The notes below the pieces were generated by a model that worked only from the letters and a program-made list of their open reading frames with translations, ran no database searches and had not been told where the DNA came from. The position numbers and the translations under genes are program-made. Positions 1 through 64,000 of a stretch of 64,000 nt of DNA are shown piece after piece. The DNA lies in contig QPGO01000031.1 of assembly GCA_008632985.1 (NCBI GenBank), forward strand, positions 248,001 to 312,000. Reading direction: 5' to 3'. Source of the stretch: Psammoneis japonica. Lineage: Eukaryota. Position 1 is the stretch's first letter, and each line of letters opens with the position of its first letter.

Positions 1-259
1 CTGCTGATGCATCGGGTTTATCGGTTTGTGCCTTGCAAGTAGGAGAGAGACGATGATAGCGTTTGTAAATAATAGCTAGCAATAGCGTCTTCCAGGCAGA
101 CGCGTCGTCACCGCATAGCGTGACGAGCTCCTGAAGCGAGGTTTGGAATTCTTGTAAGGTGTTGTTGTCGTCCTTGATGCGGGCGAATCCATTGAAAAGT
201 CTGTGCAGAGCATTGTCAAACTTGGATGAGGCGGCGACCTCATCATCATCAAGAACCAT
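1..259 (-). CDS. Hypothetical protein, 5' part (runs off the window start)
   Basis: ATG at 259 on the minus strand, open to position 1 (MVLDDDEVAASSKFDNALHRLF...). Normal dinucleotide composition. No family recognised. Confidence 0.5.
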   Translation of the reverse strand, partial: MVLDDDEVAASSKFDNALHRLFNGFARIKDDNNTLQEFQTSLQELVTLCGDDASAWKTLLLAIIYKRYHRLSPTCKAQTDKPDASA

Positions 260-304
260 TTCGCTTTGATCGTTCATCGCGACGCTTCCTTTTTTGTGAT
301 GTAA

Positions 305-1660
305 ACTGAACAGGAACAACCAACCGATGAAGCACGTTTGACCGAGTCGTCCAGCGTGTGGGCGAAAGGTGCACGTCTCACAGTGGCGCGTTCGCGCGGG
401 GCCAATGAGTCGTGGATCGTGTTGACTGTTGCAATGACTTCACAGGGTGCATCTTGCTGGCAACCCAAGTCTGGCAGTTGCCCATTTTGTGGATTTCAGG
501 AATGGTGATGCATGATGGTCAACATTTTGACTGAATTTTGATGCTTTGGAACTGGAACAAGAACAACAAGAAGGAAGGCCACAATGTCCCAGACGCTGCA
601 GGGCAAAAGAGGAAAACCATCAGCGAGATGAGAGCAAAGCAAAAGGATCGAATGAGATCAGCTCACCCTGGGTTGGATGTTGACCTCATCTCCAACCAGG
701 ATGCATGGTGGTCATCAGCAGAAAACTTAAAATTTGACAAAAAGAAACAGACCCAAAGACAAAAGCAGCTGTTGTTTCAGTTTGGGCTGGGTGGTCTTTC
801 TCCTCCAGAACACCCCCCGCTTGACTTCTGTGGCTGCCAGCAAACTCTCCCAACAAGCAGGACTTGCCAACCAAATGCTCTTGGCTGGCAGAAGATTGAA
901 AATTGCTTTGGTTTGAACAGCCAAAGTCTGTGCAGGGTTGTGCACAGCATCTGCAGGGTGGCTGCTGCGCTGACGTCCTCGGTGTTCATGCGCAAAAGAT
1001 CCGGGCCTTTTTCATTGCTCTTCGAGGTCTCACATCTTTCTCTGATGACGCCATGCTCTCCATCACACAAATGGAGCAATGGTTGTTCGCAGTCATCTCA
1101 AAAAAAAGAAAAGCTTTGGTTTTTGCATGCAAGCTTCTTCCCATGGAGATTGGAGGGTGTGTTTGCTGGCTGTCTTCCAGGCTGTCACAGGATTTGAGGA
1201 GTCAAGCAGGTTGGAGCAGATGATGCACGAAACAACCAAACGCACACAAAGATGTTCTAACACCAGCACAGGTGCTGCCCAATTGTCTGCTGTTGTGTGG
1301 TTCATGGAGGTGCTGATTGGCTCAGACAGCAACAGGGAATCTCCCAGGTGACTCCCTCTCACTTTCCTCTCCACACACAAGAGTGAACTGCGTGCACACA
1401 TGGCACCCCTGCCACCACCCCGTGAGCACAGGTTGAAGAGATCTGGCTGGTTTGGAGCTGATCATGTCATGTGGTGTTTCTGTTTCATGTGTGTTTGTGT
1501 GTGTCACACGTTGCACTTAACTGCTGTTCACAACAAACCATCACAATGCACACCATGCGAATGCTGTGTGTCATCTCAATGTGAAAACAACCCGACACAC
1601 ACCCGAGACACTGACAAGATGGTCCTCCTGCTGCTTTCCCACAATCTGAAATCTGCTCAC
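305..1660. other. TpA-depleted hypermutated domain 1
   Basis: Almost no TA except YTAR (cttaaa, ttctaa, cttaac). TG/CA-rich. CpG is kept at the left edge (340-420) and reduced in the core. Confidence 0.8.
760..1260 (+). pseudogene. Decayed duplicate of the 3' half of the neighbouring ARF-like gene
   Basis: Colinear similarity to about 2200-2681 (ccaacaagcaggacttgccaa, ccaaatgctcttggc, caaagtct, ccatggagattgga), with indels and TA->TG/CA and CG->TG/CA changes. Confidence 0.85.
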
Positions 1661-1796
1661 GCCTGCATATCTTCGACAGATCTTCGCAGATGTCACGACT
1701 TGATGGCTGACCGCACTGCAGGTGTAATCCCACCCGACGCTCTTTCCCACACACGCTGCTCCCATTGGTCACAAGTGCCTGCAACATTATTTCAAC

Positions 1797-2641
1797 ATGG
1801 TCTACGGCATTGTTGACTGGTTGGTGCGCACGTCGAAACTCTGGTTTTGCTCAGAAACCAAACCTCCGCTCAAGGTTATCATGCTTGGTCTCGACGCTGC
1901 CGGAAAGACCACCATACCCTCACGCATCACGTTGATGGCGCTGTTGAAGATGTTCTGCCCAACCACCACTGCCCGATTCAGAACTGTTGTACGAAACGCA
2001 TAAACTAGGGCTACATGATCCCCGCGATTGGCTTTAACGTCGAGACACTGGCTCATGACCAACACATGTCACGATTGGAGATTACTGCTTGGGATGTAGG
2101 TGGACCGGACAAGATTCGGTCCCTTTGGCGCTTATTTTTCGAGGGAGCTCAGGCATTCTGCTTTGTGATTGATTCAAACGATCTTTGTCGCCTCGACGGC
2201 GCGGTTCATGAGTTTTGGCGGTCTCTCCAGGACACCCCCCCGTCGATTCCTGTACTGATACTTGCCAACAAGCAGGACTTGCCAAATGCTCTTGGCCTAC
2301 AGGAGATTAAAGAATGCTTTGGCTTGAATAATCAAAGTCTACAGGGTCGTCCATGGCGTCTACAGGGTGTCTGCGCAGCCCAGGACATTGGCGTTCACGA
2401 AGGCTTTGAATGGTTGGTGAACGGCACCAGTCTTCTTTGTCACTCCACAAGGTTCACCTTTCTCCGCTGCCATGCTCTCTGTCGCTTGCATAGAGCATCG
2501 ATCGCTTACGATAATCTTGACGAGAGCGATGCTGGGGCAAAAGCGTTAACTCTTGCATGTGAACTTCTTACCATGGAGATTGGAAGGCGCGTTGCCGACT
2601 ACCTGCCAAACGGTCAGATTTCAGGAGTAGAACGAATTTGA
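1797..2641 (+). pseudogene. ARF-family small GTPase, interrupted and probably non-functional
   Basis: G-motifs GLDAAGKT, IGFNVET, WDVGG, NKQD and CA are present. The frame breaks between 1920 and 2015. Gly2 is absent, switch-I Thr is Ala (IPAIGF) and the catalytic Gln is Pro (WDVGGPDKIR). Confidence 0.75.
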
Positions 2642-2801
2642 GGGTGGTATGAAAGAATCAAGATACATAATAAAATTCTAACGGTATGGGTGGTATCTGA
2701 TTGTCTACGTTTCTAGAAATTCACGAAACGAGCTTTTAAGTAGCAAAGTACATCGATTACGTGTACCCACTACTTCGCAAAATCGAACACTTTCTCAATA
2801 A

Positions 2802-4852
2802 TCAAACAGAGCTTCCCTTTGGAAGCATAGGGGGGATAACCAAGTTCTGCGGCATGCAAGAATTGCTATCGCCCCATATCGGCTCCTTGAGGGAGGGTGG
2901 TGCTTCAGTTCCATTCTCAACACCATTCGCACGCACATCCTCATTGGGTAAAAGTGGATGATGCGACTCCAGCCAGCCACCTCCCCGAAGCGGAACAAAT
3001 TTGAGCACCGTGTGCATTGGAACCTCAATACCGGTACAATCCTCAACGGGTGTAGACCGAAAGTAAGAAATGAGTACCTGTAACACACTCACATGCGAGA
3101 CGACAACAGCCAGTCCAAGCTGTTGCTCCATGTCAATGACAACAGACTCCAGACGATTGATGAGGTCACCGTAACTCTCTCCACCGGGAAACCTGTGAAT
3201 TGACAAGCCGCACCTTGCGTGTTAGTATCCAGCAATCTAAGATCGAAGCTAAAGAGAAATTTCATTTAGCTCACCTTGTATGAAACGGCTCACGCCTGAG
3301 TTGTTCATACCATTCTGGATAAAGCTCTCGGATTGCCTCCAGAGTCATTCCAGTGAAGTCACCCATATCAAGAGGGTTTAAATTTGAAACATCTTTCACT
3401 GGAAATGGATGTTTCCATGACGCGGTTTCCAGAGCCCGTGGCATGGTGGAGCTCATGACCAAACAAGGAAAGGGAAGGAACGCATCCTGCTCTGCTCCTT
3501 CATATAGGTGATCCGGATTTTTGTACAGGCCAGAGATAGAGGTACCCGTATCAACATTGCTAGGATGAATGACATTAGCATTCCCTCGGTTCATAAATTC
3601 CTTCCCTTCCTTCTCAATAAACTCACAAAGCTCATCGCGGAACCTTTTGCCGCTTTCTCCCAAGCGGTCACCCCTCAATCGTGCCCTATTCATGTGAGAG
3701 TGCTGCATCGCTTTTGTCGCACCTGCACGGCAAAGAAAAATAGGGCGGCTTCCAACATTCCAAGCCATCAATGCAGGTACAACCACCTTCGCCAGCCGTC
3801 CGTAAATATGATTCACCATGAGGCTACTGGAAAGGTTGAAGATTTTGATAAACGACAGCGAAGTGTCGTCCACAGTCTCATACCGCGATTCGTACATATT
3901 CACTCGCTCCTGCAAGTCTTTCAAGGCTTCCTCCTTTGTCATGTTGGCAAAGTCGGGACAGCTTGCGATCTTGAAATTGAAGTTCTCGGCCAACAACTCC
4001 TTGTCGTCACAGATACTCTCGACAAAAACGACGCCGGTCCGCTTGCCGGAAAGTTCCTGAGCTTTGGCACACTCCTGCAAAATCCATTCACGCCTCTGCT
4101 TCGTAGAATTTGTAGCGTCAAAAATGGCGATCCGTTGTGTTTGACGTCGCGAGCTGTGGCTGGTGTGATCATTGGCAAAGCCTGGGGACAAGTCTAAGCT
4201 ACCAAGGGAACCAGCGGACCGATTCCTTCTCAATACAGCTCCTTCTCCTTTGACATCCTCAAGCCATTCCAAAGTATCTCGTAGAGCGACTTCCGCCACC
4301 TTTTGACGCAGTCTCGCAGCCGCCTGGTTGGAATCATCGAAAAACTGTGCATCACAAGCACCAGCCTTTTGACGCTCACCATCTGCATCCGCAAAATGGT
4401 CGTGCTCTTCGTGCGCAAGCTCAGTCGCAGCCAGACGTCTATACTTGCCAACGTTAAAGATGCGGCATTTGTTCCCACGCCAAGTGAGGTAGTTCAACAG
4501 CTTGCGGGATACAAAGGATTTACCGCGAGCAGGGAGTCCCACTAGCACAATCAAAAGTCGTTCGCTGTTTTCTGTCAAGTGACGTCTCTATAGAACAAGC
4601 ATGCGAGTGTGGAGCATAATGTGAGATTATTGATGAAACATAGCTCAAATTACAAGGTACATGGAACGCACTATGCAACCTCCTGAAACTCTCTTACGAT
4701 CAACGAGGCATCTGGTAACAACAAGATGAAACTCATACCTTTGCAAGACGCTTCATCATTACGGGCGTCTCCACCGCTAATTCTACTGATCCCTTCTCAT
4801 AGTAGACGGGAGTAGTGGGTGTCGTCGGTGATGCCGGCTCAGGGGACGACAT
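2802..4852 (-). CDS. PFKFB: 6-phosphofructo-2-kinase/fructose-2,6-bisphosphatase (3 exons: about 4852-4739, 4587-3276, 3192-2802)
   Basis: VGLPARGKS P-loop, FNVGKYRR, FDATNST, FVESICDD, then a histidine-phosphatase half (RFPGGESYGDL, VVSH). GT-AG introns join the frames. The phosphatase RHG motif reads CRAG. Confidence 0.9.
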
Positions 4853-5018
4853 GGTCGCGGTGATGTTGAGATTCTTGATATTGTGTACTCTTCGAGTGTT
4901 TGTTTGCTGTCAGCTCATTGAAATCAATCACGTTCAACGTCGCCAACAGTGACAAGGAACATCGACATCAACGAGAGAGAGGAAAGGAATGTGATGCATG
5001 ATGAAGCGCCCTGTCCGG

Positions 5019-5074
5019 TGACGTGTTCCTTTTAGATGACGTCAAAGTGCAACTTCCCGGATTTTATGACGTCA
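5019..5074. promoter_or_regulatory. Cluster of bZIP-type TGACGT sites upstream of PFKFB
   Basis: TGACGTG at 5019 and perfect TGACGTCA palindromes at 5037-5044 and 5067-5074, about 170-220 bp upstream of the ATG. Confidence 0.45.
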
Positions 5075-5159
5075 ACTCACATCACGCACCTGTTACCTTC
5101 CGTCTGAAAGTCGACCGCCGCCAGTCTTGCATCTCTGCTGCCCCGGGCACCGTCGTAAA

Positions 5160-6750
5160 TTCATCGATTGCCAATCAAAATTGCAATCAAAATTGCAATC
5201 ACCATTTCAAACGCGATTGCAATGACCTGATTGCCAGGGCATGGCTTTTGTAACAACCACACAATCAACTGCAGTTGTTTGAGCACTCTGAACTTGGGCT
5301 TTTTGTGAGAAGCTCTGAAAAAGCGCTTGTCTGCTCTCCAAATTTCTCACCTGTGTGGCGTGCCCAGCAGGCAGACGGGAACAGGGGAGATCCATTAATT
5401 TCTAGCATTCAAAACATGGTGGAGTCAACAAACAACTGGCAGCACACCAAGAGCTCTGGTTTCTTGCATGCTGGCTGTGTGCACGCTTCCCTGCTGTTGC
5501 GCTGGTGTGCTGTTGTGCTCTGGTGGTGTGCGCACATGCCGCTCTTCTGCATCACCAGAGATGGCTCCAAAAGTGTGGGCTGGCCTTCAAGACCAACACC
5601 TTCTACACTCAATTTAAGAAAGCCTTGCTGACATGGTGCAGAGTGGGTCCAGAAGCATTTTGGGGTCAATGAGGCTCTGTGTTGACCATTGGCCGGTCAT
5701 TTTCTGCCTCATTTTTGAGGAGAAGAGGCAGGTGTGACGGTGTGCTGGACATCAGCTGCCATCAAAAATGTGCACTCTCACCAACCTCTTTGCACAACAT
5801 TGTTGTTTGTGTCACAGCAAAGATGAGCTTTGTGTTGAGGTGTCCTCAGAGGTGAGTTGTGTGGACAAGCAGTGCGCAACACTCTGAGATGCTCGCTCGC
5901 ACACACCAAGAAGGTTCAGTTGGTGACAAAAAATGACCAAAGGAGAAGAGAGCCCAATTGTGGCTGTTGAGGCTCAAAAGACTTGGCTGGCATCAGCAGC
6001 ACTCAAGTCCAGAGAGCTGCTGCTCAGCTTGTTTGCTGCAGCCAGCTCTTGTTTCCGAGGTTCCAACTTTGGCCCATTTCACCCAAACCCAAGTGTGGCT
6101 GCTCCTGGCAATGAGACAGATGCATTTGGTGATGTTTTCCATGTTGTCATGCATGTTGTTGGACTGCTGAGTCCACTGCAATCCTTTCAAGAATGCTGGC
6201 AGCTTTGGCTCCACTCAAGGCCCTTGCAGCACTTGGACAAATTGCTCTCCCCAACTGTTCTCCATCACAGTTTTCTGCCTTCTTCAATGCAGCAGCAACA
6301 GCTTTTCTTTTTCAGCTTTTCTTTTTCACCCACTCACTCCTTTTGCTGTTCTCTTCTGGGCATCACCTCCAGCAGCAGTCAAAATGTGGTGAAGTCAGCA
6401 ACCACATCGCTGCTGTCTGGATTGCTGCACCAGTGGTGCTGTGTGTGCATCTGTTTGGGGGGCCCCAAGGTGTAGAGGACTGGCCTTTGGGACCAATGCA
6501 TTCTGCACTCAGTTTAGAGATTAATCCTAGAAGCTTTTGGGCAGCCAAGGCTGTTTCATTCCACCTCATCATCAAGGAGGCAGCTGTGATGGCTCTCCAT
6601 GGTTGTTGAAAATGTGCCCTCTCACCACCCAGCCACTGTCTATTGTGGATTGTTGCGCAACACATTTGCCTGCATTGTGTTGGATGCACTGATCTGGACT
6701 TGATTGTCAAGACGACTGGTGGGTTCTGACCGAGTTGTCGCGACATGGGA
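5160..6750. other. TpA-depleted hypermutated domain 2 (unidentified decayed repeat or gene)
   Basis: Remaining TA is mostly YTAR (ttaa, ctag, ttag, e.g. agtttagagattaatcctagaag at 6511). CpG is also rare. The ORFs are rich in C/H/Q/W and lack Tyr. Confidence 0.8.
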
Positions 6751-7123
6751 AGCGAGTAGAAACGAGTCGAGTGACGCGATCAGAGGAATGCAATCTAATT
6801 GGTAGAAAAATTACTTTTTTTATTTTGATGTTCAATGCCTAATTGGCATAGCAACACGCAAGAGCCACGACAACGACTTCCCTTTCCAGAACTCCTTCCC
6901 TTCGATCCATTCGCGAGGAGCAGCATTGTTCACGTACTTCCACCCAAGTGAATAAATCATCGAGAAAGGTCTCGTGCATCAAATTTGATCAGAAGCAGTG
7001 GAATGTCAGAACAATCAAACTAGATTTGAAGGTAAAATTGCTGGCCTACCTAATGCTGCAACAAGCCTTCGGTATTCTTCTGTGCTAGAAGAACAATTTC
7101 TGCCAGATATTCTATAGCTGATC

Positions 7124-8017
7124 TTATCTCGTCCATTGCGCCGCCTTGATGGGAGGAAAAGTTTCGACCGTCACGTCGCCATAGGCAAAGGTGATGCAAG
7201 AAAGACGATAGCTGTCTGGATTTTCTCGAAGTGTTGATGCTTCATCCATGGACTTACGATTGGTATTCTCAGCTCCACTCGAGACATTGACAATACAGGT
7301 CCCACACAGTTGCTTTCCTTCGCAATTAGTCCACCGAGTGACGGACTGATAAACATTAATGCCCTCGTCGACAAGCACTTTTCTTAAATTGCATCCCATG
7401 GGAGCAACAATCTCACGAAGCTTCTCCTTGTCTGACCCCACATTTTGCACAACAGTAATGGTAATTGTTTCTTTTTCTTTGGCAGTCTTGTCGTCACGAC
7501 AAGCCTCCTTAAGCTCGTCCTTGGTACCTCGGAAAAACACCAACTCCACATCCACCACCGTCTTGTCGAGACTGGCAAAGGCTTCCATGACGTAATCAAA
7601 AGACGCACCCAACAAGTTGATTGGTTCGGCCTTATTGTCACTAACGGCGCGCAACTCGCATAATTGATCCCCGACATTGACGGCACCCGACAGAGACGCC
7701 GGTCCTGCTGGATCCATTTCCCGTACATAGACAAAGGAAAAACTCAAGTCGGTTCCCCACTCGATGCCTGGCGCTCTGGGAAGTTTGATTCTATACAGGC
7801 GCTCATCCAGCGACAAATCGATCCCATCATTTTCTCTGCTTTCACTTTCGTTTTCACTGGATAAGCAGAGCCTCGTTAAAGTAGTGCGTTCAGCACCATT
7901 AGCAAATAACGAGACGGATTTTGTAGGACGGTGCGGTGATGCCTGAAATGCATCCGTCCGGCCAAAACATGTCACAGCGAGAAGAACAAGGATAATCAGT
8001 ACAGACATGACTGTCAT
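7124..8017 (-). CDS. Plastid-targeted PDZ-like plus 2Fe-2S ferredoxin domain protein
   Basis: Signal peptide ending TDA-F, PDZ-like segment (GPASLSGAVNVGDQL), and ferredoxin motif NCEGKQLCGTC...RLSC. Confidence 0.85.
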   Translation of the reverse strand: MTVMSVLIILVLLAVTCFGRTDAFQASPHRPTKSVSLFANGAERTTLTRLCLSSENESESRENDGIDLSLDERLYRIKLPRAPGIEWGTDLSFSFVYVREMDPAGPASLSGAVNVGDQLCELRAVSDNKAEPINLLGASFDYVMEAFASLDKTVVDVELVFFRGTKDELKEACRDDKTAKEKETITITVVQNVGSDKEKLREIVAPMGCNLRKVLVDEGINVYQSVTRWTNCEGKQLCGTCIVNVSSGAENTNRKSMDEASTLRENPDSYRLSCITFAYGDVTVETFPPIKAAQWTR

Positions 8018-8854
8018 TTTTAGGTTTGCAAGATGAAGAAATCTATTCAATAGCAACCTCTGCTTCCCGGTCGCCGATGTGAGCGATGGGAATGGTGAAT
8101 AACACCAGAATCGAATGGATGGCACTCGATGTCGCGGCTGTCGCGGAGAAGAGGCGGTGTTTTTGAAAATCAAAAGATCGCATGCAATGAAAAGATCCAG
8201 ATCGCGTGTGCCACGTCATTGCATTACTACGACAGTACGTGTATTATTTATGTACAAGTTCGGAAGATTTCTCGGAAATTCCGGGTTTGTTTCATGATTC
8301 TGTTTAGGTTCACGTCAGTGACGATGACCGGTGAAATTATCTTAAAAGTCAAAAGACGGAGAAAATTAACAATTACTACCTGTTACTTAAGTAGAGATAG
8401 GGGCTATGCCTGCTCCTATTAGAATTTTAAATAAAGAGAACGGTTTTCGTTAAGTGCCATGTTATGTCTTTAAAGGATGACTATAGGTACATATATAGGG
8501 CAATATAAATTCTGATGTTTAAGATGGGTCTTGACAGTCTTCAATTTGTTAAGTAGATTTATTTATGACAACTATCATCATGTTATTATATGTACATGGA
8601 TACTGAATAATCTTTTTAAAACTGCTTGCGACATTCATCAGAAACGATCACAAAAAAAGATTCTCCCAACAGAGTTGTTTTGTGAGTTGGGGAACAAGGT
8701 GAAGATCGATGATCCGCGACATCAATGCGAAGTTTCCGTCATAAGTCAAAAATCCATCCTTTTGCTGTTCAACAGAACCCATTTTCGAAACAGAAGAATA
8801 CCTATTAGGTGGTTAATAAGCGCGAGAGGAGAAAGCAGAAGATAGAGTGGTCCC

Positions 8855-11800
8855 ATGATGGAAGGACAGGGACCCAACGACAAAGGCGGGAGTTTTGAAA
8901 CTGCAGAGACCGAGGTTTTCCTCTACGATGAGTGCAAAGGCAAGAAGTGCCTCAATGAGGAGGATACCAAGGCGGAGCTCAAGAAGCTTCTTCTTGTCCC
9001 AAAGGATACCTTCAGTTTCTTCGCCTTTGTTGAGTTTGGAAGCCAGTCGTTCGTACTAGCGTTTCTAGTGCTTTTGGTTCAAGTACTGACACTAGCCTTC
9101 TTGATGGCAGATGGGATCGACCTAGACGACAGCAAGAATCCCCTCGACATACCTGCATCCGTCACGTGGGAAGTGCTGGCATGCCAGTTTCTAGCCTTGC
9201 TAATCGCTGTGTTAAGCCAGACGGACCTCGTAGAAGCACTCAACCTTTTCTACAACGGATACAAAGTCTCGCCGAAAAAGATATATAGCATTGAGGACAG
9301 GGAATATTTCAATACGGTGCTCGATTTCGCTGAGGCAGTCGATCCCCAGCAGCCTGCGTCAGGTACCCCGGCGCTGAATGCCCCGACGCAGCACGATGAA
9401 GAATGTCAGAACGTTTCTACCAACAACGAGGAAGGAAAAGATCCACCGGAAACTCCCGCTGTTTTGGATAAGGCTAAGGGAGAAGCCAAGAAGGAATTGG
9501 GAGGACAAAGTCAGCACTCAGTCAAAGATCTCCTCGACAAAACGAAAGAGCTACCAAAACGATTTGTGATTGGTTACACACACCGCCTGCGCAAACGGAA
9601 CGAACCTATTCGTCGTCTCCTACGAAGTGGTTCTCCTCAGTCATCCTACGCTTTTGTGAAGGAGCCCTTTGTCTGACGGTTACCTTCATTCTAGTAGTGC
9701 GGGAAGAAACGGCAAGGGACGTGCTTCTCAACTTTACGGCTGTTGAGTTCGTGTCAAGCATTGATGATTTGTGTTTCGGCTTGGCAAAGATGGGTTATTT
9801 TGGTCGGAACATCCGAGAGGACACTGATCACGATATTTTCGACGATGACAATGCTCAAGTGAAGACACCCATCGGTCGAAAATGCGTTCCAGAGAGATTC
9901 AGGACGATACCATTTCACTTTGTTATGATGTTCATTATATTCATTGGCTTGATTAGTGGCTGGACTACAGTTGTTATAAAGCAACATAATGGGGATTACA
10001 TCTCGGATGCAGTATTCTTGCAGTTTAGCGATGAATACCTGCCAGCACTTGGAACCTACAGCGGTGTGTATCGTCGAAGTAACAGGAGGAAGGCCTATCG
10101 AATGATGTATGAACAGGCCTTGTCTGGAGACACCCGATCTGCCGATAGTCACTCTGATCATGCATGGCTGGGGTACTGTGCCACAGAGGACCAACACAGC
10201 GGCTTTTGGAGCCTCACAATAGACGGCAATCCTTGTTCTTGGCTGGCAAGATCATCCGACTCCGAGTCGTTTGAAATCTTGGAATCGGCGACTTCTCAAT
10301 GGTACGTCAAGGATAACGCTCGTATTGTACCCATTCAATACTTCACGATGGTTCCCTTTCCAGGAGAGGAACCGTGCGGAGGAAATGGTTCGCTCAGAAA
10401 CGGAGTATGTGAGTGCAAAGATGGTTGGCTTGGCTTGGAGTGCGGATTCAACGACACCTGCACGCACTTGTCACTCGACATTCGAAAAGGAGAATTCTTT
10501 ACTGGTCGCAAATGGGCGTCTGATTTCAGTCTCTATCGCGATAAGGATGGCAAGGTTGTTGAAGTCTACGATCGTCCTGTTTTCTTCAACAACACAAATG
10601 CAGGGCGGGATAAAAAGCGGGCTGAAATTATCATGTTTGTCGGACGCCGTTGGGTGCTTTTTGAGAGTGTGCAGGACGATTTGGACTTGTACTTGAAGGG
10701 CTTCCGCGCCAATTTCACTAAGAGTTTCAAGGTTGCTTTCATGAGCGAAGCCGTAGATGTGGGGAGCCCTTCGGATGCAATGGCACCTCTGAACCTTGAA
10801 TGGTTCCATTCCGCAACCCGAACGGCGTCTGATTTCCGCCTTCCTGCTGTCGATTCAACGAGTTCAATTGACGCTGTGCTACTCTGTTCTGTCTGCCATG
10901 ACATAACGAATCCATGCAAAAACAATGGTACTTGTGTTGAGGGTGCTTGCAAGTGTCCGGAGGCCGCAAAGGGAAGTATTTGCGAAAAGCCGCCCCTAGG
11001 GAACGGGCGCTGCGATGTGTACCTGAACACACCTGAATTTGGCTTCGACGGCGGAGATTGTTGCGAATCTACTTGTGTAAGTCAAGAATACACTTGCGGA
11101 AAAGACGATACCGGATATGTGGACCATGGATACTTCTTTTGTCGAGACGAGAAAAAAAAATGGAGGCCAAACAGCAGTCCAATTCCCAGCGTTGATACGC
11201 TTTCGAAATCTGGCTCGTCGGTGGCGCTAGCCGAGAATGGTGCTATACTCGCTGTTGGTGATCCAGGCGCGGACACCGTTCGCCTATTCGATAAGTTTGG
11301 TTCAAAATGGGTTCAGCGTGCCCAGTTTGTTGGGCCGCAGGGTCTCGATTTCGGTAGGTTTGTCACAGTGCGATTGACTGGACCGAGCAACATGGTTAGC
11401 AGACCGTCAGCCCTCGCTGCCGTTCAAGTCGCAGCATCAGGAAGCGGAATAGTGCGCGTCTACAGCTGCACAACGAAGGGATGTACGAAGATTGGAAATG
11501 ACATCGAGTTTAGTGGCGCTGGCAACTCTTTGTCGCTGTGGCGTGACCGTTACAGTCTGCTTGTCGCTGTTTCATCTGCATACGGAGATGCTAGCGTCTT
11601 CAGGAGCCACAGAGATAACAGCACGTGGGTTCCGCTTAATCAGACTGACCTTGGACGCGTTAGCAGTGAGTACGTTTCCTTCTCAAGGGATGGAAAAACT
11701 CTAGCAGTGGGAGGTACCACTACGAAGTTAGATTACAATATCAATATGACTACAAATAAGTTCCTCGAGGTTGAAGTGTATCGGTTGGCTGAAAATGAGC

Positions 11801-13365
11801 TGGACTGGAATCTGCTGGGAGATAAAGTGAAGGCTGGCTCTTTTTTTAACTACAATTTTCCGAACGCAGATTATCCCTCTGAGTCAGTTGCACTTTCTGG
11901 TAACTCCATGGTGCTTGCGATTGGGGGTGTTTTTTCCTCTTCTCCCGGGGTCCAGGTGTTCGTCTGGAATGAAACTAAAAAAGCATGGACGGAACGAGGA
12001 GCCGTAATTGTTGGAGTGGACGACGGAGACGTCGCGGGGTGGTCTGTCGATGTGTCTTTCGACGGATTAATTGTTGCAGTCGGAACAGGTATTGGAACCG
12101 CAGACGGGAAGAAAAGCCCTATTCGAGTGTTTCGGTGGAACGGAACAAACCACGAGCAGCTCTGGAATGACATCCCGGGTGGTGAAGCAAGTGCCATCTC
12201 CCTATCGGACGACGGATCGGCGTTGGCAGTTGGATTGCCGTTCTCCGAAGGCAACCGGGGAGGAAACACCATAGTCTATAACGTCCTATCTCCCACCGAC
12301 TGCGGTAATTTCTCTTCACTTTTTCGTCTGTCGATTACAGCGGATGACAGACCACATGAGATTAGTTGGGACCTCCGCAGGAATGGCGAAATCCTATTTG
12401 AAGGAGATTTTGGGTATGGGGAGGAGTTGAAATTCGCCACGCTTGTAGAAGAGGAGTGCTTGGCAATGGACGAATGCAGCATCTTTACAATATTCGATAT
12501 CAACGGCATCAAGCCGCCTGGGGGATACAACATATTTATAAATGGTTCAGAGCATGCCTCAGGAGGCAACTTTTCGTCGTTTGAAAGGATTTACATCGGT
12601 AATTGTTCATGTGATGAGGAACAGGAGCGATTTCGTGTTGATTTCAAAAGTCCTGCTGGGGTGCATTGGTCAATCGATGATGTAGCGAGTGGTCAAACCA
12701 TTATGCGGGGCTATGAAAACAACACACAGTCTCCTTTCGTAGCCATTGAAGAGGCTTGTGTCAATGCCAGTGACTGCTTGCAGCTTTCCTTCATCAAAAT
12801 CGGCAACAATAAAAGGACTGAATACGAGGTTTCCTTTGGAGAAGACGCCCCAGTCTTTAGTGGATATCTGTTTGAGAATGACACGGCGAGGCACAACCTC
12901 ACCACATGCTCTGACGTTCCACCCCCAGTCCTTACCGAATGCGATGCCGGTAAAGTGCCTGTTCGCATTGAAGTGACGCAAAAGGTTAAAGTTGTGGCAG
13001 AAGATGGGTCCATTCGCTTTCACGATTACAGGGCGCCATGGTTCCTTCTCAGTCATAATTCCTCACAGGGTAGTGAAGTGACGGGGACGGTCCTGTTGAG
13101 AAGTGCTCCAGGGGACCCAACGAAGTTTAATCGGACAGTCGTGGAGCAAGTATGCGTGACGACGGAAGAATGTCTTCAATTTTCTTTCGGGTATGAAAGG
13201 TATCCGTCTAATCACACTGATGTTGGAAACCAAACTGATTTTGGAACCGACACGCCTGGAGACTATAGGCTGGTTTATGATGAAGAGGATATCACAGCGT
13301 GGGATGAGAAACCTCAGTATTTTGGAAATTGCACCAACATGACGCTTCCATCCTTGGTTCCATAA
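8855..13365 (+). CDS. Large multi-pass membrane protein with EGF-like, LNR/Notch-like and beta-propeller-like extracellular domains (one frameshift at about 9470-9600)
   Basis: N-terminal TM helices, EGF motifs (CECKDGWLGLEC, CKNNGTCVEGACKC), LNR-like GNGRCDVYLNTPEFGFDGGDCC, and repeated S(V/L)xLSxDGxxLAVG blades. The frame of the 9697 ORF is open back to 9472 and carries a TM segment (KWFSSVILRFCEGALCL). Confidence 0.75.
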
Positions 13366-13977
13366 TGCGCAAGTTAGGTTCAGAACATGTGCATGTCCTA
13401 CACGTTGAACTGGCCGGTAGAACTCGTCAAATTCACCGGGGATTTGGGGTAATCGATGTATGTTGTCCATTGCAACTCGCACGTTGCTGTTTTCTTGAAT
13501 TGATCGCTGGGGCTGGCTTGGGTGCGACGCACCACAAAGTGTGATTGTTCGCAGCGCGCACAAGGTGGCCATGCATTTTACATATTTACACGTTTCTTTT
13601 TAGATGGGTTGCCAGTCCTGCTGGCACCCGACTCTTGAGAGAGCCAAGAGCATGGCAAGTGAGGGATGAGTTTTAAATGAAAATGTATAGTTTCGCGTTA
13701 CTTATATCATTTCGTCCTCTCCGGAATTATAAGTTCTCAGAGTCGCTCGAGATTCAAATACCCCGAGCGAGTAGACTCTACCGGTAGCTACTAGAGAGGA
13801 ATAGACTGGTCGTGAAAACGCTTTGGTGCTTCGCAAGAAAGATGCGCGCGCAGACAGACAGACAGACAGACCTAAAAGATCCAAAAGATATCCTCCAATT
13901 ATCCAGGCCGCGCAGACGAAGCGACGACCACCCAAACTGAAAACGACGAAAAAGAACGACATTGCAACAAAAACAAC

Positions 13978-15876
13978 ATGAGTAGTCCAAACAAAAAGCA
14001 AAAGACAGTAGACCTTGAAACGGTAGCGAAAGAGGCGTGGGATCATTATCGAAACTTTCTCGATTCGGTACAAGGCACTGACGAAGACGACGTTGAGGGA
14101 ATTGGCGATGTCGATGAATTGCAAGAACTCTTGTCGCTCGTCGAGCCGCATTTGGAAGGGACGACAATAACAACAAAAAAGGTATTCTTGAAGTCCAAAG
14201 CTGACAAGGACTCTCTTGTGGAGTATCTTGTCAAGGAGTATCGATCCGTCACGGCCCTGTTGCCGGTGCTTTGTTCGGTGGCACACTATCATTTGGCAGA
14301 CGTTGCAATTGTAGAAACCGTCGATCAACAAGAACAGTCGAAACAAAAGCAACAAGAACCGATCCTTTATTTGCAAAAGAGTTTACAATATTTTCCGTCG
14401 AATGCCAAATGCTGGTCAGTCGGTGCCAACTATGGACGCATGACACAGTGCATGTCACCTTCCATGGTTTGTCGATGGTACGAGCAAGCCGCCACATCTG
14501 CTTGGGCCTTGAGAACCGCGGCTCTGCAGTTGCTGGATGGACCCGACGAAGCGACAGATCCATTCGTCAAGGAGTGGATTGAGTTGCTTTTTTTAGATGG
14601 CATGGCTGACTCGGAGTATGTAACCATGGAAAATGGGGATGAAGAACCAAACCAAGAAGATGAAGAAGAAATGGGCTACTTCTCCGCGTCACAGGTGGAA
14701 GCCGTGTCTCGCTTCATGTCATCCATGCTACTAAGCACCGCCGACAAACACGACGAGGCACTTGAGCAGTTGCAGCAATTTGATTGGACCCATCGCTTGC
14801 ATCCAAACGTTTGGAAGGGTCCTTCAGACAATACAACTACGCCACAGCCGAGCAACAATGATTCTCGAGCTCCGGTGGTTTACCCAAACAACGTCTTGCC
14901 CGAGCACTTGTACCAGCGCTTGTGCAAGGTGTTTGCTCCAGAGTCAAAGTATTGGATCGAGGCTGACTATGCTCACAATGGATACTTCTCCTATTTCATG
15001 GACATTTCTCCAAACGCAAAACCCACCAACGTGATCGAAGACGTGATTTACAATCACTTGCTGCCTCGCGCCAAACAGCAACTAAACCAAGGCGACGATG
15101 CCATTGTCGGTGCCGAGTGGTGGGTCCACACACGTCCCATCAAAGCCAATTTGGGTCATAATTTGCACTTTGATACAGACGAAGCACTCCTGGCGCAAGA
15201 AGGTGCCATTAAACACCCGCTTTGGTCTTCCGTCTTGTACTTGACTGGAAATGACAACAAAGGTTCGTCATGCCCGGCGGGATCCACCATTGTTTTGAAT
15301 CAAACACCAGACTCGGACAAGATTGCCGACTATTGTTGGACATGTAAACCGCGAGACAATACCTTTATGCTGTTTCCTGGAAACTTGTTGCATGGGGTGC
15401 TGCCGTGTCCTGGGGAATCAGAGAATGACGACGACCAAGACGACGACACGGATGAAATCGATTGGGATCAGCTCGCCGCCAAGGCAAGCACAAAAACTAA
15501 GGCACCGCCTGGTCATCGGTTGACCTTTATGGTTGGGTTCTGGACGAGACGTGTTCCAGAGAAAATGAAGGAACGTCGTCTCTACGGTCCATGTGGTCCC
15601 TTGCCACCCGTCACGAGCGACCACACTTGGGTTTCAGAGATTACCAAGGGCTACAACGAGGAGATCGAACGCACACCAGTAGAAATTTCACCTCGAGATT
15701 GCATTCCATTGCACAAGGTCCATCCAGCCTGGGAGAGTATTCCGCCTCATCCTGATCGTCGAGATGAAATAGATAATCCTCTGCTGCAACTCCCAAGCAG
15801 TGCCCAACGAATTGATCACCGATTCTTTGTCAAGGGACCACCAAAATGCTTTCACGACAGTCTCTTTGATCCATAA
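13978..15876 (+). CDS. Hypothetical protein, helical-repeat N-terminus plus probable 2OG-Fe(II) oxygenase-like domain
   Basis: 632-aa ORF with HxD (LHFDTDE), SSVLYL, a distal His (FPGNLLHGVLP) and RLTFM in the 2OG-dioxygenase order. Confidence 0.65.
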   Translation: MSSPNKKQKTVDLETVAKEAWDHYRNFLDSVQGTDEDDVEGIGDVDELQELLSLVEPHLEGTTITTKKVFLKSKADKDSLVEYLVKEYRSVTALLPVLCSVAHYHLADVAIVETVDQQEQSKQKQQEPILYLQKSLQYFPSNAKCWSVGANYGRMTQCMSPSMVCRWYEQAATSAWALRTAALQLLDGPDEATDPFVKEWIELLFLDGMADSEYVTMENGDEEPNQEDEEEMGYFSASQVEAVSRFMSSMLLSTADKHDEALEQLQQFDWTHRLHPNVWKGPSDNTTTPQPSNNDSRAPVVYPNNVLPEHLYQRLCKVFAPESKYWIEADYAHNGYFSYFMDISPNAKPTNVIEDVIYNHLLPRAKQQLNQGDDAIVGAEWWVHTRPIKANLGHNLHFDTDEALLAQEGAIKHPLWSSVLYLTGNDNKGSSCPAGSTIVLNQTPDSDKIADYCWTCKPRDNTFMLFPGNLLHGVLPCPGESENDDDQDDDTDEIDWDQLAAKASTKTKAPPGHRLTFMVGFWTRRVPEKMKERRLYGPCGPLPPVTSDHTWVSEITKGYNEEIERTPVEISPRDCIPLHKVHPAWESIPPHPDRRDEIDNPLLQLPSSAQRIDHRFFVKGPPKCFHDSLFDP

Positions 15877-15935
15877 GGATAGGTAGAGTGGAAAGCATAA
15901 CATATATAAGACTTTACGGAAGGACGTTCAAGAAC

Positions 15936-16829
15936 TCATGATAGACATAGTTTCTGCTCCAGAAACCATATTGGTACTTCCAGCCCGACGCAAGGGTAGT
16001 AGTGCCCAAGAGTAGACGAAGGTATCCATGGCACCATTGCGGTTGATACTTGACGAAGCAGTACAAGACAGCATGCTTGTAGTAGCACACCAACAGCAAG
16101 TGGCAACACATTTACATGTAGCGGGCTAGTCTTTCGTTGCTGTTGCATCACCACGGAAACAGCCATGCCTTGGTATGTTTGGAGATACAAAGAACCCAAG
16201 AGTCGCACCGTTGGCGTGTTTTCCCAAATCAGTACCAATACCACCACGACATTCAAGGTCATGGGTAGTAGAATTGCCAAATAGAGTCTCCACAAAAGCA
16301 GTCTCGTCTTGTTTTTGTCTTCTCTGCATCTTCGTCTTGAAAACCACAGCGCAGCCACGCATGTTCCACCCCACAAGAGCACAACTTGGAGTAACGAAAT
16401 CAGAAACAATTCTGAAAAGACTCCTGTATTTGAAGTCTTTGATAGAATAGTAGAGCTCTCCCGTTGACTGTGCAGTAATGCTTCCCACTTGAGGTATGTT
16501 CCAAGCATGACGGATGCAATAACATACTGAATGGCCTTGCGCGATGAAATCACAAATTCAAAATCACTGTTTGCCACAGAGCCGTTGAACTGAATTCGAT
16601 TCAAAAGGACATGACGATAGGCTCCAACTCGAAGCAAGATGCAATCCATAATCACCAAGAGCCATTCGCGTTCAATGTATGGATCCACCGTCTTGTGACA
16701 GCGTTTGCATGTTGCTAGTTTGATGGAGGATGTGGACTGCGTGTACTGGCGGTACAGGGCAGAACACGGTTCAAGGCATTCAATACAGTAATATGTGCTT
16801 GTTGGGTGTGAAGAAGAAGAGTCCGCCAT
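15936..16829 (-). CDS. ARV1: ARV1-like ER lipid/GPI homeostasis protein
   Basis: N-terminal Arv1 homology zinc motif CIEC...LYRQY...IKLATCKRCHKTVDPYIE followed by TM segments. Confidence 0.85.
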   Translation of the reverse strand: MADSSSSHPTSTYYCIECLEPCSALYRQYTQSTSSIKLATCKRCHKTVDPYIEREWLLVIMDCILLRVGAYRHVLLNRIQFNGSVANSDFEFVISSRKAIQYVIASVMLGTYLKWEALLHSQRESSTILSKTSNTGVFSELFLISLLQVVLLWGGTCVAALWFSRRRCREDKNKTRLLLWRLYLAILLPMTLNVVVVLVLIWENTPTVRLLGSLYLQTYQGMAVSVVMQQQRKTSPLHVNVLPLAVGVLLQACCLVLLRQVSTAMVPWIPSSTLGHYYPCVGLEVPIWFLEQKLCLS

Positions 16830-17131
16830 TGTGGTAGTGGTACGAAAGAAACGCCGCCGCCGCTGAAGTTCACGTCGTCATTGTCAAAAAAAAAGAGATT
16901 TGGGCGGATTGAAGATCTGGATCATAAATCGTTCGTCCATCCATCCGGCCAGGGAGCGAAAGTTTGTGCACCTGTTCTCAATACCCAAACTGAATCAGAG
17001 GTTAATTATTATATAAAAAAGTTGCTATTTTTATATTTCATAATGCTCTTTTTCGTATTTGTTATAAGGGAACAGATCAATTCGTTTTTGGCGAAGAAGG
17101 CTGAAGGCACAATATAAGTAAGCAATCGACA

Positions 17132-18211
17132 ATGGGCACGTCGGCAAGCAAAGCGAAAAGCAGTGATGTACCCATTATCCCGAATGTAGTACTATTGGGA
17201 TCTGCACAAGATGGAGGAGTGCCGCAAGGTTAGAATTCATGCTTTCACCATTTTTACATGAATTTTGACTTTTGCAAGTTGTGCTCACTTTTTCGTGCAA
17301 AAAAATTGGCGACGCTTGTTATTGTAGCTGGATGTTGCTGTCAGCGGTGTTTAGACGTTCATGAGGGTCGGTCACCCGAGTTGTATCCAGTTGCTCTTGG
17401 AATTACAGACGCAGATGGCAACTTTCATTTGATAGAGGCTAGTCGCACAATTGCAAGACAGTTGTGGGTGTGGTCAAATGCGTTGGAATCCAAGCCAGAT
17501 CTCAAGCATCTGTCTTCAAACATTCATTCTCTTTGCATCACCCACTTGCATTTGGGACACGTGGATGGACTGGGTCAGTTTGGAAAGGAAATTATGAATC
17601 GTCATGGCGTGCGTCTCATGACAAGCAGGGCTGTATTAGATGTGTTGGTTCGGCGTGGGACCAAACAGTTGGAACCTTTTTCACCTCATCCCATTCCGAA
17701 CCAAGACGACGATACAAAGGTTCCTAGTCTTGTTCTGGGTCGAGGTGTGTCTGTAGAGTTTCATCGTGTTCCTCATCGCGACTACGAGGGAATCGGTGAT
17801 ATGCACGCCATTGTCATTCGAGGCACGCGCAAGAGTATACTGTTTTTACCAGACCACGACACGTGGGAGCAAACTTTGGGATTGCACAAGGCAGAATCGA
17901 TTCGTGCATGGTTAAAGGCACTAAACATTCAAGTGGCACTGTTGGATGGGACCTTTTGGAGTTTGGATGAAATCGATGGAGGAGGCCATAAACGAGACTA
18001 CAAGACCATACCGCATCCTCCCATTTCGCAAACCATCAAAATGCTCGGCCCGAAACGAATGAAAAGCACCGACGAGGAGGGCGATCCTGATATCTATTTC
18101 ATACACTTGAACCATACAAATCCAGCAATTAACAATGAAAAGATTAAAAATCAGATTGAAGATCTTGGATGGAGAATCGGGAAGCAAGGGCAGATCTGGC
18201 AACTCGGATAA
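17132..18211 (+). CDS. PqqB-like metallo-beta-lactamase-fold protein (intron at about 17229-17327)
   Basis: The spliced N-terminus gives LLGSAQDGGVPQAGCCCQRC. Also THLHLGHVDG, VPHR, LDGTFW and IHLNHTNP motifs. Confidence 0.8.
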
Positions 18212-18397
18212 AACGACGATACGTATTAGAAGACTCAGTGATCATGCCGTTCACCACCAATTCTAAGTTATAAGATGAGTTCTATTGTTCGTGTGTTCAT
18301 GTCGTTGTGATGATATCTTCTAGTCAGAAGACCCGCCCTTCATAGCAATGCCTCCTTCAGCTGCCCCGTACTTGATATTGCAAAGGGGTTGTCATAG

Positions 18398-18777
18398 CTA
18401 ATGAGTTGCTCCCCTCTCAATTAATAGCTGAACCACTTCTTCGTGTCCATTTCTCTCAGCGCATTCCTTTGGTGTCAAGTCTTCTGTGTTGTGCTCCACA
18501 ACGTTTGCCCCATGATCAATCAGTATCAACACGGTGCTCAAGTGCCCGTTGCGGCAGGCCCAATGCAACGGTGTGCTACCAAAGGCATTCTTAATATCCA
18601 CACGAGCTCCCTGATTCAAAAGAAACGTGACAACTTCATCGTGACCCATTTCAGCAGCACCAAATATAGGGGCCCAACCCTCTTTGTTCTTCATATTCAC
18701 GTCGGCACCAGTCTGTACAGTTGCTGCACTTGTTCCAGGTCACCCGCTTGCGCAGCGACACAAAGCGGAGAATCCAT
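18398..18777 (-). CDS. Small ankyrin-repeat protein (single-base frameshift near 18715)
   Basis: MDSPLCVAAQAGDLEQV in one frame joins GADVNMKNKEGWAPIF...GSTPLHWAC in the next. About 4 ankyrin repeats. Confidence 0.8.
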
Positions 18778-19365
18778 ACTATGATGTCGTTCTCTCGACG
18801 AGCAAAATAAACCGTAAGAACTGGAGCTGAAAACGGTTTCTGGAGTAAGTTGATGATGCCTGCAGAAACAAAAAGGCGGCAACTTATATTCGGCTCCAGT
18901 CTCCCGTCGTTGTCACCTTCTCATCGACTGTTCGTGTGGTTGATGTGTTTCTTTCAGGATTTTGGAATTTTCGATTTTATAGAGCAAGGATGTGCAACGT
19001 CATCATGACGCAGGACGGACCGGCGGTGGGACTTACGTTTTTGATTTGATTTTTCCTGTCAGGAACGACTACTGTATTTGGTAATGAAAGACTAACTTTT
19101 CCGACGAGTAACCACTCTCTCTAGGGTAGAGAGTTATGGTGTTAGCCGGGTAAGGGCTAGTGCAGTAGTTCTCGCACGGTGTCTGCGGCCATCATGACAT
19201 GAGGGTGCATGCGACCAGCAGTCACGACAGTCTCGACCACTCGAGCAGGGGTGCAGTTGCGTAAAAACTATGTGATGAAATGCAAGTAGACTTCATTAAA
19301 CATTCTCTTAGCTAGAGACGGAGCTCTCGTGACACCGGTAGTTCACATGAAGAACTGTTCATTTC

Positions 19366-19863
19366 TCATAGTTCTTCAGAGACGGGTTTCATTTTGCAAA
19401 CCGCATTCTTGTCGTTGTAGATTCTCGCAAAGGCGGCTGCCAGCGGCTTGGAAGATATGCTACCAATTTTCTCACCATTAACTTCAAGGGACAGTTTACC
19501 GCCTCTTGTACCAAACGCCAAGTTGGTTCCCTTTTTCGCTCCATTCGGCAACCCACCTTGAGGAGGCTTTCAAACTCGCTGACACTGGATGAATCGCTGC
19601 ATCGAGGTTTGAGAGCATCGGCAAGGGCAGCTGACATTTTATCGGCACCAACGCCATGAGAATTTTGAGTAAAAAGGTCTCGTCGCCGTACTGGCCAACA
19701 GCATACACCTTGATGGGACCTTTGGTCCGTACACCGAGTTTTGAGAGCCCAGATCCTTTGAATTTTTCCGGAAAAGCGATGCCTGTTCGGGGCTCCTTGA
19801 CAGCCAAGGTGACTCCCAAGAGCAGCAACAGAACGAAAGAGGACAGCAAGGAAAGCTCTTCAT
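19366..19863 (-). CDS. Chalcone-isomerase-fold (fatty-acid-binding-like) secreted or organellar protein, frameshifted
   Basis: Signal peptide, EPRTGIAFP, GVRTKGPIKVYAVG and LAAAFARIY.DKNAV are spread over three frames (breaks at about 19655 and 19553). Confidence 0.7.
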
Positions 19864-20376
19864 GGTCAGGGTGGCGGTGATGTCAAGAAATAATAGTGTT
19901 ATCGTCAACGTTCCAACGTGCGTGCTTTGTGCTTTACAATAGCTTTGCGATTGCATCCGTCAGTAAGTCCATCGCCCGTCATGATCATTCCCTTCCCTTT
20001 GCGTGCAAATTTCAAAAATGCGCGGGAAAATATGTTTTTATTCGTTATGGAAATATTTCATTGATTTTACTATCAGAAATATATGATTAGATACACTTGA
20101 TATATGAATGTTACAGCGATATTCGACCGTTGAGTTACTTATGGACCGTGATCGACAAAAGGAAATTGTTATCGCTCTTCACAAGACTGGTGGCAATGTT
20201 GCTGAAAACAACTGCTACCTTTACAGAAGCGCCGACGTCAACGCAGCCAATACAACTGATGCTGACTAAAGGTGTTGCTAGATGAGAGGAGACGAAGTGT
20301 AAACGTTTTCTTGCTCTGTTGTGGGGCTGAAGTTGTTTAAACAAGCGTAGATCAGAACTAAGAAACAGAGGGAAAA

Positions 20377-23300
20377 ATGGAGCAAACTGGTCGCGTTGAA
20401 CAACAGGACTCGTTACCACCACCAGAAATGTACGAAACATCCGTGTCAACCAGTGCATCAGCCTCATGGAGTACTGCTGGTTCGAGGCGAATGGCTAGTC
20501 AGTCGCAGAACAGTCAGCAGTCAAAGCAGCAGAAACAGCAGTTCAGACAATATCGAGGAACGACTAAATCTCCTTATAGAGGGCAAAAGAAAAGCATCAC
20601 TCCACCACCAGGTGCGAAGCCTACGCCGAGGTTGCACTCTCAGGAACCAGCAAATAATGGGAGAAGCAACGAGTGGGGTCATGCCACACTTCCGCAGTCA
20701 ACTCATGGTTCAAGCGCACGTTATCGAAATCAGTACAATCGATCTCCTCATTCAGGCAGCCGCGATTCATCTGGGTCTCAGAAACAGAATGGTTTGAGTA
20801 ATTACGCGGCACGACTTGAAAATGCTCGTCGTCGTGGAGGGGCCTCAAGCCCCGTGATGAGTGAACCCAATTTTCCCACAGCTCCTGCCTCGAATGCTGC
20901 TACTAGTAGATCCAGATTAGCGGCGCACACGAGTCGTTATGCATCGCGGTCTCCTCCCCTTCAAGACACGTTGTCGCACCGTTCGACGAACAGAGCGGGA
21001 GTCCGTCAGTATCAGAGCGAATTCAAAAGTTCAATGGGCGTCGTTCACCATATTATGACCATCCATCTTATGCTTATCCTGATGAACAGCAACATCGGCA
21101 ACAAATGTACATGGAGCAGCAGAATCAAATGTACCAGTCGAGACAACATCAACAGCAGCAGCGGCGCTCACCTCAGCACATGTATAACTCCAGACAGCAG
21201 GAGGCACCACAACCCACTCCAAACAGAGCCAGTGAAATGGGAAACAGATATGAGTCGTCAGAGGATCCACATTATGAAAATGCTGGAATGCCTCGGCACC
21301 AATTGAATCACGGTATGGGGGGAGATGTTCACCCTTCGAGGGGACGCACGCCTCAACGGCAAATGGCTCCGCCTGACCCTCATCAATATGCCGCAAACCA
21401 TGATGGTATGCGGTACGACGCACCTCACAATAGAAATCGTGCTGCAACAACTGAGGATATTCCTTCGCGTTATTCCTTGAACAACACATTTGACAGCTCA
21501 ATAGAAACCCCGTCGTTGGCCTCTGTGAACGAGTTGCGTCAGCGGCTATGGGACGAACAGGAGGCTCTCCAGGTTGCTGTTAAACCATCCTTGTCACAAC
21601 ATGGTGACGCAGTGGCATATTGGTATGATGGACCTGAAATGGCTGGACGACAGGGTCAGCGAGTCCACAGTGTCCAACACTCGCGACAACGCATGTCCCG
21701 GTCTCTATCTCCGGATCGCCCACAATACAGAAATCGTCGACAACAAAATCCGAATCGCTCATTGTCTGAGATTCCACAGCGGCAAATACAGCCACAACAA
21801 CAAATTCCCCGTAATGAAACCGTGAGTGCAAGTGGCGCTGGAACAGAACGGGACACGGGGGCTGTCTTCAAGTCTAGGTTTTATCAAGCGGCAATCGCAG
21901 CACGACGAAGTGGTCAACCGCCATCGCGAATGCTATCCGCAGACAAACCCAATACAGAAGGTGGTGTGGGCTGGTCAGACTCTCGCACGCAGCAGCCCCG
22001 TTCCATGCCAGACCCAGCCACTGCACCGTCGCCGTCCCCTGTTAACCGGCCAAATTCGGTATCTCCGATGCAACACAAAGAGCAGCAGCAGTTCATTATT
22101 GAAAGTGAAAGCGGGATAGAACGGGTGTATTCACAGGATCCAACCAATGCTGGTTCAGATGGCAGTTCTGTGGCGCGGCTTGTGCAACAGTTGACTTCGA
22201 TTGATCGTAAGAATCCGGAGGCGGCACTTCAACAGATCGATTCCATCCTTCGTGCCGAAAGCTTGAGCTCGTCAGGACCTAGTCCATCCCCTCAAAACAT
22301 TCCATCTAAGGCGACCCGATTGTCAGGTTACGTTAAGGATCAATATGTCCCTATCGAACCTCAGCAGAGTCACGAGCCAGTAAGCAAAGCTACAACAGAA
22401 GAAGAAGAAGAAGAAGAAGAAGAAGAGGAAACATCGGATGACGAGGACAGTGATGATGAGACGAGTGTTTCATCTATAACAAACCCCACGTATATGAGTT
22501 TCAGGCCAAAGACTGGCGAGGCCGAACAGACAGCGCATGTTCCTGACATCTCGACATCTGTTCATAACCTTCCTCGTCCCAATGCGCTTCAAATGTACGG
22601 GCAGCAGCAGCAGCCAGCAGCCTATCAAGAACCAGTCCGTCGCAGATCCAGTAGGAAGAAGGGCCCGCGAACACCGCCTCCAGATACAATCAAGGTCAAG
22701 CCCTCCTCGAGCAACAAGGCTGAAGAGACAAATGATTCTGGAAACACTACTACTCCTCAGTCGCAGCAAACTTTGTTAAAACCACCGCCCACAGAAGGCG
22801 ACAATAATGCCGCGTCCATTGCACTCAAGATTCGCGGTTGGGATGACACGTCAAACCCCAGCACGTCCGAAGCTCGGTCCTCTACTGGTCGCCCTATACC
22901 AAATTCACCCGGTGAGAGCTCCAGAAGTAGGGCGAGCGAATCGTATTTGTCAACCGTGAATACAGATGATCTTGGATCCCTCATGACACCCTCCGAAGGT
23001 GGAAGTAAGGTCCGGCGTTCTCATCCTTGGGATGACGTATTGTCAGTGGAGCCCAAAAAATCGGACAAACCGGGAGACAAGTCCTCTGATGCGGATACAT
23101 CCTTTTCGAAGAACGAGGAGCAGAAGCACGCACAAGATATGTCGGATAGCTTTGATGAGGCTTGGGTTTCCTTGCCACCCAACGCGTTCTTTTCTGGAGC
23201 AACCACCACAAGCAACACCACACCTAGACGGACGGAATCCCCGCGGTTCGCTACACCCATGCCGGAACCCGACGTTCGTCCCCAGCCGAGTCCTTCTTCT

Positions 23301-23903
23301 AGTTTTAGCCGTGCTCGTGCAGCGTTCATGTCTGCTCCAAAAACACCAAGCAGCGGCAGCACTGCTACTACTAGACCACGCAATCCTCCTGGACAACTAC
23401 CACAGTCTGTAGCGGACGCTTTTGCTGGAAAAGGCAATTTGCTATCAGATCCTTTTGCTGGAAAAGAGGAGTTGATACCAGATCCATTTGCCAGAAAAGA
23501 CGAGTTGATATCAGACCCATTTGCCGGAAAAGAAGACTTGCTATCAGATCCCTTTGCCGGAAAAGAAGATTTTTTTCCAACTGACGATAACACAGACGCC
23601 TTTTCGGATGTTGTTTGTTCACCATCACAGGCTCGTCGAAGCAAGCTCTTGGCCAAACTGCGCAGCAAGACTAGCAAGCAACAACAACATGACCCCGCGA
23701 CATTTGCGTCACCACCGACGTCGACTCGTAACAGAAAACCGCTGCTCAGTGATTTTGCACGAGATTCTGTGACTAATAACAGTGCTGCTGGTCGCAAAAA
23801 TAGACGAAAGTCCAAATCGCCCGGACGAGCTCGCATGGGTGGATCGGATGCTGGAGGTGGTAGCCGCGGATCCTTTTGGAGAAGAGGACGAACTGGTATC
23901 TAA
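20377..23903 (+). CDS. Large low-complexity (S/P/Q/R-rich) protein with C-terminal DPF repeats (frameshift at about 21037)
   Basis: ORFs 20377 and 21105 join by a single-base shift at atgggcgtcgt. Includes a poly-Glu tract and DPFAGK repeats. Confidence 0.7.
22398..22424 (+). repeat. (GAA)n coding microsatellite (poly-Glu)
   Basis: Run of gaa repeats. Confidence 0.9.
23415..23575 (+). repeat. 33-bp coding tandem repeat, 5 copies (D[A/P]FAGKxxL[L/I]S)
   Basis: DAFAGKGNLLS-DPFAGKEELIP-DPFARKDELIS-DPFAGKEDLLS-DPFAGKEDFF. Confidence 0.9.
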
Positions 23904-24415
23904 GAGATTTTACATTAAGTTTTAAAATAAGAATAGGACGATGGGTATTGGGAATTCGCAACAAAGGCACTGCTCGGAATGTGGCGGCACCTCGCGATAG
24001 TTCTAGCTCTACTCTAGAGCCGTTACTGCTGGTTTTACAGTGCGATGGCTTACACGACGTTCCAAGATACAAGTAACAGAAGCATGAGAAGCAAGCTATG
24101 GTACTCTACTCTCTCTAGAGTAGCTCTAGCTAGCTAGAGTAGAGAGAGAGTACGGTAGAGACTAATGTTGGTCCTGCGATTCGTCGAACATAAATATATC
24201 CAGCCATCAAAATAGTGTTTTATTGCTATCTGTTGTCGTGCAGAAGCACGAGCAAACAACATGAGAACAAAACAAATAAAATATTTAGATCCGAATAAAG
24301 CATATGATTTCATGTCTTCAGTCTTCGCGCGATGTCTCAGAACAACACAAACGATGAGATTGCACTACCGGTAGAGACTATTCTTTCTTCTTAAGGTACG
24401 CCGTTGTTCTAAATC

Positions 24416-25939
24416 ATGACAGAACCCTCAACTACAGCAGCCTTTGGTGAGGATGCCATGATGAGTATCAAGCCCCCGGCGAAAAGAGACTTCGGTAGCC
24501 GTGCGATCTCTACCACCTGTCGAGTGGGAGGCAAGCTGACGTATATCTCTCGTTTGATTGTCGGGCTTCAGGAGAATTTGGCAGAGCTCGATGCCACAGC
24601 GAGCAACAGCGATTTGGAAAAATGGGCTATTTTTATTCATGAAAGCATGTCTATTTCGTCGAGAAACTATCATAGTGTTCAGCACGTGTTTGATATTTCC
24701 GAAGGCGCGGATGATCCGCTCTTGGTTATTTCTGCTTTTTTTCACGATGTCGTCTATTATCACGTCGATGGCTGCCTATCGCCGCTCCAGGAGGAGCTGG
24801 TAAAAGGAGTCTTTTGTGTTGAGCAGGAGGGGAGTCATGAGGTCAAGTTGTTGGAGTTTGATAGCGATCCCCTCTTGGCCATGGTTCACGGGGTGTTTGG
24901 GTACGAACCGGGACAAGTTCTGACTCCCATGAAGGGACTGAATGAGTTTTTATCAGCCGTGATTGCTGTTCGTCTCTTGAAAGATACCTTACCCATGAAG
25001 CAACTGACGGATATTGCCGTTTGTATCGAAGCCACCATACCCTTTCGTCCTCCCAACGAGAAAGGCACTTGTATGGACCGATTGTTTGCAAAACTGGTCA
25101 AAACAAACGAGAAGCAAAACCTTGGCTTGACGGAAGAGGAATGCGTCACTAGTGTGCAACGAGCCGTTAGTCTCTCCAACCGAGATGTTGGAAACTTTGG
25201 AAGTGAAGATCGGGTCTACTTTCTGGACAATACGTGGTCGCTCTTGCCCGAGACAAACGAACAGCTCCGCCATCAGTACCTTTATACAGTCAAGGAATTC
25301 CAGCTTGCCGTATTCAAGATGTGCGGTTTCTTTGGATTTTTGAATCCAGACGTGGTCTTTGTTCAGTACCGCAATGTTCCGTCTGACGAAGAGTTTAATG
25401 CGCTTGTGACGCAGTGCCGGCGAAACCTGCAGGTGGGTAAACGATATGTGCAAGCCAAGTTGTTGAGTTGCTCCATACTGGCTGCCTTTGCAGAATTGAC
25501 CGGCGGGGATGCTCCCATGTCACTTTTTATGGGTGACTTGCCTACAAGACGTCACTCTTCCATCAAGCTTGTTGACACGTTACCTCCACCGTCCAAGGAA
25601 ACCATGGAAAAGTGTGATTTGGACGTGTACAATATCCTCCGCAAGGGCCGCCAGGTGGAGACGTCTTTTGACATCAAGGAATCACCACTTGCAGCCTTTA
25701 TCTATGGGCACATGGGAGACGCTAATCTAGTCAAGGTACTGGATCGCAAGATTTGCCCAATGGGAAAGGAGGAAGCCAGGGACTTGCTAACGGCCATGCC
25801 AAGAATCACCATTCAGACTGTTGCCGAAAACATGGCCAAGGTGGCCGTGTCGCGGCGACAAAAGATTAAGCAAGTCTTGGAGAGCCTTCCACCAGAAGGA
25901 GATGGCGCAGAGGATGCGCCTAAAGTTAGTCAAGAGTAA
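24416..25939 (+). CDS. HD-superfamily-like hypothetical protein (paralogue A)
   Basis: RNYHSVQH...AFFHDVVY, GLNEFLSA, IAVCIEATIPFRP. Intronless 507-aa ORF. Confidence 0.75.
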   Translation: MTEPSTTAAFGEDAMMSIKPPAKRDFGSRAISTTCRVGGKLTYISRLIVGLQENLAELDATASNSDLEKWAIFIHESMSISSRNYHSVQHVFDISEGADDPLLVISAFFHDVVYYHVDGCLSPLQEELVKGVFCVEQEGSHEVKLLEFDSDPLLAMVHGVFGYEPGQVLTPMKGLNEFLSAVIAVRLLKDTLPMKQLTDIAVCIEATIPFRPPNEKGTCMDRLFAKLVKTNEKQNLGLTEEECVTSVQRAVSLSNRDVGNFGSEDRVYFLDNTWSLLPETNEQLRHQYLYTVKEFQLAVFKMCGFFGFLNPDVVFVQYRNVPSDEEFNALVTQCRRNLQVGKRYVQAKLLSCSILAAFAELTGGDAPMSLFMGDLPTRRHSSIKLVDTLPPPSKETMEKCDLDVYNILRKGRQVETSFDIKESPLAAFIYGHMGDANLVKVLDRKICPMGKEEARDLLTAMPRITIQTVAENMAKVAVSRRQKIKQVLESLPPEGDGAEDAPKVSQE

Positions 25940-26179
25940 AAGACGTGCTCAAGTGTTGCTGGGGTTGGGAATGGATAAAGTTTTGGGATTGCGTAATAAC
26001 TCAGCGTCACTTAGCTTTGCGTTTTATCCCACACATTGTTTAAGCTAAGTTCACGGGAACTGTTGAATGATCTCCCCCTCTGTTGTGCCCCACCTCAATC
26101 CAGGGACGAAGCCTGTCTTCCGCAACCTCTCTCCATTTTCAATTTTCGACCCACAAATTCCATGCTATAGGGTGATTAC

Positions 26180-26790
26180 GACTCCACACCACCCATGCTG
26201 GCCTTGTTCAATCTTTTGAGTGTGAAAGTGTCACAATCAAACTCTGCCAACGTCAAAGTGTGGTCAGGGGGAACTCCAACCCTTTGTGCCATTGCTTGGT
26301 CTGTGTGAATCTGATCACAAGGATGAGCTTGTCCTTCAAACCTGTGCAGTGCACAATGGTTCCTGCCTGCTGCAAGATGGCAAATGGGTGTCTTTTGCTT
26401 TCTGCTGGATGCTGGCGCAAACAAGTCAACATCATCTCTTTGTCTTTGCGAGAGTGTGTCACATGTCAGCACAGTTGAGTCATCAAGTCACACGAGTTTT
26501 GCTTGCATTTTCACACCATGAGCAATGGCTGTCATTTGTGTGAGCACTGCTTTTGATGCCAAGAATGTCGTCCAGAGGATCGTGGCACAGCTTCCAGCCC
26601 GGCTGCCACATGCTGCTGTGCAACAGAGGAGCCTTTTAGAGCTTGCATTTTTTGTGGAAACAGCTCAATTCCCAGCACACTGCTCAATGCCTGACACATT
26701 CTCATTTTTCAATGGGAGCTGACAGGCATGCTGACAGGAGGAGCAAATTTTGTCCAGGAGAGCTCTGTCAGTGCTGGCTTTAAGGTGGTG
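26180..26790. other. TpA-depleted hypermutated domain 3
   Basis: About 600 bp with only ttag/ttaa left. It ends a few bases inside the MITE left arm. Confidence 0.8.
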
Positions 26791-27278
26791 CGGGTACAAA
26801 AGTGGGCCAGATTCTACGCACGTAGAGCTTAGTATGTTTTCTACACAAATCGCCAAAGTCGGCTCGCCAACTTGAACCCTCTCCAGGACGATGGAAACTT
26901 GGACATTTCACATAACAAAGTGTTTCGACTACTTAATTACACTCTCCTCGACTTGTTTAGGGAGAGAAGTTACAAGTTTTCATAGGTTTCTGAGGATATA
27001 TATAACGAATCTAATCAGAAAGGTGCCGAAATCGCGACGTTCGAGTTTTAAAGAGAAATACAAAACGAGAAACCCATGGAAACTACTTGTAACTTCTCTT
27101 CATAAACAAGTCGAGGGAAGTGTAATTAAGTAGTCCAAACACTTTGTTAAATGAAATGTCCAAGTTTCCATCGTCCTGGAGAGGGTTCAAGTTGGCGAGC
27201 CGACTTTGGCGATTTGTGTAGAAAACATACTAGGCTCTACGTGCGTAGAATCTGGCCCACTTTTGTACCCGTACCACC
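26784..27278. mobile_element. MITE (non-autonomous DNA transposon), about 495 bp, long inverted arms, flanked by TTAA
   Basis: 26784-26910 is the reverse complement of 27152-27278 with 2 mismatches. Imperfect pairing continues to about 26991/27068. TTAA at 26780-26783 and 27279-27282. Termini GGTGG...CCACC. Confidence 0.92.
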
Positions 27279-27526
27279 TTAACAAGGGGAACACAGTCTT
27301 GAAGCTTGGGCTGACGGACAGACGAAATAGAAATGCGGACGTCGTCAGTCCCGCCTACGATTAGTCCCGAATGCCAAAACTGCACAGACGCGAGATTCGA
27401 GATTCGAGATTCGAGATTTGCATTCCGATCGCACCATGACCGTCACCGTGACAGCTCTCGAAGCGTCGGAAATTCAGCGCAACACCACAGCCGCATTTCT
27501 TTGATTTCTTAAATCGAAATCCAGGC

Positions 27527-28912
27527 ATGTCGTTATCAAGCAAAGACAAGACAGATCATGAGATGCTAGTTAAAGATGTTGTCTCAAGACTTGGTGACAA
27601 CCTATCGGCTCTGGGCGCAGGCAAATGCGGCGACTACTCTGAGCTTTGCCCCGTGGCCGAGATTATATGCGATAGCATGACCCTACCCAGTCGATTTTAT
27701 CACTCGATCAATCATGCCATTGATGTTGCTTCTCGTGTGACCCATCCCATCCAAGTCCTTGCCGCCTTGTTTCATGATGTTGTGTACTGTTTTGTGGATG
27801 GTGGATTGACGACAAGCCAGAAAGGCATCCTTGAAGGAATTTTCGAGCAAGATGGAGAGCCAAAGTGGAAACTTTGTCAATGGGATCCCAAGAAAAATTC
27901 CATGGAAGCCAGGATTGCATCAATCTTTGGGTTTCGTTCTGGGCGAGAGCTGAGTGACCGCGATGGATTGAATGAGTTCTTGTCTTCAATCCTAGCGGTT
28001 CGGCTTCTGGACGATTTTCTTGACGAAAATGACCTAGTAAGAATTGCAGTCTGTATTGAAGCTACCATTCCGTTTCGACCTGTCGATTCTGTGGGTAACA
28101 CTCCGATGGAACGGCTCCACCACAGACTTGTTCACACCAACACGGAATATGCTTCTGTTTTGTCGAAACAGGAAATGATCGAAGCAGTACAACTTGCCGC
28201 AGGGTTGGCCAATGCTGACAATTGGCATTTTTGTTCCAAAAACTTCAAAGAAAAAAGTGGGTTCTTGAAAGGCTCATTCTTGCTGTTGCCCGAATGGAAT
28301 GCGAATCTCCGGGACGACGCAACGTGCACTATTTCTGATTTTCATCAAGAGCTCTACAAATTTCACACCATGTGCATCCATACAGATCCCTCCAGGATCT
28401 TTTCAAGCTTCAACAATGTCCCAGATGAGGAAACCTTGTCAGACATGACTGAAAAGGCAAAGGAAAATGTCAGTTTGGCTCTGCGCTTTATTCGCATAAA
28501 ACTTGTCTCAGTCTCAGTCCTCCTCGCGTGCGCCCTCGAGACGGGAGGGGATATACCAACCAAGGCCTTTCGTACGGCTTTCACCGCTCCTCCGGATCTC
28601 CCATCCTACTCTTTGTCATCTTCAATCGATTCTGAATTACACGAGCTACTTGCATGCAGTCAAGATTTTTCGTTCGATCCAATCTCATCATCCTTGGCTG
28701 CCGGCGTGTACAAGATTCTTGGCAATGACGGTACTGAAGACATCATGAGGAGCGTTGATTCACTGTATCCAATTACAAAGGAAACTTCTGCAGCACTTTT
28801 GGCAAGTTGCCTGTCGAGCATTGTCGACCTTTTTGTGCGGTATTTGGATAAGGCGGACCACAAGCGGCATGCGGAACTCGTGAAACTTCTGGCGAGGTTT
28901 GCTCGCAACTAG
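27527..28912 (+). CDS. HD-superfamily-like hypothetical protein (paralogue B)
   Basis: RFYHSINH...ALFHDVVY, GLNEFLSS, IAVCIEATIPFRP, colinear with paralogue A. Confidence 0.75.
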   Translation: MSLSSKDKTDHEMLVKDVVSRLGDNLSALGAGKCGDYSELCPVAEIICDSMTLPSRFYHSINHAIDVASRVTHPIQVLAALFHDVVYCFVDGGLTTSQKGILEGIFEQDGEPKWKLCQWDPKKNSMEARIASIFGFRSGRELSDRDGLNEFLSSILAVRLLDDFLDENDLVRIAVCIEATIPFRPVDSVGNTPMERLHHRLVHTNTEYASVLSKQEMIEAVQLAAGLANADNWHFCSKNFKEKSGFLKGSFLLLPEWNANLRDDATCTISDFHQELYKFHTMCIHTDPSRIFSSFNNVPDEETLSDMTEKAKENVSLALRFIRIKLVSVSVLLACALETGGDIPTKAFRTAFTAPPDLPSYSLSSSIDSELHELLACSQDFSFDPISSSLAAGVYKILGNDGTEDIMRSVDSLYPITKETSAALLASCLSSIVDLFVRYLDKADHKRHAELVKLLARFARN

Positions 28913-29289
28913 AGATATTTAGAATAATTGTAATAGATAGAAGTGGTGTCGGATTGTCTCGGCCGTGAGCCAGTAACACGGAGTTTTAGCTAGAGGCTAT
29001 GTCTGTGCCGCCATCATCCGTTGGTACATACATGTCGGGGACTACAAAAGAATATGCTGTGTGATACCGTAGAGAATCGCGCCCTGTGGCTACCACCGCT
29101 TGAAATATGCCGAGGCTGCCATGATAAACTGAAGGATCATTTTGTAACTCAACAATGTCTTGGGGCACTCAAACGCTCTGGTCTGACGTACATTTATGAA
29201 GATCCAACTGGCATAGCATAAATAACGTCCATGTAAAGGCAGTTGATAATCAGACTTGCGCAAAGCTTGTAGATTTTTTCTCCAATTTA

Positions 29290-30816
29290 TCAACTTTTTC
29301 TTCTTACTATTCGTTTCGAAAATGATCGAGTCCATCTGGCGACAATGGTAGCTACCCATGCAATTATATCGCCGAGTATTCGTGCATTGGACCCAAGGGG
29401 ACCGGTGAGCAGATGAAAATAGACTGTGGACGCAAGGCCGTAACGTCGTGGCGAAGAACCTTTGGTGCTTTTGATTTTGGATACATTGTCACTTTTCTCG
29501 ACAAGTGACTTGTTATTGAGCTGCTGAGAAGGCTTCAAGCCTGCTAATGGGTCACTGGTAGTACTGCCGACCTTGGCGCCCGCACTGCTACGTGTAGCAG
29601 TGCCGAGGAGGATCGATTGAATAACTTTGGAGGATATTTCCCCTTCCTCCGCACATGCCTCGACCACATCTCTCTTCAGACAAAGGCGTATATCTTCAAG
29701 CTGTGTAGATGACTCTGTAATACTAAAACTTCCCCTGAATGGATCTGCAAGATTGAGGCACAGAGCCGCTGTTCCAGACAGCACCCCCACAATAATGGCA
29801 AAGAGCGTACGAAGCTGCACCGAGTTGAGATACTGCAATACTTGCTGGTTCGAGTTGAGGAGGAATGTAAAACAAACGGAAAGACTGAGCGCAATGAGGA
29901 CTCCCCAATGAATGACCGGAAAGACAGATAGCAGCAAGGCGACGCGATCGGAACGGTGCCCATTCAGACTTAGGATGAGTCCCTCGGCCACACCGACGCT
30001 TCCCTGTCGACTAGCTGCGGCACCGTCCACGCCGTGTAGCATATCCGCTAACTGATCAAGCTCATTGACAGCGATCCCTCCACTGAGTTGTAGCTCCTCG
30101 AGCGCGTCAACAGCACCCACGCTGCATTCACGTTCCAACTGTTCTACATAGGCACACATTAACGCCAGCGCCTGAGCTCTCCGAGTTGCGTGTTGCCGAG
30201 TTCCAAACATCCCAAACACCGCCCTTCGCAAAAGCCGCAGCTCACAAGACTCTTTGTTGATTAAAGCTCGCAGCTCCACCTGTCGCTCACGTAATACATT
30301 GATTGTGGTGGAAACCAACGTTGCGAGCGCAATGGATATCACGGGCACAACAACACCGGTAATTGTAGGACGCAGCAACGTTGTTGTGAACTGACCTCCA
30401 TCGACATTTCTTCCAACGAACCCATACTGATCGAGTGACACTGCCAATGCATGACTAATATCCTCCCATAGCAAAAAGGCTGCTATGGAGGGAAGGGTCG
30501 CAAGCAACAGAAAGAACCGATCCTCCTTGTCTCGTGTTTCTTCTTCCTGCTCGGTTTCGGCGCGTCTTCCTCTAGCTCCAAGTAGATCTTTCCAAGCTTG
30601 TCTGCTTTGCATCTTTGTCATGGGAGCCTCTGAATAGAGATCGACATCATTTTCAGTCTCTTCGTCTGTGGACACGGATGCAAAAGATCGAGTCGGTTGT
30701 TTTATCCGTTGTTTCACGATGAATGTTGCTTGATGATGCTGGAACGCAAAAGTAGTCGAAATAGAAAAGACCAGAGACAGTAGGAAGAGCATACAAGTAT
30801 TGAGGTGGCGCAACAT
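29290..30816 (-). CDS. Plastid-targeted multi-pass membrane protein (DUF4239-like, tentative)
   Basis: Signal peptide ending TFA-F, several TM helices and a LADPFRGSF motif. Confidence 0.6.
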   Translation of the reverse strand: MLRHLNTCMLFLLSLVFSISTTFAFQHHQATFIVKQRIKQPTRSFASVSTDEETENDVDLYSEAPMTKMQSRQAWKDLLGARGRRAETEQEEETRDKEDRFFLLLATLPSIAAFLLWEDISHALAVSLDQYGFVGRNVDGGQFTTTLLRPTITGVVVPVISIALATLVSTTINVLRERQVELRALINKESCELRLLRRAVFGMFGTRQHATRRAQALALMCAYVEQLERECSVGAVDALEELQLSGGIAVNELDQLADMLHGVDGAAASRQGSVGVAEGLILSLNGHRSDRVALLLSVFPVIHWGVLIALSLSVCFTFLLNSNQQVLQYLNSVQLRTLFAIIVGVLSGTAALCLNLADPFRGSFSITESSTQLEDIRLCLKRDVVEACAEEGEISSKVIQSILLGTATRSSAGAKVGSTTSDPLAGLKPSQQLNNKSLVEKSDNVSKIKSTKGSSPRRYGLASTVYFHLLTGPLGSNARILGDIIAWVATIVARWTRSFSKRIVRRKS

Positions 30817-30991
30817 GTTCAAGACTGCGTTCTACGTTCTTTGTGCCAAAGCTCCGAAGATCGCCATCATTGCGCGATGCGTCGGATGTCGACTGACGAC
30901 AGCGAAAAAGATACCATGACAGACGGTGAATGATTGGGGTTATGAGTTATGAGTTTTAGTACCCCCGCGGTAGTTACCAGAGTCGTCAATA

Positions 30992-32671
30992 CCGTCCCGT
31001 TACACCCAAAATTCTACCCAAGTAGTATTTTTCTACTGGAAAGTGGAATTCTCGTATGTAGAACTGTCAACACGGTGTTGGTATCTTCTAAAAAGATCTA
31101 CCGTACATCCACTGTTTATTCCACTCAGGTAGAAGGCACAGTAGAATTTTCGGAGCCAAAAATTCTACCCTGCGCGCCCCTTTCGCGCGATCTAAACCGT
31201 CTGTCCTTAGTGAGGTGGGGTGCGACGGTATGAACAAAAAAATACTGAAAGTTCTACTCGTCTCAATGCGGCATCTCAACCATGAGCGTCGCCGAGTACA
31301 ACCCCAGCAAATGTGCCAATGCCAACTTCATATATTTTGGCATGGAAAGCAGCACTCACAGGTGTCCTGAGTAGAGCCTAAACATTCGTGCCACTTGTGG
31401 CGAAAACAGACGGATGACTTGCACCACTTCTAACTTTGACAAGCTCTAAAGCACCTATTTGAGATTGTTATTGTGAGTTCTATGTTTAAATGGTACTAAA
31501 CAATTGCATTAGACAAAAGAATTGTCAGCATCTCATCGCACTTCCGCCAGCTTGACAAGAAAACAAGCTGCTCCCCAGCGCTGAATGCACGACCAAAGGT
31601 TGCAACCGTTGACATTTCTAGATTGTTCCACATCCCCGGCTTGAGATGCATTTTTTAATAACTATTTGGTCCGTAATGACCTTGGTACTTTTGCTGCAAT
31701 GGGTGCTGAGTGGACCTGTGAGCGACGACGAGACCGGAGAAACAGTGAGGAGCAAACTCTGCCACACTTAAAAATCATCAAACGCCCAAAACATGAGATG
31801 TGTACAACAAACAAACATTACCATCACATTTTCGACACTATCATTAGCAAATTTTGTTGTTCTTACCTTTGCAGTCCGAAGCCGAGCTTGATTATGAATG
31901 CTGCTGTGTCAGACGCGGCAGTCCTGTCAGTGTCCTCTCTGGGAGCAAAAGTCGCGAAACACCCAAGAGGTGAGGAGCAGCAACAAATCCACTGCAAGTA
32001 TCTTTTTTTCCATAGTCATATTAGTCCATAGCGGTGTTCATGCCGTCGTTGCAATGGGTGCCGGGTAGACCTGTGAGCGACCACAAAACAATAGAAAAAG
32101 TGAGAGAAAAGCTGTGCCCCAGAAAAAAGCATCAAACGCCCAAAAGACGGGCTTTGTGATGAATACAAACACAGCCATAAGATTTTGAATAGTTCCTTTA
32201 GCGAGTATTGGAATCTCACCTTTGTCCTTAAATTACCGAGTAGAAATATCGACGCTACTGTTACCGACGCGGTGGCGCCACGTGTTTCCTCTCTTGCAGC
32301 AAAAGTCATCAAACACCCAAAAGGCAAGGGTAAGCAAAAAATCCAAAGCAAGCATCTTTTTTTTCATAGTCTCATTAGTCAATATTGGTGTTCATACCTT
32401 TGCTGTAATGGGTACCGAGTAGGACTACGGGCGTTCAAAGGCCATGGTCAAGGTGACGGCACGGTGTTTTTCGGTGTTTTTTGAGCGTCGCTCGCTTCGT
32501 CTTGGAGTTTTTTTTCGGCTTCGCAACTCCTCGCGTGTGGTTTGCGTAGGTTGATTACTAGCACGTAGCTTCTATACTGATGGCTACGGCTTGGTCTTCT
32601 TCCCCGTAGGATGAGTACTAATCTCTACAGGGTAGAACTGAGGGTAGATTTTTTTGGATGTATTGGCCCGG
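30992..32671. mobile_element. Putative non-autonomous DNA transposon with imperfect TIRs and TA flanks
   Basis: Left end ta|ccgtcccgttacacccaaaattctaccc versus right end reverse-complemented ta|ccgggccaatacatccaaaaaaatctaccc. Subterminal TCTACC/GGTAGA repeats at both ends. No credible ORF. Confidence 0.4.
31640..32435. repeat. Diverged tandem array, 177-bp monomer with ~355-bp dimer periodicity
   Basis: The (atc/gcg)aaac(g/a)cccaa anchor occurs at 31777, 31954, 32131 and 32308. tg(c/t)aatgggt occurs at about 31695, 32050 and 32404. Confidence 0.8.
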
Positions 32672-33027
32672 TACCTGTACTGTAGCTTGCGCTGCTGTTT
32701 GCTCCAGAGAGCTTACCTATCGACGCTTCGATTGCTCGTCCCACCGCAGTATCAGCCTAGAGTGAACTGAGGTAGTGGTGATAAGCACTTCTTTGCCAGT
32801 TGGAGCACCGCTAACTCAACATAGGACAAGAATAGACTAGCTAGTTAGGAATGGAAAGCGTGTTTGAAACGCCAGAGAACACGGGTTCAATCGACCCTGT
32901 CGTAATCTCTATTCTTTTCCCGTTATTTAAGAAGTCTGGGAGCCTCAATGAAGGTTATGGAAGGTCACTGTGCACAAGCATTGTTTTTTTTTAAAAGTCG
33001 CGTCTAGAACAAAAACACCTGCATGCC

Positions 33028-33840
33028 CTAGCACATTTTCACTCCATTGCCGTGGATAATGCTAAAGAATTCAGCTCGCGTTTTCGGGTTGGTCTCAAAG
33101 CAACCACGCACACTGCTGGTCACTGTAGCGGAACCCACTTTCTGTACACCCCGCATCACCATGCAGAGGTGCGAGCACTCCACAACCACAGCCACACCGA
33201 GTGGATCTACCGCTTCAACAATGGCGTCCGCAATTTGTCGTGTAAGTCGCTCTTGTACTTGAAGACGACGCGCAAATATTTCTGCAATCCTTGCCATTTT
33301 CGATAGACCCAGAACTTTGCCATTCGGAATGTATCCGACATGAACTCTCCCCGAAAAGGGAACCATGTGATGTTCACAGAGCGAGTGAACGTCAATGTTT
33401 TTTACAACCACCATCTCATCATGATTCTCCTCGAACACAGCATCATTTGTAACTTCATGACATGTTTGATTGTAACCCTTGGTCATGAATAAGAGAGCCT
33501 TGGCCCAACGATCAGGAGTCTTTATTAATCCCTCCCGAGAAGGGTCTTCTCCAATACACTCCAGAATCGTGCGACAGGCCGACGTCATTTTATCTAGCTT
33601 GTTTTTTTCGTCTGCCTCGGATTTTGTCTTTTTCGCAGCCGCTTCAATCGCTAGTTCTTCCACGCTCCGAGTGCGTTTCTTGCCGTGGCGATGAATCATG
33701 CGGGTACGCGTCGCCTCACACGTGTTGCAGATGCACACTTGACCAGAGGCAGCTCGGCACGTGTTAGTGCTCACTACCAACTTGTCACTCTCGTCGGTAT
33801 CAGACGATACAAAGGTTGCGTGGGATGAAGAAGCGGCCAT
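33028..33840 (-). CDS. GCH1: GTP cyclohydrolase I
   Basis: [51 protein letters not shown]. Confidence 0.97.
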
Positions 33841-34445
33841 GTTGGTAAGGTTGTTGTCGTTGTTTTCTTTGATTGTAAGCACAGGGTGTCAGAATTTGGA
33901 ATTACAACAGAGGTGCAAAGCACGTGCTTCGACTACAGAATCTCCATCCGACACAACGGACAAACGATTTTATTGGTGGTGTCTCTCCCTCCGACGTCAT
34001 CGGTACAAACCTACAGAGGTCCACGTAAGCACGATCAACGTCATCATGACGTCTTCTAATCCGTTGACTGATATGATAGATCGTCAACCGTCGCCACCCG
34101 TCGAAAAGTTAGACTTGCTTTACTCGTGACTCTCTCTACTCTACTCTTCTCTCTACTAGCTAGAGAGAAAGCTACTCTCTAGCTAGAGAGAGTAGCTACT
34201 AGTACCACTTCTCCTGCCACCGTCCACAATGAACACAGTGGCTGGAGAAGAGGCGAGTAGACTCTAGAGAGAGTCGTCTCTACTCTGCATGTACGGGCCT
34301 ACCAATGGTGCATTCCTCTTTCTAGTGCACTCAGAGAACTATTCTACTGCAACACCAGCTGTTCTCAAGTAAGCAGGCAACATCAACGGCAACTGGAGAC
34401 TCCCACAAGAAGCAAAAAACTGCTCTGCAGTAGCAAAATTCGTCT

Positions 34446-37400
34446 CTATTTGGTTTGCAATGCCAGGTATTCCTTTTCGTATTGATCCACCTCCTCATCC
34501 AGTTCAACCCAGCTTTCGTTGAAGAGTTCCCCGCTAATGATGCGCTTGGCCATGGATACCTTTGGCTCCTTGTGAAGCGGATTATTGCAGAGATCAATCG
34601 TCTTGGCGGATGCCTTTGTTTCATCCGAGCACCATGATTCACACCACAACCATTCTTGCGGCAGAGAGAAGATGGGAACCGCGTGCTGTGCATAGTTGGG
34701 AAGATCCTGGTCCAAGTTGGCGAGACTGTTGGGATCCGCCGAGAGTTGTTGATAGGTGGATCGGAGCTGGTCACCCACCAAAGAACGACGGAACTTCTCC
34801 AAGTCCACAACGTACAAGGCGGAGATATGATAGGGCTTGCCATTCAAATGTGAAGCCCAGAATCCTGATCTCCAAAACTGGAATCCAAGAGTCGATTCTC
34901 GAGAGTCGCAAAAGGGTGTGTAACCATAAGGCGCTCCCTGCAGGTCCATGTCCCAAAGTTCCTTCAAATCTCCACGCACGACCTGATCGGCATCAACATA
35001 AATAATCTTTTTAACCCCCAAGGGAAACAGCACGTCCAAAAAGAGAATCTTGTATCCCCAAATTATGCGTTGCTTCTCGCTCTGTCCCCGGAGCCATTCT
35101 GGCCACTTGTACGTGACAAACTCGACTTCGCACCCAATCTTTTGTGCCATGTCGGTCGCAGTCGCCTTGAAGGAGGGTGACAAAAAATTTTCAAAGAGCC
35201 AAAACTTGACCTTACTAGAGGTGCGTTTGGTCACAGAGAGCATCATAATTTTCAGAAATCTCTCGTACAAGTGTCCGGTTGCCAAGGAAAAGACATTAAT
35301 GACCTCCTCCTCGGGCTCCAACCCTTTTGAAGCATCCTCGTAGAACAGACTGGCTTGCTCGAATCCTGGTCTTCGCTTAACGAGGAGAAGCTCGCCTTTG
35401 TTGGTAAAGTCCTTCATAACAAGATTTTTGGTTGTGGATCTATCCGGAGTCTTTGAAATCTTGATCTTCCCATACTGAATGGTTCCTTCCACCATGTCAA
35501 AGATTTCTTCGCCACGAGACCCCTCTGCAATACTCAATTTCCAAACGCCTGGCGTTGCTCTAAGTTGCCAATAGCCGACGGTTTTCATGACAAGCGTGTC
35601 AGAGTAGGGAAATTCATCCTTGCTGTCAACACATACGGGCGCCAGTGATCCATCAGGCCCAACTTCGACAGATTCGTCAGGGCAGCTCTCGTTCGGGTGT
35701 GAACCGGTAGAGAGAGTAAGCTGCAATCCATTTGGAGGAGACATCGTCGTGGCGTCGTAACATTGTCCAAAAAAGAGGAGATCTTTCAATCCATATTCAA
35801 CGCTTGTCATGTGTTTGCGTTCGTGGATGGGAACAGAATCGTCGACGACACCCATGTAAGCGTCGTCGCCACATCCAGAACTGACATCACAACGCAGATT
35901 GTCCGTGTCTTGCACAGAGTATGTCTGCTGGATATTCCATGGTTCGGGTACATCCATTCGAAGCGTCAAGACATGATTAGTCGGCAAGTTATCAAAATGT
36001 GCTCTGGCAGGGTTCACGTCAGGAGTCGCATTGGGGTCAGCTACAAAACGGTAGTAACTGGTGATGGGATAGCCATCATCATCGCCGCTGCTGGGTGGTG
36101 TCAGAATGAGGGAAAGTGGGAGATTCAACTCATCCCGAAATGCAAATAGCAATGGCGCGAGTCTCTGCGTCGATTCTGAAATGGGATCCACCACGGCAGT
36201 CACCTTCACCTTGAGGCTATCCGACGAACCACCGTCATCGTTCCAACTGAATCGAAGTGGGTTATCTTTAAGCTCAAGATCCTTCTCGAGCTGGGAGATT
36301 TCTGAATCAACGTCACGTCTTTCAGAATCCGAGCCTTGTTTTGCCAAAAACGACGTGGCTCTATAAACGGCATCATGGTAAATGGCAGCATCTTGGGTTG
36401 GCAAATGTTGGTTCAAAAGTTCAGTAACTCCCTGTGTTCGACTCAAGTCAACTGAAAGCAACAATTCGATATCATCCTTTGTGACGGGCGAGTTGCCTGG
36501 AACGTAGAGACGTCCATTAGCAACCAAAAAGTCTGATGACGGAGTTTCCCCTGCAAGGTAAGATAGTCCAATACAAGGAGACTCCTTCTCAACCGCGGAA
36601 AGAAGATCTTTACGAATTGCACCACCGATACTCTTGACTGAGTCCAGAAGAGCTTCTGTTGAAGTCTCTCCACCCCTCGCAGCTTGGAATAATGCCAACA
36701 GGGAAGCGCTATCAAGGAGTCCTGCGTTGGCCATGATCGGGCACAAAGCGCAAGCAGCAGAGTCCGTGTTGCTCGGAAGGAATCTAAATCCTACGGAAAT
36801 GACAGTCCCATCTGCATTACCCCCATCCTCTTCACCTATCGTCGTTGGAATAACATCCATGATAGCCAATATGTTGGATGCCATATCAAGGCCTGCATCG
36901 GTTCTGAAGTCGACAACAACATCAACAACAAAGACGGCTTCGGCGGCCCCAGTCGGTTTCTTTGAAAAAACAATCGAATCCTTTCCGAACGTGTCTTGCC
37001 ACAAGTCAATGTATGCGTTGTCTTTTGATTCCGTAAGAAGCGGGTGTACTCTCTTGAACACCTTATCCCCTGTAAGAAACTTTCCATATACTGATCTGGG
37101 ACTACAACGAACGCACAGAATCAGAGATGAGAATCCGACTAAATGCACCCACACGCACTACAATGCCTGTGTGCTTACCTCGTATCAGTGATTTCTTGCT
37201 GCATTATCATTCCAAATATGAGCGATTGCTCCTTCATAAATACTTGACCCGCAGACTCTTGGTCACTTTCTTTCGTCGGTAGAGGACGGCCGTTCAAGAA
37301 ACTCATGCCTGGTTTCAGATTCTTGGATACGGCAAACCTCAGCGCCTTACCGTAGAGCGGCCCTTCGCCGTCCTTGTTGCCCTCGTGAGCATTGTCTTGA

Positions 37401-39421
37401 AGCGTCTTTACCGCTCGTGCAATAGCCTCTGCAGAATCCATGAATTGCATGTCTTGCATAGCTTGGCCGTGCAACTCGAGCAAGTTAGACACCATGCAAG
37501 GCTCACCGTCGACCAGGTGCTGTTCAATCAAGTGCAACAAATAGTCCACGTACGCAATCATGCCCCCGCTTCCGGCGTACATTGACATGACTTGGCTGAC
37601 AATCCGGTGAACCATTTGAGTTGTTGCTTCAATCTCGTTAAACTTGGACTGATCTATCGGTAAGGAAGACTCGTCAAAAATAGACGGCACGGGACAAGGC
37701 ACGTCATCTTCGATATCTGGATTCCCTGCAAGCCACGACGCACATGCCTGCACATCCTTCTCATTGACCAGCAAAATTCCTGTTCGGACGGGATAGTGAG
37801 ATTTCATGGTTTGGACCCCGAGCTGAAACCCCGGGTTATCGTCGCCAAAGGGATCAATAACAGCGAGGATCGTGTACATATTTCGACGCACCGCCGGTGG
37901 CTGTCCGAATTGCATCGCCATCATCATTTGCTGCATTTGGGTCGGCCAATTTCGATACTGGGGATCCTTTTCGATATCGTTCAAGTACATGATTGCCTGC
38001 TTCCAACCACGTGCCACGTCAATGCGGACGACAGCTTTGCTTGATGACGAGTCGTCATCGACGGCGTCGTCTTTCTTTTGAAACATTCGATCACCCTGAA
38101 TCCATGCCTTGTAAACTTGTTGTAATGCCTGGGAATTCATGTACGGCCCAAGACGATCTTGAATCGACTGTAGCTCAACTTGCTCTTTGAGCAAAAGCTG
38201 AAGCAACTCAAACACATTAAAGCTTGGGCGGTCGACCTGGACGCGCTTGCCGTTGACCAAAAGCAATGCTCCCTGGCCTTTTAATAAATCCAAAGAGGAC
38301 ATGGAGTCAGCCAACTCTTCAAACTCAGTTTCGACGGGAACATGAACCAAAGTGGACGCAACACTCGGTAAATTCTGCGAAACATCCATGAGCGACAACA
38401 GGGCATCTTCCGACGCAACAATGGCTGCCGCCGCCTGAAGCGGCAGCTGCCTGCGCTGCCATTTGGGCGGAATCAGCTGAGACTGCAACTGTTGCGCTTC
38501 ATGCCGTTTCCATAGCTCTCGTTGTAGCTGAAGCTGCTCCTTTTCAGCCACCGGCAGCGCTGACACGTTCACACCAGCCAACTGCACGTTTGATACAACG
38601 GAATTGAGGTCCGCCACATTGAGCTTTTGGTCATCTTCACCTTTTCCTTCATCATCAAAAGCTCGATACTCTACATTACGAATGTCCAACCGCACCCCAT
38701 ATCCTTGCAGCACCGTCGGTGCAGCTGGTTGTTCCTCGTGATCAATCACACCGAGATGGCGGACCGCCACATCAACCCCAGAAGTTTTTCTCAGAGTTTG
38801 ATAAAAGTCACAAAAGTCCTGCGTGCCCATGTTGCCATACAATAGGGCAGTCGCGTTGTTCGACGACCGCGTTGCTGACTTTACAAGTCGTTCTCCCGGG
38901 AGCAAGAGATCCGGTGGTGAATCATCATTCTCGGTCAGAGCTCCGATAAGATCGTCGCTGATTTGACTAGGATCAGTCACGACAATTTCACCAGGATAAA
39001 GTACCACAAATGCGTTCCATGTAGTGCTATTCTTGTGCAACAGTCCGTGTTTAAGTGCGGTCTGTCTAGCCAAAACGCGATGGGCCTCGCAAGCTGGACT
39101 TTGAGCTCGTAAGGATAAAGAGTACTTCATCAAGGATACATCGTTGCTGGCCGCATTCAAGACGAGATTCGTCGCTTCTGCTACAGACTCAACCTGCTTT
39201 CCCGATAACGACATAACGAGCCTATCCATAAAATCGCTCTCGGGAAACTGCTGCTGGTAAGCCCATGCTTCGCAGTACACATTATCGAGCGTCCACGGCC
39301 ACGAATGAGCGACAACAGATGCTTCCAACTGTCGCTGAACAATCGGTGAAACTAACACATCCTCTTTGGCTACTGCTACCACAGAAAAGCACGACAACAA
39401 TAGAGACGTCAACAACCTCAT
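34446..39421 (-). CDS. UGGT: UDP-glucose:glycoprotein glucosyltransferase (2 exons; intron 37178-37102)
   Basis: Signal peptide, LQGYGVRLDIRNVEY and the GT24 domain (INVFSLATGHLYERFL, WGYKILFLDVLFP, YVDADQ, SLANLDQDLPN, EWLWCESWC). A GT-AG intron restores the frame. Confidence 0.96.
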
Positions 39422-39479
39422 TGTTGACTCTTCTTTCGCAGCGACGGCGCTGAAGATTGCCTCTGCAAAATAGCAATGA

Positions 39480-40800
39480 GAGGAGGGGAGAAGCGAAGAT
39501 CGGCAGCAACAACAAGCGGTTGGCGAGTGCGACAAAAAGACGAAAAATCGAAAAAATCAAAATCAAAATGACCGGAAAAAGCGCGGGAAGACCTTTTGAC
39601 GGACGTCGGACGGTCAGTCAGTGCCATTCGCGCGCGGCGCGCACAAAAAATGTTCGTGGCATCAGAGTCAGGTTTGCCAAATGCATGGTGAGGGGTGGGA
39701 GTCGACCTCATCTTGAGTGGGCGCGAATCATGGAAAATTTTAGTGAGTGGAGGAGAGTGCATCGGAAGGGTGTGCAGAAGATGTGGGGGTGCGTGGGAGG
39801 GGCCACATCACAATGTCACAAGAATTTGGCAAATGGCGGGTGTCATGACTCAGAGATGACATCAAGGGGGCTCAGGTCATCAGGGGAGCACGCAAGCGAA
39901 GAAAGAGGAAGTTTGAATTTTTGTCACATTTTGCAAAAAATGAGAAGTCACAAGGAGTGTATTTTTGTGAGCGAGATCTGGCTCGAAACACGTGTGTGCC
40001 TTGCTTGCACACGAGCATGCCACCCAACATGATGAGAGCTTTCGGGATGATCGCACTGAGAGCCTGCCACAAGCCAGAGGTGGGGTGCAACAAAAAATGA
40101 CAATGAGGAAGCCCGGATTGTGCTTTTCCCTTTTTGCATGTGGCAAGACCTGCAAACTCTGCTGCAATTCACATGCTCCAGCCCTTGGCCAGTTTCTTGG
40201 CCTTGTGTCCGGACTCACCCGGGGATTGTCAACAGCCACCACACATGATCCATTCCCAAACCTTCCACCCAAATTGCGTTGTGGCCTTCCCCTTCTGTCA
40301 GAAAGACACATTTGGCCTTGGTTGGCAAGTTGAGATCTGTCACCATCACTTTCAAAAAGTTCTTTGGCTGACACCACAAGCGCGCTTCTCCTCAGCAACG
40401 TGCTCACCAGAGCATCTCTCGTCACCCCATTTGCTCATGAGACAACAAGTGACAGGGGAAGAGCCCATCTGACTGCTGATGGGAGAGGAGGAGCCACCAC
40501 TCAGGAATCTGTGCAGCAGACCAACGGAGACTTCATTGTCAAGACAGCTGGTGATCACAATTGTTGCGATGCAATGGTTGCTTCATTCTTGGCATTTCGT
40601 GACAAGGTCTGACAAACAAATGATTCAAAAAGTGAGCTGGCCAGCAGCTGGATGGAGGGATGAGTGAGAGGAGTTTCACTGGCAGTTGCATCTTGCCTGC
40701 GTCACCCACCATTGTGTGGTGGGTGGCCTTCCTTCGCGGTCCCCGTTGACTCTCTTCTCCCCAAACACCACCAGCTGGCACTGTGGGCAGTGCTGGCAAG
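39480..40800. other. TpA-depleted hypermutated domain 4, directly upstream of UGGT
   Basis: Essentially TA-free (exceptions ttag at 39740 and gtat at 39960). The left edge is CpG-rich. Confidence 0.75.
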
Positions 40801-41071
40801 AGCTTTGTTATCGTTTGAAGCAAGGCTGTGAGTGCAGGTAGCCAGCTGGACCCACTTTGCATGTTTCACCTCAATGCCGTGGCCTGCATCATGCCTCCAA
40901 ACCAAAGGAACCTTCTTCCACCACCTGCTTTCGACAAAGATCTACTTGAAAGTGCTGCCGCATGGATTTTCTTTGCAGGAACTGCTCGCAGTGCAAAGCT
41001 GTAGAGTCAAGATGGGGTTGTCGTTACGGACTTCGCCGACTCATGCAACCCTCGTGCTCGCCGCGTCCAAG

Positions 41072-41093
41072 GTGTGTGTGTGTGTGTGTGTGT
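41072..41093. repeat. (GT)n microsatellite
   Basis: Run of gt repeats. Confidence 0.9.
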
Positions 41094-41276
41094 GGCTTGT
41101 GACGATGTTCCAGATTCTGTCGTGTAAGCGACTATGCACTGCGTCGAGTCTAAGCACAGGTCTACTGGGTACTCTAGGCCGTATGTTCTTTGGCTTCGGT
41201 ATCTCTTGCCTCGGTGAAAAGGGCGTCTCCGAGGTTAAAGGATTCCGTCGACCAAACAAAACTTGGTAGCTTGCAG

Positions 41277-42173
41277 CTACAAAACCGAACAAAACACTGA
41301 AGCTTCCTGACCAAATGGCTCAAAGGTAGCCCTCGTCGGCTCGATCCATCGAAGATAGTAGGGCTCATTCTTGAGCTGTAGCTTTTTTATTTCATCGCTT
41401 AACAGAACATAGCATCGCTTCATAGTGGCAAAGCCTTCGTATGGTGGCGCTTCTTTCGCCAACAATCTTACAAACTCTTTGTGCTCGTTACTGTACCAAT
41501 GCATCCCATATTCGCCCGAGTTTTCAATTGCCATTGCATATAAGGCATTCGCACGATCCATCGGCAGACACAACCGGATGAGGCGCCGAATCTTGTGATG
41601 CATTCTCTCAAGGACACTCTTGGTAACGCTAGGATCTGCTGCATCTTTGAATCGTTCATACAGCGTGAAGAGGAATTCTACAGAGACTTTCCTGGCCCGA
41701 TTCAATCTCTTGGCATCCACGTCATTTGTCTCGTCGGCGGATCGCATTCGTCGTGCCCAATTCTCTGCAAACTCATCCATATTCATGCATCTGCTGTTTT
41801 CAAATGCGCTCTGAATCTGATTCAACGAAGTCACAACTTCACGGGAGAAGACCTTGTTAAAGTCCTCTTCAGTTCGACATGCCCCCAGGTCTCCAAGGTA
41901 CTTGTCGATGGGCTGATCCCACGTCGCATGCGACGGCGTCGATGGCAACGACGTGTACCCTCCGCTCTGTGACTGACAGAATTGTAAAACCTGTCGAACA
42001 AAGATCAATGAGCACGACAGGGCGATCGCGATAGCGACATAAAGTCCCCATCCTTCTTTAGATAAGGAGATGCCGAACGTCGCGATAATAAGGCCCAAAA
42101 AAGGGAGCATTGGGGGGACAAAGGATGCATGACATTCCAAGGTCCAACGGCAGAAACTGGATACGCTGTCCAT
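41277..42173 (-). CDS. Hypothetical protein with two N-terminal TM helices
   Basis: Open frame from MDSVSSF, with normal Tyr content and composition. Confidence 0.65.
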   Translation of the reverse strand: MDSVSSFCRWTLECHASFVPPMLPFLGLIIATFGISLSKEGWGLYVAIAIALSCSLIFVRQVLQFCQSQSGGYTSLPSTPSHATWDQPIDKYLGDLGACRTEEDFNKVFSREVVTSLNQIQSAFENSRCMNMDEFAENWARRMRSADETNDVDAKRLNRARKVSVEFLFTLYERFKDAADPSVTKSVLERMHHKIRRLIRLCLPMDRANALYAMAIENSGEYGMHWYSNEHKEFVRLLAKEAPPYEGFATMKRCYVLLSDEIKKLQLKNEPYYLRWIEPTRATFEPFGQEASVFCSVL

Positions 42174-42599
42174 TTCTGGCTTCTGGCTGTTCAATGAGAT
42201 AAGGTGAAGGGTGAAGGAGGGGGCAGGAGAGAGAGTGGGAAGAGTCGTCAATAGGTCCCGCAATGTCAAACTCGCGAACAACAGCAAGCCTCAGGTACCA
42301 AGCACACTCTAAAAGAGTACCGGTAGAGTCGTCTATCTAAGCACTTCAAGCGGGAAGATTTCTTCTGACGGCCGACAGACAACACTGTAAACACAGCAGT
42401 TTGGCAGTTCGCGAGTTTACCACTGTATCAGTTCTTGAGTTCTTGACAGTTCGGCACACCTAGTCAAATGACATTCGATTGTTCTCTAATTAAAGGACTT
42501 GCCCTAGCTAGGAGTGCTCTCCTTGGCTTCAGATGCAACAAATTGCCACCAAACAATGCTTTCTAACAGCTTCAGAAAACTTGCAGGTTGCCTGACATT

Positions 42600-43774
42600 T
42601 TAGTTCTTCTTGTTTTGGTTGTCCTCCTCTCTTTGAGTTTGTTCATCGAGAATTTCCTTTAGCAACTCTGCCGTGGGAAGCAAACTTTTCACTCGGCTCG
42701 AAACAAACGGCATTTTGTCTGGCTCCTGACCAGCCAGGGAGCTCGCACCTGCACACACAATGGCAGACAAGGACGCAAAGAACAAGATGTTGCTGGCATT
42801 TGCCACGACATCCACGGGCATCTGCTGACCCATCAACTGTGAGGCTCCGGAGACGAGCAGCGAAATGACACCGGGAATAAAGAGAGCAATGTCGAGGTAA
42901 ATGGCTTGGAGCATGTTGAATCGAACAAGCCGGTTGATGCGGGGAGAACACCCGACAAGAAAGTCAGTGACAAGGCGGCAATGAACCCACTCAGCGGAAT
43001 GGAGCGGCACACAAAATACGTCGCCACAATCAATTGTGTGATTGGATTGTTTGGATTGTTCAACACCAGAAAACTGGCGCAGGGAAGTGCACCAAGGAGA
43101 GGAAACATGCAGGGCAGCACTGACAAAACCTTGTCCAAGTTGGTGGGAGGCTTGTGTTCAAAATGTCAGCAATCTTGTTGCATGCTTCCTGTTCCCATTT
43201 AGCATTCGCTTGCAGTTCAAGGGATTGCTTCTTTTCCTCATGGGCAAATTCTGCCAGCACCGTCTTGAACCGTTCAACTCCGACAAATTCTTCCAATTGC
43301 AACTTGCCGTCACCAGATGCGTCAAATTTTTGCATCAATTGTTCAACGCGATCCTGGGGCAAGTCGGTCTTGAGTTGCCATTCGAGTCCGGCCTTGAGTT
43401 CCAATGGGGAAATTTTCCCGTCATTGTCGTGATCAAACTCAGCAAACACCCGTTCGGCCGCTTCCGCAGCCTCCTGGGAACGTTCTGCCTCCAGCGCGGC
43501 AGCTTCGGCGCGGCATTTGGCAGCCATGGCGCGGAGGCGCTCCACATCCACGTCGCCAGCGTTTTTCTCCGCACCACTTGGATTCTTGTTGATGCCATCT
43601 TGGACCATTTCTTGGGTGGTGTCTTTGCCTCCTAAAGCCCACAGTCGAGTTGATGGTTGGTTGGTGTACGAAATTGTTGGCAATTTCGCGTTTGAAAGAG
43701 GCTTGGGCGCGGCAAAGGCACTTGTCGAAACAAGCTGAGAGGTTGCAAAGAGAAAGAGAACAAGATTGCTTCAT
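42600..43774 (-). pseudogene. EF-hand plus Tic20-like plastid import protein, frameshifted, with Tyr->Cys changes
   Basis: Presequence ...VSTSA-FAAP, EF hands (DHDNDGKISPLE, DASGDGKLQLEE) and Tic20-like DKVLSVLPCMFPL...INRLVRFNMLQAIYLDIALF...GQEPDKMPFVS. At least 2-3 frame breaks. Confidence 0.85.
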
Positions 43775-44619
43775 CTAAAGAGCATTGTGTTGACCTGGGT
43801 GAAAAATCAAAAATTGTGAAAGGATTTTGAATCTTCGAGAACAGACGCTTTTTTCTGAAGAGTTCGAAAGAAATCTTGAGATTGTCCGCAGAGCCAGCGC
43901 TCTGCTGCCTGCTGACATGGATGCAAACACACCCATTCTTGCTTGTTGCATGTTTGTGGCTTCTGGACTTGCGCATGCATGGGGCGGGGCAGGCAGGATT
44001 CTTTGAACGAAGAGTTCGAAAGAACTTGCTGACGTGGATGCGAGTGCTTTCCTGCACGTCTGGATTTGTCTCTCGCAACATGGGAAACATCTGTGATTTG
44101 TGTGCAGAAAAGGCCTTCTTCATGGACAGGAGGCTGGAGAGCATCGCATTTGGCACAAAGCAAAACTTTTGTGTGCTGCATTTCTGTGCACATGAAGTTT
44201 CACATCTGACAACACTGAGGTGACAGTTGCACACCCCAGCTCGCTCAAATCCACAGAGGCCAGCGGCACTTTCGTGACAATGTGGCATGTGCCAGCATTG
44301 CCAGCACTTTCCCACCACAGCCACATCACATCACTTTTTCTTAAAGTGGCAATGTGCTGGATGAGCTTTGATGGAAAATGCAAGAAAATAGAGAGTGGCC
44401 TGACTGGCTTGATCTGCACAGGAGTTTTGTTCTCTGCTTGCGCTTGAGGTGCGCCACGGCAGCTCGAAAACAACATCAACAACAATGGCAATGTTGGCAC
44501 TGGGAAAACTTGGGTGCAAAGCAGCCACATTGATGGCATTTCCAGAGCTCTGCTGCTTGTGACAGAAAAAATGTGTTGAAGCACACATGAGGCAGAGCTG
44601 AGAGTGTGGCGGCTGCAGG

Positions 44620-45230
44620 ATGATGGCGGCGCACTGGTGGCTGGCTGGAGCTGCCCAGTGAAAACTTGTTCTGGTGGCTTTGTTTCTGTGAGTGTGAGAG
44701 TGGCCTGTGCCATGCAGTTAAAACACCCATGGTGCATGGCAGTTGGAGCCTTTTTGCCACTGGTGCTCATGGTGTTTTTGGAGCCTTGTTGCTGCACCTG
44801 AGATTGCAGCAGTTGGAGCGCTGGTGCTGCTGCTGCCAGCAGTGATGGGGTTGGAGCCTTTGTGCTGCTGATCCTTGCACTGGCAGCAGTTCTCAATGCC
44901 TTTGTGCTGCCAGCACCAATGGCAGTTGAAGCTTTTTTGCTGGTGGTGGTGGGGTGTTGGAGGTGGTGGTGGCGGTGGTGGCAGCTGGAGCCTTTGCACT
45001 GCTGGCACCAGTGCTGGTGGCAGCAATCAGCAACTCTTTGCACCACTCTGGAGCTGGTGGTGGTTGGAGCCTTTGTGCTGCTGGAAAGCTGGTGTGTGGT
45101 GGCTGGAACCTCTTTGCAATGCAGGTGGCATCAGAGCCTTTGTGCTGCTTGCGCACTTGTGGCAGTTGGAGCCTTCTTTCTTAAGCTGTTGATCAGTTGG
45201 AGCCCCCATGCTGCTGGTGCGGGCACTGGC
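44620..45230 (-). repeat. Degenerate tandem repeat encoding (S/T)STKAPT(A/T)-type mucin-like units
   Basis: Many copies of g(c/g)(a/t)g(t/c)tggagcctttgtgctgctgg on the + strand. The minus strand reads STKAPT-like units. Confidence 0.65.
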
Positions 45231-46504
45231 ACAATGTGATGTGCTCAAGGACCCTGATGGTGCCTGAGTGAATCAGAACTTGCATCTTAACCACCACAGC
45301 CACCTTGTCATTTTAGAGCTCTTCTCAAGTTGTTCAAAAAAGTCAACAAACTCACTTGACTTGTGAAACCAGAGAGCTGGGCGCACAACAGTTCCCTGTT
45401 CTTTGTTGTCATGATGATGAAGTGTGCAAACAGTGATTTTGAACAAGCTGCTTGCCACTTGGTTGCTGCCACAATCAACTTGCCTTAACATTGCTGACTT
45501 TGACAGAAAAAATGCACAAGCAAAGTTGTCTCTCTCATCTGTGATGCAGCCACTCAAGGCTTGAGAATCTTCAAAACCAGAGAGGCAAGTCACCTGCTTC
45601 TGCTGACTTTTTGGAAAACCTTGCCATTGTTTTTCAAACCTCAAGTGTGCTGAATTCTTTGGCTGTCTTTTTGACAATCATCTCACTGAGACTCTCAAGC
45701 CAAAGAAGTTTGACAGCTTGACAACTGCCCATGCCAGTGCTGCCTCTGCAATGATCTCTTCACTTCTCTCTTTTGGTTAAAGACTGAATGTTGTTTGCCA
45801 TTGTCAAGTGATGAGAGTGGTCTGGCATGATCCCAAGAAACATGTCACCTCCTCTTTTGTTGCCAGCATGACTTGCATGTTTCAATTGTGGTGGCCCTCA
45901 TTCCATGACCAAAGGTGTGCCAAGCATGTTGTCAAAGAGGCTCTTGTGTGCACAATGACAGAACAACAACAAACAGCAATTGCAGCGTCAGCACTGAGGA
46001 CCACATTTGCCATCATTCACAAGACCCCACAAGCACTGGCATGCTGTGGCCAAAGCAGCTGGTGGTGCTCAAATTGCTCAAGCTCTTTCACCTGCCTCAG
46101 CTCTTGCACCAGCTTCAACTAAAATTTCTGAGCACAAACTTGGACTTTTGCTGCTTTCAACCTGGGCTCCAAGCTCACATTGTGAGGCATGCCATCACAC
46201 ACATGAGCATCACTTGGAGACTGCTGCCATGTCAAGCACAACAGCCCATGAAGACATCCACCTCAATCCTTTCTTCACACAAGAACTTGGTGTTGTGAGT
46301 GTTGTGTGCCAGTGCTGGACCTCACTTCCATTGCTTGCTGAACTAGATTGTCACAAGAAATGGCACTTGAAACAATGCAGATGGAACTCAGCAAATCAAG
46401 ATGTTGAGCCAAACCTCCAAAACCCCAGAAGATTGGGCTTTTGCTTGCATTGATGCCAAACAAAGAAAAGAAAAAGAGGTGTGTGTGGCCCAATCAAGCA
46501 TTGG

Positions 46505-46768
46505 TTGCTGCACCCACACACCTTCAGGGATGTGTGACATGTTGCATGGCATGCCTTGGACAACTTTGTCAATTCTCTTGATCTGCTTTAGAGACCATTT
46601 TTGTTCTGGTGGGAGAAGTGAGTTCATCACCATTTTTTGTTGCTGCACCTGCACACCCTCAGAGATTTGTGACATGTTGCACCACATGTCTTGGATAATT
46701 TTGTCCATTCTGTTGATCCACTTTAGAGACAATTCTTGTTCCAATGAAAAAAGTGAGTTCATCACCAC
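46505..46768. repeat. 135-bp tandem duplication (45-codon repeat on the minus strand)
   Basis: ttgctgcacc...aagtgagttcatcacca at about 46505-46633 and 46640-46768. Confidence 0.85.
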
Positions 46769-49009
46769 TGGGTTTGCTCCTGATGATTCCATGGCATGTG
46801 TGAGCACAAGGAACTTGATCACAAATCAACCCTGGATGATGTGTGACACACAGTTTGAAACTCTTTTTTAGACAAAATTGTGAAATGCATCATCAATGTG
46901 CTTGGTCATCTGAGGTGCTGCATGCTTGTGACAAGAAACACCCACACTTTCCGCGCACACTGGTTTCCAAATGGTCTGACTGCAGCCATTGTTTCAAGTC
47001 ATTGTGGAAGAGCTGCTGCTGTGTCAAGAGCTGCTGCCATTCATGCATTTGTGCCAGAGGATCCATTGTGGCTTCTTGCTGGTGTGCCACCAAAGCTGAC
47101 AAAGACATCAGATGACCTTCAACATCTTGAAAGCAAACAATGTCAAGCACTTTCATCCAGTTGCCAATTGATGTGCCTGTGGCAATCAGCACTGGTGCCT
47201 CATCCTTGCTTGCTCCAGCACATTGCAGTGACTTTGCTGGTCCTCTGGAACCTGCTGAATTGACCATGACAACTGTCATTGGCTCATCACAGATGAAACA
47301 TGTTTGTTGGTGCATTTCATGCACCAACAAGGTTGTGTGCCAGAGTGAGATTTCATTGCCTGGTGCTTGCTGGAAGAACACCATCTGTTCCATCCAAACC
47401 AAGGCTGTGCACCTGGTGGTTCTGTTTGCCTGTTCAGCCATCTGCAGGCCCATTTTGATGACAATGACAGCCAGATGGCACCAAGTGCTTGGCATGTGGC
47501 AACAAAGCCACCCCTGCTCTCAACTGAAAATGCACTTAAGTTTCCACATAAAAAAGCAACTTGCTGCTCATGTCACATTTGTGCCAAAGCTTGTTTGCAC
47601 TGCAAAATGCCTTGGTGTGTCCCCTTCTTGTTTGTCACTTCTCAGACCAGTCAAAACCTTGCACCAGGTCAGAAGAAGAAGGTTTTGCTGCTTTGTCAGA
47701 AGCTTGGGCACACCAATTTTCAACACACATCTGTTGGCTCTGTCACACATGCCTTGAGATCCCACCAAGTCTTGTTTCCTCTCAAACCCCAAACAGCAGC
47801 TGTGGTTGGTTGCACAGCATGCCTTTGAGCGCTGCACAATGACTTTTTAAGACAAGGTGCTGTTCTCCCAGCTGTTGCAGCAGTTCTAAACTGCTGCCAC
47901 CAACCACAGACAGAGATTTGGCATGCCCAGTCAGTGTGCCTCAGTTGGTCAGTGCATCATCAGCCACATCCCCAGCCATCTTTTGCCAACAAGCAAGGGA
48001 CAAAAACTCAAGAAGAAAGAGAGCAGTGGCAGCACAATTTTTGTTGGCCATGCTTCCAACTGTGTGTTCCTGACCTGTCAAGAGTTGGTCTCACCACAGA
48101 AAAAGCCAATTGTGCTGGGCACACTTTTGAGCAACAACTCAGTGACTGGCTTGGCATGTGCTGTGTGAGTCAAGACATGTCAAGTTGACAAAATGCCCCT
48201 TTTTCTGAAGCTTTTGTGCAAAATCAAGAAGACAAAAGACTTCTTTGGTGTTGGTGCCCATCACCCAAATGGCACTGCAAAGCAAGCAACTTAAAGTGTC
48301 ACTTCCTGCTGAGCACAAGTCAGTGTGCCAGCACTGCACACTGTCCTCATGCAGCCAAGACTGTGCAAATTTGGGAATGCCCCTTTTTTGTGACCTGTGC
48401 AGTCCATCTTTGGAGTCACCCACCAAAAGCTTCAAACCATGGCAGTCAAGATCTTTTCACAGCTGTGCACACCTCTGTGCAGCACCCGCACACATGGGAT
48501 CAACCTGCCTGTGTTTTGGCAGATCCCAAACTGCACCACAACAGGAGAAACCCAACAAACAGGATTCCAAGAAAGCTGCTGTGGCAAGCAAGTGGCTGCC
48601 CTGGCATGCCCCTCTCTCATTCCACCACTGTTGGTCTTGTTCCAAATTTGGCAGGTTCCACATGGCTGGTCCATGACAGCCATTTCACAGCAGCAGCCAC
48701 TCAACAGCAAATCTGATGTTTTTAAAACATTTCAAAAACAGACACCTTTTCTGCCAACATTTGGGAAATTCTGTCAGCCACTGATTCAGCAGCAAAAACC
48801 ATGCTCTTGACTCCCAGCCCTCTAAAGACCCATGCTGCTGCTGTCCTTGGATGATGCCCAAAGAATGCTGCCACACCACACAATGACCCCCCACACCAGG
48901 GGGGGCATCCACAGCACCACCACCTGCAGCACACGACCATCACCAGGAATGATGCCTGGGTCACCTCTTCTGCCACAGCTTCTGCACCAATTCTGTTTGT
49001 TCCTTTGAG

Positions 49010-49025
49010 TGAGACAGAGAGAGAG

Positions 49026-49061
<36 letters not shown>
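49010..49061. repeat. Compound (GA)n(CAG)n microsatellite
   Basis: Read directly from the sequence. Confidence 0.9.
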
Positions 49062-49062
<1 letters not shown>

Positions 49063-51211
49063 AAATCCAAAATGCTCTGTTGAGTTAGAGAAGCACACTG
49101 TGATCAGGCAACGGTCATTTGTTCTCATTGCATTGCAGCAGGAAAGCATTGCTGAAGCACTCAGATCAAAGAACTCATGCACAACCAGCATGAATGTCTT
49201 CCACAAACATGCAAAGTGAAAACACAGCACACTCAAAGAGGTGCACTGACTGGCCTTTGCAGTTCCTGGAGCCAGTTCTGCAAAGTCAATCCAACCTGGC
49301 AGGAAAGTGCAATCAGAGTGGCCCTGTTTGCTTGGCACATGCCAAGCCTGTCACATCGAAAAATGTCCCCTTCCTTGTCAATGGCAAAGATGCTCAGGAG
49401 GAAGCAGGCTTTTTAATGTTGGATGAGTGGTGCGTGCTTCCCGCTTGCTTGTGCATCTCCAAGTGCAACCCGCACCTTGCGTGCTGCACCAAATTCTGGC
49501 ACTTTTCACAAAGCAAGCTCAATCACATCACTGCTTTTTTGAATCCTCCCATTGACAAGGAGGATCCCAAATGGGGTGCAGGGATGCCCAAAGAGAGGAG
49601 CACAAATGCTCTCTGGTGCACATTCACAATGCTGTGAGGAGCTGCTCTAAACCTGCCAAAGAGCCAAAAACTCATGAAGACTGTGTGTGGTCTCAAAGAA
49701 GAACCCAACAGTTTTTTGTCCACCTGAAGTCAAAGTCAGAAGAGGATGCTGAAATCCACTCTCAAGAAGACGATGCTGGTCTGTGCCTCTTTGTCTGGTG
49801 ACAAAGTGGTCTGCTTGGTGCACATCAATGAGAAACACACTTTTTTGGCCAGGGAAGGGTGCATCAAAAAGGAGGTGATCAAAAAACTCAAATTGACAAA
49901 GGTTTGTCATTTGCTGAAGCAAATGATTCTGTTGCAGGTTTTTTGGGCACTGCACATTGAGGTTTTGCAACACCAATGGTGCAATCATGCTGCGCCAGAG
50001 CAGTCTGGCTGATTGTGCTGTGCAGATGCTTTCAAGGCAGGCAACTTGTCAAAGGTGGCCTGAACATCTGCACAAGCTGCTCTTTTGGTCAAAGATGAAA
50101 AGGGAGATCCCCCTTGATTAAAGCCTTCAACAACGTCAATGTGTTTTTGGCACATGTGATGTGTTCTGGGATCTCCAAGGTCACACCTCCTCTCCAGGCC
50201 CAAGCATGTCACCTGTGCAGTCAGCTCAGGAGCAGCCAGAGTTGTGCACAGTCTGCTTCAGTCAACACCTCAAGGGTGCCCTCAATGAAGGTTTGATCCT
50301 CTTAAAGACATCAGGAGAGACTTCAATGTGTGTTTGTGTTTTCTTCTTGAGCTCAAATGTTGCTGGATTGTGGCTGGTTTAAGACAAGCAAGACCTGACC
50401 TGTGTAAAAAGCCATGCAGGGTTTGAAATCTGCACTTTAAACTGTCCTGTCATTTGTTCAAGCAAGCTTGCACCTGACACAGCCTTGTCCACCATGATGG
50501 AAGCACAGAGTGCAGTGTGCTTGTGCACCACTCTCATTTCCGCTTGTTGCATGAAAGCTGCTCTCCCCCTTCACAAAAAACACACAAGCCATTTTGCAAG
50601 GTGTTTGAATTGGTCTGGGTGTCCCTGAGGCCATCAAAACCATGGCATGGGATGACAATGTTGGATCTTTGTCCCTGGCCAACGTGGGACCTGGTCAAAT
50701 CACGATGGGGTCATCCAAGCACTTAGAACATCAAGCACCACAAGATTTGTGTTGTTCGCTGCTGAAACCAAATGGAGTTGTTGCATCTAAGATTACAACA
50801 GACATGCAGTGCACCATCATTTTCACCGAGGGACTCGGGATTGTCAAGTTCGAGTCCATTCGCAAGTTGCTTTGCGGCATTGCTGGCTTCTTCGTTCGAG
50901 AGGCAGTGTCGCAACAACATCACGCCATTACCAGCATGCGTTTGAAGTTTCGCGCCTTCGCACTTGAAGCCTTCTTTTGCGCTTCTGCTCTCTATCTCAT
51001 CACCTAGCATGTAATCAACATTAGCAGCAACTACAAGTGTCTATCAACACTGTCTATTGTCACTGACTCTATTGTTAGTGATGCTGTTTCGTATATTCGA
51101 CCGACAGTCGAATCTCATCGCTCTCAGCCGACAGTCATCGCAACAGGTGGCCGCTTTAAAACATTTCATATCGTTTCTGGCTGATAGTTGTGGCATGAAC
51201 GAACGAAACAT

Positions 51212-52156
51212 TCACATTTGATCCTCCACCTTTGCTCCTTCCTCCTCCAGCCGCATATACTTCTCTCGAAACGCCTCCCAGGCTGGAAATTGTACTCGTT
51301 TCCGCACCCGCTCTCGTCTTCTCTTTGCGTAATACTCGTCAATCTTGCTGTACATCATCGGAACAACCACAGTGAATGCCACAACTGAGACAACATGCTC
51401 AGCCAACCAATTGCCCACTACCATGAGTGGTCCAAGCCAAGGAAGATTTCGCATATCATGTCCCACCAAAATGACATTAACAGTTTTTTGCAACAGCTGA
51501 ATAAGTCGACTTGTCAAGAACGGTACCAAGGATACCAGTACAGCCCAATAGATAAAGACACGACTGGTAATGCGGGTACAAGAGAGAATGGCAATATCCT
51601 CAAACTCTTCTATTCCAATTCTCCCTTTTGTCTTCGAGGTTGCTATGTCAAAGAGCTCGTCGACCTGCGTGCGATTAAGTGGTTGGCAGGCCGCAATTCC
51701 AATGTACTTTGCCAAATGCAGATGAACGAGAAGGATCCCAGTGTACAAGTCTTTGCGTGATATTTGCCCGTTCTGATCGGTGTCGCACTTGGAAAAGGCC
51801 CATTGGATCAATCCACGAAAGGCTTTACTGTTGGTCCATCGTCGTCGCTTCCTACGCGAAAAAATCAATGAACTCCGTTTCGGCTGAGTATCATTGTTCT
51901 TCAAGCCGTGTTCAATCACTGGTCGGAGCATATGATACAAGCGAACCATACGTGACAACTTATTGACGCCTGTTTCCACCGTCTCTGGTTCGACCTTTTC
52001 AGAAGGCTCGTTGGAAAGAAAGATTGCCGGTGGACTACTTGCTCCAAAACAGGCTCTGGGAGCCGAAAAGGATGAAACTCTCGGCGCGAGAGACGCTGCC
52101 ATTCCGATGCAACAAGCCATCCGCATCACCCACAGCATACCCAGATGATGCTTCAT
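51212..52156 (-). CDS. EF-hand-containing membrane protein with N-terminal signal/transit-like peptide
   Basis: AFSKCDTDQNGQISRKDLY EF loop, a second degenerate loop and C-terminal TM helices. Confidence 0.75.
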   Translation of the reverse strand: MKHHLGMLWVMRMACCIGMAASLAPRVSSFSAPRACFGASSPPAIFLSNEPSEKVEPETVETGVNKLSRMVRLYHMLRPVIEHGLKNNDTQPKRSSLIFSRRKRRRWTNSKAFRGLIQWAFSKCDTDQNGQISRKDLYTGILLVHLHLAKYIGIAACQPLNRTQVDELFDIATSKTKGRIGIEEFEDIAILSCTRITSRVFIYWAVLVSLVPFLTSRLIQLLQKTVNVILVGHDMRNLPWLGPLMVVGNWLAEHVVSVVAFTVVVPMMYSKIDEYYAKRRRERVRKRVQFPAWEAFREKYMRLEEEGAKVEDQM

Positions 52157-52798
52157 GCTGGACCATCACTGGGCATCCAACAGTGTGGACGGTGCTCCCG
52201 CAGGCGGCGGTCGGCGGTGGGCGAAATTTCAGGACGGGTTGGCGCGCATCAGCAGTTATGAGGCTACGACTAGCACAATGTGCAAAATAGACTATTACAA
52301 ACTGAATACTTTGTATTTAAATATATAGTAAATGTCTGAATGATTGGTATGTAAAATGACTGCACATGACTCCTGCTGTAGAATTTGTACCAGTCTACGT
52401 ATTTATTGCTCTACAAACTGAAGCCCTATAGAAATGTCTGGTGTTAAGTAAATTCAAATGTCGGAGCCGCCAAAATGGACCGAAACGCCGGCCACGTCTT
52501 TTAATAAAACATGCGATCTTGGTTATTGATTATGAAGCAGTCGGAGTTGAAACAGTAATATCAAAATTAATTTGAGTCTTAATTTGAATAGGAAACATTT
52601 AAAAAATCTTCTAATTGTGTTACAAATATCGATTTTTGACTACAAATTGTATGGGTTACATCTGTAAAAATGCCCTAATTATTTGCTAAAAGCCGTTATC
52701 GTTAAATATCGATGTACAAAAAATGCGATACGGGTGTTCAGGACGTTTTTTACAGTTCACATTGTGCTAGTCGTAACTCCATAGCCCCACTCCCAGCG

Positions 52799-53437
52799 CG
52801 AACCATGCAGTGGTTCGCCGCGCGAAATCACGGATGCGCGCGACTGTTGCCCCGAACCATCACGTGGTTCGCTGCACGCCAAAAACGACCCGATACACAA
52901 TGGTTAAAAAGGTAGAAGGTAAAGAGACATCTATAATAACTTTGCATCAGTCGATACAGCAAAGTCTATTTGACAATATGTATGCTTTATTTTAGTGGTT
53001 TACTACGTTCTTAAAAGTCTCCGTACTACTGCCGTCTTGTTCATCGTCGAACCACATTTTTCTGGTGAATTTTGGCATTTGACCCGCTGGTACAAATTAC
53101 ACGTAGATTTCTACGCACGTCCTCCCGAACCACATCATGGTTCGACAATTCTACGGGGTTCTTGGTACTTATCTACGCAGCGAACCATTGAGTGGTTCGA
53201 TAATATCTTCTGGTACTGTTCTACGGTGGTTTCTACGGGGTGATAAAATCACCGCCAACGACCATGACGGTGATTTGACGGCGACCGTGCTTCATACACG
53301 AGTGGTTGCTGACAACATAATGCATTGGTAACGATGGCTTTTTGACTCTATTAAAAGGTTATATATGTGTAGGTACTACTTTATCGTGTCAGTCGCGAGT
53401 TTCACGTTGCGCAAGTTGCGAACCACTGAGTGGTTCG
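52799..53437. repeat. Five copies of the palindrome CGAACCA-N5-TGGTTCG
   Basis: Starts at 52799, 52853, 53126, 53181 and 53419. Arms are identical and the 5-nt spacers vary. Confidence 0.9.
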
Positions 53438-54035
53438 ACATTTTGCCCGAGTGGGGCCAGCAATCCGGCATCGATCGCACCGAGTCGGTCCTCTCCGTTG
53501 TGTGTTGTGTGAGCCAATCAGAGATGATGGTCATCCGTCGGCGCTTTTTCAATGACATTCTCATGGTTGTGACAACCTCACCCAGAGGTTTCTGGTTGGT
53601 CCACTGTGACCATGGTGGCTTTTTGCCATTGTCCACACTGCAGATCTTCAGTGAAGGTGCACTGGACAGCTCGGGTTCAAAGTCCCCACTTGTTTCCCTT
53701 CTCTGCAGCTTCTTGTGAGGGCCTGAGGGCCTGCTTGTCATGGTGCCAGCATGGCTGTCAACACATGACAACATGCATTGGACCAGTGTCATTGCCCTGG
53801 CTGTGCTCAGCCAGTTGTGTTGCTGTCCTCAATGCCTTGTGTGTGTGAGAGAGAGAGGTCTCTTGAAAAAAAAAAAAAAAACCACGATGTCATTGTCAGG
53901 CACAACAGACAATGGCCAAACTCTTCAGTGTGGAGAGACAAAGCTGCACAGCACATCTGAGAACAGAGGCAAGAGTGCAGTGGGTGGCAAGCTCATTTTT
54001 GTTGCAAGAAACACACAAAGCCCAAGGAGGTGCAA

Positions 54036-54280
54036 TGACAGAAAATGAAGATGACTGGGTGGAAGAAAACAACAACTCCTTGCTGCTGTCTAAACAGCAG
54101 ATGAGTCTCCGTGCAGAGACCATTGCAGGAGCCGAAAGACTGGTGTCGTGATGTCGGTGCTGCTGTTGTTGTTCTTGGGAGCCGAGTGGCTTGAAAGCAA
54201 ACTGCATCGCGTGACGCGCACGGAACCAAGAGCACACACAATTGTGTGTGACAAACTAAAATCTTGTTCAAATCCTGTCA
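54036..54280 (-). repeat. 3' LTR
   Basis: Direct repeat of 58577-58821, preceded on the minus strand by a purine tract at 54281-54286. Confidence 0.95.
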
Positions 54281-54282
54281 CT

Positions 54283-57200
54283 CCCCAGTTTGCTTGAGGG
54301 GTCAACAGTGACAGATTCAAAGTCAGATTGGTTGAAAGCCTTGGGATCGAAGCTCCAAAACATTAGAGGATGAAGGAGGTTCCAGATTTGGGAGTGACCC
54401 CAATGCTTGCTGAGGATGTCAGCCGGGTTGAGGGAGCCTTCGACAAAATGAAACTCAAGGAAACCGGAGGCAATCGCCTCATGCACATGATGGAATGAGA
54501 GGGTGGTGTGTCGCTTGTGTGACTTGGAGTGTGGGATGGCAGCACTGTCCACAACCGACTTGTTGTTTTCCAGGAAGATCATCATTCGCAGGCCACGGAG
54601 AGACACTGCTCCGGAATGGACACTGTCGACGGGCACGTCTGTGAGGTGTCCATTGGCAACAAGCCTTGCTTTGTGCCGTCCGTCATGTTTGACGTCACAG
54701 ATGAGATGCACCTGGATCTTCTTGTGTCCTGATGGAGCGCTGGAATCGTTGTGGTGTCCGCAGTCGTGGAAGACCTCGCACTCATCAAGCTGAGTCATCT
54801 CGAGGTCCGTTGCATCTCCCCACTTGCGGTTGCCATTGCGCTCATCAAGGGCCATGGCATGCCTGCAGTCCCGCAGCACTTCATGCTCGCACTTGCATCA
54901 TGGCGCAGTGCAAAAGGAGTGACTTGTCTTGGTTGGCCATGCGGAGCAGCCTCTTCTGACAAAGGGCCATCTTGCAAAAGCGTCTCCATCCTTTGGTTTC
55001 TAGAAGGCCGTGCTCACACGGGCAGACAGCACAGGTGACGGGGTCATCCTTGGCAATGATGGCAAGGGGTTCGGATGCAATCTCCCCACTCTCCCATTCA
55101 AGCATGACGTTGTAGCTATCATGGGGTTGCAATGGTCCTTCGTGCGATGCGATGCATCGGAACTTCCAAAGGGTGGTGTCCTCATCTTCTTGCTCAATGT
55201 GGTGCATGATGTCATTGTAGGCTGGGACTTCAGAAGAAGCCATCTTGCAAAAGCATCTCCATCCTTTGGTTTCTAGAAGGCCGTGCTCACGGGCACAGAC
55301 AGCACAGGTGACGGGGTCATCCTTGGCAATGATGGCAAGGGGTTCGGACGTGATCTCCCCATTCTCCCATTCGAGCATGACGTTGCAGCTTGAGTCTTTC
55401 CAAGAGGGATCATGGGGTCACAATGGTCCTTCGTGGAACTTCCAGAGGGTGGTGTCCTCGTCTTCTTGCTTGATGTGGTGCATGATGTCATTGTGGGCCA
55501 GGACTTCCTCGTGTTCGTCATTGTTGATGGAGCAAATGAACTTGGCCAGTTCAGGATTGTCTCCGATTTTCCAGTTGTGGTCCTCAACGACTTTGACAAT
55601 GCGGGCTCTGTGGCGTTGTCCATCCTCTTGTGGCTTCATGAGGAAGGTGCATCCTGTGACATCCTCAGGGTCAAAGACCGGCATTTTGGGCATCCTGATC
55701 GCCTCCCCATCTGGTGAATCTGGCAAATCCTTGGAGTCGTGGCGGGATTTAATGACAGGTTCAGCAGATTTCTTGACAGGAGGATCAAGATGCAGGTTTG
55801 GAGCAGACGGATCATGGGCGGAGCGCACGTTGGAATGGCAGAGAATCTTCTGAGTGTCGTCAGAAAGAATCTTGAACGTCATTTGGTGACCAACGTGCTT
55901 GGCGATGTGCGGGAGGCTGGCTTTGATGTCAATGGGAATGACGCATCCATCAACAGTGGTGACATGCTGTGGACCGTCAGGGACCTTGATGGACCGATCG
56001 TTGACATTGTGTTTGTGCCACTCGAGCTGGCCGCAAGAGTGCATCGTCTTCCCCTTTTCAGTGTGGGCGCACTGGTGAAGGATGGCAATGGCAGGGCCGC
56101 GTTGCGTGTGGATGACACCACCGGCAGTGACAATGGGAATGTCTGCCAGTTGATGATCATCAACACCTTGGACGTCAATGTCATTGGGCTTCGCGTCGGA
56201 GCGGACGGAAGGTGCAGATCCAGGTGGTTTCTCGCCAGAATGGGCAGAAGGAGGCCGTTCAGGTGCCAGGAGACATTGCAAGTCGCCGGGTGGCAGGGGC
56301 TTGTGCCTGGTGAGATGAGCCAGAATGGGGTTGGTGTCGGCTGCATCGGCTGCAGCATCGGATTGTGCGAAGGCTGATGCAAGATCGTGAGTGTTGGCGG
56401 ACAAGTTGACATCGCCATTGCTGCCAATGCGGAGGTCGTGCAGGTTGACCACCGTCAAGTCATGGCAGTTGCTGGTGTGGGCAGTGCGCGAGCCAAGAAT
56501 GATGACCTTGGTGGACTGGGGCAAGGTGTCCCAAATTCGCTGATGGTCCGGCCGGAATGTGACGCCATTGTTCCTTGGTGAGGGAATTGCCACGAGTTTG
56601 CACAGCATGAGCTTGGATGACGTCAACATCACTGTCAATGTCAAAGAATGCATTGTCATCAGGGTCGTCAGGGACCAGGTCATGTTCGTAGATGGCACGG
56701 TGCGGAGCGCGAGGAGCCGTCTTGGACTGTGCTGCAGCAGAAAGCAGAAGTCCACAGTGCTCTTCACAAGAGAGCCCCTTTCCATTCTGCGTGCGGAGCT
56801 GATCAGCTTGATTCTTTACCAAATGGAGTTCTTCGACAGGATGAATGGCGTTCTCAAGCATGACATGTTTCTGGCCAGCAGAGAAATGGCCCGCACCCGG
56901 GACAAGAGCTTCACACTTGCGGAGCTGGTCCTGCCAGTGAAGTGTGAAGGCATGGGTGGATCCCTTCCAGGTGCCATCACCAAGGCGAGCAGTGGTGAGG
57001 TGCGTGAGAAGGGTCGAGGACTCCAGGGATGCGTGAGTGGAAGTGAGGGCACACTTGGAAAGGTCGCGATGCACCGCTTGAGCATCAGAGGAGCTGACAT
57101 GTTGACAAACAAGCGCCTTGCCTTTGTCATTCTGCAAGATCCGTTCAAATGCAGCGAACATGCACTTCTGTTGTTCATCAAACAGGGCCTTGTCCTCAGC

Positions 57201-57764
57201 TGTGGAGGGCTTGTGCTTCGGATCAAGAATGAGTTCGACGTCCTGGGAGCGGGCCTGTGCAATGATGGAGGTGTGCCACGTGTGCCACTGTTTGTCTGAC
57301 TTGAGAGTCACGAAGGTGAGTGGGTCACGTTTGATGCCTCGTTTTAAGTCACATGCAGGGTCACATGGTTTGGGTGGCAAAGAGCCAGGGGTGGGAGCAG
57401 ATGGCGCTGCACCCATGGAGAGGGATGCTGCATGCTCAGGACTAAGACGACAGTCAGTGAACTCCTCGTGAGTGAACAATTGAGGGTTGTTGCTGACATC
57501 CACGCTGCCGCGCGCTTTTGCCGTGCACAGGCCAATCAGCGCAGCCATCTGTGCTTTGTAACCACGTGACAAGGGCATCTGATTGGTGCCATTGTTGCAC
57601 ACAAGGGCATCCAGTTGCGTTGGAGTAAAAGCAAAAAGGTCCTGACAAGAATCGGTTCCATCAATGTTGAGAGCGGAGTGCAATGGACTGTCTGTGGCTT
57701 GATTCAGAACAGTGCCTAGAACATGCTTGAGTCCATTGATTTGTTGTTGCCTGGTGAGAACCAT
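54283..57764 (-). pseudogene. Decayed gag-pol of the copia element
   Basis: Gag ORF 57764-56460, a partial protease region (IPIVTAGGVIHTQRGPAIAILHQ), the post-integrase region, and the RT N-terminus fused to the RNase H C-terminus. Frameshifts are present. Confidence 0.9.
54966..55507. repeat. Internal ~270-bp tandem duplication in pol
   Basis: 54966-55231 versus 55239-55507 (both encode NDIMHHI...EWE.GEI.SEPLAIIAKDDPVTCAVC). Confidence 0.9.
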
Positions 57765-58576
57765 GTTGCAACTGGGTGGATGTCGGAACTGGCTGGAGTC
57801 GGAGGGTGAGCTTGAAACAACTTGAAACTTGACTTGAGTCTTGACTTGATGTCTTGAACTATCTCAAGAGTCAGAAGCCACCGGGCTGTGATGTCCCATT
57901 CACAGTCAAGTGCCAAGCTTCCCATCTGGTCCACAGAGTTGTGCTGGCATGTCCAAACCCGCAGCTGGTGATGCTTTGGGTTGCCTGAGAGCAGAGTGAT
58001 GGGTTAAAAACCCCTGCTGACAAGCCAACCAGAGGTGGACAAGACCTCCGAACCATTCTTGTTTTATGTCAGTTGGATGACCTGATCAGGCCGGCCAAAT
58101 TTGGCACTGTGGAGGGATGAACAAATGTGGGAAATGCACCCTCGCCCCAATGCAGGCTGTGATCATGAACTGCTTCCTCTCACAGTTGTCCTCGTGGACC
58201 TTGTAGAACTGCTGAGGACCAGCAATCTGGTGCAGGCTACAAGGCGGCAGACTTGGCATGTGCAGAGCAGGGCCAGAGTCAGGGTTTACATTGTGTGCTT
58301 GTGGATGCAAGCGGATGGATTGGCAGGATCCACTGCAAGGAATCTGGAATCTTGGATGTCTGAGAATTTGGGAATTCCTGGCCAAACAAACATCCGTTGA
58401 ACAAACACATCCAATGATGGGAGTTGTTGGACAAATCCAAATGTGTGGATTTAATCCAGCATCCAGCAGTGAAGAAGGCAGACACATGCTTCCACCGCCA
58501 ACGGTGCGCATCGTTGAAAATTTCTCGATGATGATGATGAACGCTCAACGGACAACAAAGAGCAAGACTGTCAATC

Positions 58577-58821
58577 TGACAGAAAATGAAGATGACTGGG
58601 TGGAAGAAAACAATGACTCCTTGCTGCTGTCTAAATGGCAGATGAGTCTCCGTGCAGAGACCGTCACAGGAGCCGAAAGACTGGTGTTGTGACATCGGCA
58701 CTGCTGTTGTCATTCTTGTGAGCCGAGTGGCTCGAAAGCAAACTACATCGCGTGACGTGCATGGAACCAAGAGCACACACAATCATGTGTGATGAACTAA
58801 AATCTTGTTCAAATCCTGTCA
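58577..58821 (-). repeat. 5' LTR
   Basis: Direct repeat of 54036-54280, same length (245 bp). Confidence 0.95.
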
Positions 58822-61207
58822 TGCAAACACAGTTTCTTTTTTGCACACAAGCTCGCCAGCTGTTGCAGCCAAAGCGCATGCTTGTTGTGATTCATTGCAA
58901 CAACAGGTGCCAAGCTCAACCTGGAAGCCATGGCACTTGCTGTGCACAAAGCACTGACAAGCAAGTGAAAGCTCCGCTAATTTCAAGCATTGCCGCCAGT
59001 GACAACAGTGCACATTCTTGCAACAAAAATGCACAGACCGGGTTCCACAACTTTTGCAAAAAGTGTTTGATCTTGCAAGCAAACACAACTGTCCTTTGAT
59101 GTTGCCATTTTTGTCAGACAAAATGGCTTTCAAGCTGAAAAAAAGATTGACATGAAGCTTTTGCTGACCAAACATCCACACCATGAAGTGCTCATGAACA
59201 ACCACATGTTTTTTTGGCAGAATCACATCAAGCCTGTCTCTTGGAGGTGGAGGTTAAAGAGATGCCTTGAAAGGCATGGCATCATGGCTTTCCTCAGGAC
59301 CATGGCATTGCTGGACTTTGCTCTTCATGACACTCCATGTGAGAGCATTTTTTCACAATTAAAGAGAGCTGTGTTCAAGCCTTGGCAGCCAAAGTGGTTG
59401 AGGCAACATCAAAGCAAATCTGGCACACTTGTGAGTTTGACATTTTGTTCAAATCAACCTTCTGGCATTCCCACTCAAAGCAGCCACTGTTCACAAGCTC
59501 AAACGGAGCCAAAGCCAGCAGCAATCTGATTTGAAGTGCAGCATGCATCATGGCCAAAAATTTGTGCCAACACCACAGTGTTGATTTTGCAGAGTGCAAT
59601 CACAAATTTTTATTTTCCTGTGATGAGAAATGGCTTTTGTTCACACCAGCTAACACAAGATTTGCTCTGCATTGGCTCATCCCAGGGAATTGTTTTTGTT
59701 GAGTTTTTTGTCATTTGCACAGTCAGTGCCTTGGCATGTGACACATGGGCTCTTCCAACTCACCCTCATTTTGTGACCACCAAGCTGGAGACTGTGTTAA
59801 AACCAAAGCATGACAGCAGCCTTTGTTGTTTTTGTTGTTGGTGCAGTGACTTCTCTTGTCCAGCCACCGGCCACCACCTGTGCTGCTTGTTTTTGTCATG
59901 TTTTCCATGAGGGGGCTGTGCTTTGTGCAGCAACTCATGAAGCTTTTGAAGAGTTTGAGTGGTTGATGACACAGACCAGTAAATTGCTCATCACCGTTGC
60001 AGAGTGCAATGATTCAGAGAGCTTCAAGAAGGATGAAGGCTGCAAAAAGAGCTCTGTTCCCTTGGTGGAGTGTTGCACTTGCCTCTCTAAACAACTGTTG
60101 TCATTTGCCTCTCCCCTCCAGAGCACCAATTTTGTTGCTGGCACAATGCCAAGAAAACCCACCTGGTGCCAGAGTTAATCTTGGGGGCACATTAGATGCT
60201 GACTTTGTTGCATCCAAATTGACAGGTGCAGCAATTGCCCACATGGACTCTCCCAACAGCACAGTCATCTGCAACAAACCTGGGCAGTTTGCTGCTTCTG
60301 TTCAACAATCAATTTGTGTGGAAGTTTTCTGCAGAACAAGATGTGATTCACTGGTGTGTGCAGGCCTTGGAAGAAGTCTTTATGCTTGCTCTGTGAGGTG
60401 TGGCATTGATGTGAAACAAAAATGTGACAGCAAGAGTGGGCCAGCATTGTGTGCCCATTTTGATGTGATGCCCAGTCCCTTGATTTTGAGGCAAAGATTG
60501 ACACCCAAAGACCAACGATGCACCAAATGCTGCATGTGTGGCAGTTGCAAGTGGAACAACAAGGAACTGTTGCAAGTGCAACAAAGCTCTTGCAGTCCAC
60601 AAGAAGACATGGCCAAAGATCCATTGCAACACAATGCTGTTCAGTTTGAGCATGTGGAATGTGTTGCTGCGAGAGTTTGTGTTGCAGAAACTCACATCTC
60701 ATCTTGGGTGAAGAGGAGGCAAAGTTCATTTGGAAAGGCTTCTGTGGCATTTGTTCTGGCAAGAGGCAAGGGCCCCACGTTAACTTGGTGCTGTGTTTTC
60801 TAGCACCACCTGTTTCTGCTTTACGGTTTCGGTGCGGGGTCTCTTACGAGTCCTGAAGGCGAGGGCGTGCGATGCACAGGATGAGGCTGCGAAAACGAAA
60901 AGGTCGATACGATTGTCGCGAAATTGAAGAAACGTCAACAGATGCGAGTTGATCGAGCCAAGGTCAGAATGGCTGAGAGCACGCTGGAATCATTAAAAGC
61001 GCTTCACCAAAAGGCTGACATGATTGTGGAGCATCTGCAACTTGAAACTCCCGACTCTTCCACATTGGAGCATTAGCACCCATCATTTTGCGAGGTTTAT
61101 CTGAGTTTTCATATGGTAGTCAGCTTACTCTTATGCCAGTCGAGAGCCCCGGCATGCATGCCTGTTTTTGCAGTTATCATAGCGCATTTCATAATCTGCA
61201 TGGTATA

Positions 61208-62677
61208 TTAGTCTAGCTTAGCAACGTCCGCCTCCATCACTATGCTCAAATTGGCTTCTATTGGCATGTCCGTAGTTGCAGTTTCCTCATCTCCACCTGG
61301 AGTTGGTGTGGACGCACTTTGGTCACTGTCCTTTTCATCGAGACCGTCCAAGTCGAGATTCAAAATCTCCGACACGTTGCCCATCACAAGACAACCTTTT
61401 GCCATCACCGTCAACAACGACAAAATTTGTTTGGAAATTTTCGTTAGCTCAGTGAGAGAGTCCAAAATAATAATTGTGGAAGTTAGTGACTGATTTCCAA
61501 ACTGTGCCTGTGTTAACAACCCGTACGCAACAAAAGGGCCCCACAAATCAATCATCAACTGGTAGTTTGTGGTCCAGGCAAGTCGATAAAAGAAGGAACG
61601 GAAAGTCGTGAAAGCAAACACTTTGAAGGCTTTCCTCCCTGTCGACGACATTAGTTCCTCCTTTGGGTCGTTGATGGAGCTCTGCGATGCGATCGAACGC
61701 CTCCTCTTCTCCCGCTCTTCGCTAGTCATATCCAAGTCGACAACCGAGTTTGCCGCAGCGGAGAGATAAAGCGCTTGGCCCTCCTGTACCATTGCCTCAC
61801 ATTCTGATAGCTTTCCCATGAAAAGTCGGAACCATAATAAAGGGACACATAATACAAGAATCCCCAAGATCAGAAACACAATGACATACGCGGCATAAGA
61901 CGTTCCTGACGTGGTTTGTTTTGATTCTCGTTTCTGAAAGTCCACCGCTAAATTCAACATGCACAGCGTTAAAATCCAAAAGACAGTTACAATCATTTCA
62001 ACGATTTGCAAACATCCTTTCCAAACTCCATTTACCAACTCATCCACGTCTTTGAGTAGCCCATCAAACCGCCCAGCAGTCCATCGACGAGCCAAGGGAT
62101 GAGAATCCGGTATCTGGACTCGCTGGGTAAGCAGAACGCACCGCAATTGGTACCTCTGGCTATTAAAAGGCACCCACATCTCATACCACCAATAGAGAAA
62201 GCTATGAGCACTGTTCAGGAAGAAAGGGGTCATATACAACCATAGAGGTACGCCACCCGGGTCCTTGACGATTTCATTCGCAGTGTACCCAAGCAGAAAC
62301 GTTCGAATTGGCGTGTATATGGTAATAGTTGCAATGATGAGTGTCACAGCATATGGCTTTGTATGAGTCCACATGAAGCGGAAGTAGTCCCAGACCTGAG
62401 CGAATATTCCTAAATCATGAACGTTGCGACCCCACGGCCACACATTATGTTTCGGGTGCTTGTACTCTTTGACAGAATCTTGAAACAAAACGACCGGTTG
62501 ACCAGGATCCTTAGCCCATATTCGATTCGTACTCAAGCGATTCCATTCTACCATGAAACTGCGTTCTCGTTCCAGCCCCTCCCGAGCATCCTCCTTGTCT
62601 TTGTTACAATCATGAAGAAAAGCACGCTCTCTCTTATAGTATTGAGCACGAATGTGCTCGTCGCTCGGCTGAAGCAT
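61208..62677 (-). CDS. Hypothetical multi-pass membrane protein
   Basis: 489-aa ORF with about six hydrophobic segments and normal composition. Confidence 0.7.
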   Translation of the reverse strand: MLQPSDEHIRAQYYKRERAFLHDCNKDKEDAREGLERERSFMVEWNRLSTNRIWAKDPGQPVVLFQDSVKEYKHPKHNVWPWGRNVHDLGIFAQVWDYFRFMWTHTKPYAVTLIIATITIYTPIRTFLLGYTANEIVKDPGGVPLWLYMTPFFLNSAHSFLYWWYEMWVPFNSQRYQLRCVLLTQRVQIPDSHPLARRWTAGRFDGLLKDVDELVNGVWKGCLQIVEMIVTVFWILTLCMLNLAVDFQKRESKQTTSGTSYAAYVIVFLILGILVLCVPLLWFRLFMGKLSECEAMVQEGQALYLSAAANSVVDLDMTSEEREKRRRSIASQSSINDPKEELMSSTGRKAFKVFAFTTFRSFFYRLAWTTNYQLMIDLWGPFVAYGLLTQAQFGNQSLTSTIIILDSLTELTKISKQILSLLTVMAKGCLVMGNVSEILNLDLDGLDEKDSDQSASTPTPGGDEETATTDMPIEANLSIVMEADVAKLD

Positions 62678-63244
62678 TGAATAGTCTAAAACTCGATTGG
62701 TTGGATTTCGGAGCTTGTACGGCTAGCAACCGTCGTCACCCGTCATTGTTGGTTTTGTCTCAAGGGTTTTGTGCTGCGATGACACGGATTCTAAGAAAAA
62801 TCAAAATAGCATTCCTAAATATTCAGCGATGTATGTTGTTTTGATTGACATGCTTCGCTGTTGGTGATGGACAGCGAACGGCGACGGACATCGCACAGAC
62901 GGAAGGAATGCACCATTGGCGGGAGATCTACTCTACATAGAGTCTACGCAGCCAGCCGGCGGCCAGATAGGAATAGTAGAGAGAGGAAGCTAGAAGCTAG
63001 GCCCTCTAGATTGAATATAGAGCAGAGAAGTGAAGTGCAGTAGCTGCCTATGACCAGATGAAAGGCAAGAGTTGCACCACCCGTTGACGAGTGAACTCTT
63101 TCATCATGCCAATAGATTCCCTCAAATGAGCAAGATTGGAAACCCAAATCCCCCACTGGTTGCATGTTATGATCAATTAAGCTCGGATGAACTGCACTGA
63201 CGAGCATCGTAAAGAAGAGTTCTTAGTCTTTATATTCTCTAGAG

Positions 63245-64000
63245 TCATAAATAAGTTCTACTCGTATGTCTATATCCTACCTTCGCCTGCTTTTCATCAC
63301 CGACATAACGACATGCAGGGGCGTTAACCGCCTCCGTAACCCCATTCGAATATTGCTTGGTGTTGAACTCAAGTAGCTTCTCGAAATGGCAGTTGCGATT
63401 AAATCCTAACCATTCAACGACTTGATTCAAGTGACTTACATCCGTAGTCCAGTCGGAACTGTTCATGAGCACAGCTCGATCACCAAGAATTTCTGCGAGA
63501 AACTCCATTCTTTCATTCTCGACCTTTAGGTAATGTGCCGCCCCGTCTTGCCCGAACGCCTTACTAAAGGAATCAGCTTGCTCTGTGACATTTCCAACCT
63601 CGCACACGGAAACATTTGAGTTGTCCAGTCTACCAATCTACTGATATTCTTTTTTGCGACATTGTTTAGAAACCTGACCGTTTTGAAACCAACGATAGTA
63701 TCGCTATCGTCCTCTACGAGTTCTCCTGCTTCATCTAGAATGGGAGGATTAATGGTTTCAATCATCTTCTGAGCAACACAAGCATAGGCTCCCTCTGGCA
63801 CGGGTGCATGTCCCCACGGTGCCTTTCTAGGCCCTAGAAGTGTCCTTCTGAAACGCGGGGTGGCTCTGAATGTTGTCCATCATTGTGTGAATCATTTTCA
63901 GTTCGTCGTTGTTTTCGCCAGCCATGCGGACTCCAGGTAAGCTGTCGAGCATGTATGTGAGCGTGGTTGACGCAGAACGGGGTGTGGCCAAGATCACCAA
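63245..64000 (-). CDS. Sulfotransferase-like protein, 3' part (start beyond the window; frameshifts at about 63830 and 63595)
   Basis: LVILATPRSASTTLTYMLDSLPGVRMAGEN resembles the PAPS-binding loop. Also GFKTVRF and MFPCAR. Confidence 0.6.

Follow-up and report, generated by a model that had tools for sequence, protein, structure and literature searches.

Probable regional TpA hypermutation in sharply bounded islands of a diatom nuclear genome

Hypermutation restricted to A to G and T to C changes at TpA has been described in mutation-accumulation lines of the alga Bigelowiella natans (Mettrop et al., 10.64898/2026.01.13.699255, a 2026 preprint). According to the accessible part of this preprint, the targets are integrated NCLDV and virophage DNA, which mutates at about 1000 times the background, and reverse-transcriptase domains, transposase domains and unannotated genes are overrepresented in the TpA-poor, CpA+TpG-rich clusters of B. 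natans. The agent suspected there, as a candidate only, is an adenine deaminase. Regarding diatoms, we found no report of TpA hypermutation in the literature.

Here we analysed a window of 64 kb belonging to the nuclear genome of a raphid pennate diatom, in which six domains (A to F, Table 1) are non-genic, probably silenced islands. Pooled over 20,491 bp, as delimited in the original prediction, these domains contain 95 TA, which is an observed/expected ratio (o/e) of 0.07 (0.026 to 0.10 by domain), whereas the rest of the window, our comparison set of 43,509 bp, has a TA o/e of 0.59 and a density from which 829 TA would be expected inside (Poisson log10 P = -231). CG is also scarce in the domains (434 CG, o/e 0.34 vs 0.95 outside), TG and CA are in excess (1.71 and 1.75 vs 1.16 and 1.19), and the remaining 12 dinucleotides change little (for instance AA 1.24 vs 1.12, AT 0.81 vs 0.94 and GC 1.21 vs 1.02). 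The losses and gains balance, with 734 TA sites lost and 752 TG/CA gained in excess of the contribution of CpG loss. TG was about equal to CA in nine of the ten segments used as a both-strand test. The borders are sharp: TA-free gaps, the longest of 939 bp, start or stop within about 100 bp of the limits in Table 1. Therefore, the six bounded TA-poor, TG/CA-rich domains of the original prediction were confirmed, and so were their contents, namely an LTR retrotransposon of copia type, the remains of two gene copies, and older DNA beyond identification.

Table 1. TA-depleted domains of the window and the features located in them
Feature	Coordinates	Strand	Remarks
Domain A, TA-depleted	305..1660	no strand	3 TA, o/e 0.035; carries decayed copy of neighbouring ARF-like gene
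ARF-like duplicate, fragments 803-965 and 1109-1202	803..1202	+	hypermutated copy of gene 2225-2628
Domain B, TA-depleted	5160..6750	no strand	10 TA, o/e 0.10; CG 0.23; intergenic
Domain C, TA-depleted	26180..26790	no strand	2 TA, o/e 0.051; intergenic; adjoins palindrome 26780-27282
Domain D, TA-depleted	39480..40800	no strand	2 TA, o/e 0.026; 5' of UGGT gene
Domain E, TA-depleted	42510..50720	no strand	39 TA, o/e 0.072; CG 0.22
EF-hand + Tic20-like gene remnant (pseudogene)	42603..43785	-	in domain E
Most decayed part of domain E	44401..50720	no strand	27 TA + 30 CG in 6.3 kb
Domain F, TA-depleted	53420..60820	no strand	39 TA, o/e 0.087
Target-site duplication, left copy	54031..54035	no strand	TGCAA
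Ty1/copia-type LTR retrotransposon, internally deleted	54036..58821	-	high-copy family
3' LTR, 245 bp	54036..54280	-	TG..CA; terminal inverted repeat TGACAG/CTGTCA
Reverse-transcriptase region remnant	54268..54918	-	62% identity to residues 1364-1477 of relative
gag-like ORF	56460..57863	-	53 homologues
5' LTR, 245 bp	58577..58821	-	90.6% identity to sister LTR
Target-site duplication, right copy	58822..58826	no strand	TGCAA

TA loss and CpG loss are separable, because the interval 39501-40000 has a TA o/e of 0.07 at a CG o/e of 1.07; actually, CpG depletion is mild in the whole of domain D (CG o/e 0.57). In the 500-bp profile of the window, strong CpG depletion was not seen to coincide with normal TA. 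The read depth of domain E is that of single-copy DNA. In the most decayed part of this domain no ORF of at least 75 aa matched Pfam, and the longest ORF found no match among 1.84 billion representatives. A label of foreign or repeated DNA is therefore unsupported for this domain, most of which is single-copy and lacks recognisable homology. Domain F is an old background into which the younger LTR element inserted; the part at 58822-60820 is single-copy and CpG-poor (11 CG).

All the mutation directions given below are deduced from sequence comparison, none having been caught in real time, and A to G on one strand reads the same in such data as T to C on the other. Four comparisons could be polarised, namely the sister LTRs, gag, the ARF-like duplicate and the EF-hand/Tic20-like pseudogene. 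Since the 5-bp target-site duplication is intact, both LTRs of the element are sisters, and their differences at TA-derived sites arose after integration. These differences comprise 8 adjacent TG/CA double swaps (0.45 expected from CpG decay), 5 exchanges of CG with TG or CA, one of TA with TG and one transversion, that is, at least 9 TA-site events (8 double and 1 single) against no other A:T transition. Relative to background, the derived rates are 124-589 times at TA sites and 29-136 times at CpG.

The gag-like ORF has 0.4% Tyr, compared with 2.3-5.4% in 32 aligned homologues. At the 10 columns where at least 60% of these homologues have Tyr, it carries Cys four times, His four times, and Phe and Tyr once each, whereas Leu is conserved at 21/23 and Gln at 9/9 consensus columns. 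The polyprotein of the relative that matches the reverse-transcriptase region has 1,782 aa, with an RVT_2 domain at residues 1421-1634; the own RVT_2 match of the remnant is weak (E = 0.065). The family of the element has a summed read depth of around 100-880 times single-copy, and 80 related loci have a median TA o/e of about 0.64. Many of them are CpG-poor (o/e 0.03-0.2) and yet TA-normal (0.5-0.7). The earlier argument that neither RIP nor 5mC deamination can remove TpA is upheld. At 3 of the 23 classified rows (40 of the 201 read-versus-assembly differences being listed), most family members in this genome carry TA and the present copy TG or CA, so part of the TA poverty of the element could be inherited from a TA-poor master copy. 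Regarding single relatives, the metagenome locus L044 shows the same signature, with a TA o/e of 0.08-0.24 across 1251-2426 and, at its Tyr columns, six Cys, two His and no Tyr.

In the ARF-like duplicate none of the 10 TA of the parent gene is kept (6 became TG, 1 CA and 3 other), nor is any of its 9 CG (5 TG, 1 CA and 3 other), whereas TG is retained at 15/19 and CA at 15/16 parent sites. The parent, 1.4 kb away, has its TA intact. The signal-peptide frame of the EF-hand/Tic20-like remnant is interrupted by TGA at codon 5, and the reading frame shifts near 43155, where the reads have one extra C. The Tyr-consensus columns of the remnant show Cys three times, His once and Tyr kept once, with three poorly aligned, and it contains 13 Cys, compared with 0-1 in the homologues.

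As deduced in this way, the four comparisons and the composition of the domains demonstrate that TA changed to TG or CA in situ, following integration or duplication, that the change affects both strands and halts at sharp borders, that its rate exceeds that of other substitutions by a factor of at least about 100, and that it is separable from the CpG decay of the same islands and faster than it. We consider a real regional TpA hypermutation of the B. natans kind very likely. The original prediction is upheld in part: the conversion on either strand in bounded non-genic islands, accompanied by CpG decay, is supported, its excess over other A:T transitions is borne out by the LTR pair, and the TA-normal relatives, with a majority TA at three listed sites, agree with it. 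The statement that no described system has such a signature is contradicted by the B. natans preprint (10.64898/2026.01.13.699255), as far as its accessible text goes.

The surviving TA are concentrated in YTAR, with 66/95 inside the domains vs 321/1762 (18%) outside (odds ratio 10.2, p = 7e-26); each of the six domains shows this bias. By context, the loss ratios are 0.01 for RTAY, 0.06 for RTAR/YTAY and 0.44 for YTAR. The comparison inside and outside thus demonstrates that Y-TA-R sites are spared, which suggests an enzyme-like specificity. A finer estimate from product context gives TAC > TAG > TAT > TAA, but mutated flanks and the use of genic DNA as ancestral proxy confound it; for example, ATAT is fully lost, yet the expected gain of ATGT is absent.

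The explanation that we favour on balance is a mutator confined to the islands, recruited by chromatin and deaminating adenine. A DNA-level mutator would convert nearly every 5'-TA-3' of the islands to TG or CA (A:T to G:C). The islands may be cytosine-methylated or heterochromatic, as their CpG decay suggests, and this state would recruit the mutator. The adenine at TpA would be deaminated enzymatically to hypoxanthine, which pairs with C, and mobile and duplicated DNA would thereby be inactivated irreversibly (Tyr to Cys/His, Ile to Met/Thr). A chromatin-targeted DNA adenine deaminase, perhaps an ADAT2/TadA relative or a stramenopile-specific deaminase, appears to be the most likely mechanism, although we put forward the adenine deaminase itself only tentatively, as a good possibility somewhat short of probable. 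No deaminase gene lies within the 64-kb window. The stramenopile-only deaminase-SAM-Tudor proteins and the LmjF36.5940-like deaminases, as described in the accessible part of PMC3239186, are candidate enzymes, and CpG methylation of transposable elements is performed by DNMT5a in a diatom according to that of PMC9998398.

Alternatively, the target could be thymine, which we regard as unlikely. A TET/JBP-like dioxygenase or another enzyme would mark T in the 5'-TA-3' of silent chromatin, and the mark, such as 5-hydroxymethyluracil (5hmU) or a derivative, would mispair with G or be misrepaired, giving T to C. TpA is self-complementary like CpG, which would suit a symmetric DNA mark, modified thymine is present in some protists, and the context and LTR data fit T to C in TA equally well as A to G. 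Nevertheless, we found no evidence for thymine modification in diatoms, and the sole 2OG-oxygenase-like ORF of the window (13876-15873) is a sub-threshold Pfam match to a different family. Moreover, 5hmU pairs mainly with A, so near-complete conversion would require a very strong bias.

Error-prone patch synthesis by a pol-eta-like enzyme that repairs methylated or damaged heterochromatic DNA and misinserts opposite T at TA seems quite improbable. A link to methylation would make it regional, and the CpG decay does mark the domains as chemically distinct. However, a polymerase signature at WA motifs should affect AA too, and AA/TT are not depleted (1.24/1.19 inside vs 1.12/1.15 outside); the LTR pair adds only one transversion to its TA-site events, and the near-saturation at RTAY together with the exemption of YTAR resembles substrate recognition rather than polymerase error.

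That there is no mutator, the pattern being a sequencing or polishing artefact or an ancestry that was always TA-poor (selection against UpA, TA avoidance), is very improbable. One related locus, L003, does speak for it, being TA-poor (0.04-0.2) with Tyr retained at 8/12 consensus columns, so that TA poverty is compatible with a conserved ORF, owing to selection or adaptation and not to decay alone. The check material was Logan contigs (k=31) from one run of the assembly's own sample, which may itself be the assembly's source, and the evidence is one assembly plus same-sample contigs. A 7,982-bp contig spans 41500-49002 with 6 substitutions and 1 indel among the differences listed (40 of 201), all 6 substitutions, within domain E, being exchanges between CpG and TpG/CpA; the contigs over 49072-52286 and 58796-61400 have no differences. 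The contigs match the assembly at single-copy depth (66.5 over domain E, as in its flanks). The TA-free sequence thus survives in contigs built from these reads, which makes a long-read base-calling artefact unlikely. Miscalls of modified bases would not leave one LTR consistently with TG and its sister with CA, the homologues and the parent gene have TA or Tyr exactly where the domains have TG/CA or Cys/His, and related loci are TA-normal.

Least probable of all is that retrotransposon transcripts were hyper-edited from A to I by an ADAR- or ADAT-like activity and the changes then fixed via reverse transcription. This would suit the 5' U preference of ADARs mentioned in the accessible part of the preprint (10.64898/2026.01.13.699255) and the retrotransposon as best-studied target here, but it is already contradicted by the LTR differences that postdate integration. 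Gene remnants and single-copy DNA outside retroelements are affected equally, and both strands are hit, CA (542) exceeding TG (415) on the sense strand of the element, the opposite of sense-RNA editing.

Compared with known systems, the diatom process shares with animal ADAR and APOBEC the deaminase-type transitions that cripple retroelements, and A-to-I editing favours a 5' T/U neighbour; those enzymes, however, act on RNA or replication intermediates, before integration and strand-specifically, whereas in the diatom both strands changed after integration, and non-retroelement DNA is included. Deamination of 5mC at CpG accounts for the CpG to TpG/CpA half of the domains (cf. DNMT5a, accessible part of PMC9998398), but it cannot remove TpA, and part of domain D lost TA at intact CpG. 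With RIP the likeness is that transposons and duplicated genes in bounded regions are irreversibly inactivated by mutation, through transitions only and in a dinucleotide context. Nevertheless, RIP is C:G to T:A and creates TpA, whereas the diatom process destroys TpA and raises the G+C content; under RIP neither copy of a duplication escapes, whereas the nearby ARF-like parent is untouched. RIP also senses repeats, and the diatom process has no sign of this, since single-copy DNA such as domain E is affected and the palindrome beside domain C, with arms of 250 bp, is spared and TA-normal. The RIP-like label, in the sense of repeat-induced, is therefore not supported.

B. natans is the closest case, to judge from the accessible part of its preprint: in both systems only TA to TG/CA occurs, on either strand and regionally confined, at around 100-1000 times the background. 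That alga is a chlorarachniophyte (rhizarian) and the present host a diatom (stramenopile). The B. natans targets are viral, whereas those of the diatom are an LTR retrotransposon and remnants of host genes, with no viral genes found; the diatom depletion is near-saturated, while the NCLDV region of B. natans has an o/e of 0.45, and a further difference is the CpG decay that shares the diatom domains. A flanking-base rule such as the sparing of YTAR was not found in the accessible text, a term search included. The B. natans process was seen in mutation-accumulation lines, and the diatom one is known from sequence alone. Thus, the signature has so far been reported once before, in an unrelated alga, its occurrence in a diatom appears to be new, and TA-erasing islands, a mutational genome-defence signature, now extend to a diatom.

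The six domains listed in the table comprise 20,491 bp and contain 95 TpA, with an observed/expected ratio (o/e) of 0.07, whereas the remaining 43,509 bp of the window have a TA o/e of 0.59. At the outside density 829 TA would be expected (Poisson log10 P = -231). CpG is also low in the domains (0.34 vs 0.95 outside), with TG (1.71 vs 1.16) and CA (1.75 vs 1.19) raised; the marked shift is limited to these four pyrimidine-purine dinucleotides, AA/TT show no depletion and G+C is 0.497 vs 0.477 outside. The longest TA-free gaps reach 939 bp, and the gap ends lie at most about 100 bp from the borders of the original prediction. All six domains are intergenic and sharply delimited, and the nearby genes are spared. 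Therefore, ratios, gap borders and Poisson probability all agree with the six sharply bounded, TpA-poor and TG/CA-rich domains that had been proposed. Furthermore, once the CpG-derived share is removed, the net TG/CA gain (752) balances the 734 TA sites lost.

Features of the window considered in the text (window positions)
Feature	Position	Strand	Description
Domain A	305-1660		holds ARF-like gene fragments
Domain B	5160-6750
Domain C	26180-26790
Domain D	39480-40800
Domain E	42510-50720		begins with an EF-hand + Tic20-like gene
Domain F	53420-60820		holds the retrotransposon
Ty1/copia-type element, complete insertion	54036-58821	minus	LTRs, target-site duplication, gag, reverse-transcriptase remnant
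ARF-like copy, decayed	803-1202		fragments, in domain A
ARF-like parent gene	2225-2628		intact, 1.4 kb away from the fragments
Palindrome	26780-27282		arms of ~250 bp with 93% identity across 215 aligned columns; adjoins right border of domain C

The loss of TA is separable from the loss of CpG. In 39501-40000, within domain D, TA is at 0.07 and CG at 1.07; in domain F the young retrotransposon keeps CG at 0.5-0.75 with TA at about 0.05, while its old flanks are depleted of both.

Between 42000 and 61500 the domains contain ORFs of 150-467 aa that overlap one another in various frames and on both strands, most of them spurious. Such long ORFs appear in all frames because the domains lack TAA and TAG stops, and TA-free domains thus distort gene prediction.

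Regarding the retrotransposon of domain F, its direct LTRs are 245 bp long, start with TG, end with CA and have inverted ends, and an identical 5-bp target-site duplication (TGCAA) stands on both sides. The gag-like ORF, on the minus strand, has 53 homologues. The reverse-transcriptase remnant, at 54571-54918, has 62% identity to a relative's polyprotein of 1,782 aa over residues 1364-1477, which take in the start of the RVT_2 region; the RVT_2 domain of that protein occupies residues 1421-1634 (E = 4.8e-32), and the element's own RVT_2 match reaches only E = 0.065. By these sequence features (TG..CA LTRs, 5-bp duplication, gag and RVT_2-type reverse transcriptase) we classify it as Ty1/copia. 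No integrase or protease was detected in it and most of pol is gone; this is therefore an internally deleted copia-type element. The LTRs, the duplication and the gag homologues confirm the retrotransposon that had been claimed. Its summed read depth is 6,700-58,000, compared with about 66 for single-copy DNA, which indicates an abundant family. A tblastn comparison of 228 ORFs from 80 related loci with the window matched only 54251-57755, and no further family copies were found in the other domains. Within domain F, the flanks of the element are single-copy DNA with much lower CpG (11 CG in 2 kb), so that it was inserted into an older island.

The sister LTRs provide the direction of the change. 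They differ by 15 events: 8 adjacent TG<->CA swaps, 1 TA<->TG, 5 CG<->TG/CA and 1 transversion, with no transitions outside TA- and CG-type sites. A TG/CA swap requires a TA or CG ancestor, and CpG decay predicts 0.45 swaps, given the 7 CG conserved and 5 half-changed in the LTRs; therefore about 8 swaps are TA-derived. Thus A->G at TpA does exceed the other A:T transitions, the comparison that could have spoken against a mutator. The two TA conserved between the LTRs are both in CTAAA. In a control tandem repeat outside the domains, 96 substitution events included 52 transversions and 3 swaps. As a separate observation, two tandem duplications within the domains, 54966-55507 and 46501-46767 (81-82% identical), carry 4 and 3 TG<->CA double swaps.

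The coding remnants point the same way. A single transition turns a TAY codon into TGY (Cys) or CAY (His). We aligned 32 of the 53 gag homologues, and at the 10 columns with Tyr in at least 60% of them the element has 4 Cys, 4 His, 1 Phe and 1 Tyr, whereas Leu is retained at 21/23 and Gln at 9/9 control columns. The Tyr content of the gag ORF is 0.4%, compared with 2.3-5.4% in the aligned homologues. In the ARF-like pair, none of the 10 TA sites of the parent is kept in the copy (TG 6, CA 1, other 3) and its 9 CG sites became TG 5, CA 1 and other 3; parental TG and CA are retained at 15/19 and 15/16. For the Tic20-like gene, three or more of the 4 homologues have Tyr at 8 columns. The remnant shows 3 Cys, 1 His and 1 Tyr at the 5 of these that align well, and its ORFs in the window contain 13 Cys vs 0-1 in the homologues. 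Thus, LTRs, gag, ARF-like pair and Tic20-like gene are four independent sequence comparisons that polarise the change as TA to TG/CA. We also compared the element with the majority base in reads at 23 listed sites (11 listed rows in intergenic 52415-52863 were set aside and 161 rows fall outside this set): the window has TG/CA against a majority CG at 13, in line with 5mC deamination, and against a majority TA at 3, the other 7 being of different kinds.

The sister LTRs differ at TA-derived sites inside an intact target-site duplication, therefore the mutation acted on DNA in place, after integration. Both strands are mutated: TG and CA are about equal in 9 of the 10 segments tested. From the sister LTRs of this one element, we estimate that TA sites mutate 124-589 times as often as other sites, per site, and that CpG decay runs at 29-136 times other substitutions.

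The bases flanking TA matter greatly. Relative to the DNA outside, retention of TA is 0.01 in RTAY, 0.06 in RTAR/YTAY and 0.44 in YTAR (0.66 in TTAA), where Y is a pyrimidine and R a purine. YTAR accounts for 66/95 surviving TA vs 321/1762 outside (odds ratio 10.2, p = 7e-26), in the same direction in all six domains. Back-mutation from the abundant TG/CA would yield about 23% YTAR, therefore the surviving TA are spared sites rather than new ones. This YTAR sparing would be a flanking-base rule that any candidate enzyme must reproduce. We dropped a strand motif derived from product excess (TAC > TAG > TAT > TAA; NTGY > NTGR) as confounded, since the flanks are themselves mutated and genic DNA served as ancestral proxy. 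The Tyr-codon outcomes (Cys 5, His 5) do not discriminate a strand motif, and the NTGY excess was not reproduced in the product classes of L003 and L044, two metagenome relatives of the element.

Regarding the chemistry, an adenine deaminase that acts on DNA and is recruited to silent or methylated chromatin would turn the A of TpA, on either strand, into hypoxanthine, with G then fixed by replication. We hold this to be the most likely mechanism, although tentatively and with somewhat less than even confidence; enzyme, chemistry and targeting signal are those that the sequence pattern suggests. A thymine-directed chemistry, whose sequence outcome is identical to that of adenine deamination, may account for the same changes. 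As claimed before, 5mC deamination cannot explain the TpA loss. Its signature, CpG depletion with TpG/CpA gain, is certainly present (CG o/e 0.34; 5/15 LTR events), but it covers the CpG share only and leaves the 734 lost TA sites.

A-to-I hyper-editing of RNA fixed by retrotransposition would also turn A into G, but three of its predictions are contradicted. It predicts sister LTRs identical at edited sites, and there are 8 TG<->CA swaps within the intact TGCAA duplication. It predicts editing of the sense strand only, and the sense strand of the element has fewer TG (415) than CA (542; 542 TG vs 415 CA on the plus strand), with TG and CA about equal in the other domains. Finally, it should affect retroelements only, and gene remnants and single-copy DNA are affected too. 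Polymerase error of the pol-eta type targets the A of WA motifs (both TA and AA) with a mixed spectrum including transversions, and is contradicted by the undepleted AA/TT and by an LTR pair with 1 transversion and no other transitions.

A sequencing artefact, or an ancestral poverty in TA, in place of a mutator is contradicted as well. We compared the window with Logan contigs of run X1, which comes from the same sample, possibly as the source of the assembly, and is not a biological replicate. One 7,982-bp contig spans 41500-49002 at a depth of 66.5, equal to that of the flanks; it departs from the assembly by 6 substitutions and by an additional C at 43155. The contigs over 49072-52286 and 58796-61400 have no differences from the assembly. 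Since k-mer contigs require accurate reads, a modified-base or polishing artefact is excluded. TA did not prove intact in the reads: the contigs reproduce the TA-free sequence, and a base-calling artefact is unlikely. The 6 substitutions are all within domain E and all CpG<->TpG/CpA, which fits ongoing CpG hypermutability there; they are confined to CpG because TA is nearly exhausted.

Regarding ancestral composition, we confirmed 138 metagenome stretches encoding relatives of the gag and kept the best 80; one of the three search patterns demanded Tyr or Phe and so disfavours copies that are mutated. In these best 80 of 138 the TA o/e is 0.27-1.13 (median about 0.64), so the relatives as a whole are not equally free of TA, which would have weakened the case. 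Many of them (e.g. L039, L022, L014) are strongly CpG-poor (0.03-0.2) with normal TA. Therefore TA poverty is not a family trait, CpG decay alone does not bring it about, and methylation-type decay of the family is widespread and independent of TA loss. Two relatives are TA-poor in part. L044 has such a part (0.08-0.24) with 6 Cys, 2 His and 0 Tyr at the Tyr columns. In L003 the 2.8 kb at 751-3516 are TA-poor (0.04-0.2) next to a normal left flank, Tyr is kept at 8/12 consensus columns and, on the coding strand, most of the surviving TA is in YTAY. L003 could be functional and undergo partial TA-directed mutation under selection, or it could have adapted by avoiding TA. For comparison, 26 reference proteins retain Tyr at 67-100% of the Tyr columns. 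L044 and L003 suggest that TA-free domains occur in other genomes too.

The original prediction called the process RIP-like, and as far as this implies induction by repeats it fails. The ARF-like parent retains the 10 TA and 9 CG lost by its copy, the palindrome is not hypermutated (TA o/e 0.86, CG 1.08) and domain E is single-copy by read depth. Furthermore, the 1.3-kb AT-rich stretch between domains E and F has about 15-fold read depth and normal TA. Fungal RIP, moreover, changes C:G to T:A and creates TpA (CpA->TpA), whereas here TpA is at 0.07 and G+C is raised; and RIP mutates both duplicate copies by homology, whereas the ARF-like parent is intact. Since TA loss and CpG decay share the same domains, it is rather the state of the chromatin or of its methylation that seems to direct the process. 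Cytosine methylation of the domains is probable from their CpG decay and from the literature, according to which diatom transposable elements are CpG-methylated through DNMT5a (PMC9998398).

We also observed that a palindromic motif (GAACCA, 5-6 bases, TGGTTC) occurs five times in 52800-53436, with 0.05 expected by chance. This stretch is intergenic, AT-rich and TA-normal, with a summed depth of about 15 times single-copy, and the last copy coincides exactly with the left edge of domain F.

Regarding the other contents of the domains, the EF-hand + Tic20-like gene of domain E has an architecture common to 4 full-length homologues (367-399 aa). It carries a TGA at codon 5 of the signal-peptide frame, a frameshift in the assembly and strong divergence in the first Tic20 segment. 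The extra C at 43155 would shift the EF-hand ORF in frame relative to the Tic20-like one, and is possibly an allele or a mistake of the assembly in a homopolymer. The EF-hand ORFs 43063-43770 and 51215-52165 were considered as paralogues and rejected. Pfam searches of all 145 domain ORFs of at least 75 aa gave only EF-hand, a sub-threshold TIC20 and two chance-level matches, with no viral genes found. In the other 6.3 kb of domain E neither Pfam on its ORFs nor a search of its longest ORF against 1.84 billion representatives (0 matches) identified any content. Thus the duplicated gene copies and the unidentified DNA of the original prediction are both there, as the ARF-like copy, the Tic20-like remnant and these 6.3 kb.

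The window carries eukaryotic genes that have few introns (6PF2K, Arv1, bestrophin-like, GTP cyclohydrolase I, UGGT), and Rfam and tRNA scans of the window gave no matches. The best matches of the GTP cyclohydrolase I ORF have 76% identity, and among the 120 matches listed the named ones are raphid pennate diatoms (Cylindrotheca, Nitzschia, Pseudo-nitzschia, Mayamaea). We accordingly regard the window as nuclear DNA from a raphid pennate diatom whose own proteins are absent from the collection searched. A 666-aa ORF at 13876-15873 has a sub-threshold match to the 2OG-Fe(II) oxygenase family PF13759 (E = 8e-4), probably unrelated to the hypermutation.

Contrary to the original prediction, a system with this TpA signature has been described. 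In mutation-accumulation lines of Bigelowiella natans, 231/302 nuclear single-nucleotide mutations fell in an integrated NCLDV or in a virophage region; all but one were A->G or T->C and, without exception, these lay at TpA. Their rate was about 1000 times background, they arose in only some lines, and an ADAT2 homologue was proposed as the agent (bioRxiv 10.64898/2026.01.13.699255). The main text of that preprint mentions neither diatoms nor flanking context, and its supplements may hold extended-context data. This 2026 preprint on a rhizarian alga is the one report of TpA-specific hypermutation that we found; the literature searched gave no diatom report of TpA or transposable-element hypermutation or of repeat-induced point mutation.

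The window agrees with B. natans in the A->G/T->C changes at TpA giving TpG/CpA (in the LTRs, the parental TA sites and the Tyr columns), in bounded foreign or silent DNA with genes spared (with transposon and pseudogene content, silence being putative) and in a rate orders of magnitude above background, estimated from the sister LTRs of one element. We consequently regard the domains, on their sequence, as a real and strong regional TpA->TpG/CpA hypermutation over CpG decay, of the same kind as in B. natans. Tudor domains are readers of methyl marks. Two described groups of deaminases, one restricted to stramenopiles with fusions to SAM and Tudor domains and the other LmjF36.5940-like, are candidates only as agents here (PMC3239186). 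It is conceivable, but rather doubtful, that a chromatin-guided diatom base editor, with one of the deaminase-SAM-Tudor proteins as the most attractive candidate, deaminates A at TpA where the DNA is methylated or silent and so permanently erases transposons, pseudogenes and perhaps integrated viruses. If true, this would be fungal RIP in mirror image (A:T->G:C), and an adenine editor that occurs in nature and works in a double-strand context; such an enzyme in chromatin is of interest for how base editing arises, and the link of the process to cytosine-methylated islands would be testable in a group with genetic tools. Beyond the B. natans case, the window shows retrotransposons and pseudogenes as targets, near-saturation, a rate estimated from LTRs and the YTAR exemption. 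Retrotransposons and dead gene copies would therefore join integrated viruses among the known targets, and a near-saturated signature in a diatom suggests that TpA hypermutation is no single-species curiosity. If the diatom editor is real, TpA hypermutation would, taken together with B. natans, be a genome defence of ancient origin throughout the stramenopile-alveolate-rhizarian group.

Follow-up and report, generated by a model that had tools for sequence, protein, structure and literature searches.

Strand-symmetric loss of TpA from a Ty1/copia retrotransposon and other repeats of Psammoneis japonica, probably by hypermutation after integration

The two long terminal repeats (LTRs) of a retrotransposon in Psammoneis japonica differ almost exclusively where one reads CA and the other TG, or where one has kept a CG, and this raises the question of which dinucleotides were lost, on which strand, and whether before or after insertion. 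Both lie in the 64,000-nt stretch of contig QPGO01000031.1 analysed here (the window), in which a repeat search returned them as a direct pair of 245 nt with 91% identity; the window holds no second copy of the element or of its LTR. Compared base by base, the LTRs differ at 23 bases, which group into the same 15 sites that an earlier note on this DNA had tallied: eight double swaps between CA and TG (LTR positions 38/39, 60/61, 89/90, 117/118, 123/124, 135/136, 208/209 and 217/218), five sites with CG against TG or CA (87, 112, 157, 182 and 186), a single TG versus TA (54204 G, 58745 A, in the context aacTGc/aacTAc) and a single transversion (G/T, 54178/58719). Two TAs are common to both LTRs, each of them CTAA. 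Changes of one YpR dinucleotide into another account for 22 of the 23 differing bases, and all 119 LTR positions that are free of YpR in both copies are identical. When 23 random transitions were placed on the LTR in 20,000 simulations, swaps averaged 0.42 with a maximum of 4 (8 observed), and bases in YpR-to-YpR changes averaged 11.6 with a maximum of 20 (22 of 23 observed).

By its architecture and homologues, the element is most probably a diatom-type Ty1/copia LTR retrotransposon (Table 1). It shares with the CoDi elements the TG...CA LTR ends and 5-bp target-site duplication (TSD) that are hallmarks of Ty1/copia, as well as homologues with an RVT_2 or integrase-domain name; a purine-rich GGGGAG adjoins the LTR ending at 54280. 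None of its four ORFs has a Pfam match. PF07727 is present in two of the 20 homologues found with one element ORF, one homologue is named as an integrase-domain protein and, among those with a name, one comes from Cylindrotheca closterium; in blastx, the element aligns to these homologues over about 2 kb. Unlike the CoDi elements, this copy is internally rearranged, and its LTR identity falls below the 94-100% (LTR length, 153-844 bp) given in the accessible part of PMC2806351, which we would ascribe to hypermutation and not to age; that part of the source describes no such mutation pattern for CoDi elements. The two units of the internal tandem duplication differ by four CA/TG swaps, five CG versus TG or CA and two TA versus TG or CA, the remaining differences being two transversions and three other transitions.

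Table 1. Features of the window, with positions counted from its first letter
Feature	Position	Strand	Remarks
TA- and CG-depleted island	501..1500
TA- and CG-depleted island	5301..6500
TA-free island	39501..41000		first 500 nt: TA o/e 0.07, CG o/e 1.07
Window's largest TA-free island	42601..50800		TA o/e 0.00-0.15 over most
Host-derived EF-hand + Tic20-like gene copy	42606..43764	-	in TA-free island
Left flank, older TA-/CG-depleted DNA	53501..54030		element's insertion target; 53501-54000: TA o/e 0.00, CG 0.16
Target-site duplication, left copy	54031..54035		TGCAA
LTR, 3' in element's own orientation	54036..54280	-	TG...CA ends; TA o/e 0.13, CG o/e 0.71
Internal region of putative Ty1/copia element	54281..58576	-	diatom CoDi-like; internally rearranged
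ORF, presumably RT start / RNase H end by resemblance	54897..54268	-
Segment taken by impression to be chromodomain-like	55417..54881	-
Internal tandem duplication	54966..55507	-	period about 273-276 nt
ORF with RVT_2 or integrase-domain named homologues	56815..55418	-
gag-like ORF	57863..56460	-
LTR, 5' in element's own orientation	58577..58821	-	TA o/e 0.18, CG o/e 0.67
Target-site duplication, right copy	58822..58826		TGCAA
Right flank, older TA-/CG-depleted DNA	58827..60800		59001-60500: TA o/e 0.05-0.11, CG 0.00-0.12

Dinucleotide composition sets the element apart from the background of the window. Its o/e ratios are 0.10 for TA, 0.58 for CG, 1.64 for CA and 1.57 for TG, those of the TA-depleted islands (19 kb) are 0.07, 0.33, 1.75 and 1.71, and those of the background 0.58, 0.94, 1.21 and 1.18; the near-saturation proposed earlier from the LTRs is borne out by these values. 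The trinucleotide balance closes: NTA and NCG together (-34.6 and -32.8 per kb) fall by as much as NCA and NTG rise (+33.8 and +33.7). TAA and TAG occur at 2.0 and 2.1 per kb in the element as opposed to 8.5 and 8.8 in the background, and are thus about four-fold rarer. In a 500-nt window profile the islands are sharply bounded (at the edge of the right flank, 60501-61000, TA o/e is 0.19 and CG o/e 0.69), and the loss of TA appears to be confined to repeat islands, spilling over 1-2 kb. The EF-hand/Tic20-like host gene copy is also affected, and repetition would be no more than a candidate trigger. At six positions where the closest homologue has Tyr, this gene copy has Cys; it spans three reading frames, with two frameshifts and without a gap for introns.

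Conserved tyrosine codons bear on the direction of change. At 18 homologue-conserved Tyr columns (of 379 conserved columns), the element has Cys nine times, His six times, Tyr twice and Phe once, such that 15 of the 18 positions carry TGY or CAY codons. Among 19 related environmental loci with normal TA, Tyr is retained at 238 of 295 Tyr columns, with three Cys and two His (Fisher P 8e-19 against the element), although the homologue panel may include these loci's own proteins, which would inflate their Tyr retention. Similarly, Tyr makes up 0-1.1% and His 4.5-10% of the element ORFs, and Tyr 1.8-4.4% of 20 homologues. Read together with the LTR pair, the codons show that the ancestral state was, to all appearances, TA, and that both strands were struck after insertion.

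We therefore consider it likely that this young Ty1/copia element and the window's other repeat islands have undergone post-integration, strand-symmetric hypermutation of DNA from TpA to TpG or CpA, accompanied by a slower decay of CpG. The change would be an A:T to G:C transition at the palindromic TpA step, whose two T:A pairs would be struck separately. Because copies are struck independently, an ancestral TA would in about half of the cases end up differently in the two LTRs, as TG here and as CA there, which yields the CA/TG swaps. The second, slower component would turn C into T at CpG, its simplest cause being the deamination of 5mC in methylated repeats, and would account for the sites with CG against TG or CA.

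The family to which the element belongs is abundant: It comprises 8201 pieces, and its depth sums to as much as about 170,000, where the single-copy flank has 64.5, a summed contig depth not being a copy number. With hundreds of nearly identical copies, the exact states of this one could be affected by consensus polishing. Transitions make up 843 of the 952 variable places among family copies, and several transversions in the element's internal part are carried by 5-95% of family depth. Family copies split between CA and TG at 54444/5, 54634/5 and 55494/5, with a surplus of intermediate TA (+2, +8 and +3 contigs), so that the comparison with other copies that the earlier note had suggested gave a net surplus of TA, not CG, at these three internal swap sites.

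That the pattern is an artefact, in which modified TA and CG bases were miscalled as TG and CA or polishing mixed the states of several copies, is very unlikely. Of the words sampled from the stretch, a fraction of only 0.62 is present in one contig set, X1, and no listed contig covers the LTR swap sites, the sole long matching contig beginning at 58796, just beyond the last of them; in addition, the frameshifts in the EF-hand/Tic20-like copy could be indel errors. However, a word depth of about 60 with contigs of up to 315 kb, as in X1, needs accurate reads, and its copies read CA or TG at one site in dozens of contigs each. Polishing to the family majority would, moreover, make the LTRs more alike, not less, and the signature recurs in three metagenome contigs from other assemblies.

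Low TA o/e was found in three of 22 related metagenome loci (L021, 0.07; L012, 0.31; L017, 0.42), in which Tyr columns read as Cys or His in 6 of 10, 8 of 18 and 8 of 17 cases, respectively. L017 and L021, aligned over 1102 nt, differ by 19 swaps, and at 18 sites L017 has TA where L021 has TG (13) or CA (5), with none in the opposite direction. Closely related control pairs (n = 3) have 0-1 swaps, and control pairs that are about 28% diverged and dominated by transversions (n = 2) have 7 and 12. These loci show a process that, going by its footprint, is present in some hosts and absent from most.

A shade less likely than an artefact is gene conversion, by which already mutated family copies, rather than mutation in place, would have made the LTRs differ. 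The family is very abundant, and CA and TG states both circulate within it; but conversion would import other polymorphisms too, and the LTRs show one transversion and no difference outside YpR. It also still requires TpA mutagenesis in the donor copies.

Decay of CpG alone, with each swap site a former CG deaminated on opposite strands, we regard as less likely again. Such decay does operate here: It is visible in the five LTR sites with CG against TG or CA, in the reduced CG of the element, in 22 conserved Arg columns, where the element has four His, four Cys and one Gln, and at 54482, 54488, 54654, 54835 and 55598, positions at which CG prevails in the family but this copy shows TG or CA. 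Deamination of 5mC in methylated transposons likewise turns CG to TG or CA on both strands, and opposite-strand hits produce CA/TG swaps; it is seen on its own in four related diatom elements (L009, L018, L019 and L022), whose CG o/e is 0.09-0.14. These relatives keep TA at 0.57-0.63, however, and CpG decay cannot remove the TA of the element, convert Tyr codons to TGY and CAY or generate the 18 polarised sites of L017 and L021. A CpG-only model with one rate predicts 3.7, 11.7 and 4.7 sites with no hit, one hit and a swap, against 7, 5 and 8 observed (P 0.002), and from independently estimated decay (0.26-0.45 per copy) 0.45-1.5 CG-derived swaps are expected, the probability of eight or more being 3e-8 to 2e-4. 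Two very different decay rates among CpG sites could in principle yield extra LTR swaps. About one of the eight swaps may be CG-derived; that TA, not CG, is the main source of them is supported, where the ancestral base at the eight sites is one that we infer and the variable family places inspected (40 of 961) all lie outside the LTRs. The rejection of the one-rate model and the Tyr codons uphold the proposal that the swaps arose from palindromic YpR steps struck independently on opposite strands.

The two losses also part company along the window. Positions 39501-40000 have lost TA and kept CG (Table 1), and 43201-43600 has no TA with a CG o/e of about 1, which falls to 0-0.2 past 44400 in the same island. 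TA is erased faster than CpG decays, and the two processes can be told apart; 5mC deamination, in contrast, spares TpA.

Editing before integration, whether ADAR-type A-to-I on RNA or deamination of cDNA, and then inherited, is highly improbable. A-to-G beside U or T resembles what we take to be the 5'-neighbour preference of adenosine deaminases, and transitions prevail among family copies. However, since a single template gives rise to both LTRs, such editing would leave identical changes in the two, and here 15 sites set them apart although the TSD is intact; it would be strand-biased, whereas the nine Cys, the six His and the two-way swaps reflect changes on both strands; and DNA that is no retroelement, namely the EF-hand/Tic20-like copy and the older flanks, is affected as well. 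On these grounds, the earlier view that the mutagenesis was double-stranded and chromosomal, not RNA or cDNA editing, is sustained. Selection against TA (for instance to escape a nuclease specific for TA/UA, or to eliminate stop codons) would fit the rarity of TAA and TAG, which keeps long ORFs open, yet it is scarcely credible, as conserved Tyr were destroyed and the changes extend to non-coding LTRs and frameshifted DNA and are unlike between the LTRs of one insertion.

Hypermutation at TpA, our preferred reading, appears to depend on the bases around the step. The 89 TAs that survive in the 19 kb of islands include 27 TTAA, 26 CTAA/TTAG, no ATAT and one GTAC (chi-square P 2e-27), which widens the sparing of CTAA noted earlier to TTAA (together 53 of 89). 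In the three TA-poor metagenome loci the ranking against controls is broadly alike, with RTAY most depleted (density ratio 0.02 for ATAT, 0.71 for CTAG; P 1e-5). RTAY is, on these counts, the most mutable context, and YTAR (TTAA, CTAA) survives. At the polarised sites of L017 and L021, a 5' purine goes with CA in four of five cases and a 5' pyrimidine with TG in 12 of 13 (Fisher P 0.008); the outcome at Tyr codons showed no significant dependence on the -1 base (Cys, 11 R and 9 Y; His, 10 R and 7 Y). The preferred T:A pair would be a T with a 5' purine (5'-RTA-3', or 5'-TAY-3' on the other strand), and because this pair is struck most readily, RTAY would vanish first and YTAR (TTAA, CTAA/TTAG, CTAG) last. 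Per base pair, the loss of TA exceeds the neutral divergence between the two LTRs, taken at its 95% upper bound, by a factor of at least about 50-70.

Repeat-induced point mutation (RIP) of ascomycete fungi changes C:G to T:A, mostly CpA to TpA, enriching TpA and depleting CpA and TpG. The process here would resemble it as a hypermutation of repeated and transposon DNA that acts on both strands and on each copy independently, approaches saturation, imprints a marked dinucleotide signature, extends into neighbouring DNA and deprives LTR dating of its meaning. It differs in that its main change would be A:T to G:C at TpA, with C to T at CpG only, and that it occurs in a stramenopile instead of a fungus. 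The islands have a TpA/ApT of 0.092 and a (CpA+TpG)/(ApC+GpT) of 1.87 (background, 0.62 and 1.24), the reverse of RIP, for which the accessible part of PMC7884421 gives thresholds of at least 0.89 and at most 1.03.

Such a footprint could be explained by a RIP-type genome defence that is driven by an enzyme and may act in bursts, for example at a rare sexual cycle. One candidate chemistry would be the deamination of adenine in TpA by a TadA/ADAT-like enzyme. TadA and ADAT2-3 deaminases and fungal A-to-I mRNA editing act on A after U (U33-A34 in tRNA; U at -1), the product being read as G; these enzymes, however, act on RNA, and a DNA-directed, repeat-targeted member is hypothetical. Alternatively, thymine in TpA might be modified and then mispair, as could be imagined for the 5hmU of dinoflagellate repeats: In the accessible part of PMC11572971, this modification falls mainly at TA and TC, is enriched at repeats and silences transposons. 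It is alike in being TA-directed, at repeats and in another SAR lineage, but is an epigenetic mark for which that part of the source reports no mutational outcome (PMC11572971). Diatom DNMT4 enzymes, according to the accessible part of PMC9998398, group with the RIP-associated RID, some with chromodomains, and their function is unknown; a C5-methyltransferase-like enzyme would explain C-to-T, not the TpA changes. It is quite possible, although we would stop short of calling it probable, that a dedicated enzyme system rewrites A:T at TpA (RTA/TAY) in silenced repeats of some diatom lineages only, maybe in bursts at the sexual cycle, as a natural adenine or thymine DNA base editor and a mirror of fungal RIP. 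We found no description of a TpA-erasing repeat hypermutation in the literature.

The consequences for reading such genomes are practical. LTR dating overestimates age, as the earlier note had warned, and is here inflated at least four-fold: K2P between the LTRs is 0.10 over all sites with no difference outside YpR, so neither LTR divergence nor Kimura repeat landscapes can be used to date insertions in genomes of this kind. Similarly, the scarcity of TAA and TAG leads to long spurious ORFs in all frames, and the loss of Tyr may hide transposon proteins from profile searches, in keeping with the Pfam result above. To our knowledge, repeat-targeted hypermutation as a genome defence is known from fungi only, and as C-to-T only, and we know of no described natural counterpart to an RTA/TAY-specific activity on chromosomal DNA. 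The implied activity, which would deaminate adenine or modify thymine in chromosomal DNA, would be relevant to base-editing work, and a process that turns A:T into G:C at TpA in an alga, if true, would mean that a RIP-type strategy evolved more than once, with different chemistry.

The element carries one 245-nt direct repeat pair, its LTRs, which were 91% identical in the repeat search and which both start with TG, end with CA and have TGCAA on the outer side. Compared base by base, they differ at 23 bases that form 15 sites: eight double swaps (CA in one copy and TG in the other), five sites with CG opposite TG or CA, one with TG opposite TA (54204/58745) and one G/T transversion, which reproduces exactly the number of sites and the class counts of the earlier note. 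Only two TAs are common to both LTRs, both of them CTAA. When 23 random transitions were placed on the LTR in 20,000 simulations, the mean number of swaps was 0.42 and never exceeded four, against the eight observed; 22 of the differing bases lie in changes from one pyrimidine-purine dinucleotide (YpR) to another (simulated maximum, 20), and the 119 LTR positions outside YpR in either copy contain no differences. An internal tandem duplication of the element has a spectrum like that of the LTR pair (four swaps, five sites of CG versus TG/CA and two of TA versus TG/CA), which is absent from an inverted repeat elsewhere in the window that is unrelated and lies in normal DNA. This inverted repeat, with 198-nt arms that are 95% complementary and spaced by 107 nt, may be a small foldback element, and the adjoining stretch 26001–26500 is partly depleted (TA 0.21, CG 0.39). 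No further copies of the element or its LTR were found within the window, and the LTR pattern had no match in JGI metagenome contigs.

As read from internal sites, codons and a model of the LTR pair, the main ancestral state of the changed sites is TA, not CG. The observed/expected ratios (o/e) in the element are 0.10 for TA, 0.58 for CG, 1.64 for CA and 1.57 for TG, compared with 0.58 for TA and 0.94 for CG in the background of the window, and the ORFs of the element encode 0–1.1% Tyr and 4.5–10% His (Tyr in 20 homologues, 1.8–4.4%). Three or more homologues agree at 379 columns of the alignment. Residues other than Tyr and Arg were mostly retained there; at the 18 conserved Tyr columns, however, the element has Cys (TGY) nine times, His (CAY) six times, Tyr twice and Phe once. 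The controls were 19 environmental relatives of the element whose TA is normal, and in them the same residue was Tyr in 238 of 295 cases (Phe 27, Leu 14, Cys 3, His 2), a difference in Tyr-to-Cys/His change with a Fisher P of 8e-19, for a homologue panel that may include proteins encoded by some control loci. With both outcomes at Tyr codons, and LTR swaps in both directions, the changes are, as judged from the sequence, DNA-level, post-insertion and on both strands. Editing of RNA or cDNA before integration, which the earlier note had argued against, is excluded, because the two LTRs of a single insertion with an intact TSD differ. The element's sense strand contains 542 CA and 415 TG, raw counts that would need the ancestral sequence to be read as a strand asymmetry.

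CpG decay is also present, as indicated by conserved Arg columns at which the element has His (4), Cys (4) or Gln (1) in addition to Arg (11), Leu (1) and Ala (1), and, of the eight swap sites in the LTRs, roughly one may be derived from CG (no LTR site is among the variable places listed for the family). Plain CpG decay alone is nevertheless ruled out: a one-rate CpG-only model of the LTR pair is rejected (P = 0.002), CpG decay at 0.26–0.45 per copy predicts only 0.45–1.5 swaps, and TA is lost where CG is intact. Beyond the element, the window has several TA-poor islands, and in the older island around the element CG is almost gone (o/e 0.00–0.16), with the young element itself still at 0.58. 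At 39501–40000, however, TA is 0.07 with CG at 1.07, and 43201–43600 contains no TA at a CG o/e of about 1, so TA loss is faster than, and independent of, CpG decay. When all islands are combined, the losses of NTA (−34.6 per kb) and NCG (−32.8 per kb) equal the gains of NCA (+33.8) and NTG (+33.7). Taking the 95% upper bound on neutral divergence between the LTRs as the reference, TA loss per base pair exceeds it by a factor of at least about 50–70, and CpG loss by one of at least about 19.

Depletion extends to stop codons: TAA and TAG occur at 2.0 and 2.1 per kb in the element and the islands, versus 8.5 and 8.8 in the background, which leaves TGA as the one common stop. The 5.8 kb around the element accordingly overlap 35 ORFs of 80 aa or more, in all six frames, and such stop-poor islands could mislead gene finders. 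A Pfam search of 84 island ORFs returned only an EF-hand and a sub-threshold TIC20 match, and from composition alone we infer that the other islands are transposons. The oldest island contains a tandem duplication of 135 nt (82% identity), whose 24 differences include three CA/TG swaps and six transversions; it is an older repeat that combines the same signature with ordinary divergence.

Features of the window
Feature	Position	Strand	Remarks
33-nt tandem repeat	23410–23579		at least 4 copies, 75–79% identity; would encode an 11-residue peptide repeat; within long ORF 20910–23903 (+)
Inverted repeat	26780–27282
UGGT gene	34446–39556	minus	split into adjacent ORFs 37175–39556 and 34446–37157, in different frames
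TA-poor islands	~501–1500; 5301–6500; 39501–41000; 42601–50800; 53501–60800		from composition; sharp edges
EF-hand + Tic20-like host gene copy	42606–43764	minus	inside TA-free island; closest homologue P0141
Tandem duplication	46501–46767		in oldest island
Ty1/copia-type element	54036–58821	minus (coding)
LTR pair	54036–54280 / 58577–58821

One island encloses a copy of a host gene with EF-hand and Tic20-like parts, which requires three reading frames, with two frameshifts at 42.9–43.2 kb, and leaves no room for introns. Six Tyr residues of its homologue P0141 are Cys in this copy, two are retained and none is His, and CpG is intact across the stretch. The copy is a dead duplicate or else a gene that spill-over from adjoining repeats has inactivated. 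The EF-hand ORFs at 43063–43770 and 51212–52165 were compared as possible paralogues, with a duplicated gene as the target, and are not paralogues. An intron or a frameshift could account for the split of the UGGT gene, and this bears on whether the frameshifts of the Tic20-like gene are real or assembly indels.

No Pfam family was recognized in the four long ORFs of the element, and its identity was approached through the 20 relatives of one ORF, to which it aligned over ~2 kb (blastx): two of the 20 contain RVT_2 (PF07727), and one, from the diatom Cylindrotheca closterium, is annotated as an integrase-domain protein. Other host genes in the window, long and nearly intron-free, encode UGGT, 6-phosphofructo-2-kinase, a bestrophin-like protein and EF-hand proteins; the named relatives of this UGGT are stramenopiles, and unnamed proteins match it at ~80%. 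The EF-hand and Tic20-like gene fits a plastid-bearing host. Given the RVT_2 and integrase relatives, the affinities of the host genes and the Tic20-like gene, we treat the element as a probable CoDi-like Ty1/copia retrotransposon whose host is a diatom or is closely related to diatoms.

The loss of TA depends on the flanking bases. Within 19 kb of islands, 89 TAs remain, and they are unevenly distributed over contexts (TTAA 27, CTAA/TTAG 26, ATAC/GTAT 2, GTAC 1, ATAT 0; chi-square P = 2e-27), and survival relative to background density, calculated from counts, is 0.65 for TTAA, 0.44 for CTAA, 0.13 for CTAG, 0.03–0.09 for CTAC/GTAG, GTAA/TTAC, ATAA/TTAT and ATAG/CTAT, ~0.02 for ATAC and GTAC, and 0 for ATAT. 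RTAY is thus the most mutable context and YTAR the least, which fits two independent half-sites in which a 5' purine next to the T promotes change and a 5' T protects. Whether a former Tyr codon became His or Cys did not depend significantly on the −1 base.

A protein-guided scan of metagenome contigs recovered 22 related loci, 19 of which have a TA o/e of 0.56–0.83. Four of these 19 (L009, L018, L019 and L022) have a CG o/e of 0.09–0.14 with normal TA (0.57–0.63): they show how related copia elements look under CpG-only decay in other hosts, which makes them natural controls. The remaining three loci are TA-poor (L021, 0.07; L012, 0.31; L017, 0.42) and have Cys or His at 6 of 10, 8 of 18 and 8 of 17 conserved Tyr, respectively. 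The signature is therefore real in independent assemblies, and it belongs to certain hosts rather than to the family of elements. Two of the three loci, L017 and L021, are copies from a single family (86% identity), and their 1102 aligned bases contain 19 CA/TG swaps, 25 sites of CG versus TG/CA, 33 other transitions and 13 transversions. TA in L017 is opposite TG (13) or CA (5) in L021 at 18 sites, and the reverse never occurs. Three close control pairs (98–99% identical) have 0–1 swaps, and two transversion-dominated pairs that are ~28% diverged have 12 and 7, the background at that divergence. Contexts in the three TA-poor loci rank broadly as in the window (P = 1e-5): RTAY is most depleted (density ratios ATAT 0.02, GTAC 0.15, ATAC 0.16) and YTAR among the least (CTAG 0.71, TTAA 0.51, CTAA 0.41). 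At the polarized L017/L021 sites, the outcome was CA in 4 of 5 cases after a 5' purine and TG in 12 of 13 after a 5' pyrimidine (Fisher P = 0.008); it was CA in 5 of 8 cases before a 3' A and TG in all 10 where the 3' base was not A (P = 0.007).

The element family is very abundant in public sequencing run X1, which contains a fraction of 0.62 of the words sampled from the locus and 8201 pieces of the family at 80% likeness; run X2 gave none and run X3 gave 21 short pieces. Summed word depth reaches ~170,000 on the LTRs versus 64.5 for a single-copy flank contig, although summed depth is not copy number. The states of this copy were read from the assembly sequence, family abundance is suggested by summed depth only, and one LTR pair, that of the window, was compared. 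Transitions account for 843 of 952 variable places in the family. Among the 40 of 961 variable places listed, some copies have CA and others TG at 54444/5, 54634/5 and 55494/5, where the surplus intermediate is TA (by 2, 8 and 3 contigs, respectively). At 55078/9 the window has CA, and all nine contigs have TG. Direct inversion of CA to TG as a dinucleotide was set aside in view of the TA intermediates in family copies and in L017/L021.

The process is a strand-symmetric, context-specific and near-saturating change of TA to TG or CA that is confined to probable repeat islands with short spill-over and accompanied by slower CpG decay; it is neither plain CpG decay nor pre-integration editing. 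Its chemistry might be deamination of adenine in 5'-TA-3'; the natural target of TadA/ADAT-family deaminases is an A that follows U. Alternatively, the thymine of 5'-TA-3' might be modified: in dinoflagellates, according to the discussion of one paper, 5hmU is found preferentially at TA and TC, is concentrated in repeats and keeps transposons silent (PMC11572971). Diatoms have DNMT4 enzymes related to fungal RID, described as without known function (PMC9998398), which could bear on the CpG component only. We found no description of TA-to-CA/TG repeat hypermutation in the full-text literature that is searchable without subscription: a preprint on diatom transposable elements (10.1101/2025.10.24.684338) contains none of six relevant terms, the passages of the CoDi paper (PMC2806351) returned by a term search describe no such mutation process, and PMC7884421 concerns ordinary RIP indices. 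Repeat-directed hypermutation is already known as a kind, and its chemistry here has a substantial chance of being categorically new.

The process works like fungal RIP but differs in RIP's defining direction and product: TpA/ApT is 0.09 and (CpA+TpG)/(ApC+GpT) is 1.87 in the islands, versus RIP thresholds of at least 0.89 and at most 1.03, respectively, in the methods of PMC7884421. We propose that it may defend the genome in a RIP-like way and be driven by an enzyme. That CA and TG are split 50:50 over hundreds of copies argues that copies were hit singly after a transposition burst and, speculatively, such per-copy hits would fit a process linked to sexual reproduction, which is infrequent in diatoms.

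Follow-up and report, generated by a model that had tools for sequence, protein, structure and literature searches.

Loss of TpA dinucleotides, very probably after integration, in a degenerate copia-type retrotransposon and the older repeat around it

What turned tyrosine into cysteine and histidine along the remains of a copia-type polyprotein? A first-pass annotation of the 64,000-nucleotide stretch of DNA analysed here (the window) had read these replacements as a recoding of tyrosine, polarised by an internal duplication and able to inactivate the encoded proteins. Our comparisons lead us, with high confidence, to another reading, in which a dead copia-type element within a 7.4-kb repeat domain appears to have been hit after integration by TpA-specific mutation plus slower CpG decay. 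After integration, the chromosomal DNA of the element would have undergone mutation specific to the TpA dinucleotide, with A:T pairs changed to G:C on either strand so that TpA became TpG or CpA. About 90% of the TA steps of the element would have been removed in this way, while a slower decay of CpG to TpG or CpA would operate within the same domain.

The element at 54036-58821, on the minus strand, is a degenerate and dead Ty1/copia-type LTR retrotransposon. It is bounded by LTRs of 245 bp and by a target-site duplication, TGCAA; two large stretches of its interior are deleted and ~273 bp are duplicated in tandem. Its direct LTRs have the first bases TGACAG and the last bases CTGTCA that suit the copia type. 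The TGCAA pair is 5 bp long, which is the typical length of target-site duplications in copia elements. The parts of the element are as follows.

54031-54035, no strand: left copy of the target-site duplication TGCAA, abutting the LTR end and recurring at 58822-58826
54036-54280, minus strand: 3' LTR of 245 bp with TG...CA termini, 90.6% identical to 58577-58821
54328-54567, minus strand: C-terminal tail of pol, profile columns 1807-1886 (E = 9e-36), fused directly to the N terminus of the reverse transcriptase
54568-54921, minus strand: start of an RVT_2-type reverse transcriptase, profile columns 1313-1430 (profile match)
54966-55231, minus strand: copy A of the tandem duplication, with TAC kept at 55219 and 55114
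55239-55507, minus strand: copy B of the tandem duplication, with CAC at 55495 and TGC at 55387
55508-55906, minus strand: pol segment upstream of the duplication, profile columns 1067-1200 (profile match)
55904-56185, minus strand: pol segment, profile columns 595-687 (profile match)
56574-57764, minus strand: N-terminal (gag-side) part of the polyprotein, profile columns 1-411 (E = 1e-94)
58577-58821, minus strand: 5' LTR, 90.6% identical to 54036-54280
58822-58826, no strand: right copy of the target-site duplication TGCAA, matching 54031-54035

Profile columns 688-1066 were deleted at about 55904-55906 and columns 1431-1806, the remainder of RVT_2 and what lies downstream of it, at about 54567/54568; this copy also contains frameshifts. 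The only Pfam match in the element's own open reading frames was RVT_2 (PF07727), at E = 0.065 and 13.3 bits against a cut-off of 31.6, a sub-threshold score that follows from the loss of columns 1431-1806. In its relatives (E down to 1.5e-67), which include a Fistulifera solaris protein (P0118), RVT_2 lies at residues 1373-1586, and it was the only Pfam domain in the two full-length relatives checked. The family is large, with 2328 proteins at E<=1e-3 in a search of protein representatives; hmmsearch on six frames and self-BLAST found no second copy of it within the window.

The fate of tyrosine was followed against a profile of 53 full-length relatives, using column conservation thresholds of at least 90% and at least 70%, since only conserved columns are informative when the relatives are only about 56-67% identical to the element. 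Where at least 90% of the relatives have tyrosine, the element kept it in 2 of 17 cells and has cysteine in 8, histidine in 6 and tryptophan in 1, while other residues at such columns were kept in 245 of 293 cells (Fisher p = 9.4e-10). This tally of Tyr codons against other codons was the check that the first-pass annotation had proposed, and it bore out the loss of tyrosine. The same contrast is visible in overall composition, as tyrosine makes up 0.36% of aligned residues in the element and 3.83% in the relatives, with cysteine at 3.4% versus 0.9% and histidine at 7.0% versus 3.55%. Replacement of tyrosine by cysteine or histidine extends over the entire polyprotein: seven cases, counted at the 70% threshold, lie in the gag-side part, three in the segment at 55904-56185 (Cys at 56071, His at 56017, Cys at 55945), six at the start of the reverse transcriptase (Cys or His at 54897, 54891, 54867, 54780, 54726 and 54618) and one in the C-terminal tail (His at 54396). 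Every tyrosine codon is TAY, and a transition within its TA step thus gives TGY, cysteine, or CAY, histidine.

Among the 63 replaced cells at the stricter threshold, 20 were changes of TA to TG or CA and 17 of CG to TG or CA, beside 7 other transitions, 12 transversions and 7 multi-step replacements, the last two classes being in part ordinary within-family divergence. With the threshold at 70%, the TA type accounted for 34 replacements, compared with 7 A>G or T>C changes elsewhere than at TpA, the TpA pattern of the Bigelowiella natans process discussed below, and tyrosine was lost to cysteine 12 times and to histidine 8 times, so that both TpG and CpA arose, as expected of action on either strand. 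Tyrosine is not alone in this: TA-type changes also turned Ile into Val or Met, Val into Ala (GCA), Leu into Ser (TCA), Asn into Asp and Thr into Ala. CpG decay has its own read-out in the coding sequence, with Arg (CGN) becoming His, Cys or Gln, and at the 70% threshold it accounts for 14 of the 34 Cys/His cells (~40%) at which the relatives have Tyr or Arg; these 14 do not derive from tyrosine. Cys and His outcomes showed no clustering along the element of the kind that strand processivity might leave (14 runs versus 13.3 expected), and the base before the Tyr codon had no effect on which of the two arose (Fisher p = 1.0).

Four motifs had been singled out as former tyrosine positions, and they fared unequally against the relatives. 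Three are confirmed: 45 of the 53 relatives have Tyr at column 1378, where the element has the histidine of SGHKKI, all 53 have it at column 1414, the histidine of SVHSG, and 52 have it at column 1864, the second histidine of KHWGHSQ; the first histidine of KHWGHSQ is not derived. HLICDVKHDG is borne out in part, since 41 of the 53 have Phe and 12 have Tyr in the column of its cysteine, and both of its histidines are histidine in the relatives too.

The tandem duplication of 273 bp on which the original argument rested is real; it was detected by repeat search and MAFFT and missed by Tandem Repeats Finder. Over 251 aligned positions its copies differ by 20 mismatches, 18 of them transitions, and by indels of 15 bp and 18 bp; copy B has an in-frame TGA at 55420 where the equivalent codon of copy A is CAA. 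All four sites quoted in the first-pass annotation are in place on the plus strand, gttgTAgct (TA at 55113) facing gttgCAgct (CA at 55386) and ttgTAggc (TA at 55218) facing ttgTGggc (TG at 55494), and one context, TTGTAG, did yield both products. On the coding strand, TAC at 55219 in copy A stands against CAC at 55495 in copy B at a column with tyrosine in 53 of 53 relatives, and TAC at 55114 against TGC at 55387 at a column with tyrosine in 49 of 53. TA is thus the ancestral state; a prevalence of Cys or His among the intact relatives at the two sites, which would have told against the proposed direction, is not what the profile shows. The two TAC codons of copy A are the sole strongly conserved tyrosines left in the element, and they are exactly the two TA sites from which the change of Tyr to Cys/His had been deduced, so the direction proposed was right. 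The duplication shows that losses of Tyr and TA went on after it arose; it cannot by itself serve as the polariser, a role that falls to the outgroup of 53 relatives and to other genomic copies in the sequencing run X1. That run, from the one study found to contain the stretch, corresponds to contigs that probably come from the window's own source sample, and it gives neither an independent strain nor allele frequencies; no RNA data set was listed for the stretch. Run X1 suggests that the family has hundreds of copies. Of the 40 best-supported differences to other family copies in X1, 24 are CG in those copies and CA or TG in the window, and 7 are TA in those copies and TG or CA in the window, 2 of the 7 adjoining a second variant of uncertain phase; at 55495, 72% of the read depth from other copies is A.

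The scale of the process became clear from dinucleotide counts, which place it well beyond the coding sequence. The element contains 26 TA steps where 267 are expected from base composition, and its observed/expected ratios are 0.10 for TA, 0.58 for CG, 1.64 for CA and 1.57 for TG, whereas the genic parts of the window have 0.56-0.58 for TA and 0.94-0.95 for CG. The non-coding LTRs have 2 and 3 TA steps versus 16-17 expected, and the older repeat flanking the element has 11 versus 183; in the flanks at 58822-60780 CG is reduced likewise, to 11 versus 103 expected (0.11 of expectation in the older flank). Together these sequences make up one domain.

53383-60780, no strand: TA-depleted domain with sharp edges, formed by the element and the older repeat into which it inserted, with 37 TA versus 448 expected

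Outside this domain the observed/expected ratio of TA is 0.78 on the left and 0.64 on the right, and neighbouring genic blocks are spared. TTAA and CTAA sites are among the TA steps that survive. The triplets TAA and TAG fall to 2.3 and 1.6 per kb from 8.9 and 8.6 in genic DNA. TA loss also appears outside retroelements: within another TA-depleted block, an EF-hand/Tic20-like gene at 42603-43740, which has no Pfam match to transposon protein families, has cysteine at 3 of 4 conserved tyrosines. The idea that an EF-hand frame at 43060-43770 arose by duplication from the EF-hand gene at 51212-52165 and was then hypermutated was rejected (BLASTP E = 0.01 over 48 residues, no DNA match). With non-coding LTRs, flanks, codon boundaries and the EF-hand/Tic20-like gene affected too, the target is, to judge from these counts, the TpA dinucleotide and not the Tyr codon.

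The timing of these changes can be read from the LTR pair, whose 23 mismatches include a single transversion; the other 22 are transitions, every one of them in a pyrimidine-purine step. Doublets of CA versus TG make up eight of the differences, where 0.45 would be expected from double CpG hits (P = 2.6e-8). These doublets imply ~18 ancestral TA sites per 245-bp LTR, of which 14% survive in each, a figure that comes from only 8 doublets and exceeds the 16 expected by composition. By this indirect estimate the TA rate is ~970x background and 6.5x the CpG rate. The differences within the pair show that the TA changes arose after integration, at roughly 1000x the background rate.

That tyrosine codons themselves were the target, or that their loss was a selected outcome that inactivated pol, would fit the fact that Tyr is the most strongly depleted residue; we consider this highly improbable, since TA is lost equally from non-coding LTRs and flanks, and also where one codon meets the next and within codons for Ile, Val and Leu. 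Nor is there support for calling it an efficient route to inactivation, as the element was already broken by two large deletions (columns 688-1066 and 1431-1806 are missing, and with them most of RVT_2), frameshifts are present, and the loss of TA takes away TAA and TAG triplets and makes no stops. The opposite direction, with Cys and His (TG and CA) ancestral and copy A gaining TA through RIP-like C>T change at CpA/TpG, has to be weighed because a pairwise difference between two duplicates cannot alone give direction, but its probability is next to nil given the tyrosines of the relatives at the two columns, the tenfold depletion, not enrichment, of TA and the predominance of A at 55495 in the other copies in X1.

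A retroelement could also have been edited as RNA, by ADAR-like A-to-I hyperediting of its double-stranded RNA with a preference for a 5' U, fixed by reverse transcription before integration. A>G beside a 5' T, which is what both strands show, is the preference cited for ADAR in the discussion of the B. natans preprint (10.64898/2026.01.13.699255), and the element is a retroelement. We regard this route as very unlikely: the LTRs, identical at integration, differ almost solely at TA- and CG-derived steps and so diverged after integration, the copies of the tandem duplication diverged likewise, the flanks beyond the target-site duplication and the EF-hand/Tic20-like gene are equally depleted, and a loss of ~86-90% of sites far exceeds the yield of one editing round. 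ADAR is, moreover, a metazoan family. A passive by-product of DNA modification or repair bias at TpA in silenced chromatin (for example through methylated adenine), with no repeat-targeted deaminase, is a stronger alternative. It would parallel the CpG decay driven by 5-methylcytosine; TpA is self-complementary like CpG, as are sites of maintained methylation, both strands are affected equally, and TA loss and CpG decay have common borders at 53383 and 60780. We nevertheless think it rather unlikely, because the block at 43001-44000 has TA at 0.08 of expectation and CG still at 0.77, so that the two processes are separable, and because in B. natans the process was active in 11 of 15 lines only, which the authors of the preprint read as regulated (10.64898/2026.01.13.699255).

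Returning to TpA-specific mutation of integrated DNA, we find that the comparisons show, as far as DNA sequence can, its direction, dinucleotide specificity, action on both strands, timing after integration and restriction to the domain; a targeted enzymatic activity as the cause is what we infer. The most likely candidate mechanism, the one proposed for B. natans, would be that adenine or a modified form of it is deaminated at TpA within the silenced chromatin of repeats. It is possible, and we put it forward tentatively, that diatoms have a dedicated, chromatin-targeted DNA-adenine editing pathway acting at TpA in silenced repeats, a "reverse RIP" defence homologous to the Bigelowiella process, which would proceed by A-to-I deamination or by deamination of modified adenine. 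If so, it would point to an ancient defence common to the SAR supergroup, one that kills transposons by missense mutation and at the same time removes TAA and TAG stop triplets.

The signature has so far been reported in one 2026 preprint and from one other alga. According to that preprint (Mettrop et al., bioRxiv 10.64898/2026.01.13.699255), two integrated viral regions of B. natans took up 231 of the 302 de novo mutations; 230 of the 231 were A>G or T>C, and these 230 all lay on TpA. The rate was ~1000x background, and reverse transcriptase and DDE domains were enriched among TpA-depleted coding sequences. As described there, TpA likewise changes to TpG or CpA on either strand within foreign or repeat regions, the ~1000-fold excess compares with our estimate of ~970-fold, and TpA depletion is the long-term trace. 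B. natans is a chlorarachniophyte (Rhizaria), whereas the host here is a stramenopile, probably a diatom. The targets differ as well, the B. natans cases being insertions of DNA viruses (NCLDV, virophage) and ours an LTR retrotransposon, its surrounding repeat and an EF-hand/Tic20-like gene; CpG decay occurs in the same domains here and goes unreported in the preprint, and that process was followed in a mutation-accumulation experiment, while ours is known from sequence comparison alone. The word "diatom" is absent from the text of the preprint, full-text literature searches found no description of TpA-specific hypermutation in diatoms, and a term look-up in PMC2806351 (Maumus et al. 2009, on the CoDi clades of diatom copia elements) and in 10.1101/2025.10.24.684338 gave no mention of hypermutation, dinucleotides or deamination.

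RIP in Neurospora and other ascomycetes (PMC7296669) resembles the present process in being a transition-only, dinucleotide-specific hypermutation of chromosomal repeats that has sharp borders and kills transposons. It differs in changing C:G to T:A, mainly at CpA, which enriches TpA and creates stops, whereas here A:T becomes G:C at TpA, TAA and TAG are erased, TA stands at 0.10 of expectation and Tyr is ancestral. The decay of CpG through 5-methylcytosine known from methylated transposons is present in the domain, but it can neither give Tyr to Cys/His nor remove TA, and in the LTR pair it is ~6.5x slower. RIP, for its part, needs RID/DIM-2 and premeiotic recognition of repeats. ADAR and APOBEC3 editing of retroelements shares the deaminase-type, transition-only, clustered character of the mutations; those enzymes act on RNA or reverse-transcription intermediates before integration, whereas here the LTR pair, the flanks and the EF-hand/Tic20-like gene show that DNA was hit when already integrated, and APOBEC yields G>A where the process here gives A>G.

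If our reading holds, this would be the second major algal lineage with local mutation of A:T pairs at TpA ~1000x faster than background, by a chemistry opposite to that of all established genome-defence mutators (RIP, APOBEC, 5-methylcytosine decay). The LTR pair and the tandem duplication, both diverged under the process, form an internally controlled snapshot which, with the outgroup of 53 relatives, gives direction, post-integration timing and rates (TpA ~6.5x CpG and ~10^3x background). The age of diatom transposons would be overestimated by LTR-divergence dating, catalytic Tyr motifs would escape protein searches for such elements, and long spurious open reading frames would arise in hypermutated DNA because TAA and TAG triplets are lost. 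The EF-hand/Tic20-like gene lies in a mutated block without any match to a transposon protein, which suggests that the process can destroy copies of host genes too.

The region from 54036 to 58821 is a dead Ty1/copia-type LTR retrotransposon whose coding strand is the minus strand and whose LTRs start with TGACAG and end with CTGTCA.

Borders of the element (window positions)
54036-54280 and 58577-58821: LTR pair, direct repeats of 245 bp each, 90.6% identity
54031-54035 and 58822-58826: 5-bp target-site duplication TGCAA, bordering the LTRs

With the reading frame at 54268-54897 as query, 503 relatives (proteins of 367-2000 residues) were found at E<=1e-3; PF07727 (RVT_2) is present in 120 of the 120 best relatives listed, and one named relative comes from the diatom Fistulifera solaris. 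An alignment and profile of 1890 columns was made from the 53 relatives of at least 1800 aa among those 120, and the element matches columns 1-412, 426-543, 595-687, 1067-1298, 1201-1311 (a duplicate), 1313-1430, and 1807-1886. Because the matched ranges skip columns 688-1066 and 1431-1806, the element lacks both, and the absence of the latter takes away most of RVT_2 (residues 1373-1586 in two relatives). Elsewhere in the window, the best named matches of a UGGT gene are stramenopile proteins; together with the diatom relatives of an EF-hand/Tic20-like gene (below), they mark the host as a stramenopile and probably a diatom.

The first-pass annotation had proposed that tyrosines of copia pol were recoded to Cys or His, with the direction of change set by an internal tandem duplication. 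Its observation is confirmed, and its interpretation is partly supported. When residue fates were counted against the relatives (in alignment cells, with duplicated columns entered twice), Tyr proved to be lost far more often than other residues. In columns at least 90% conserved, Tyr is kept in 2 of 17 cells and replaced by Cys in 8, His in 6, and Trp in 1, versus 245 of 293 non-Tyr residues kept (Fisher p = 9.4e-10); in columns at least 70% conserved, it is kept in 2 of 24 (Cys 12, His 8, Trp 1, and Phe 1), and non-Tyr residues in 357 of 478. Arg is kept in just 15 of 34 cells of these latter columns, and the Cys or His cells in which relatives have Tyr or Arg comprise 20 from Tyr and 14 from Arg. 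Three of the four motifs given in that annotation as having held Tyr hold up. In the fourth, HLICDVKHDG, the C falls on a column with Phe in 41 relatives and Tyr in 12, and the two H sit on columns where His is conserved.

That tyrosine itself is the target was not borne out. The target is TpA, which is lost in the noncoding LTRs and flanks too, and Tyr-directed recoding is therefore disfavoured. The depletion fills a domain with sharp borders, where normal TA spacing ends at 53382 and TA density is back near 60780.

TA and CG, observed against the expectation from base composition
Element: TA 26 of 267 expected (0.10), CG 189 of 326 (0.58), CA 1.64 and TG 1.57 obs/exp
LTRs, noncoding: TA 2 and 3, versus 16-17 expected
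Left flank within the domain, 53383-54035: TA 0 of 39 expected
Right flank within the domain, 58822-60780: TA 11 of 144 expected, CG 11 of 103 expected
DNA outside the domain: TA 0.64-0.78 obs/exp
Genic blocks: TA 0.56-0.58 and CG 0.94-0.95 obs/exp

The 143 replaced cells in the columns at least 70% conserved divide into 34 of TA type, 25 of CG type, 15 other transitions, 38 transversions, and 31 multi-step changes, and much of the last two classes is ordinary within-family divergence. Beyond Tyr, the TA type includes Ile to Val or Met, Val to Ala (GCA), Leu to Ser (TCA), Asn to Asp, and Thr to Ala; the CG type is mainly Arg to His, Cys, or Gln. The base preceding a Tyr codon had no influence on the outcome, and no clustering of outcomes by strand was seen along the element.

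Both LTRs of a retroelement are identical when it integrates. The two LTRs now differ at 23 positions, and 22 of these differences are transitions, every one within a pyrimidine-purine step (8 CA-versus-TG doublets, 5 CG versus TG or CA, and 1 TA versus TG), with no difference at the 119 positions outside such steps. Seven CpG are common to both LTRs and 5 are lost from one, so that double CpG hits are expected to yield only 0.45 discordant doublets (P of at least 8 = 2.6e-8); the 8 observed must therefore descend from ancestral TA sites, each changed to TG in one LTR but to CA in its partner. On this basis there were approximately 18 ancestral TA sites, 14% survive per LTR, and the TA rate is about 6.5 times that of CpG and about 970 times background, an estimate that is rough because it is based on a single background change. 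The older repeat around the element has a CG obs/exp of 0.11 (right side) versus 0.58 in the element, and this nesting in an older, CG-poorer repeat provides a relative clock, in which TA loss is the first to saturate, with CpG loss trailing behind.

The tandem duplication, with a period of ~273-276 bp, is real (copy A, 54966-55231; copy B, 55239-55507), as are the four TA, TG, or CA sites quoted for it, even though Tandem Repeats Finder did not report 54966-55507. The copies align over 251 positions, of which 20 differ (18 by a transition), and they also carry one indel of 15 bp and one of 18 bp. The direction from TA to its loss is as the first-pass annotation had it, but it is set by the outgroup and not by the duplication itself. 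TAC at 55219 in copy A (column 1207, Tyr in 53 of 53 relatives) is CAC at 55495 in copy B, and TAC at 55114 (column 1248, Tyr in 49 of 53) is TGC at 55387; these two copy A codons are the only strongly conserved Tyr still present in the element, and column 1278 (Tyr in 53 of 53) has Cys in both copies. At column 1205, where relatives have Ile, Met, or Leu, one copy has CTG and its partner CCA, and at column 1260 (Thr in 47 of 53) the copies differ across the codon boundary, T|G versus C|A; the outgroup residues at both columns point the same way as the LTR pair, toward a probable ancestral TA. The TGA/CAA pair at column 1237 instead fits a CGA ancestor.

Other copies of the family were seen in the contigs of a sequencing run that probably comes from the source sample of the window. 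Summed depth there, which is not a copy number, is 5e3 to 1.3e5 over the element, with its peak over the LTRs, and ~64 in the flanks, and many LTR-interior joints were recorded, so in that sample the family is both highly repeated and rearranged. Over the element, these copies differ from the window by 125 transitions and 13 transversions. In the 40 best supported of these 138 differences, CA or TG in the window corresponds to CG in the other copies at 24 sites, and TG or CA in the window to TA at 7, the remaining 9 being of other kinds. The 7 TA sites include 55495, with A in 72% of depth, and 2 of them adjoin an unphased second variant.

At the level of sequence, these comparisons show an A:T>G:C change at TpA, on either strand, that acts on integrated DNA, is restricted to the domain, and is faster than CpG decay; RNA-level editing is disfavoured, as is a change in the reverse direction. 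The cause is probably a targeted activity on silenced repeat chromatin, which in its simplest form would deaminate adenine to inosine. A serious alternative to such an activity is passive, a modification of adenine at the self-complementary TpA step that would make the base prone to deamination.

The closest match is the TpA hypermutation reported for Bigelowiella natans, where 231 of 302 de novo mutations lay within two integrated viral regions; 230 of these 231 were A>G or T>C, every one at TpA, mutations arose at ~6e-7 per site per generation, and TpA-depleted coding sequences were enriched in reverse transcriptase and DDE domains (bioRxiv 10.64898/2026.01.13.699255). A term look-up in that preprint gave no mention of diatoms, and a full-text literature search with term look-ups found no description of the TpA process in diatoms; the element is a new case of a kind known from one preprint. 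RIP is the functional analogue, yet its direction is the opposite one. RID-related DNMT4 enzymes of unknown function have been described in diatoms (PMC9998398), with no link to the TpA process drawn.

Surviving TA sites have a skewed context. In 76 sites from 53383-60780 and 43001-51000, versus 1241 genic sites, CTAA/TTAG accounts for 32% versus 7% and TTAA for 30% versus 5%, while purine-TA-pyrimidine (RTAY) is found at 2 of 76 versus 28% (0 of 26 within the element). Either CTAA/TTAA-type flanks resist the mutator or the surviving TA are newly created; the skew may reflect a flank preference of the mutator.

The same signature recurs elsewhere in the window.

Further TA-depleted DNA
43001-51000, 1-2000, 5001-7000, and 40001-41000: blocks with the same signature
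26001-27000: block with a weaker signature
42603-43740, minus strand: EF-hand/Tic20-like gene broken up into three reading frames, wholly within a TA-depleted block

In these blocks TA obs/exp is 0.04-0.35, several also reach only 0.02-0.5 for CG and as much as 2.1 for CA/TG, and CG is nearly all gone from 45001-49000 as well. Pfam gave no matches for the reading frames 43632-44330 and 44120-45130. Proteins related to the EF-hand/Tic20-like product measure ~385 aa, and those with a named source come from the diatoms Fistulifera, Cylindrotheca, and Amphora. Three of its four conserved Tyr are Cys (TGT 42755, TGC 43111, and TGC 43009), with TAT 43018 kept, and CG there is still near normal (0.77). 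The locus has the look of a host gene, original or copy, that this process has killed; the process is therefore not confined to retroelements.

TAA and TAG occur at 2.3 and 1.6 per kb of strand in the domain 53383-60780, versus 8.9 and 8.6 in genic DNA, and because they are scarce, hypermutated DNA holds many long ORFs in all six frames (in 50000-60000, 118 reach 50 aa or more), which are a trap for gene callers. Other repeats in the window include a 508-bp palindromic inverted repeat at 26780-27282 (86% identity to its own reverse complement), in a block where TA (0.35) and CG (0.41) are both moderately low, a 132-bp tandem pair at 46501-46767 (82% identical), a ~375-bp tandem pair at 31695-32422 (71%), and a dispersed 163-bp pair at 803-965 and 2225-2374 (75%).
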